The notes under the pieces are model-generated. The model saw only the letters and a program-made list of their open reading frames with translations. It did no database searches and was not told where the DNA came from. Below are positions 1 through 39,572 of a stretch of DNA of 39,572 nucleotides, one piece after another (the first letter of the stretch is position 1; each line of letters starts with the position of its first letter). The stretch comes from Octopus bimaculoides (Eukaryota): the NCBI RefSeq assembly GCF_001194135.2, contig NC_069006.1, positions 13,076,053-13,115,624 on the forward strand. The letters are read 5' to 3'. A program made the translations under genes and the position numbers.

Positions 1-239
1 ATATCAAGATATGAAATAGCGTCGTTTTCGGCTGTTTATTTTCTATGTCAATTGGTGAATATTAGCGTTCATGGGAACATCGGGACACGGGGGTTATCCA
101 TTTGGTGAAATGGACAAAGGATAAACAAAGGAGAGTCCGGGACTTCCCCTAAATAACAACATCAGCTTTCCGTTCTTCTTTGCATCCTTCACCGAAATAC
201 AGACGGAAAACACACACACACACACACACACACATTCCT

Positions 240-610
240 TTATTTGCTTCAGTCATTTGACTGCGGCCATGCTGGAGCACCGCATTTAGTCGAAAAAATC
301 GACCCCCAAGGATATTCTTTGTAAGCCTAGTACTTATTATATCGGTCTCTTTTGCCGAACCGCTAAGTTATGGGGACGTAAACACACCACCTTCGGATAG
401 TGGGAGGACAAACAGACACACAAACATATATATATATATATACATACATATACGACGAGCTTCTTTCAGTTTCTGTCTACCAAATCCGCTCACAAGGCTT
501 TGGTCGGCCCGAGGCTATAGTAGAGGACACTTGCCCAAGGTGCCACGCAGTGGGACTGAACCCAGAACCATGTGGTTGGTAAGCAAGCTACTTACCACAC
601 AGCCACTCCT
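240..610 (-). mobile_element. tRNA-derived SINE family A, full-length copy (head + TA/CA spacer + body)
   Basis: Reverse complement reads GAGTGGCTGTGTGGTAAGTAGCTTGCTTACCAACCACATGGTTC..GGTTCAGTCCCA (A/B-box-like), and the body ends ...GCATGGCCGCAGTCAAATGACTGAAGCAAATA. Many copies in the window. Confidence 0.8.
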
Positions 611-625
611 ATGTATGTATGTATG

Positions 626-683
<58 letters not shown>

Positions 684-686
<3 letters not shown>

Positions 687-842
687 GACAGGCTTCTTTC
701 AGATTCCATCTACCAAATCTGACAAGGCTTTGGTCGGCCCGAGGCGATAGTAGAAGACATTTGCCCAAGGTCCCACGTAGTGGGACTGAACCTGGAACCA
801 TGTGGTTAGTAAGCAAGCTACTTACCACACACCCACTCCTGC
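684..842 (-). mobile_element. SINE family A head, second tandem copy
   Basis: Near-identical to 458-610. Confidence 0.8.
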
Positions 843-889
843 GCATACACACACACACACAATATATATATACAATATCTTTTATAAGC

Positions 890-1345
890 TTAAAGCCGTG
901 TAATGGCCAAAGAAAATAGTCTAATATTTAGGGCATAAAAGCCCCCGACTGAAAAAAATAGTATTTTCTTGCGCATGCGACGCAAACCCACAGCTCTTTG
1001 TTTTTGCGGCAAGTGTGTCTTACCATTACACACAATGATCGATTATAAGCCGTAAGCTTATAAAAAGATACTTACAGGACTGTAAGAACCGACACTGCTT
1101 CCCAAAAACCACCGCGCGCGTGTGTATGTGCGTGTGAATGTGAACACAAACACACACGCGTCTATTTTCTGCCCTGTTCCCGTCTCTTTTCCTTATCGAA
1201 GCAGCTGTGGACCCGTGGCTAAAAGACACTGGTCCACAGTTATGTCGCAAGTAAGGGTTGAACGCTGGACCCCCGTGGCTGAAAAAAAAACAACTAATTT
1301 CTGAACCCTTCACTTCTACCTCCGCCACCAGTTCACAACCCAGAC
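890..1345. promoter_or_regulatory. CpG-enriched promoter/first-exon-like region
   Basis: CpG-rich non-repeat island. NRF1-type TGCGCATGCG at 970-979; minus-strand donor-like CCT|GTAAGT at 1075-1070; plus-strand donor CAA|GTAAGG at 1251, branch-like CTAAT at 1294-1298 and pyrimidine tract + CAG at 1331/1343. Confidence 0.35.
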
Positions 1346-1968
1346 TGAATTGGAGGAGATTCGAATAAACCCTTATTGTTGTTGGTCAACACCGGAACAA
1401 CTCCGGTTCAACCGACTTATTCTAGAAGGTTTTCTAAGTCTTCTCGTTCTTCTGGCAAGCCTATCCTTTTGAGGGAGATTCAGTGGATAATTCTAGAAAA
1501 TCAAGCCGATACGTAATCTTAAAGAGTTTAGCAGTCCAGGGGAAATAACTTTGCTGGGAATTTTTAAAGGATTATTTCCCTTGCGTACAGTCATGAATAG
1601 ACACACGAACAAAGAAAAGGCAACCTTGTCATTGATTGTACCTGAGAATTATGCTATGGGAACACGGTCTGTGGAATACTCGACCACTTACATGTTAATT
1701 CAAAGGAACTTCATTAAATGACAGAAATCCAATCCATACTAACATAGTTTTAACGTCCACCATTCTATGCTTGCATGAGTCAGACGGAATTTGTTGAAAC
1801 AGATTTTCTATAGGTGAATGCCCTACCTGTCATCAACCCTCACTTGTTTCCAAATAAGGCAATATCGGGCCAGACACATCCTCACAGAATAGAGGAAAAG
1901 AATAATACAACTGGTATGACTGATAATCATTTACAAGTATCACACAATGTCAAGACAAAGAGACAAAC

Positions 1969-2115
1969 ACACGACAGGCTTCTTTCAGTTTCCATCAACT
2001 AAATTCATTTACAAGGCTTTGATTCTGGGCTAAAGTGGAAGACACGGTGCTCTGCGATGGGACTGAACCTGAAACCATGTGGTCAGGGATGCAAACTTCC
2101 TGACCACACAGCCCT
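1969..2115 (-). mobile_element. SINE family A head, degenerate
   Basis: CGACAGGCTTCTTTCAGTTTCCATC...GGGACTGAACCTGAAACCATGTGG. Confidence 0.7.
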
Positions 2116-2124
2116 ATCCATATT

Positions 2125-2424
2125 TGATGGTGCCCCGTCAAACAATAAGGGTTCCAGTTGGTCGAAATTGAACATGCAAATGGCTGAGTACTCCACAGAC
2201 ATGAGTGCCCTTAATGTAGCTCATAGGGAGATTCAGCATGACATCGAATGTGACAATGCTGGTCCCTTTGAATTACAGGTACTACTCATTTTCGCCAACT
2301 GAGTGGAGTGGGGCAATGTGAAATAAAGTGCCTTGCTCAAGGACACACTTGCACCACTGGGAATCGAACTCACGACCTCACAATCGTGAGTCAAATACCC
2401 TAACCACTCATCCACACGTGCCTC
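2125..2424 (-). mobile_element. tRNA-derived SINE family B
   Basis: Reverse complement has GGTTAGGGTATTTGACTCACGA..GTGAGTTCGATTCCCAG (B box) and shares its body (CCTGTAATTCAAAGGG...CTACATTAAGGGCAC...TGTCTGTGGAGT) with 26302-26690. Confidence 0.75.
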
Positions 2425-3560
2425 CACTTATATTAAGCATCAGAGGAATCAGATGTAATGTGCAAAGGAGAAGACTGCACTGGTTTGGTCTTGTGATGTG
2501 TATGGTTATGTGCTGAATAAAGAAGTGTTGGTCACTTGAAGTGGTTGGAACTTGTGAAAGAGGGGAGAACCAGGAAGACATGGGATGATGTAGGGAAGGC
2601 CGATTTCCAGATGCTGAGCCTCACAGAGGAGATGATAAAGGACTGGGATGGTTGATTTGCTGTGTTCAAGACCCATCCATGATTGCAGATATGCAGTCCT
2701 AACAAACTTGTCTCTGCTTGTACATACTGGACACTGACCCTCCACCTGTCCTACCCCATCAAGCATCCCCACATCTCATCTCCCTACCCAACCCCTTACT
2801 TCACATACTGGGCACATTCTCTGTCCCACATCTCAAATACTCTTTTTTACATCCCCTAATTCTTTGTGCTAACAGTTCCCTTTGCTCCCCCCACTTTCAC
2901 CCCGTCGTTCTCATTATCATCCCCTGCCGTTTCATCTTGATGCTTCCCCCACACACACATATGCTACCTTTCCCAGCCCCCTCTCACGTTTACTACCACA
3001 CTATAGTTCCCACTTGTGCATATCTCCTTCCTCCCTGCTCCTACACTGCTCCCTGAACCACTCTCACCCTTTTCTTTCTACCCACCACCTCCAACCATAC
3101 TTATAACCCATCAAAACTTATCTCCACTCCTGTCCATCTCTAACCATCTGTCGCTGCCCCTTCCTGTACCCTCTCCTGCTTTCTGAGGGTTTACTTTAGC
3201 ACCCCATCCCATCTTTTCTTCCCAGCCATGCCACCCATCCTTATATAAGGGTAGCCATGTATCTTCTCCATAACAAGACACCTCTGCTTGTCCCTGGTAT
3301 AAAGCCACCTCTCTCCACCCTGCACACACTTAATCAAGGTAGCTTTTTTTCCTTTTTTTTTTTTTGTCTTTCAAGCTACCCGACAACTCCACAAGTGTTG
3401 GTGATAAGTAAAAGGCCTCCCTGGCGTTAGGAAGGGCATCCAGCTGTAGAAACCATGCCAAGACTGGCAGTGGAGCATGATGCAGCCTTGTGGCTGACCG
3501 GATCCTACCAAACTGTCCAACACATGCCAGCATGGAAAACAGACATGAAATGATGATTTC
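2425..3560 (+). mobile_element. RTE-clade LINE 3' fragment (ORF2 C-terminus, CT-rich stretch, GAT-tailed 3' end)
   Basis: Decayed LSIRGIRCNVQRRRLHWFGLVM...CERGRTRKTWDDV at 2430-2600 (RTE 'RLRWFGHV...GRPRKTW' block). Conserved tail TTAGGAAGGGCATCCAGCTGTAGAAAC...CATGCCAGCATGGAAA..TGATGAT at 3400-3560. Continuity across the CT-rich middle is inferred. Confidence 0.6.
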
Positions 3561-4084
3561 CACTTTTAAATAAAATTTGAAGTAATGACAAGACTACAGA
3601 AACAGACAAACACACACACACAGAGAAAGTGGAGTAGATGGGTGGGGCAAGATATCTACTTTTAATTAACTTGCAACAAACTTTCTGCGTGTGTTTGTTA
3701 AATGTAATCCTCTTCTATTCTTTTCTTTCCCTCGTTTTAGTTATTGGATAGTGGCCATGCTGGGGCACCGACTCGAAGGTTTGTTTAGCAGAACAAATTA
3801 CTTAGGAGGACAAACCACATAACTTTCATTCCCTGCAACATGGTTCGCCCGCCTCACACTTCTTGAACCTCTGGAACTGTAAAAGCGACCAAATATCTGC
3901 AACTCTACTTTCTACGAACATATCAATAAAAGACTTCTACAAAATGAGGACAAGTCAACCCCAGCAGTAAAACGCATATCTTTGAAGCCTGTCACTCATT
4001 CTATCGATCACTTTCATCGAACAGCTAAGAACGATGTAAACAAACCAACACCAGTAGGCAAACAGTCATGGGTGACAAACGCGC

Positions 4085-4245
4085 GCGAGCATATATGACG
4101 GGCTTCTTTCAGTTTTTACCAAATCTACTCATATGGTTTTTGTCGACCCGGGGTTATAGTAGGCGACACTCGTCCAAGGTACCATGCAGTGGAACTGAAC
4201 CCGAGACCATATGGTTGGGAATCAAGCTCCTCGACCACACATCCA
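4085..4245 (-). mobile_element. SINE family A head, degenerate
   Basis: GACGGGCTTCTTTCAGTTTT...GTGGAACTGAACCCGAGACCATATGG. Confidence 0.7.
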
Positions 4246-4724
4246 CGTCTTTGTAAATGAGAAATTGAGAGCAACATTTTTAAAAGCTGTAAGCAGTTCA
4301 GTGAAGGCTCATCAAAGTTACCTCCCCTGAACCATATCCCACCTCAGGTGGCCCGTCCTCAATATGTTGTAGCTTGTCTCAAGGACTCGGAATTTCGTTT
4401 CAATCGTTTACCTCCATCCCAACCGCTTATTTATCTCTTTCTACATTTTAAATTTCGAGGTGCATCAAACTCCAATGTTTCTATGAACAGAAAAGGAAGA
4501 AGTGAAAATGAAATTTTGAGAAGAATATTTGTGTGTGTGCGTGTGTCTTATTTAATGTACACTGTATTAAAATAAGGGCTACGAATGGATTCTTGCCATT
4601 AAAACTCGTTCATCTTATTTTAATACAACATATATTAAATGATATTTATATCTTATTGGATAGAGTACTTTTTTTCTTTTTTGATCCAACCTTAACGGAA
4701 CAGTAAATTATAAACACATATATA

Positions 4725-4773
<49 letters not shown>

Positions 4774-4789
4774 NNNNNNNNNNGACTGA

Positions 4790-5580
4790 AGTTTAGGCAC
4801 CAGAATTTAGTACGGTATTATCCACACAATTTCAAAGTAAGGTGATTAAAATCAAAATAAGCAACAAGGATATCTAAGGCTGAGAGAACAGACATACATA
4901 ATAATTGGTATAGTCATAAAAGTCAAGATTTATTAGAAACAATATCATGAGGTTTGGTAAAGGAAAACTTCAAACAAGATGTTAGCTGATAATTAAGGGG
5001 GGTCGCCCACTAGCAGACCATTGATAATGAAACAGAGGAAGTCTTATCACGTAGTACTATACTTAAATAATTTAAACAATGTTGCTATATTGTATACAGT
5101 TAAAGTTTAGAGTTATTCAAAGGATTATTAAGAAGAATATAACAAAAGGATAGAAATTTATGAATACTTTTGGGTATATACCAAACTTTTACCACAATAG
5201 AGGGAGGAAAAGAAATTATCCAGAAATACAAGGTATTTGATAAACTAGTCTATAAATTAAAACTGATCCCGTAAAAGCAAAAAAAAATCAATGACAGGCA
5301 GAGTCTGTAACAATGTATATCTTTCTTGAAAATTCATTAACTTCTAAACTGGAGTGAGACAGCATGTTCTTTGTCTATCTCCTAACCTTCTTGGAGATTT
5401 TTGGTATAATTATACTAATGTGGTCATCTTTTCTAATTTAATTAAATTCTATGTTTTTGTGCAGTTGAAGATTGCTCTGCATTTGAAATTGATGTAATGA
5501 TTGTTTTGTTCAATTAAATGGAATTGCATGAAACGATTGTACTGCATTAACTCTGGATATCCTTGTTGCTTATTTTGATT
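4790..5580. repeat. Unclassified interspersed repeat with an inverted copy
   Basis: AATCAAAATAAGCAACAAGGATATC (4850-4874) is the exact reverse complement of 5556-5580; 4790-4875 recurs at about 7408-7495. Confidence 0.6.
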
Positions 5581-6326
5581 ATATGGGCTATCCTTCCCTC
5601 CTTTACGGAAAAGGCCGATTAGATGTAAACAAAAGCATGTGCTTCAGTTGACAAGAATTATAATTACAACGAAGGATAGCCGCCGTAGACTTACGCACCA
5701 AACATTGTTTTTGAGAGCTGTCGGGCTCATTTTTAGTATAATGGTCTGTGAGAGCAGTCGAGTTTAAAACACTCTTATATTAAAAAATCATTTCTGACTA
5801 ATCGTTGAGAGGACGTTGGTGTTGACGTGGCGGAGGTTTGCGCTCTCAGAGTACAATTCTTATTGCTTTTGCTCATCATGTACGAGTGTGAATGTGTATA
5901 CAGCTATTGAAAAGGTTGCAAGACTTAGCGAAAATTTTAGAAAAATAAAGAAGNNNNNNNNNNNNNNNNNNNNNNNNNNNNNNNNNNNNNNNNNNNNNNN
6001 NNNNNNNNNNNNNNNNNNNNNNNNNNNNNNNNNNNNNNNNNNNNNNNNNNNNNNNTATATATATAATGGCATAACAAATGGTTACGTATTTATAATTGAA
6101 TAATGTTCAACACTGAAACAGAAGAAACTTTAAGTCGAATACAAAAGAAAAAAACGAAATGATTTGTTTTAGTTATTGATTATTAATTTATGAAAGTAGT
6201 TAACCAAAGAAGATATTAGGTAATGCGATAATATAAACTTTGTTAGTTCTTCATATCAATGAAGTTTAACGAAGAATTTGAAAAGTTAATTCAAATAAAT
6301 TAATATTTGTGAGAAACATTTTCTAT

Positions 6327-6436
6327 CAGTCATGGACAACCTCGGGACTTTCTGAATGGTCTCCACATAACGAAAAATTACTTCGAAATGTATTTAGTAA
6401 CGCGGCCGCTTTATCGAAAAGGATGGTCCATGGCTG
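6327..6436. mobile_element. hAT (Charlie/Buster)-type MITE
   Basis: Imperfect TIRs CAGTCATGGACAACCT / AGGATGGTCCATGGCTG; internal GCGGCC. Confidence 0.5.
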
Positions 6437-6609
6437 AGACAAAAAAATTTAAAACTAAAAAGTAACTTAAGCGTGAGGGAAACGTTCTGCTTCGCTGGTT
6501 CTTTTCACAACGGAAGTTGAAACTGAGCACCACCTGCCGACAGGATATTATTTCAGGGGGAGATAAGAAGGGAGTAACTTGTAAAAGTAAATAGTGTTAG
6601 AGATTACAG

Positions 6610-6745
6610 CAGTCATTGAACAATCTGAGGCCTCATGGGACTTTTTGAATGACACGGCCATCGTGAATGTTTTAGTAATGCGGCCCGCCTAATAACGAGC
6701 CATGTCTCATGCGGCCCGCTTTTTGCAAAAGGTTGTACATGCTTG
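6610..6745. mobile_element. hAT (Charlie/Buster)-type MITE related to 6327-6436
   Basis: Termini CAGTCATTGAACAATCT / AGGTTGTACATGCTTG; GCGGCCCG subterminal motifs; flanking octamers GATTACAG and GCTTAGGG are both nnnTAnnn. Confidence 0.55.
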
Positions 6746-6964
6746 GCTTAGGGTTTATTATATTAGGTTAAACAGAGATTAGGTGTTAGGGTAATTAGTA
6801 ATATTATTAATTATGGTTAATGACTTTTGTAGCTAGTTGTGAAATGCCATTTTAGTTTATGTGAACTAGAAAAATATCTGGAAATAATTTAATATGGGTG
6901 GGGGTGAATAGTAGTAGTAGTAGGAGGAGGTTAGTTTAGCCTGACTATATATATATATAAATAA

Positions 6965-7137
6965 TAAATGAGTATATGCATACGTACATGTATGTACATA
7001 CCTACATCTACCTGTATATCTGGGTACAGGACGTTGCAAACAAAACATAGACAAATGATAAACAGAGTACAGAAAACACACAGGCCACATAGAAAACATT
7101 TCCTTCATCAGCTGCCTCCATTCTAACACTGGCGTTT
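6965..7137. repeat. Unclassified interspersed repeat, also at 17340-17515
   Basis: Shared CTACCTGTATAT..CTGGGTACAGGAC.TTGCAAACAAAAC.TAGACAAA...CACAGGCCACATA.A.AACATTT.CCTTCATCAGCT...CATTCTAACAC. Confidence 0.7.
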
Positions 7138-7529
7138 NNNNNNNNNNNNNNNNNNNNNNNNNNNNNNNNNNNNNNNNNNNNNNNNNNNNNNNNNNNNNNN
7201 NNNNNNNNNNNNNNNNNNNNNNNNNNNNNNNNNNNNNNNNNNNNNNNNNNNNNNNNNNNNNNNNNNNNNNNNNNNNNNNNNNNNNNNNNNNNNNNNNNNN
7301 NNNNNNNNNNNNNNNNNNNNNNNNNNNNNNNNNNNNNNNNNNNNNNNNNNNNNNNNNNNNNNNNNNNNNNNTATATATATATATATTCAGGTGAATATGG
7401 TACTTAAGTTGAGGCACCAGAATTTAGTACAGTATTATCCATACAATTTCAAAGTAAGGTGATTAAAATCAAAATAAGCAACAAAGATATCCAGAGGTAA
7501 TACAGTATGATCGTTTCATGCAACACACA

Positions 7530-8140
7530 GAGGCAATGACTGGTGACCGAGACCTTTGGCAATATGCCGTGCTTGAGAAGACTGGTTAAGCCAAGATGCC
7601 AGTGTCACATAACTGGAACCCTTGCCAGTGACATGTAAAAAGTACCGTTCAAGCATTGGGCTTCATGGAGGCAATGTGGCCAATATGCTGGTGTTGCATA
7701 ACTAGCACCCATGCCAGTGGCATGTAAAAGACACCTTTTGAGCATTGGGCCTCACAGAGGCAATGTGGTCAGTGCTGGTGGTGCATTACTATCACCTGTG
7801 CTAGTGGCATGTAAAAACCACTTTTTAAGTGTTGGGCCTCACAGAGACAATGACAAATGACAGACCTTTGGCAATATGCTGTGCTTCAAGAGAAGACCCA
7901 TCAACCCTAATGAAATTGTAGTTGTGGAAGATACTGGTGTAACACAATTGGCACCTGTATTAGTGGCACATAAAAACACCCATTACACTCTTGGAGTGGT
8001 TTGCATTAGGAAGGGTATCGAGCTGTAGGAACCATGATAAATCAGACTGAAGTTTGGCACCGCCCCTCAGCTTACCAGCCCTGGTCAAACAGTCCAACCC
8101 ATGCCAGCATGGACAACAGATATTAAATGAAGATTATGTA
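7530..8140 (+). mobile_element. RTE-type LINE/SINE 3' end with internal GCCAGTGGCATGTAAAA repeats
   Basis: Ends ...CCAACCCATGCCAGCATGGACAACAGATATTAAATGAAGATTATG; same family as 3400-3560. Confidence 0.7.
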
Positions 8141-8227
8141 TATATGATGATGAATGTATTGCATTGGTATTATTTTACTAATACCACAAAAATATTGAGA
8201 TATGACGATGATTATGTATATATATAT

Positions 8228-8541
8228 ATCATCATCATCACCATCGTTTAACGTCCATTTTCCATGCTAGCATGGATTGGACGGTTCGGCTGGGGTCTGG
8301 GAAGCCAGGAGGTTGCACCAGGCTCCAGTCTGATCTAGCAGTGTTTCTACAGCTGGATGCCCTTCCTAACGCAACCACTCCGAGAGTGTAGTGGGTGCTT
8401 TTACGTGCCACCGGCACGAAGGACAGTCAGGCGGTACTGGCAATGGCCACACTCAAAATGGTGTTTTTTACGTGCCACCTGCACAGGAGCCAGTCCAGCG
8501 GCACTGGCAATGATCTCGCTCGAATGACTTTTCACGTGCCA
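8228..8541 (-). mobile_element. RTE-type 3' end (reads CATCATCGTTTAACGTCC on +), runs into a gap
   Basis: Family consensus TTTCTACAGCTGGATGCCCTTCCTAACGC; ACGTGCCA tandem units. Confidence 0.75.
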
Positions 8542-8896
8542 NNNNNNNNNNNNNNNNNNNNNNNNNNNNNNNNNNNNNNNNNNNNNNNNNNNNNNNNNNN
8601 NNNNNNNNNNNNNNNNNNNNNNNNNNNNNNNNNNNNNNNNNNNNNNNNNNNNNNNNNNNNNNNNNNNNNNNNNNNNNNNNNNNNNNNNNNNNNNNNNNNN
8701 NNNNNNNNNNNNNNNNNNNNNNNNNNNNNNNNNNNNNNNNNNNNNNNNNNNNNNNNNNNNNNNNNNNNNNNNNNNNNNNNNNNNNNNNNNNNNNNNNNNN
8801 NNNNNNNNNNNNNNNNNNNNNNNNNNNNNNNNNNNNNNNNNNNNNNNNNNNNNNNNNNNNNNNNNNNNNNNNNNNNNNNNNNNNNNNNNNNNNNNN

Positions 8897-8927
<31 letters not shown>

Positions 8928-9502
8928 TGTGTACAATTAAATGTATGACTACTTCTGTATGAGTCAGAGCTCTACATAGATGGTCGTCATCCAGTCAGCT
9001 TCTAGTATAATGGTTAGTTAACCGCTGGGCTTAACAGTGATGCTAGTTATGATATACAAAGAATATGCAGGGGGAAATTAAGATAAATACAGGTCGCACA
9101 GGGTAGACATAGGGGAGAGGGGGCTCAATAAACAGGAATAGCAACAACAATAATGTATCTGGAGTTAACAAAGAAGTTTTTAGGTGGTTGTGTAGTTTGC
9201 TTGAAATAGCAACCAAAATGCCTTTAAATTACATCGTCCATTTGCAAATATGAAATGACATGGTTACTTCTGCTAAGACCCCATAGAAGTGGTAGCTGAA
9301 GACTCAACTGTCAGGAACCACTCAGAAACAGTGAGTTAAGAAGAAGATGGATGGAGGGAGGGATGGATGGAAAAGTAAGTTTATAACAAAATGGGAAGAA
9401 AATGAGGAATTTCAAATATTTATATTTCTTTTGAGAAAACTTGCAAATATATTTAATCAGTTACTTGTCCCCGCCTCTCTATCTATTTATATCTTTTCTA
9501 TA

Positions 9503-9737
9503 TCATCATCATCATCATCATCGTTTAACGTCCGCCTTCCATGCTAGCATGGGTTGGACGATTTGACTGAGGACTGGTGAAACCGGATGGCAACACCAGG
9601 CTCCAATCTAATTTGGCAGAGTTTCTACAGCTGGATGCCCTTCCTAACGCCAACCACTCAGAGAGTGTAGTGGGTGCTTTTACGTGTCACCCACACGAAA
9701 ACGGCCACGCTCGAAATGGTGTCTTTTATGTGCCACC
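9503..9737 (-). mobile_element. RTE-type 3' end
   Basis: Same consensus as 8228-8541. Confidence 0.75.
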
Positions 9738-10259
9738 NNNNNNNNNNNNNNNNNNNNNNNNNNNNNNNNNNNNNNNNNNNNNNNNNNNNNNNNNNNNNNN
9801 NNNNNNNNNNNNNNNNNNNNNNNNNNNNNNNNNNNNNNNNNNNNNNNNNNNNNNNNNNNNNNNNNNNNNNNNNNNNNNNNNNNNNNNNNNNNNNNNNNNN
9901 NNNNNNNNNNNNNNNNNNNNNNNNNNNNNNNNNNNNNNNNNNNNNNNNNNNNNNNNNNNNNNNNNNNNNNNNNNNNNNNNNNNNNNNNNNNNNNNNNNNN
10001 NNNNNNNNNNNNNNNNNNNNNNNNNNNNNNNNNNNNNNNNNNNNNNNNNNNNNNNNNNNNNNNNNNNNNNNNNNNNNNNNNNNNNNNNNNNNNNNNNNNN
10101 NNNNNNNNNNNNNNNNNNNNNNNNNNNNNNNNNNNNNNNNNNNNNNNNNNNNNNNNNNNNNNNNNNNNNNTCTATTTATCTGTCTTATCTATCAATTTAT
10201 TTATCTGTCTATCGATCTATCTATCTATCTATCTATCCATTTACATATATATATATTTA

Positions 10260-10665
10260 GGTGCAGGAGTGTCTGTGTGCTAAGTAGCTTGCTTCCCAAC
10301 CACATGGTTCCGGGTTCAGTCCCATTGCATGGCACCTTGGGCGAGTGTCTTCTACTATAGCCTCAGGCTGACCAAAGCCTTGTGAGTGGATTTAGTAGAC
10401 AGAAACTGAAAAAGGCCTGTCATATATATGTACATGTATGTATGTGTGTGTATATGTTTGTGTGTCTGTATTTGTCCCCCCAACATCGCTTGACAACCGA
10501 CGCTGGTGTGTTTACGTCTCAGTAACCTAGTGGTTTGGCAAAAGAGACCGATAGAATAAGTACTAGGCTTACAAAGAATAAGTCCTGGGGTCGATTTGCT
10601 CAACTAAAGGTGGTTCTCCAGCATGGTGGCAGTCAAATGACTGAAACAAGTAAAAGAATAAAAGA
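10260..10665 (+). mobile_element. SINE family A, full-length copy
   Basis: Head GGAGTGTCTGTGTG..AAGTAGCTTGCTTCCCAACCACATGGTTCCGGGTTCAGTCCC and body ending AGTCAAATGACTGAAACAAGTAAAAGAATAAAAG. Confidence 0.8.
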
Positions 10666-10671
10666 ATATAT

Positions 10672-10823
10672 GACAGGCTTCTTTCAGTTTCCGTCTAGCA
10701 AATCCACTCTTAAGACTTTGGTTGGCACAAGACTATAGTAGAAGACACTTGCCCAAGGTGCCATGCAGTGGGACCGAACCCGGAACCATGTGGTTGTTAA
10801 GTAAGCTACTTACCACACAGCCA
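10672..10823 (-). mobile_element. SINE family A head, inverted relative to 10260-10425
   Basis: GACAGGCTTCTTTCAGTTTCCGTCT...CTACTTACCACACAGCCAC. Confidence 0.8.
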
Positions 10824-11029
10824 CACACACATATGCGTGTGAGTCTTTGTGTCTGTGTTTGTCCATTACCACTGCTTGACAATTGGTGTTGGTTTGTTTT
10901 TGTTCCCATAACTTAGCAAATAGGAACTGACAGAATAAGGACCAGGCTTTAAATAATAAGATAAGCACTGGGGTCGGCTCGTTCAACGGTACCCCAGCAT
11001 GGCCACAATTTAATGACTGAAACAAGTAA

Positions 11030-11260
11030 AGTGTGAAAGATGTGTGTGTGTGTGTCTGCATGTGTGCATGCATACATATGTATATGCATATCTGTTTGTG
11101 TATATATGTGTGTATATGTGTCTATGTAAGTACATGTGTGCGTGTGTGTATGTATGTATGTGTGTGTGTGTGTATAGGTATGCATATATGCATACATACA
11201 TGTACACAAGAATATATGCATGTACACAGAGCATAGTAGTAGTAGTATCATCATCATCAT

Positions 11261-11293
<33 letters not shown>

Positions 11294-11300
11294 TAGTAGT
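11030..11300. repeat. (TG/TA)n and (AGT/CAT/CAG)n microsatellite cluster
   Basis: Direct reading. Confidence 0.9.
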
Positions 11301-11619
11301 GGTAAGTACCATATGCTGCAATAGTCAGCATGACTAACACTAAATCTTTTGAAAGTTTGAAAATAAAAAAGCAACTAAGAAACAAACAAAAACTCAAAAA
11401 AGGGACATTTTTTTTTTTAACAGAAATATTTTATAATTTTAAATGAGTGGAAGACCCATTATAATAAAATTAATCTTGAGATGAAACACATTGAAAAGAG
11501 GGGTTTATTTAAGGGTTTAGAAAAATATGTTTAGTGGCTGCGTGGAAGAGATAATGTCTGAAGAAGAGGAGAGATTGTTGTGATTACAGATGAAAGAGGA
11601 TACTTTGGGAAATGAAGAA

Positions 11620-11860
11620 GAAAATGGATATGGAGGGATAGCCGGGTAATGTAGGCAAGAGGGATAGCCGAGGAAATTTAGACAGGCAAAAAGGGATACC
11701 CAAAGAAGGGAATTTAGATATACAAAAAGGGATATCGAGACAGATGAGGAAAGAATTTTAGATAGAAAAAGAGGATACCCGGTTGGACGAGAAAGAGAAT
11801 TTGAATACACAAAGAGGGATGGCCGAGAAAGGAAATTCAGATGTACAAAGAGGGATGTTC
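11620..11860. repeat. Degenerate purine-rich tandem repeat (about 30-45-bp units, core AATTTAGA..CAAAGAGGGATAGCC)
   Basis: About 6 recurrences of A(A/G)AGGGAT preceded by AATTT(A/G)GA-like words. Confidence 0.5.
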
Positions 11861-12309
11861 ATGGAGGTGGATTGGAGAATTGAATATCAGCCAGACTGGA
11901 GGAGAGGGTCTGTAGGGTAAAAGGTCACAGAATTTGATTAGTCTGACAAGGCGGAAGGTGTGAATTTGGCGACAGAATTGCATGGTGTAGATGTGGGAGT
12001 GGAATGTTTTGGCAGTTAAACACACCAACTGCTTTTATGTCAGTCACAGACTCTGGATCTGTGTTGCAGGGGGGGGGGGGTGGAAGGGACTAGCAGACTG
12101 ATGTATGGTAATTATTGCCTGTTAGAAGAGAGAAGAAAAATATTATTCCCTGTCTGGTGCTAATGAACTTTGTCACCACACACTGAAATGCAAAGAATTT
12201 AATGGAACCTCCTCTAAACCAGTGCTGTACCACATGTTCCAGAAGGTCGCCCAGGAAATTCACAAGTAAAATCTTCATGCAACAACAAATTAACCCTAGC
12301 CCTTTAAAG

Positions 12310-12372
12310 CAGTGGGTCTCAGCCCTTTTTTTACTTATAGACCCCTTTGATTCCTATGTTACTTGGATGGAC
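12310..12372. mobile_element. hAT-type MITE terminus, truncated by gap
   Basis: CAGTGGGTCTCAGCCC preceded by CTTTAAAG (nnnTAnnn). Confidence 0.45.
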
Positions 12373-12624
12373 NNNNNNNNNNNNNNNNNNNNNNNNNNNN
12401 NNNNNNNNNNNNNNNNNNNNNNNNNNNNNNNNNCACACATTTTTTTCTTTTTAAATATTTTACACATTGCCGAAGACTGAACTATTTCCCCTTTTATTTT
12501 TTTTTGGTTATTTCAGGCATTTGACTGTGGCCATGCTGGAGCACTGCCTTTAGTTCAACAAATCAACCCTAGGACTTTTTTTTTTAGGCCTAGTATTTAT
12601 TCTATCAGTCTTTTGAAAAAATAA

Positions 12625-12834
12625 TAAGGTACTCAGAGATTTGGGTGGTTGTACATTTACAGATTTTTATTAATATATCACATGTTTTTATAAATCATAT
12701 ACTAGCACTTTCATCTACTCTAATAGATTCTTAGATTAGAGTAGATGAAAGTGCTAGTATATGATCTATAAAAACATGTGGTATATTAATAAAAATCTGT
12801 AAATGTACAACCACCCAGATCTCTGAGTACCTTA
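12625..12834. repeat. Long inverted repeat: 100-bp arms, 10-nt spacer, 97/100 identity
   Basis: 12625-12724 is the reverse complement of 12735-12834 with 3 transition mismatches; spacer AGATTCTTAG. Confidence 0.9.
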
Positions 12835-13359
12835 CATTTTCTAATATATATACATATATATATGTATGTATGCATGTGTGTACATGTATGTATGTATGTG
12901 TGTGTGTATATATATATATATNNNNNNNNNNCACTTGCCCAAGGTGCCACACAGTGGGACTGAACCTGGAACCATGTGTTTGGGAAGCAAGCTTCTAACC
13001 ACATAACCATATGTATGCATGTATGTATGTATGTATGTATGTATGTATGTATATATGCATGCATGTATTATGTGTGCATGGTGTGTGTGTGTGTGTAATA
13101 ATTAAATTATGTATCATGCACTTTATTATGTATTGTTATGTGTGTGATCCCCTGGGCCATGGAAGAATTACTTTGCCTGAAACCAGCCCATGGAGTGAAA
13201 AGGAAAAGAAAGTGGGGATCGCATCTCAGTGTCTCAAGAAGAAAGGGCTCAGACACGTGCGTCCAAGATGCATCATTGTATCTTAAAGCATGATGGAAGG
13301 GTCATGAATTGAACAGCTTTAATCATAGTTCTGGACAGTCCAGGTTGACCTGGGGCTAA

Positions 13360-13950
13360 ACAACAACAACAAATAACAACAACATCAACAAATAACAACA
13401 ACATCAACAAATAACAACAACATCAACAAATAACAACAGCAACACCTCTCCTCTATCAACATCACTGATTGTTGTAATGAATGTTCAGATGAAGCAGCAG
13501 TCATAGGAAAAAGATAATCGGCTGCATCAAGAGCAGCAGCAGTGGTTGCAACACCAGCAGTTGCAATACTAGGGACTGCAACATCAACGAGTGCAGCATC
13601 GTCAGTAATATAACAACAACAACAACACTGAAGACAGGTGCAACAGCAGCAGCAATAATATGACAACAGCTGCAACAACTGTGGCAACAGAACAGCAGTG
13701 AAAACAACAATGACAATAACAGCAGCAGCAGCAGTAACAACGGCAACAACAACAACAACAACACTGACAGGTAGACAACATTAATTGCTGTGACATCATC
13801 ATCATCATCAGAAGCAGCAGCACTATCATCATCATCACTGTCATAATCACCTTCGCCATCATCATCATCATCATCATTATCGCCATGACCACCACTATCA
13901 CCCTCACCATCATCATCATCATCATCATCGTTAATAACAACAGCAACTGT
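13360..13950. repeat. Compound trinucleotide satellite (AAC/CAG/CAT) including a 19-bp unit AACATCAACAAATAACAAC x3-4
   Basis: Direct reading; source of several spurious low-complexity ORFs. Confidence 0.9.
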
Positions 13951-14995
13951 GAGAGTGAAGCTAAGGTAATCCTCGTGTTAAGATGACGGAAATCTAAGAA
14001 GCAACCAGCTGATAGATTGTTTTTAAAATAATGTTTAAATATTTTTAATACGAAAACAATATCTTTTTTTTTTTTAATCTTTCGGTCCTGCCCACTTAGT
14101 CGGGCCGCAACTTTTTTCGGACACCCGCCAAAAAATGCTGTCATCAACATTTAAAACGATAAATATTTTACTAATTCTTCGGAACATACGTCTTTACATT
14201 TTTAAAATTCTGCAGTTAATCAGAGGCTTGTTATTTTTATCACCTGGTCGTGTTGCTATGTCATCGAGGTCAACCGTGCCTTGCCTTTTTTTAAAATCTT
14301 TTTTTATGGTTGCTAAAACAAAATACCAGTCAAGTACTGGAGTCGATCTAATCGANNNNNNNNNNNNNNNNNNNNNNNNNNNNNNNNNNNNNNNNNNNNN
14401 NNNNNNNNNNNNNNNNNNNNNNNNNNNNNNNNNNNNNNNNNNNNNNNNNNNNNNNNNNNNNNNNNNNNNNNNNNNNNNNNNNNNNNNNNNNNNNNNNNNN
14501 NNNNNNNNNNNNNNNNNNNNNNNNNNNNNNNNNNNNNNNNNNNNNNNNNNNNNNNNNNNNNNNNNNNNNNNNNNNNNNNNNNNNNNNNNNNNNNNNNNNN
14601 NNNNNNNNNNNNNNNNNNNNNNNNNNNNNNNNNNNNNNNNNNNNNNNNNNNNNNNNNNNNNNNNNNNNNNNNNNNNNNNNNNNNNNNNNNNNNNNNNNNN
14701 NNNNNNNNNNNNNNNNNNNNNNNNNNNNNNNNNNNNNNNNNNNNNNNNNNNNNNNNNNNNNNNNNNNNNNNNNNNNNNNNNNNNNNNNNNNNNNNNNNNN
14801 NNNNNNNNNAAAGACTGGATGAGATATATGGGATCGTAAGAAACAACGAATAAGGGGATGTTTTCTTGATGTGAAAAACTGGTCGTGGTTAATCGAAACA
14901 GCCGCGGACTAGGAAGTGAAAATCTCATTGTTTCTTTGTCTCTCTCTCTCTCTCTCTTTTTTTTTTTTTTAACTTCTATCTTTTAAAGGTTTCCC

Positions 14996-15946
14996 ATGAG
15001 AAACTTGAAACTGAGAGCCAGCAGTAGCAGGATCAACATCGTCCATATCTTGTACAGCAGTGACGGCAACAACAACAACAAGCGTAGCAGCAGCAACGAC
15101 AGTGACAGTAGCAACAGCAGCAGTAGTGACAGTAGCAGCAGCAGCAGTAGTACTAGTATTGGTAGCCGTAGTAGCAGTAGTCGCGATCTTGGCAGCAAGA
15201 TAATGACAACATCAACAGCAATGTCGGAGAACCTGCTGCAAAACCAATACGAAGCAGTTTTCGTTTTGGCAAACGAAGGTTTGGAAGGTTTCTACACATA
15301 TTTAGAAACGAACAATATTCCTTTATTCCTGAGCGACGAGGAAGAGAAATATTTCCAAGATCAGGGTAGTATCTCGGCGAGTGAACGACTACAGTTCATC
15401 TTAAAAACCAGTCGAATTCATCAATGGACAGGTCAGTCTGGACTTAAGATTCAAGCTCAGTGTGGTGTCGTTGATGATGACGAGGATGATGGTGATGGTG
15501 ATGGTGATGTTAGGGTGTCTGAACTTATAGACGATGGAAATAGAGTTGGATATAGTAGCGATGGACAGGTTCAGGACAAGAAGACTGAAGACAAAGACGT
15601 TGGCGACGACAGCGATGCGGTGGTAACCCAATCTAATTCAAGCAGCGATGACAAGCAAGAAGATACGACAGATAGCCGTTTCAATCCGTATGCATTTGTG
15701 CCAGGTTCCAGTCCACATCGGATACCCCCAACGTTGCCCAAGATTGAAGTTTGTGTGTTGTTTCAGCCACCTCTATTTGACTCTATGCCCCATATTCACG
15801 ATGTCATCTTAGATACCATTCGCCAAGCCAGATTCTCTATCAAAATCGCCATGTACCTTTTCACTGACATCTTCATATATAACGCCCTGTGTGAGGCAGC
15901 ATCGAATGCCCTGGTCACAGTCGATATACTCCTGGATGCCACACAG
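14996..15946 (+). CDS. FAM83/DUF1669-like PLD-superfamily gene, coding exon 1 (start codon uncertain: ATG 14996, 15203 or 15221)
   Basis: QYEAVFVLANEGLEGFYTYLETNNIPLFLSDEEE resembles the FAM83 N-terminal helix block (xRLALEALxxxGxxAFxxxLxxExxxxFLSxxE). VLFQPP...IRQARFSIKIAMYLFTDIFIYNALCEAA...VDILLD matches the first half of the DUF1669/PLD fold. The exon ends at a strong donor CAG|GTATGT (15946|15947) in phase 0 and is preceded by a polypyrimidine tract with TAAAG| acceptor at 14988. Confidence 0.9.
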
Positions 15947-16005
15947 GTATGTACTGCTCACACCATGTATGAAATATGAGGGAGAAAGAACATGATCAGG
16001 TTGCG

Positions 16006-16057
<52 letters not shown>

Positions 16058-17600
16058 ATACACATACCACAGCCCGTTCATACTTCACTGTGCTTTCATG
16101 CCTGGTGCTCAACCCGAGACAGGAAGCATCAACTAAATTGTCTAATTACCTAACTACAGTGCCTGTGTGTAATTGTATGTGTAATTATATGTGTGTGTGT
16201 ATGGAATCAGGCATCCTACACAGGCATGTATCGAGCGCTTACATGTTTTTGAACGTAAAAAATTGTCAAGTCTTTATATATGTTTGTGCATGTGTGTGTG
16301 TGTGTTATATCCTTACATACACGCACATATACATAAGTAGATGTGTGTTACTTAAACACTTTTGTCTGAAAGTATGTGTTTATATAAAACATACACATAA
16401 ATGTACACATGCAGTATATGTACATACACATATATAATGTATGTATACACACGTACTTGCAGACAAACACACATAATATAACTGCGCATGGCCATCCCGT
16501 ACAACCCTAACGTTTTCATCAATTCTTGCTTATATTATTATTCAAAAAATAAAAAATAAAGAAAATCCATTAAATTCTCTAATGTTTAATTTTGGAGATT
16601 CCTTACAAGAATAAATCGGGGTTAAATTTCGTTTCAGCTTAGCATGTGTTCCTCATGTTGGACATGCTTCATTCATTCAATACTTATTATGAATGAAATG
16701 TCGATATATAGGAAATGAGAAAGAATATTTTACTACAAACCATATTTAGGATTAAGATTAACATTTACACGGTTAATATATTAAAATAAATCTTTCGGCC
16801 ATATAATTGTAATAAATTATTGTTTTCGAAACAAGAATATGTGCTAATTACTATGTCACACTTTGTGTAATCAATACCAACAGATTTATAAACACGATCT
16901 GAGAGAGATGTAATGTTTTATTTATGTAAACATCTCTGGTAGTTTTTTAAAGTCTTGCTTCAAATTGTGGCGTGTTTAATTTTACTAATAAAATTTAGGT
17001 TAGATTAAATTTAACAAAAATCCATAGAAAAAGAACACGAAACGAAACGAGTTACATCTTGTCTTTCACTGCAACTACTATCGCTAACACTATGGCCAGC
17101 TTTATTAGCTTAGGAAATTTCACTTTCATTTATGTTTGTCTCCTTCAATCTCTCTCTCTCTTTTAATGAAATTATTTTTTATATCTTGGTTAAAGGCAAA
17201 TATTTCATATTTCTAGATGGTTTTCAAGGAAAAATTAACAATTCACTCGCTTTTTTATCATTTCGTCTGTGGTACAAGGTTGGGTCGTATAATTATGCGC
17301 GCGCGTGGTTGTATATATATATATATATATATGCATATATACGTACAGGTATGTGCATACCTACGTCTACCTGTATATATAGGTGCATATCTGGGTACAG
17401 GACATTGCAAACAAAACGTAGACAAAAAAAATAATAATAACCAGAGTACAGAACACACACAGGCCACATAAAGAACATTTTCCTTCATCAGCTACCCCCA
17501 TTCTAACACAGGCGTATATGTGTGTATGTATCTATGTATATGTATGAATATGATATACATACAAACATGTATACATCACCAAACCTGTACGTACGTACAG

Positions 17601-17633
<33 letters not shown>

Positions 17634-17659
17634 ATACACACGTACGCACGCATATATCA

Positions 17660-18775
17660 TCGTTTTCATCATCCTTGTTTAACGTCGTTTTTCCATGCTG
17701 GCATTGGTTGGATGCCATGACAAGAACTAACCAACCAGAGGATTGTGCCAAGTGCCAATATCTTCTTCAGCATGGTTTCCATACGTGGATGCCCTTCTTA
17801 ATGTCAACCTCTTCACAGAGTGTATTGGGTACTTTTTACGTGGCACCAGCAGTCACTGAGTAACTCACAAGACAGGGCCATGCAATTGAAGTGGGGAGTA
17901 GGTTGTTGGGAAATACAGGATCAGATATCTTACAGGAGACGCGATACAATTGTTTTATTGATATATTATCAGAAAAGTATTGCTATGAGTGTTGATCCTC
18001 ACAGAGGCAACTGGCACCCGTGCCACTGACATATGAAAAGCACCTGTTGAGCGATGGGTCACATCAAGGTAATGTGGCTGATGCCTGTGTTGCATAACTG
18101 GCACCCATGACAGTGGCAAGTAAAATGCATCTTTCGAGCGTTGGGCTTCCTGGAGGCAATGACAAATGACTGAGACCTTTAGCAATATGCTGTGCTTGAG
18201 AAGAAGACCCATCAAGCCAAGTGAAATCGTAGTAGTGACAGGTACTGGTGTCATGCAACTGGCACCCTGCAGGTGACACGTCAAAGCACCCATTACACTC
18301 TTAGAGTTGTTGGTGTTAAGAAGGGCATCCAGCTGTAGAAACCATGCCAAATCAGACTGAAGTCTGTTGTGCCCCTCAGCTTACCAGCCCTGGTCAAACC
18401 GTCCAACCCATGTCAGCATGGACAATGGACATAAATGATGATGATAAATATATAACAGTAGATTGCATTGGTATTATTTTACTTATACCACAAAAATATT
18501 GACTCATCAGGTTTATGTATAAAATCCATTTGCTGGATGAACTTTTATTTGCAAGAATAAAATATATACCTTCATTCAATATGCTCTTACCACTTCATTT
18601 GCATATCAATGCTAAAACAAATGCATAATAAACATCATCATTTAAGGTGTGTTTTCCATGCTGGCATGGATTTGATGGTCTGACAGATGCTGGCAAGACC
18701 AGGAACTGTACAAGTTCCATTGTTTGTTTTGGCATGGTTTCTACTGCTGGATACCCTTCTTAATGCCAACCACTT
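17660..18775. mobile_element. Three intronic RTE-type 3' ends in alternating orientation (about 17660-17850 -, 17990-18445 +, 18623-18775 -)
   Basis: Each carries the CCATGCT(A/G)GCATGG and TGGATGCCC.TCTTAA / TAAGAAGGGCATCCAGCTG consensus. Confidence 0.7.
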
Positions 18776-20141
18776 TATTCTATTTTAAAGTTTTGTATCC
18801 ATATAGAAATTTTATGTGGACCCCAAGAGTCCTATGGATTCTGGTCGAGAGCTACTCATCTAAATTCATCACTGAAGCTGTTGTTGACTCTTATTCTACT
18901 TCCTGCAGCTTTGACCAGTATGGCCAGTATAACCAGTATGGCCCTCACTACCCATTTGTTGATACAAAGTTTCGTTAGTGACCAACAGATTACTGAACAT
19001 TTTGCCCTGTCAAATGCCAGGCACAAATACCATCCACTTTTCCACACTTGCATGGGTCAGGCAAAATTTATTGCAACAAATTTTTTTCTATAGCTGGATG
19101 CTCTCTCTGTTGCCAACACTCACCTGTTCCCAAATGAGTTGATATTTCTCCCAAGTCCTTTTAACAGCACACTGGCCGGAAAGTTTCTTTTTACAAGAAA
19201 ACTGTAAACAAATGACACTACTTGTATGATGGTGATGTTTGATGACAGTTGAGATGTGATGTCAAGACAGGAAGGCATAAAAATACACACACACACACGT
19301 ATATATGTGTGCCCACACAAATATACACACATGTGTGTATATATATTTGGTAGTATAAACAAATACATCTCAAAATGATATATCATCATCATCATAGTCA
19401 AGATCCCTTAACTGATGCAGCCAGTTGTTGGGATGCCACTCTAGACATTTTCACAGTCACTAAGGTCTTGTACAATCTGAGTCTTGAAATTGTTTTTCCA
19501 TTGTTGTTAGACTTCGTCATGGCAACAGAGGCTTAGCTGAGTCTTGTTATTATCTCCCTTTGAGGTCTGCTGTCCTTCTATATTAATAAACCCAAAATTA
19601 TGTCTGTCTATCCAGGACTCCTGTATCTCAGTCTATATTTGCTCTACATAGACATATTATACCTTTTTTGGAATCAGGATGATTTCAGGATTGAAAATCT
19701 GCCCTTCATTTGGTTCTTGAACATCCAACATTGGGATCTGATTTAAAACCATTTAGGTTGCTATTTCTAGCAAGTAAAGCTTGGCTGATTCACGCCATCT
19801 TGGTTGGCATTTGTCAGGTGATGTCAGAGATCAAGGAGGAATAAAATGACATTCGCTTCGTTAATTTTACATTGAGATAAGAATTTTAGGACAAATTGGC
19901 CAGCAAATGGAATTCAACTTGGGATTGGAACAACAGAATGATTGCATTACAGAATTAATTCTCATCTGTCCTTAACCTCTGATCAAACACCACCAGGGCA
20001 TATGATCATTATAGGCGGATGATAGTCATGCTATTTAGCTCTCTTTGGTTTTGGGTTGTGGGCTCAATTAGCTCACCACAGGAGCCAACTTAAAAGTCCA
20101 CACAGAGAATGACTTTTAAGCTAGTAGTATATAAATTTTGT

Positions 20142-20265
20142 TTTTTAATCAGCCAAAGTTACAAAGTGACTCGAGGGTTGAGAGTTTCATGCACAGGACT
20201 TATCAGCCTGCCATACACAAAACTTTTGGCCCTTGAGTCTCTTTGTAAGTTCGGCTGATTAAAAA
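20142..20265 (+). other. 46-bp stem hairpin (38 WC, 5 G-U, 3 mismatches on the + strand)
   Basis: 20142-20187 pairs with 20220-20265; the inner segment can form CAGG/CCTG around a 9-nt loop. Confidence 0.75.
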
Positions 20266-20304
20266 TAAGGACTATTTTGTCATCTTTGACCGATGGCTTA
20301 CATG

Positions 20305-20885
20305 GTCATCATCATCATCATCATCATCGTTTAATGTCCGCCTTCCATGCTAGCATGGGTTGGACGATTTGACTGAGGACTGGTGGACCAGGAGGTGACA
20401 CTAGGCTCCAATCTGATTTGGCAGAGTTTCTACAGCTGGATGCCCTTCCTAATGCCAACCACTCCGCGATGTAGTGGGTGTTTTACGTGCCACCGGCATG
20501 AGGGCCAGTCAGGCGGAACTAGCGACGGCCACGCTTGAAATGGTGTGTTTTACGTGCCACCAGCACANNNNNNNNNNNNNNNNNNNNNNNNNNNNNNNNN
20601 NNNNNNNNNNNNNNNNNNNNNNNNNNNNNNNNNNNNNNNNNNNNNNNNNNNNNNNNNNNNNNNNNNNNNNNNNNNNNNNNNNNNNACGTGCCACTGGCAC
20701 AAGTGCTAGGAAGGCGACGTTGGTAACAATCACGCTGGTGCTATTTACGTGTCACACTGGTACAGGTGCCATCTCGATTTCGCTTGCCCCAACAGGTCTT
20801 CGCAAGCCGAGTCTAGTGTTCCTATAAATTTGGTTCGATTCCGATTTCACTTGCCTCACCATGTCTTTGCAAGCGGAGTTTAGTG
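20305..20885 (-). mobile_element. RTE-type 3' end spanning a gap
   Basis: CATCATCGTTTAATGTCCGCC...ACGTGCCA repeats...GATTTCGCTTGCCCCAACAGGTCTTCGCAAGC; same family as 22380-22830. Confidence 0.75.
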
Positions 20886-21548
20886 TCCAATGAAGGAATG
20901 TTACGCGTAAGTGGGCTGGCTACATCCCTGGCAGAGGCCTTGGATTTTTGGTCTCACTCTCTCGTCTGTGGCCATCTTCAGTTCAATGGCAAGACCAGGT
21001 CAAGACAACTGGGGATGGAGACAAATGCAGTGGGTGACCAAGGCATGTCTTACTTGCTTCATCTTGTTCCCTGCATTCCCCAATACATTACTGCAGTTTC
21101 TTTCCTTTCTGTTGAACCATGAAGGTTTTATTTTTCTTTTTTGTAGAGTTCACCGGGTCTGGTCTTCATACGCATAGATAGGTAAGCCCTAATATGCTAA
21201 TTAAGCTATAGCCAAGCCCCTGGCAGATGCTATGACTCTGGGGCAGAGTAGATCAGGGAACAATAGGGGCTAAGGGGTGGTTCACCATTTCTCAAAACGT
21301 TTTGACTCATGACCCAGGTCCCTACTACCAAATGCAAAGAAAATATATTTATACATACATACAATGGAAGGAAAATATATTTATACACACATACATACAC
21401 ACACATAAAGAAGAACAGGGTTTAAATTTTAAACCCCATTTGGGTTCTTCATTTTTATATCTATGCCACACCTGGAACCAACCCCTGATTCAGATCTGTG
21501 GTTTATATTGGATTTGGTACCTATGGATGTATGTGTGTGTATATATAT

Positions 21549-21590
<42 letters not shown>

Positions 21591-21838
21591 TTTTATTCTT
21601 TTCTTTGTTTTATGCTGGTGTGTTTACATCCCTGTCACTTAGCAGTTCAGCAAGAGAGGCTGATAGAATAAGTATTAGGCTTACAAAGAATAAGTCCTGG
21701 GGTCGATTTGCTCGACTAAAGGCAGTCCAGCATGGCCACAGTCAAATGGCTGAAACAAATAAAAAATAAAAGAAAATATATNNNNNNNNNNNNNNNNNNN
21801 NNNNNNNNNNNNNNNNNNNNNNNNNNNNNNNATATATG

Positions 21839-22062
21839 CAGCAATCCCTTGACTATCATGGGTGTTATATTCAAAACCCCACACAATTCGTGAAAATTCA
21901 TGAAGTAGAAACAGTACTGTACTGTATATATTTTTTTTAATTATTTTTACAATTTGCATATATTCATTTTATTATAAATGGAAGACAACATCACAGAGGA
22001 ATCGACATAAGTTTGAATAATAAACCGCGATAGGTGAACCACGATATGGCGAGGGATTACTG
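21839..22062. mobile_element. pogo/Tigger-type MITE (about 224 bp)
   Basis: TIRs CAGCAATCCCTTGACTATCATGG / CCACGATATGGCGAGGGATTACTG, followed by TA. Confidence 0.65.
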
Positions 22063-22379
22063 TATATATTATATATGAATACCTGCATGTGACACCTAAT
22101 GGCTGCTTTCACCTCACTGTCAAATTAATGTTACAGTACCTAGCCAATCCTAGTAGCCTAGATTCTAATTATCCTGTAAATAATCAATATATGTTTACAC
22201 ACACACACACACATTGGGCTTCTTTCAGTTTTCACCAACCAAACCCACTTCATCCAAAGTTTTACTTGGTCTGAGTTTGCTCAAAGTACTATGCAGTAGG
22301 ACTCAACTTGTAATCATGCAATTGTGCAGCAGACTTCTTAACCAAACACACTTGTGCGCCTAAGCAGACGACCATCTCT

Positions 22380-22830
22380 CATCGTCATCATCATCATCAT
22401 CATTTAACGTCCGCTTTCCATGCTAGCATGGGTTGGACGATTTGAATGAGGTCTGGTGAACCAGATGGCTATACCAGGCTCCAATCTGATTTGGCAGAGT
22501 TTCTGCAGCTGGATGCCTTTCCTAATGCCAACCACTCCGAGAGTGTAGTGGGTGCTTATATGTGCCACCGGCACGAAGGCCAGTCAGGCAGTACTGGCAA
22601 CGGCCATGCTCAAAATGGTGTATTTTACATGCCACCTGCACAGGAGCCAGTCCAGCAGCACTGGCAACGATCTTGCTTGAATGTCTTTTCACATGCTACC
22701 GGCACAAGTGCCAGGAAGGCGACACTGGGCACAGGTGCCATCACGATTTCGCTTTCGCTTGCCCCAACAGGTCTTCGCAAGCCAAGGTTAGTGTCCAATG
22801 AAGGAGACGACGTTGGCATGGGTGCCATTC
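22380..22830 (-). mobile_element. RTE-type 3' end, ungapped copy
   Basis: Full family consensus from the (CAT)n tail through the GCCACC tandem units. Confidence 0.8.
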
Positions 22831-23449
22831 AAAATTTTGGATGAGGCGGTTTTCACTCTTGTTTCTGATTGAGTCTTTTGAACAGAAACCATAGGTACCT
22901 CCCGTAAGTTATCAAGGGAAAAAGACATTCAGTAGTAGAGAGGGATATGGATGTTGTACAGGTAAAATAAGGGTTAGATTCAGGCAGAGCCATGTGGTAA
23001 GATGTTTGCTCGTCAAGTACTTGGTTCTGGGTTCAGTTCTGCATGGCATCTTGGGCAAGTATCTTCTGCTATTAGCCCGGGGCAGATCAAAGCTTTGTGA
23101 ATAGGTCTATCTACATGTGGGTATGTATGTGTGTGTGTATTTGTGCCTCTTTGTCTTTACATCATATGATAGTTGTAAATGAGCATCACTGTTATACAAG
23201 CAGTGTCATTCATTTCCAATACTCTGCAAGAACAAGTCTGATCATAGGGAAATATTACATTGCTTGCAAAGAGGTGACAGTTGGTGACTGGAAGAGCATC
23301 TCGCCATAGAAAATCTACCTCAATAAACTCCTTCTGACTTGCACAAACATGGCAAGAGTGGACATTAAAACAATAACGATGATGATGAATATAATTTTTC
23401 TTACCATTTTTAAAATCTTCTTTTTCTCAATATCAATTTCCATTATATA

Positions 23450-23748
23450 TGTAAAACCCAAACATATACACAGTCATGTTACCCCAAACACACACATTCA
23501 TGTTAAACCAAACACACACAGTCATGTTACCCCAAACACACACACAGTCATGTTACCCCAAACACACACCAGTCATGTTACCCCAAACACATGCAGTCAT
23601 GTTACCCCAAACATACACCAGTCATGTTACCCCAAACACACACATTCATGTTACCCCAAACACATATACAGTCATGTTACCCCAAACACACATACAGTCA
23701 TGTTACCCCAAACATACACGCAATCATGTTACCCCAAACATATACACA
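23450..23748. repeat. Minisatellite, about 11-12 units of 24-26 bp (CAGTCATGTTACCCCAAACACACA)
   Basis: Direct reading; explains the SHVTPNTH-repeat ORFs. Confidence 0.9.
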
Positions 23749-23794
23749 ATCTGCATTGAATAGTCCTAGCTCTGATACTATAAATGGATATGAG

Positions 23795-24220
23795 ATTGGG
23801 CTGTTGCAGAAAAGAATCGCAAGACAGATTCTTTAAGCTAAGCTAAGTGGCAGAAGACTCTAGGAGTAGACTAAGAATGAAATGGTTGCATATTATCCAT
23901 AATCTCAGTGAGTCTCTCCTGGTCAAGTTGCTACTTTTCTGCATTGGGAAGTCATGGTTCTGGTACTACAGACAAGTGGTTAGGCTGTCACAGGAAAGAA
24001 TTGTAAGACAGATTCTTTAAGGTGTGCCAACCAGCAAAAGACCTAGGGGTAGACCAAGAATGAGACATTTGGATGACATAACTATAGTTTCAGCTGGTTG
24101 TGTTTGGGAATCCATTTGGAAAGTTTAAAGATGGTTGCTTCTAATTAGACCCTATGGTGGGGGTGGTTGAGGATTGAGGACTTTGCTAACAACATCTCTC
24201 CTCAGAATTGTGAGTGGAGA
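23795..24220 (+). mobile_element. Two tandem decayed RTE ORF2 C-terminal segments
   Basis: 23798-23900 and 23981-24080 share AAAGAAT.G.AAGACAGATTCTTTAAG...TAGG.GTAGAC.AAGAATGA; the second reads RPRGRPRMRHLDDI. Confidence 0.5.
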
Positions 24221-24321
24221 AGGTGGATGGATAATTGCATGCAGACATACATACACATGGAACAACTAAAGTAGTTTATACATCCTTTTCAACTGGAAGT
24301 GATTTATACATGCACACACAA

Positions 24322-24363
<42 letters not shown>

Positions 24364-25030
24364 ATTAATACAAGCAACGCATAATAGTGAAAAAGAACAC
24401 AATACAGAGATACAGAATTAAAAATACTTTTCTTTGATTTTAAAGTTGAAAACCACTTTGAAGTCACTATCAACTTTAAAAATGAATAAGTGTGTGTGTG
24501 TGTTTACATGTATATACACACACACATACATACATGCATACACACGTGGCTGTATGGTAAAAAGCTTGCTTCCCAACCACATGGTTCTGGGTAAAAAATA
24601 AGTCCTGGAGTTGATTTCTTTGACTAAAACCTGTCAAGGCAGTGCTCCAGCATGGCCACAGTCAAATGACTGAAACAAGTAAAAGAATATATCCATACAT
24701 ATATGTCCTTGGGGTTTTTGAAGTTGAAAGTGTTGCTGCTGCAGATTTGACAACTCAGCAGTGGCGAGACTTCTAAGTCACTGTCAGATTTTAGAAAATG
24801 GGAAAAAATAAAGTATATATGTGTATGTAGTCTTTTTCCATTTAGCTGTAAAGCTATATAAGTGACTCAAGCCCTGAGAGTTTTGTACAGAGTTCTGAAC
24901 CAACAAATTTAAATTGTAAATTTTCTTTGTGTGTGTGTGCGTGCATGCATGCATACGCCTGTGTGTGTGTGTAAAATTAGAAATATTGCCTTTCTAAATC
25001 TCTCAGAGAGACTTATACAGTAGCAGCATG

Positions 25031-25305
25031 ATAAAGTGATGGTTTGTTGTCAACTTAATGTGACATCGACAACTGGCAAGCCAACCTACTCCAGACTGAT
25101 GAAGAGCAATAACTCTGAAACTAGTCTCTTGATGGTGGCTTTGCTGGATGGAGCTGCTTATCTCCCCTGTTTGAAAACTTAAGGACACAGAACACTTGTG
25201 TCACACAGCCAACTGGAAACGATATTTCCTGGGACTAAATAGCAGTAGCATTCTTCCCCTTTCCTGGGACTGCCACATTAAGTTGACTACAATCCATCAC
25301 TTCAT
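25031..25305. mobile_element. 275-bp element bounded by 35-bp inverted repeats (31/35 identical); MITE-like
   Basis: ATAAAGTGATGGTTTGTTGTCAACTTAATGTGACA (25031-25065) versus the reverse complement of 25271-25305. Confidence 0.6.
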
Positions 25306-25649
25306 ATATATATATATATATANNNNNNNNNNNNNNNNNNNNNNNNNNNNNNNNNNNNNNNNNNNNNNNNNNNNNNNNNNNNNNNNNNNNNNNNNNNNNN
25401 NNNNNNNNNNNNNNNNNNNNNNNNNNNNNNNNNNNNNNNNNNNNNNNNNNNNNNNNNNNNNNNNNNNNNNNNNNNNNNNNNNNNNNNNNNNNNNNNNNNN
25501 NNNNNNNNNNNNNNNNNNNNNNNNNNNNNNNNNNNNNNNNNNNNNNNNNNNNNNNNNNNNNNNNNNNNNNNNNNNNNNNNNNNNNNNNNNNNNNNNNNNN
25601 NNNNNNNNNNNNNNNNNNNNNNNNNNNNNNNNNNNNNNNNNNNNNNNNA

Positions 25650-25970
25650 ATAATCCGAAGGAGCTAGATCCAGACAATATGCTGTGTGTGGCATCGGTTC
25701 AATTCCCTCAAGTTCCTGGAGTATATTCTTGGTCATTCAAGTGGTATGAGGTCTTGTATTGTCTTGCTGCAGAAGAGTTCATTTTCTGGTAACCAATGCT
25801 GGGCATTGTTACCGCACAGTGGCATACATCCACTCCAGCTGTTCAGATTACAAGTTGATATTGATGGTTTGACCATCCAGAATGAACTCCTCTTAATTCC
25901 ACCAGATACAGGGCATCTCCTTGTGTTTGAAACTTCCATGTTTGGAGACAAGTTCCAGAAGCTGGCCCTT
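25650..25970 (-). pseudogene. Mariner transposase remnant (DD34D region)
   Basis: Reads TKNILQELEGIEPMPHTAYCLDLAPSDY (the YSPDLAPSDY motif); frameshifted. Confidence 0.8.
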
Positions 25971-25989
25971 GCTTAACCACTGCTTATGC

Positions 25990-26275
25990 ACGTTAGGGTT
26001 GCAGAAAAAATATCTCCCTCAGATTATAACTTGTTCTGATTCCTGGCTCACTTCCTGTCTGAAGACACTTCACCAACTGAGAAGAGATGGATGTTTCAGT
26101 GAAGGAGTTCTTCCCCTCAAACGACAAGAACTCCTATCAGCATGGGATTAAAGAACTAGCAGATGGTGCAACACAATGGCCTCTACTTTGAATGCTTGAC
26201 TGCTTTTGTTGGAACTCAATGAATAAAACAAATAAGTTATCAAAATGTTGCAAAACTCTTTGACTCAACACAATG
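25990..26275 (+). pseudogene. Mariner transposase C-terminus and 3' TIR remnant
   Basis: SPSDYNLF*FLAHFL...EEMDVSVKEFFPSNDKNSYQHGIKELAD...HNGLYFE; TIR-like GCAAAACTCTTTGACTCAACACAAT. Confidence 0.7.
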
Positions 26276-26301
26276 TATATATGTATATATACACACATAT
26301 G

Positions 26302-26690
26302 TGGAGGCGCAATGGCCCAGTGGTTAGGGCAGCGGACTCGCGGTCATAGGATCGCGGTTTCGATTCCCAGACCAGGCGTTGTGAATGTTTATTGAGCGAA
26401 AACACCTAAAAGTTCCACGAGGCTCTGGCAGGGGGTGGTGGCTAACCCTGCTGTACTCTTTCACCACAACTTTCTCTCACTTTTACTTCCTGTTTCTGTT
26501 GTGCCTGTAATTCAAAGGGTCAGCCTTGTCACACTGTGTCACGCTGAATATCCCCGAGAACTACATTAAGGGCACATGTGTCTGTGGAGTGCTCAGCCAC
26601 GTTAATTTCACGAGCAGGCTGTTCCATTGATCGAATCAACTGGAACCCTCGACGTCATAAGCGACGGAGTGCCAACAACACACATATAGG
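26302..26690 (+). mobile_element. tRNA-derived SINE family B, near full length
   Basis: A box TGGCCCAGTGG, B box GGTTTCGATTCC, no tRNA 3' acceptor stem; ends in CAACAACA. Confidence 0.85.
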
Positions 26691-26854
26691 TGTGTGTGTG
26701 TACCTAGTTTGTTCTGGGTTTGTCTCTGAAATTCCAATGGAGAGTCATGTGTTAAACTGCCATTTAAGAAATGACAAAGAATAAATAAAATAAAACCAGT
26801 CTATTTTATATTGTTTTATTATTTTGTTTTCTCTTGTTCTATAAATGTTCCATA

Positions 26855-27560
26855 AATGTTTTGGGTTCAAATCGCACCAACATCAACTTTACCTTTCATT
26901 CTTCCAAGGTCAGTAAAATAAAATAACTGTTAATTACTGGCATCGATCTAATCAACTAACCCCAGATTTGTGCTTATATCAGAAACAATAAGGCAGTGGA
27001 CTGGCAAAATCAGTGGAGCGTTGGAAAAAATACCTTCTGGTATTTGTTCCAAGCTGTTACATTGTGATCAAATTTGCCTTTCATCCATCCAAGGTTGATA
27101 AAATAAAGTACCAGTCAAGTATTGGGGTTGATGGTATTGAGTAAACCCCATTCCCTCAAAATTGCTGACTTTATTCCTAAAGTAGAAAAAAATATCATTG
27201 TCTATCTTTATGACCTGAGTTCAAATTCTGCCAGGGTTGACTTTGCCTTACATTCTTTTAAGGTTTGATAAAATGAGCACTATTTGGGTACTGGCCCCAC
27301 AAAACTACTGGCCATGTTCCAAAATTTGAAGCCATTATTATTATTATCATTATTATTGTGGCAAACTGGCTGAATTGTTAGCACCTGGGCAAAATGCTTA
27401 GTAATATCTTTACTTTCTGAGTTCAAATTCCACCAAGGTCGACTTTGCCTTTCATCCTTTAGGGGGTCAATGAAATAAGTTCCAGTTACGTACTGGGGTT
27501 GATATAATTGAGTAGTCCCCTCCCCCAAAGTTTTAGGCCTTGTGCCTTTAGTAGAAAGGA
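26855..27560 (+). mobile_element. Cluster of about 4 degenerate SINE family C copies
   Basis: Recurrent GAGTTCAAATTC.GCC.AGGT.GACTTTGCCTTTCATCC...GTACCAGT..AGTACTGGGGTTGAT; family also at 30875-31230 and 32890-33000. Confidence 0.7.
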
Positions 27561-27910
27561 TTATAATTATTATTATTATTATTATTATCATCTCAGACCA
27601 ACAATATCACAAATAAACATACATTGTTAATTAATTAATACTATAATTATTATTTCTATTCTTATTAATCATTTATTCTTTTTTCTTTCTTTCATTGTTT
27701 CCTACCTGCCTGTCCAACCATGACTACCACTGCTGCTGACTTCATTACCAACAATGCTACCCTGCACCCTGTCACTGTTGTCATTATATCTACGTTTGCC
27801 GGCATTTTCATCTCCCTTCTTCGTCTTCTTCACCTTCTCCTCCTCCTTCTCCTTCTCCTCATCATCACCATCATCGTCGTCGTCGTCGTCATCATCGACA
27901 TTGTCATCAG

Positions 27911-28216
27911 GTGGACAAATTTTTGGAGATGCTGGGTAAGAACGGTCTGATCATACCAGAAAAGGTGAACATCTGTCAGAACAGTGGTACAGGACCGTAC
28001 CAGAGAAAAACCGGAGCAACAATGGGCATTGCGCATGAAAAGTTTCTTATTTGTGATGAAAGCACAGCCATTATCGGATCCTACAACTACACCTGGTCAG
28101 CTGCTCATATCAACCGCGAAAATGTCATCGTCATTCGAGAAGCCAATCACCCCATCATCAAGTCGTTAATTGATGAATTCACCCGATTGCAAGAATCGTG
28201 TATCCTCATTGGTTGA
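27911..28216 (+). CDS. FAM83/DUF1669-like PLD-superfamily gene, coding exon 2 (terminal, carries HKD motif)
   Basis: Acceptor TCATCAG|GTG (27910|27911), phase 0. The join reads LLDATQ|VDKFLEML, like FAM83 'LLDxxxxxxFLxM'. Contains HEKFLICDESTAIIGSYNYTWSAAHINRENVIVI; stop TGA at 28214-28216. Confidence 0.9.
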   Translation: MDKFLEMLGKNGLIIPEKVNICQNSGTGPYQRKTGATMGIAHEKFLICDESTAIIGSYNYTWSAAHINRENVIVIREANHPIIKSLIDEFTRLQESCILIG

Positions 28217-28454
28217 TTATTATTATTATTATTATTATGTTTATGTTTATCATTATTAATTTCATTATTATTATTATTATTATTATTATTACACATTTTT
28301 CATATTTTTTTTTTTAATCTTACATTTAAAAAAAAGTCTTTACATGCATATTTCTTTTAAACAAACGACAAATTATATTAGAGGCTTAAAGTGTAGCCTT
28401 ATTTTTAATCATCATACACATACATACATGCATTCACTCATGTATATATATATG

Positions 28455-28486
<32 letters not shown>

Positions 28487-28599
28487 AGCTCATCAGAAGA
28501 CAAGCTATATTAGAGGCTGCAAGCTAGTCTTTTCTTTTATTACAATGCATACAAACTTACATGTATACATACATTCATACTTATACATATATACACACC

Positions 28600-28685
28600 A
28601 GATTGGAGCCTGGTGTAGCCATCTGGTTTCTCCAGTCCTCAGTCAAATCGTCCAACCCATGCTAGCATGGAAAGCGGACGATGAC
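28600..28685 (+). mobile_element. Short RTE-type 3' end in the probable 3' UTR
   Basis: CAGATTGGAGCCTGGTGTAGCCATCTGG...CCATGCTAGCATGGAAAGCGGACGATGA. Confidence 0.75.
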
Positions 28686-28721
28686 ATACATATATAAATA
28701 CATACATACATACATAAGTAC

Positions 28722-28839
<118 letters not shown>

Positions 28840-28918
28840 GGCAAAAAAGCATGAAGAAGTCAATGCCATAAATTTGGATACGATGAGATTAAAGTGTGAT
28901 CTGTTGAATGCTGTCTGC

Positions 28919-28924
28919 AATAAA
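28919..28924 (+). promoter_or_regulatory. Candidate polyadenylation signal AATAAA
   Basis: First AATAAA I found downstream of the stop codon (about 700 nt), followed by T-rich sequence. Motif only. Confidence 0.25.
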
Positions 28925-29287
28925 TTCTTTTATTGAAATTTCATTTAAAGTAAAGAGAAGGTAAACAAGAACCTAGTAGTAATTGTCAGTGACTATCAAA
29001 GGAAAGGGGAGATAATCTCAAACTATCAAGTTCATTTACATACACAGAGAAAGGATAGTCTGATCTGTGTAAGTGAAGGGGAACTTTGGACATATGTTTT
29101 GGTATATATGACTTCATCGGTCCAGTATTGTCTACAGGAATACTCAGAACTGTGGTGGACTCAGTTGTTTTAAATGTAGAAAATAAGCTACATATAATTT
29201 TAGCCAGGAATTATGTGTGCATGTGTGTGTGTGCGTGTATATAGTTCAAAATGTTTATTCTTATGTATATATTATATATGTATATAA

Positions 29288-29327
<40 letters not shown>

Positions 29328-29403
29328 TGTATATGTGTATATGTATATATGTGTATACACACACAGACACACTCACACACACACATGTATCTGTATATAC
29401 ATA

Positions 29404-30624
29404 TTTGGGTTGTCAGATAAATTCGTTTGTTTTCCCCATTTATTTTGAGTTTTATCTTCAATCAACAATTTAAACAAATCTGTCAATAAGCTTCTTTTCT
29501 CCTTCATTGTTCACAACTTCTTGACACAGTTCCACTAACTCATCAATGTCTTGACACCAGGAACCATTGGGTCTTGACTCAAAAATTTCACTGAGCCACA
29601 TGCTTTCAGCTTCACATTGCTGTTGGACAAAATGCCTTGCTGACTGTTTTAGGGCAACTGGAAAAGGTGATTATCTGAAGGCCCTACATCAAGAGAATAT
29701 GGTGGATGTGATAGAATTTCTCAATGGAACTTTTGAATAGCATTTTTGATAAGATTATGGAGACAAGGACAAGTGTTGTTGTGTCAAAAAGGCACAGCAT
29801 GTCACCAGTTGGGTCATTTCAGCTTGGTGACCTTGTTCAGCTGATTGGTTCATTTTCTAAACATAAAACTCTGCACTGACTGTGTTGTTGTTTCCCAATA
29901 TTTCATAGTGGATTAGCCCTTCCTAATTCTATCAAACACAGATTATTGTTTCGCTCTGGCTTGTTTCGAGGTGTTGCTTCCTTTTTGGGACTCAGCCAGG
30001 CTTCTTTCTGCTTCAGATTAACAAAAAGACACTGTTTTTCATTGATAATAATGGTGTGGTAAAGAAATTCTGTGTCCATGAGAGTGAGCAAACTGGTAGT
30101 GATAGAGAAGCACTAAAGTTTGTCTTTTCCATTCAGAGCATGTGATTCCCTTGCACCGAGTTTTTGGACCTTCTCTTTATGTAAAGGCGACAGGTGACCG
30201 TATCATGAGAGCATCCCAGCTGTTAGACTGATTCCTTGGAGAATTGGCACAGGTCCTCGTGGATGAGTTTGTTCAATCAATCTTCATTGAACTGAACTAG
30301 GAGAGTCAGTAGTGTACAATTTCCCCTGTTTGAAGCATGAAAACCATTTCTGTGCAGTTCTTTGAGTAAGAGAGCCTTCTCTATATACAGCACAGACTGC
30401 TTTGGAACTTTAATTGAAAGCCAAGAGAAGCAGACGTCGAAAATGCGTGGGATTTTTTTTTCTATTTGGTGCTCCATCGATTTTAGTCTGAAAACAGGTC
30501 AAATTTATTCAAATTTCAAAAACGATAGGCAAAAGTTGTAGAAAAACACTATGATAAAAATATCTTCTGTTTAATTCAAATAACATAAAAAAAAAGAAAC
30601 AAATGTATTTATTCAGCAACCCAA
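29404..30624 (-). mobile_element. Full-length (about 1.22 kb) decayed mariner transposon
   Basis: TIRs TTTGGGTTGTCAGATAAATTCGTTTGTTT / GAAACAAATGTATTTATTCAGCAACCCAA, with TA at 29402-3 and 30625-6. Minus-strand relics MEHQIEKKI..., NEKQCLFVN...WLSP and LSHPPYSLDVGPSDNHLF; many stops and frameshifts. Confidence 0.88.
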
Positions 30625-30874
30625 TACATACATACGTATGTATGTATGTATGTATAAATACACACACACACATATGCATGTACATATATATTTGTATATA
30701 AATATGTTATATAGACAGTAGAAAAATGGAAAAACAATTTACCAAAATAACAATTGATTGAATTAATAATTTCAAACGAATCAATGACTAATCAATCAGT
30801 ATCAAATATTCAATTAATTTCTGATTAAAAAAGGTTATATTGTGTCATTTCATTAAAATGGTTCTTATTATTGG

Positions 30875-31230
30875 TGAGCTGATGGAATCAGCACACCAGA
30901 CAAAGTGCTTAGCACCATTTCTTCTGTCTTTATGTTCTGAGTTCAAATTCTTCAGGGGTAGAATTTACTTTTCCTCTTTTCAGGGTCGATATAATCAGCT
31001 AAACCCCTCCTCCAAAATTTCAGGCCTTGTGCCTAAAATGGAAAGGATTATTACACTATCTAAAACTAGATGCTTATGTGCTGAGTTCAAATCTAGTGAA
31101 AGTTGATTTTGCTTTTCATTCCACTGTGGTTGATATCATAAAGTACCAGTCAAGTACTAGAGGCCATTGATGTCAGCTAGAACCCCCCTCCCCTCGAAAC
31201 TGGCAGCTTTGTGTCTAAATCAGATTCCAT
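30875..31230 (+). mobile_element. Two SINE family C copies
   Basis: GCTGAGTTCAAAT motif twice; GTACCAGTCAAGTACT; GGCCTTGTGCCTAAA. Confidence 0.65.
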
Positions 31231-32237
31231 TGTTATTATTACAATGTAAAAACTGGAGTAGATCGTGTTTGTGTTTGTGTGTGTGTCACGTTTAAGTTTC
31301 CTGGCTAAAAAACTGCTGTTTTCACATTGTATACACACCCACCCACACCTGCACACACATACACACACACACACACATACATACACACACACACATGCAC
31401 GTTTTAATAAAAGACAGTTATTTCAATAAAATGCAACATTACAACACTTTACCATCAATCTATTTTGGATATTTATTATAATAATATATTATAATTTATT
31501 ACAATTCAATTAATTATGAATTCAAACAACAGCTAATTGGATAAGATGTGTTTTTCTTTCAATTGTTTTCGATAAACTGGAATGAAACATACATATATGT
31601 ATATATATCATATATGTATGCATACGTATATGTGTGTGTATGTGCATATGTGTACATTAAATTTTATNNNNNNNNNNNNNNNNNNNNNNNNNNNNNNNNN
31701 NNNNNNNNNNNNNNNNNNNNNNNNNNNNNNNNNNNNNNNNNNNNNNNNNNNNNNNNNNNNNNNNNNNNNNNNNNNNNNNNNNNNNNNNNNNNNNNNNNNN
31801 NNNNNNNNNNNNNNNNNNNNNNNNNNNNNNNNNNNNNNNNNNNNNNNNNNNNNNNNNNNNNNNNNNNNNNNNNNNNNNNNNNNNNNNNNNNNNNNNNNNN
31901 NNNNNNNNNNNNNNNNNNNNNNNNNNNNNNNNNNNNNNNNNNNNNNNNNNNNNNNNNNNNNNNNNNNNNNNNNNNNNNNNNNNNNNNNNNNNNNNNNNNN
32001 NNNNNNNNNNNNNNNNNNNNNNNNNNNNNNNNNNNNNNNNNNNNNNACATACTCCCATTTCCCTAGGTTCCTTGTGGAGTACTCCTGTGATAAACTCACA
32101 ATTTCCGTTGATAGAAGGCCCTCCAACTGTGGCCAACACTCCTACGGACTGAATTGATATATATGCATACATATATAAATATACTCATATGCATCACATA
32201 TATACATGTATATATATGTGTGTGTGTGTGTGTATAC

Positions 32238-32287
<50 letters not shown>

Positions 32288-33569
32288 GTATGTATAAATT
32301 ACATACATACACACAAACATAGTTGCAGAGATATTGTTGTCATTTGCAAGAGGGACAAAAATAAGTGAAACCCCTTGAGGGCACAACAAGAAGACAAGCT
32401 TGTCTGACCACAACAAAAAACCACCACCCTACATACTCCCATTTCCCTAGGTTCCTTGTGGAGTACTCCTGTGATAAACTCACAATTTCCGTTGATAGAA
32501 AGCCCTCCAACTGTGGCCAACACTCCTACGGACTGAATTGATGCTCCATTTAGACTCAAACTTTCTGTCATTAAAACAGTTTTTCAAAAGCGTTTTATGT
32601 CATTCTTTTGATGGTTTTGCAATAGGGCCATGCTGGGGCATTGCTTTAGAAGTTTTCAGAAAGGCCATGCTGGAGCATTGTCTCTAAAGATTTTCATTGA
32701 TCCCATTGATTACCTATACTTTCTTTGTGCATATATTTTTATCAATCTCTCTAAAACAGATGGCTATGTCAACCTTGACATAAAAGCACATAAGCAAACA
32801 CCTCACGTTCATAATTTTTTTCAGTGTTTCTTTGATTTTTACCGTCCACTTGCTTTCCAATTGAAATGCTTCGGGGTGTTTCTCTACGTTTTGAGTTCAA
32901 ACTCTGCTGAAGTCTACTTTGCCTTTTATCCTTTAGGGATTGATGGTATAAATACCAATTAAGTACTAAGGTCGATGTAATCGACTCTTACCTCCGCCCT
33001 TCTCTCAAATGTGTCTCTTACTAGAAAGGGACATTTCTTGGGACTGAATCGAAACATCAGTTGTTTCCCTTTAATTTGCAAATAATTTAAAATTTATCTT
33101 AATCTTCCATATAGAAATTAAAAGAAAAAAGACATTTGAAATGTTAAGAATACAATGAATCCTATCTGTCAAACCCTAATACACTTATAATATTGGTTAA
33201 TTAATTAATTAGTCGTCCAGAATGAATTATTAATTAACTATCGTCACTAAATGATCGACTGTCAACTGAAAGGAACAACTACAGTTTAGTGCCCCAGTAA
33301 TGCTTTTTCGTTAGAAGTTTCTAGATAATTAATATTTTTTTAATGAAATTTCACGGAAATACGTCTTCGAAAGTGAAGATTGCAATAAATTTGATTTAAA
33401 ATTTTCAGATAAAAAAAAAAATCCTTTACTCGTGGTTGTTTCACAACATAAATTATCGGTATGGTGGTGTCTCTGGAAGAGTTCAATTTATTAAAAACAA
33501 AATACCTATATGTATTCATTTAACGAATTTCAGAGAGGAAACGGTTGAATAATCCAAAATATTTCTGAT

Positions 33570-33735
33570 CTACATCATCAAACTGTATAAAGAAACAAAG
33601 AGAGGGCTTTTCACTCTGAAGGAGAGGCCCTTTGTCACTAACAGAGGTAGCAGCTCTCTGAACTTCACCCAGCCTATTCTTATTCTAGCGGCTATGCTTT
33701 CGGAACAACCTCCCACATTGCTAACTTGGTCACCT
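33570..33735 (-). pseudogene. RTE LINE ORF2 fragment
   Basis: GDQVSNVGGCSESIAARIRIGWVKFRELLPLLVTKGLSFRVK, the post-RT RTE block. Confidence 0.8.
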
Positions 33736-33737
33736 AT

Positions 33738-33768
<31 letters not shown>

Positions 33769-33781
33769 CATACATATGTGA

Positions 33782-34110
33782 AGGTGTATAGCTCAGTGGT
33801 TAGAGCGTCAGGCTCACGAGTTTGATTCCCGGACTGGGCTGTGCGTTGTATTCTTGAGCAAGACACTTTATTTTATGTTGCTCCAGTTCACTCAGCTGTA
33901 GGAATGAGTTGTGATATCACTGGTGCCAAGCTGTACTGGCCCCTTTGCCTTTCCCTTGGATAACACTGGTGGTGTGGAGAGGGGAGGCTAGTATGTGTGG
34001 GTGACTGCTGGTCTTTCATGAACAACCTTGCTTAGGTTTGTGCCTTGAAGAGGAACTTTCTAGCTGCAATCCCATGGTCATTTATGACCAAAGGCAGTCT
34101 TCACCCTTTT
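33782..34110 (+). mobile_element. tRNA-derived SINE
   Basis: A box TAGCTCAGTGG, B-box-like GAGTTTGATTCC, then TTGAGCAAGACACTTTA...TTGCTCCAGTTCACTCAGCTG. Confidence 0.75.
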
Positions 34111-34128
34111 ACATATAATGTGTGTATT

Positions 34129-34162
<34 letters not shown>

Positions 34163-34189
34163 TATATATATACATACATACAGACATTC

Positions 34190-34530
34190 TTTTACTTGTT
34201 TCAGTCATTTGACTGCAGCCATGCTGGAGCACTGACTTTGGTCAAACAAATCGACCCTAGGACTTATTCTATTGGTCTCTTTTGTCGATAGAATAAGTAC
34301 TAGGGGACATAAACACACCAACATCGGTTGTCAAGCAATGGTGGCGTGACAAGCACAGACATACAAATACAAATATATATACATACATACACGATGAGCT
34401 TCTCTCAGTTTCCATCTACCAAATCCACTGACAAGGCTTTGGTCAGCCTGAGGCTATAGTAGAAGACACTTGCCCAAGGGGCCACACAGTGGGACTGAAC
34501 CCGAAACCATGTGGTTGGGAAGCAAGCTTC
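34190..34530 (-). mobile_element. SINE family A, near full length
   Basis: Body TTTCAGTCATTTGACTGCAGCCATGCTGGAGCAC and head GGGACTGAACCCGAAACCATGTGG. Confidence 0.8.
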
Positions 34531-35329
34531 TTTATTTCATGAAATTGGTCATGAAGGCCTTACATAGAGGGGACAGCACAAGGTGGGGACAAAAATACAA
34601 GACAAATGGAAAAGATGAACTGAATATAATGGAAAAATGGAATGAAGCCGTTCATCCCCATCTCTGAGCGGCTTCACTGAACCTGTTAATACAACCCTTT
34701 TTTTTTCAGACACTGGTTAATAACACTATTTGTAACACCGTTTGCAACAACTAGTTTTCATTTTTACACAAAATGTTTATATTATTCAACTTTACGATGA
34801 AAGTAAACAAACAAAGTTTGTTCTTTTTTAGAAGCGTTGAGATGTATTTCTCAAATGTGTGATAATGCTATAAATAGCTTGATCAGGATAAATTATCCAT
34901 ATAATGCAGAAAAATACGTTACTGGCCAGCCATGTTTATATTATTTTTTTTTTTTAATATCAAAACAGCTTACCTGTTCTAGCATTGTGCTGGTGTCTAT
35001 TTTCTTGACCCACTACGCATAGTCAGAGTCTTCCTCGTAATCCTTTAATCTTGAAAGGCACCCCATGTCTGCCATCACACAACGCATGTACCTGAGCGAA
35101 CCCTTCACTTTTGTTATGTCCACTTTTATCACTCTATCCCACGAGTTTATCTCATTATCAAGTTTTTTTCATTTTCTCCATCGTACAGTATAACATATTT
35201 TTCATTACTGGGCAAGGGTGAGGAAATTTGGGGCTCCCCTGTGCTTGTGCTTGTCTTTATGTCGGGTGGGGCATGGAGAAGGTTGGTGTCTGTTGGGAGT
35301 GGGTGTGGTGGGAGTCAGGTAGATATGGG

Positions 35330-35790
35330 ATGGGGGTTGTCATTTACAATGTGTGCTCTTTTTCTTTTCTTTCTTTTTTCTTCCCATCCGTTCCTTTCCT
35401 CCTCCTCGATGCTGGTACTGGTTCCCATTGGTGGTGAAGTCTCAACTTCCCTCTCATCCTTCATGAGTGTTAGAGGAAGTCCGCTATAATTTGGCCTTTC
35501 AGGCCACATTTATAGCACCGCGGGATCCTTCCTTCCATTCTAACTCTGTGTGTTGCCTCTCCGACCATGATGGTCTCAACCATATTTTCAATATCTTCCT
35601 CTGCAACTTGTACCACCATATCAAGGCTTTGTCCTTGCCAGTTCCTGTGGCCTGCGAGACCGCCACCTTCTCCTCCATGCCTAGCAATATGGCAGCTACC
35701 AGTCAGGCTTCATCCACTTCTGGGGTTATTTTCTCTACCCTAACCCTGGAAGCACACCTCCCAAGGTATATGCACGTTAGGAGATAGCTC
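35330..35790 (-). pseudogene. Decayed gag/LINE-ORF1-like zinc-knuckle fragment
   Basis: Minus frame reads ...ETIMVGEATHRVRMEGRIPRCYKCGLKGQIIADF*, a CX2CX4HX4C knuckle with H>Q and C>F changes (about 35470-35640). Confidence 0.55.
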
Positions 35791-35799
35791 TACCACTTC

Positions 35800-37975
35800 A
35801 AGCAATGCCAAAGTTTTAACTGTGTTATGTTTCAGGTGTGTTCAATGAAGTGTTAAAAGATTTCACTTAAAAACACTGGATGACCAATATTTGTTTTTAG
35901 TGGTAGGCTGCCACACACAAACTCAATGTTAGCAATGATTGTAAATAGTTGCGATATGTAGTTAAATCCTCATCAGCCAATTCATCTTTCAAAGAATCAA
36001 GTTGGGAAATTGATGGAATTGACGTTTTGAAATGTTCATCTTATACAACACCAATTTTGAAATGAAAGCAGTGATGATTTACAATCAACGAGAGTTTTTC
36101 GGCTTCCTTGCAATAACTTGCTCAAATCGTTTAATTTTGTGAATATATCACAAAGAAAAAAGATATCGCATCTTGCAACCATCAATGAAGCGGATAGTGA
36201 AGTATCTTCAAAGAAAGATATGATTATATGAAACAGTTCAACAAAGCGTAAAACACGGTTTTCTTTTGACAGCCACCACACTTCGGTATGGTATGATCCT
36301 CATCATTTCTCAGACAGAGTCGACAGAAAATTTGATCAGACAAGAGACTGGACTTCAATTTGTTCACAGTCTTGATAACTAACTGTAGTGCATCATTCAA
36401 TCTATCGTTCATATTTTTTGTCACTAAATGCTGCCGGTGTGCCAAGTAATGAACAGTTAGTATCTGGTGAGAAATTTCATGCTTTAGGAGAGATGAAAAT
36501 CCTCTGTATCTTCTTATCATCAAAGGGGCTCCATCAGATGCACAGACAAGAATATTACTGAGGGGATATTATGTTCAAAGAGGAAAGACCTGAAAAGGAA
36601 AAATAGTTAGCCTTTTGAATCGTGTGATAATTTCTCTGTGAACAGCATTTCCTCACAAGGTTAAAGGTCTTTATTGAAATACTGAACATATACCATCATC
36701 AAACATTGATTGTCCACAACACTTGACTCATCCATTTGTATAGAAAATTCAGAATGCTGAATATTAATGAGCTGATGTTTGACATCATTGACCATTTCAT
36801 CGGTGCATTGAGAAACCATGTTATTACTAAGTGGGATCTTCATAATGTTATCGGGTTTTTCGTGCATGACAGTTGACAAAACCTCTTCGATAACCAGGCA
36901 AAGTAATGTTTCTCCAATTGTGTGAAACTTCCCAGACTTAGCAACAAGCAATGCAATGTTGTACGATGCAATCAACCCTTCATTCTCCTGTTTACTAGTT
37001 TCCTGGAGTAGCGTGTTGAATGTTTGTGTTTGCTTTTTGAAAGTGGAGCTCAGTTGCAAAAAGTATGATAACGGCTTGTCCTTCTTGTAGGAATGCTTTG
37101 CACCAAAGTGATACTTCAAGCGTGAAGGTTTCATTGCTTCGTTGGTCAATGTTTGATGGCAAAGAAGGCACATTGGTAACTGACAGTTCTGAGGAGAGGG
37201 ATAAATCGAAACGAAAAATAATCACTTCTGTACTGTCAACAAATTCCTCTTGACTGGAAATATCTGTAAAGTGAAAATGTGAGGACGAATTTCTGCGGAC
37301 GGCATCAGAAAGGTAGTATAGTATTCCCAAAGAGAAGAAGAAATCATTAGAGCAGAGTCAGCTGACATGTCTTTACTGAAGCAAATACGGATCTAGTTCG
37401 TTTGGCTGCCAGCATTTCAAAAATTAGAGTTTATTGAAAATTTTAGAATTTGGCACATTAATGTACTTTTCCAAGCTAAATAGCTGGAGTTGTTCAACTT
37501 TTTCCAGAAAAATATTTTAAAAAAGTTATATAGGTTTAGAATCTGATCATTTTCACCCAGTCAAGAAACATGATTTCAAAGATGTCATTTTGTGCGTGAC
37601 TGCACATTTTGTCAACATCCTGAAAATAGCACTTGTGTTTTGATATGAAACCACAGAATTACACACAACATATAACTTCTCATAACTTTTTTTTTTCCAG
37701 AAAATTTTTGCGAATTTGCATTCTATACTCAGGACTTCATATGATTATGCAAAAAAAAAAAAAAAAATATTCGATTGATAAACAAATCCACTTTTTTAAT
37801 ACAAAGGGACGTCTCATGCAAGTAGTCAAATCGATAAAAGTGCATCCTTATTCTAGGCATGCCTAGATATCAGTAAATGCAGACTTGATTTCTAAAAATT
37901 CATTGTCACCCACAAAATGTTCATATCGCCCATCACCCACCAGTAAGTTGGAATCGCCCACTTTGGGAAGATATG
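35800..37975 (-). mobile_element. Decayed hAT transposon (Charlie/Buster group), element E1
   Basis: Minus-strand relics CLLCHQTLTNEAMKPSRLKYHF (BED-like), FSIQMDES, CTDGAPLM, HYLAHRQHL, HTEVWWLS, DIFTKLNDLSKLLQG. 5' TIR CATATCTTCCCAAAGTG ends at 37975; the 3' end was not found. Confidence 0.85.
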
Positions 37976-37983
37976 GGTTAGAG

Positions 37984-39135
37984 CAGGGGGTCACCAAACT
38001 TTTATCATAGTGGACTAGATATAGCTAAAAGAATGCCAAGCATGGGCCGGATAAATATTTTGTTCAATTCAGTACAATATAGAATACACTGAATGTACAC
38101 AAAAGATAAAGACAGTCAACCTATTTATTTATCAATACATAAAATACACAAAATAATAAAAGCAATAAACAGAATTTTTAGAAAAAGTGTGCACATAGCT
38201 GAATTGCAAAAAAAGTAAGCAGCACAAAAGTTAATGAGATTTGTGAAACTGGCATTTTGCTTCCAAAATATCATCAACATTTGCTTTATGATTGCTGCAA
38301 CCAACCATAAGAATTGCATTCAAATGTTCATCAGTGAGCCTTGTTCAATGTATTGACTTCACATACTTCAGTTTTTAAAAAATTTGCTCACAAATATAGG
38401 TTGTTCCAAAAACTGATGCCATACCTGAGGCAATTTTTTTCAATTTTGAAAACTCATCAGCAGGCAAGTAGCAATAAAATTTAATGAGCTTTCCTTCTCT
38501 GTGCTTCTCTTTCAACAAGGTATTAGCTTGCAAGTCAATAAGCTCCAATTGTAGTTCGGTTGGCATGTTATCAAGATAACAGCCAAAGGGATTCTCAAAC
38601 AAAAGGATTTCATTCTCAATTCTGTCAAGATCTGAAAATCTTTGAGAAAAATACTTATTTAAGTCCCGAATAATTTTTTCTGAAACTCGAGGTTAACATG
38701 TTCCACATTTTCTGTGCAAAACTCTTGAAAACACTGAAAATGAGAGAAGTTTCCTCCTTCTAGTTGTGCTTCAAACAATAATAGCTTTCTTCAGAATGCT
38801 GTAATAATTCTGTAGAGATCACAGACAAGGTTATTCTTTCTCTGCAGTTTTAAATTCAATTCATTCATATGAGAAGTGACGTCAACTAAAAACGACAACT
38901 TTGATAACCATGAAGGATCTGACAGCTGTGGATCAGCTCTATTCTTTTCGGTGAGAAAAAGATCTATTTCTCTTCAGAGCTTATAAAAATGAAACAGGAC
39001 TTTACCCAACTGAGCCACCTCACTTCAGTGTAGTAAGGCAAGTCACAGAAATTAGAATCGATTTCTTCAAGGAAAGCCTGGAACTATCAATGATTAAGCC
39101 CATGATTCTGAAGCTGCTTGGCACAGATTGACCTT
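37984..39135 (-). mobile_element. Second decayed hAT transposon (Buster/SPIN, GTF2IRD2-like transposase), element E2, 3' part
   Basis: TIR CAGGGGGTCACCAAACT at 37984. Relics WLSKLSFLVDVTSHMNELNLKLQ, FENPF...LQLELIDLQ and SVFGTTYICEQIF. Confidence 0.85.
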
Positions 39136-39139
39136 GAAC

Positions 39140-39520
39140 TCTGTTGCACATCCACACTAATTCACAATGTTCTCACTCACTTCCGTTGTTCATAGCAGTG
39201 CTTGGAAGTACAGTGTGTGGAATGTGGTTGTCTGAAAAAAGATCAGGTTTCAGCTGTGCAGGATCTCTTTGATTGTGTCGAGGAAGACAGAAACCTTTCA
39301 GAAATGGTCATAAGATGACAAATAGCGAGTCTATGGCTACGACCCTGAAACCAAGGCTCAGTCTTCGTAATGGAAAACTCAAACAAGATTTCAAGACGTT
39401 GAGGAAATCCAAGAGAATGTGACTGGATAAAATGTGTGGCTTCAGAAAAGGACTACTTATAAAGGAGAGTAAATGTTGAGTTGATATGTATAGTAGCTTT
39501 CTTTTTATAGCACCAGTTTT
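39140..39520 (+). mobile_element. Internally deleted mariner fragment
   Basis: VYGYDPETKAQSS*WK and RFQDVEEIQENV relics. Confidence 0.65.
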
Positions 39521-39572
39521 GATCAGGCCTCAAACATATGTATATGTATGTGTGTATATATATATATATATA

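What the first reader, a model, noticed from the sequence alone, without database searches (positions are those of the whole stretch)
14996..28216. Invertebrate FAM83-like protein with an intact Nuc/Zucchini-type catalytic site
Seen: the spliced product has the FAM83-type N-terminal helix block, the QPP motif and TWSAA, and exon 2 reads H-E-K-x4-D-x6-G-S-Y-N...N-R-E-N (H at 28034, N at 28085, E at 28118). Established: vertebrate FAM83A-H are catalytically dead PLD-like CK1 anchors that mostly lack the His, have GSYS instead of GSxN and lack the Glu, and the family is usually described as vertebrate-restricted. In Salmonella Nuc the active site is H94/K96/S109/N111/E122 (+2/+15/+17/+28), and this protein has the same spacing. 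'IAMYLFTD' is also Nuc/PLD6-like where FAM83 has 'VVMDMFTD'. Inference: this may be an enzymatically active single-HKD (homodimeric) nuclease or phospholipase that represents the ancestral state of FAM83. It shows no PLD6/Zucchini N-terminal membrane anchor or CCCH zinc wing, so it is not obviously zucchini.
Basis: partly seen in the sequence, partly recalled or inferred. Interest (0 to 1): 0.85.

Follow-up and report, generated by a model that had tools for sequence, protein, structure and literature searches.

The report
Octopus FAM83-like gene, catalytic site intact
This is a real two-exon Octopus bimaculoides gene, already in RefSeq as 'protein FAM83A', whose product belongs to the FAM83/SACK1 family yet keeps every catalytic residue of an HKD phosphodiesterase and lacks the kinase-docking residues of the vertebrate proteins, so it looks like the enzyme from which the vertebrate CK1 anchors evolved.

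Summary
Exon 1 (14996/15203-15946) and exon 2 (27911-28216) splice in phase 0. The 418-aa product is 100% identical to RefSeq XP_014775108.1 (Octopus bimaculoides 'protein FAM83A'). It scores above the Pfam cut-offs for SACK1/DUF1669 (105.7 bits) and PLDc_2 (69.5 bits). H-x-K-x4-D, G-S-x-N and N-x-E align without gaps to Nuc H94/K96/S109/N111/E122.

The three N-gaps lie in a 7.6-kb intronic stretch that has no counterpart in gap-free Octopus vulgaris. O. vulgaris and Argonauta hians have the same GT..AG junction. Cuttlefish-like transcripts carry the spliced reading frame.

The gene is under purifying selection (dN/dS 0.07-0.14 in the folded parts). It is conserved across coleoid cephalopods. 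With a small group of intronless genes from unidentified eukaryotes, it branches outside a 98.5%-supported vertebrate FAM83 clade.

The pattern is reciprocal. The catalytic residues are intact in 9 of 9 of these proteins and lost in vertebrates. The CK1-pocket residues (Y204, R235, F296 of FAM83G) are near-invariant in vertebrates and absent here.

The best reading is a soluble homodimeric HKD phosphodiesterase of unknown substrate, with a nuclease slightly favoured. Catalysis is inferred, not shown. The gene model was already known; the interpretation appears to be unpublished.

The parts
14996..15202 (+). In-frame upstream ORF extension (69 codons, Ser/Asn-rich microsatellite). It is part of the RefSeq 418-aa model but is probably 5'UTR.
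   Evidence: In O. vulgaris the homologous stretch is in frame 1 while the main ORF is in frame 2. Orthologue models start at MTTST.
15203..15427 (+). Exon 1, residues 1-75 (349-aa numbering): the likely start codon and the N-terminal three-helix block of the SACK1 domain.
   Evidence: AF2 places helices at 9-36, 45-53 and 59-69. A profile of this block alone hits residues ~31-65 of vertebrate FAM83 proteins. dN/dS is 0.07.
15428..15742 (+). Exon 1, residues 76-180: acidic disordered linker.
   Evidence: pLDDT is below 50 over residues 67-179. pI is 4.05. dN/dS is 0.52 and the length varies between species. It corresponds to the disordered loop 74-128 of FAM83G (bioRxiv 10.1101/2025.06.25.661481).
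15743..15946 (+). Exon 1, residues 181-248: first half of the PLD-like core (LFQPP, IAMYLFTD, ILLDATQ). It ends at the donor CAG|GTATGT.
15947..27910 (+). Phase-0 intron (GT..AG), 11.96 kb as assembled.
   Evidence: The same junction is present in O. vulgaris and Argonauta. Decapodiform genomic contigs read through it (P0005-P0007). 1.1-kb transcripts carry the spliced ORF.
19560..27197 (.). Intronic stretch with no O. vulgaris counterpart. It holds all three N-gaps and repeat-like ORFs, and is probably transposon insertions.
   Evidence: blastn collinearity breaks only here. Repeat-like ORFs are listed.
27911..28216 (+). Exon 2, residues 249-349 plus the stop codon: second half of the PLD-like core.
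   Evidence: It is 97% identical to O. vulgaris.
28034..28057 (+). H-E-K-F-L-I-C-D: the HxK(x)4D catalytic motif.
   Evidence: It is invariant in all 5 cephalopod and 4 sister-group sequences.
28076..28087 (+). G-S-Y-N (Ser +15 and Asn +17 from the His).
   Evidence: Vertebrates have GSYS in 106 of 112 representatives.
28112..28120 (+). N-R-E (Glu +28 from the His; equals Nuc E122).
   Evidence: Glu is present in 0 of 112 vertebrate FAM83 representatives.

Best explanation
The locus is a functional two-exon Octopus bimaculoides gene encoding a 349-aa soluble protein (418 aa in the RefSeq model). The protein consists only of a SACK1/DUF1669 domain: an N-terminal three-helix bundle, an acidic disordered linker and a PLD-fold core.

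Unlike vertebrate FAM83A-H, the core keeps the complete single-HKD catalytic set: His, Lys, Asp, Gly-Ser-x-Asn and Asn-x-Glu.

The most likely mechanism, which is inferred, is that of Nuc and Zucchini. Two copies dimerise so that two HKD motifs form one active site. One His attacks a phosphodiester to give a phospho-histidine intermediate, and the other His protonates the leaving group. Water then resolves the intermediate. The substrate is unknown. A nucleic-acid phosphodiester is slightly favoured over a phospholipid.

In evolutionary terms, the protein represents the catalytic lineage of the family. The vertebrate FAM83 paralogues arose by losing catalysis and gaining the CK1-docking pocket.
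For: Shown:
- The gene model equals RefSeq XP_014775108.1 at 100% identity.
- The junction is conserved in gap-free O. vulgaris and Argonauta and is spliced in cuttlefish-like transcripts.
- Selection is purifying: dN/dS 0.07 in the N-terminal helices and 0.14 in the core. Synonymous sites are saturated against Argonauta while core dN is only 0.05.
- Family scores: SACK1 105.7 bits, PLDc_2 69.5 bits.
- Foldseek ranks FAM83B first (TM 0.80), then FAM83A, then Nuc and NucT (0.74-0.75).
- All eight catalytic-signature positions are invariant in 5 cephalopod and 4 sister-group sequences and in most generic PLDc_2 hits. They are degraded in 112 vertebrate FAM83 representatives.
- The spacing from His to Glu matches Nuc without a gap.
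- In the neighbour-joining bootstrap, vertebrate FAM83 is monophyletic in 98.5% of replicates. The SACK1 clade that includes the octopus protein is recovered in 82%.

From the literature:
- SACK1 domains crystallise as PLD-like dimers.
- The His is the nucleophile in HKD enzymes (PMC6008594).
Against: - No activity data exist.
- FAM83D keeps H-K-D, yet no PLD activity was detected for it (PMC6008594). It does lack the Asn and Glu that are present here.
- The AF2 model has low confidence (pLDDT below 50) in loops 283-290 and 307-317, which carry the His and the stretch after GSYN. The active-site geometry is therefore not modelled.
- The cephalopod core is acidic (pI 5.0-5.5, net charge -5 to -8). 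That is unusual for a non-specific nuclease.
- Dimerisation was not tested.
- The neighbour-joining tree is a simple method, and the 82% and 74.5% nodes are only moderately supported.
Confidence: 0.6

Rival explanations
1. It is a non-catalytic scaffold like vertebrate FAM83, possibly a CK1 anchor. The HKD residues would be kept for structural or binding reasons only.
For: It is a Pfam SACK1 member and has the same three-part architecture as FAM83G. The HKD Asp, which FAM83G needs for CK1 binding, is present. FAM83D has H-K-D without detectable PLD activity.
Against: The residues needed for CK1-alpha binding in FAM83G are not conserved. Y204 is Asp here but Tyr in 112 of 112 vertebrate representatives. 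F296 is Leu. R235 is Cys and V175 is Ser. All eight catalytic-signature positions are invariant across coleoids and in a roughly 35%-identical sister group. That is hard to explain without selection on catalysis.
Confidence: 0.2
2. It is an active HKD enzyme that acts on a lipid (MitoPLD-like cardiolipin or phospholipid hydrolase), not on nucleic acid.
For: It has the same catalytic set as PLD6/MitoPLD. The acidic core (pI about 5.3) argues against non-specific nucleic-acid binding.
Against: There is no membrane anchor and no hydrophobic segment (maximum 19-residue hydropathy 1.29). Pfam finds no lipid-binding domain. The nearest catalytically active relatives by structure and by NCBIfam are the nucleases Nuc and NucT and DrmC. 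The sister-group cores are basic (pI 9.3-9.9).
Confidence: 0.15
3. It is the octopus orthologue of PLD6/Zucchini or a Nuc-type nuclease that only resembles FAM83.
For: PLD6, Nuc and NucT are significant hits (E = 1e-5 to 3e-5; Foldseek E = 1e-7 to 1e-9).
Against: FAM83B and FAM83A score ten orders of magnitude better and rank first by fold. The N-terminal three-helix block, QPP and the Trp of FTW are SACK1 markers that the generic PLDc_2 hits lack. There is no transmembrane anchor. No PLD6-type protein appears among the best 150 of 3318 hits.
Confidence: 0.03
4. It is an artefact: two unrelated ORFs joined across a gap-ridden scaffold, or a pseudogene.
For: The window has 12 N-gaps, three of them between the two exons.
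Against: The locus is collinear with the O. vulgaris chromosome. The same junction is present in two gap-free genomes. Spliced transcripts exist. dN/dS is well below 1. The homology alignment crosses the junction without a gap.
Confidence: 0.02

Closest known systems
Vertebrate FAM83A-H (SACK1/DUF1669 domain, Pfam PF07894), CK1 anchors
   Same: Best match by sequence profile and by fold. Same architecture: three N-terminal helices, a disordered loop and a PLD-like core. Shared QPP, FTD and FTW markers, and the Asp of the HKD motif.
   Different: The catalytic His, Asn and Glu are intact here and lost in vertebrates. The CK1-pocket residues Y204, R235, F296 and V175 are not conserved. The Asp of the vertebrate 'MD-FTD' motif is Tyr or Phe here, as in generic PLDs. 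There is no long C-terminal extension, so the protein is domain-only. It branches outside the vertebrate clade.
Nuc (Salmonella, 1byr) and NucT (Helicobacter, 6ehi): single-HKD homodimeric nucleases
   Same: Identical catalytic residues and spacing, aligned without a gap to H94/K96/S109/N111/E122. TM-scores are 0.74-0.75. Weak NCBIfam NucT hits. Both are single-HKD proteins, which implies a dimeric active site.
   Different: Only about 22% identical. Nuc is secreted and lacks the N-terminal helix bundle, the acidic linker and the SACK1 markers. The NCBIfam scores are far below the family cut-offs (39 bits against 297).
PLD6 / MitoPLD / Zucchini
   Same: A single-HKD animal enzyme with the same catalytic set.
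   Different: Weaker similarity (E = 1e-5; TM 0.5-0.64). No N-terminal membrane anchor. The zinc-binding wing was not seen. It is not among the best 150 relatives.
Unnamed intronless SACK1+PLDc_2 proteins P0008, P0009, P0012, P0096, P0165 (ENA ERZ25068511, a TARA metagenome, NCBI GCA_029782575.1)
   Same: The closest relatives outside cephalopods (about 100 bits, 33-37% identical). They share the N-terminal helix block, the intact 'GIAHEKFM..D..GSYNFTWSAANINRE' signature and the absence of CK1-pocket residues.
   Different: They are 250-280 aa long, intronless and tandemly duplicated. The linker is short, and the core is neutral to basic in the four measured (P0009 pI 6.8, the others 9.3-9.9; P0165 not measured). 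The source organisms could not be identified.

Membership tests
FAM83 / SACK1 (Pfam PF07894) | Profile match above the curated cut-off | tested here: met
   105.7 bits against a cut-off of 21.4, E = 4.1e-30.
FAM83 / SACK1 (Pfam PF07894) | N-terminal three-helix region, then a disordered loop, then a PLD-like core | tested here: met
   AF2 secondary structure and pLDDT. The N-terminal profile hits residues ~31-65 of vertebrate FAM83.
FAM83 / SACK1 (Pfam PF07894) | Pseudo-HKD: loss of the catalytic His and/or of Asn and Glu | tested here: not met
   H, K, D, G, S, N, N and E are all present.
FAM83 / SACK1 (Pfam PF07894) | Residues required for CK1 binding (FAM83G Y204, I206, D262, F296) | tested here: not met
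   Octopus has D, L, D, L. Only the Asp and a conservative Ile-to-Leu change are retained.
FAM83 / SACK1 (Pfam PF07894) | Physical binding of CK1 isoforms | not testable with these tools
   Needs co-immunoprecipitation or a pull-down.
FAM83 / SACK1 (Pfam PF07894) | Membership of one of the vertebrate A-H paralogue clades | tested here: not met
   The vertebrate clade excludes it in 197 of 200 neighbour-joining bootstraps.
Single-HKD PLD-superfamily phosphodiesterases (Nuc-like) | HxK(x)4D motif | tested here: met
   HEKFLICD at 28034-28057.
Single-HKD PLD-superfamily phosphodiesterases (Nuc-like) | G-S-x-N at +14 to +17 and Glu at +28 from the His | tested here: met
   Alignment to Nuc without a gap, matching S109, N111 and E122.
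Single-HKD PLD-superfamily phosphodiesterases (Nuc-like) | PLD fold | tested here: met
   PLDc_2 at 69.5 bits against a cut-off of 27. Foldseek TM-scores of 0.74-0.80 to FAM83B, Nuc and NucT. The catalytic loops are of low confidence.
Single-HKD PLD-superfamily phosphodiesterases (Nuc-like) | Homodimer forming a composite active site | not testable with these tools
   Only single-chain prediction is available here. SACK1A and SACK1B crystallise as dimers, according to the literature.
Single-HKD PLD-superfamily phosphodiesterases (Nuc-like) | His-dependent phosphodiester hydrolysis | not testable with these tools
   Needs a biochemical assay.
PLD6 / Zucchini | N-terminal mitochondrial membrane anchor | tested here: not met
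   The maximum 19-residue Kyte-Doolittle mean is 1.29, and that window lies inside the core.
PLD6 / Zucchini | Closest sequence and fold relationship to PLD6 | tested here: not met
   PLD6 E = 1.2e-5 against FAM83B E = 1.2e-15. TM 0.5-0.64 against 0.80.
PLD6 / Zucchini | Zinc-binding CCCH wing | not tested
   I only listed Cys and His positions. No structural test was done.

The most novel reading that the evidence does not exclude
Coleoid cephalopods, together with an unidentified group of marine eukaryotes, carry the catalytically active ancestor-type of the FAM83/SACK1 family. This would be a soluble homodimeric HKD nuclease or phosphodiesterase. If so, the vertebrate CK1 anchors are pseudoenzymes derived from it by loss of His, Asn and Glu and gain of the Tyr/Arg/Phe kinase-docking pocket. 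The family would also be far older than vertebrates, with a patchy distribution that implies many losses or a gene transfer.
Probability: 0.45. Interest if true: 0.65.

Novelty: new variant of a known kind. Interest (0 to 1): 0.55.

Why it matters
The FAM83 field states that the family is vertebrate-only and made of pseudo-PLDs (PMC6008594, PMC6726907).

A conserved invertebrate member with a complete HKD site but without the CK1 pocket gives a concrete before-and-after pair for studying how an enzyme became a kinase-anchoring pseudoenzyme. It identifies which substitutions to test, such as Asn to Ser, Glu to Asn or Ser, and Asp to Tyr at position 204.

It also points to a possibly new animal HKD phosphodiesterase whose substrate is unknown.

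The gain is evolutionary and mechanistic insight, not a new kind of system. The gene model and both domain labels are already in public databases.

Tried and rejected
1. Identifying the organism behind the sister group (P0008, P0009, P0012, P0096, P0165) failed.
- Accession searches in the paper library found nothing.
- A search with neighbouring LINE-like and nuclease-like ORFs returned only unnamed ENA, JGI and Logan proteins.
- Rfam found only a tRNA.
- The only hint is a record named TARA_SAMEA6035503_METAG.

2. The word-indexed protein search reaches only cephalopods and this sister group. The exhaustive HMM search was needed to see vertebrate FAM83.

3. The first bootstrap with Biopython distances timed out. 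I replaced it with a vectorised Kimura-distance neighbour-joining run.

4. Pfam scans of other ORFs in the window found nothing significant. These were the transposase-like fragments at 36.0-38.6 kb and 25.6 kb and the SINE-like ORF. Their nature therefore rests on resemblance only.

5. One literature search for FAM83 in molluscs or corals was badly designed and returned only general cephalopod papers. The narrower 'FAM83 + octopus' search gave two irrelevant papers.

6. I considered a PLD6/Zucchini orthologue and an assembly artefact, and rejected both (see the rival explanations).


Full report
**Observation**

I read the two stretches directly.
- An ORF opens at ATG 14996 and runs 317 codons to a canonical donor, CAG|GTATGT, at 15946/15947.
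- A polypyrimidine-rich acceptor, ...tcatcag|G, ends at 27910.
- From 27911, 101 codons and a stop reach 28216. The junction is phase 0.
- The product contains LFQPP, IAMYLFTD and ILLDATQ|VDKFLEM. It also contains GIA-H-E-K-FLIC-D-ESTAII-G-S-Y-N-YTWSAAHI-N-R-E-N.
- The His, Asn and Glu codons sit exactly at 28034, 28085 and 28118.
- The alignment to Salmonella Nuc (1byr) has no gap from His to Glu. It puts these residues on chain positions 94, 96, 109, 111 and 122, so the +2/+15/+17/+28 spacing is real.

**Identity of the locus**

The 418-aa product is 100% identical to RefSeq XP_014775108.1, 'protein FAM83A [Octopus bimaculoides]'. The same sequence is UniProt A0A0L8H5Z8, 'PLD phosphodiesterase domain-containing protein'. 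So the window is O. bimaculoides, and the gene model and both domain labels already exist as automatic annotation.

Orthologues are annotated under inconsistent names:

| Species | Name given |
|---|---|
| O. sinensis | FAM83G-like |
| O. vulgaris | FAM83F / FAM83B isoform X1 |
| Argonauta hians | FAM83G-like |
| Acanthosepion pharaonis | unnamed |

The inconsistent names show that the protein is not an orthologue of any single vertebrate paralogue.

I found no paper that discusses a cephalopod FAM83. The FAM83 literature states that the family is vertebrate-only and not conserved in invertebrates (PMC6008594; PMC6726907).

**Gap test**

All three N-runs flagged by the scan's program lie in the intron, and none touches coding sequence.
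- blastn against the O. vulgaris chromosome locus (L004) is collinear for window 14810-19560 against L004 9621-15887.
- It is collinear again for window 27197-28598 against L004 15950-17344.
- The 7.6 kb in between (19560-27197), which holds all three gaps, has no O. vulgaris counterpart. It is best read as repeat insertion in the O. bimaculoides intron.
- The O. vulgaris intron (5.9 kb) and the Argonauta intron (6.3 kb) have no gaps. Both join the same residues with GT..AG.
- Genomic contigs of decapodiform relatives read through the same junction, LLDATQ|VR... (P0005-P0007).
- The complete 312-aa spliced ORF lies on contigs of 975-1105 bp in four SRA runs. That is what spliced mRNA looks like.
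- The alignment to human FAM83B crosses the junction without a gap.

No exon is missing.

**Start codon**

The first 69 codons (14996-15202) are a Ser/Asn-rich microsatellite. In O. vulgaris the homologous stretch is in a different frame from the main ORF. The O. sinensis, O. vulgaris and Argonauta models start at MTTSTAMSEN, which is ATG 15203. I treat 15203 as the likely start, giving a 349-aa protein.

**Selection**

| Comparison | Region | Result |
|---|---|---|
| vs O. vulgaris | N-terminal helices | dN/dS 0.07 |
| vs O. vulgaris | PLD-like core | dN/dS 0.14 |
| vs O. vulgaris | acidic linker | dN/dS 0.52 |
| vs Argonauta | whole CDS | synonymous sites saturated |
| vs Argonauta | core | dN 0.05 |

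The gene is functional and constrained.

**Family placement**

- Pfam gives SACK1 (the former DUF1669) 105.7 bits, PLDc_2 69.5 bits and PLDc 18.5 bits.
- Among PDB sequences, the E-values are:

| PDB sequence | E-value |
|---|---|
| FAM83B | 1.2e-15 |
| FAM83A | 1e-10 |
| Nuc | 9e-6 |
| PLD6 | 1.2e-5 |
| NucT | 3e-5 |

- The AF2 model has a mean pLDDT of 56.5. The core is at 70-89. The linker and two catalytic loops are below 50.
- The model shows three N-terminal helices, a disordered stretch at 67-179 and an alpha/beta core. This is the same layout as described for FAM83G: helices 29-73, loop 74-128, core 128-315.
- Foldseek ranks FAM83B first (E = 5e-14, TM 0.80). FAM83A follows (0.73-0.76), then Nuc (0.74), NucT (0.75) and Zucchini (0.5-0.64).
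- A profile of the cephalopod N-terminal block alone hits vertebrate FAM83 proteins at residues ~31-65.
- No segment is hydrophobic enough for a membrane anchor.

**Relatives**

An exhaustive HMM search of 1.84 billion representative proteins gave 3318 hits. Only the cephalopod orthologues score better than 1e-30.

The next best hits score about 100 bits. They are small proteins of 250-280 aa with SACK1 and PLDc_2 domains: P0008, P0009, P0012, P0096 and P0165.
- They are intronless, and on one contig they are tandemly duplicated.
- They come from unidentified eukaryotes: a 1.8-Mb ENA contig, a Tara metagenome scaffold and NCBI assembly GCA_029782575.1.
- I could not name the organisms.

After these come the vertebrate FAM83 proteins. 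Spot checks gave these names:

| Source | Name |
|---|---|
| medaka | FAM83B |
| Chinese sucker (Myxocyprinus asiaticus) | fam83ga |
| caecilian | FAM83G |
| hagfish | unnamed SACK1-domain protein |
| birds | FAM83F |
| frog | FAM83C |
| paddlefish and sturgeons | FAM83A |
| skate | FAM83D |

Only a sample of the 112 was named. After the vertebrates come generic multi- or single-HKD PLDc_2 proteins.

Neighbour-joining trees of the core domain (200 bootstraps on 74 taxa) give:
- vertebrate FAM83 monophyletic in 98.5% of replicates;
- the whole SACK1 clade (cephalopods, sister group and vertebrates) against generic PLDc_2 in 82%;
- cephalopods plus sister group in 74.5%.

**The reciprocal residue pattern**

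Catalytic positions:

| Position | Cephalopods + sister group (9) | Vertebrate FAM83 representatives (112) |
|---|---|---|
| His | 9/9 | mostly Gly, Ser, Glu or Ala |
| Asn of GSxN | 9/9 | Ser in 106 |
| Glu (+28) | 9/9 | never present |

- All eight signature positions (H, K, D, G, S, N, N, E) are invariant in the five cephalopod and four sister-group sequences.
- FAM83D-type sequences keep H-K-D but not the Asn or the Glu. That matches the reported lack of PLD activity for FAM83D.

CK1-pocket positions:
- Mutating Y204, I206, D262 or F296 of FAM83G abolishes CK1-alpha binding (bioRxiv 10.1101/2025.06.25.661481).
- I mapped these positions through a caecilian FAM83G that has the expected residue at every offset.

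| FAM83G position | Vertebrate representatives (of 112) | Cephalopods | Sister group |
|---|---|---|---|
| Y204 | Tyr 112 | Asp | His, Asn or Thr |
| R235 | Arg 108 | Cys | Gly or His |
| V175 | Val 102 | Ser or Asn | Ser or Asp |
| F296 | Phe or Tyr 109 | Leu | Leu |

Markers that tie the octopus protein to SACK1 are kept: QPP, FTD and the Trp of FTW. That Trp is present in 112 of 112 vertebrates and in only 4 of 44 generic hits. In contrast, the vertebrate-invariant Asp of 'MD-FTD' is Tyr or Phe here, as in generic PLDs.

**Mechanism (inferred)**

By parsimony with the catalytic outgroup, the ancestor of the family had an intact HKD site. The cephalopod protein retains it. With one HKD per chain, it should act as a homodimer with a composite active site and a phospho-histidine intermediate, as in Nuc and Zucchini. 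SACK1A and SACK1B do crystallise as PLD-like dimers.

The substrate cannot be read from the sequence.
- For a nucleic-acid substrate: the nearest active relatives are nucleases, there is no membrane anchor or lipid-binding domain, and the sister-group cores are basic.
- Against it: the cephalopod core is acidic, with pI 5.0-5.5.

I put about 0.6 on a catalytically active phosphodiesterase. Within that, I lean slightly towards a nuclease.

**Unexplained**

The distribution is patchy: coleoid cephalopods, one unidentified eukaryote group and vertebrates. This implies either many losses or a gene transfer. No named non-cephalopod invertebrate protein appeared among the best 150 hits. Because the sister group is unidentified, I cannot say which phyla lack the gene.

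**Verdict**

The gene itself is already annotated. What appears to be unpublished is the recognition that it is a catalytic-type FAM83 homologue lacking the CK1 pocket. I class it as a new variant of a known kind and score its interest at 0.55.

Noticed in passing
window 19560-27197: A 7.6-kb intronic stretch is absent from O. vulgaris and holds all three N-gaps. It carries a SINE-like ORF (22446-22844). Next to the 25323-25648 gap there is a short ORF ending ...YCLDLAPSDY, which looks like the C-terminus of a mariner/Tc1 transposase. That resemblance is from memory, and Pfam found nothing.
   Followed up: partly
window 3330-3563(-), 9577-10260(+), 17955-18350(-), 22446-22844(+): The same repeat appears several times, translating to ...LAEFLQLDA(L/F)PNANHSESV.... 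It is probably an abundant octopus SINE.
   Followed up: no
window 36036-38602 (-): A chain of broken ORFs (for example 36661-37173 and 38375-38602) looks like a decayed hAT-type transposase. Pfam gave no significant hit.
   Followed up: partly
L004 (O. vulgaris) and window 10949-11374(-): The O. vulgaris isoform CAI9741428.1 (P0001) ends ...QESWPCWGIALEV... instead of the conserved ...QESCILIG. The O. vulgaris DNA itself still encodes CILIG*. A 'WPCWG' string also occurs in a repeat-like ORF of the window, so that isoform may splice into a repeat.
   Followed up: partly
L002 1685-2440 and 3326-4114: Two intronless SACK1-type genes with intact HKD (P0165 and P0009) sit in tandem on a 7-kb contig of NCBI assembly GCA_029782575.1. 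A tRNA gene lies at 5949-6021(-).
   Followed up: partly
L003 17294-17668 (+): About 6.5 kb downstream of the intronless SACK1-type gene P0008 there is a 124-aa ORF with ...ILGDFNADCGTF.... It resembles an exon of a DNase I / endonuclease-exonuclease-phosphatase family gene. Pfam gave no hit. An 82%-identical 308-aa product is transcribed in two SRA runs.
   Followed up: partly
window 14356-14809: A 454-N gap lies 187 bp upstream of ATG 14996. It corresponds to about 387 bp of O. vulgaris sequence (L004 9234-9620), so the promoter and 5'UTR of this gene are partly unread in the window.
   Followed up: partly
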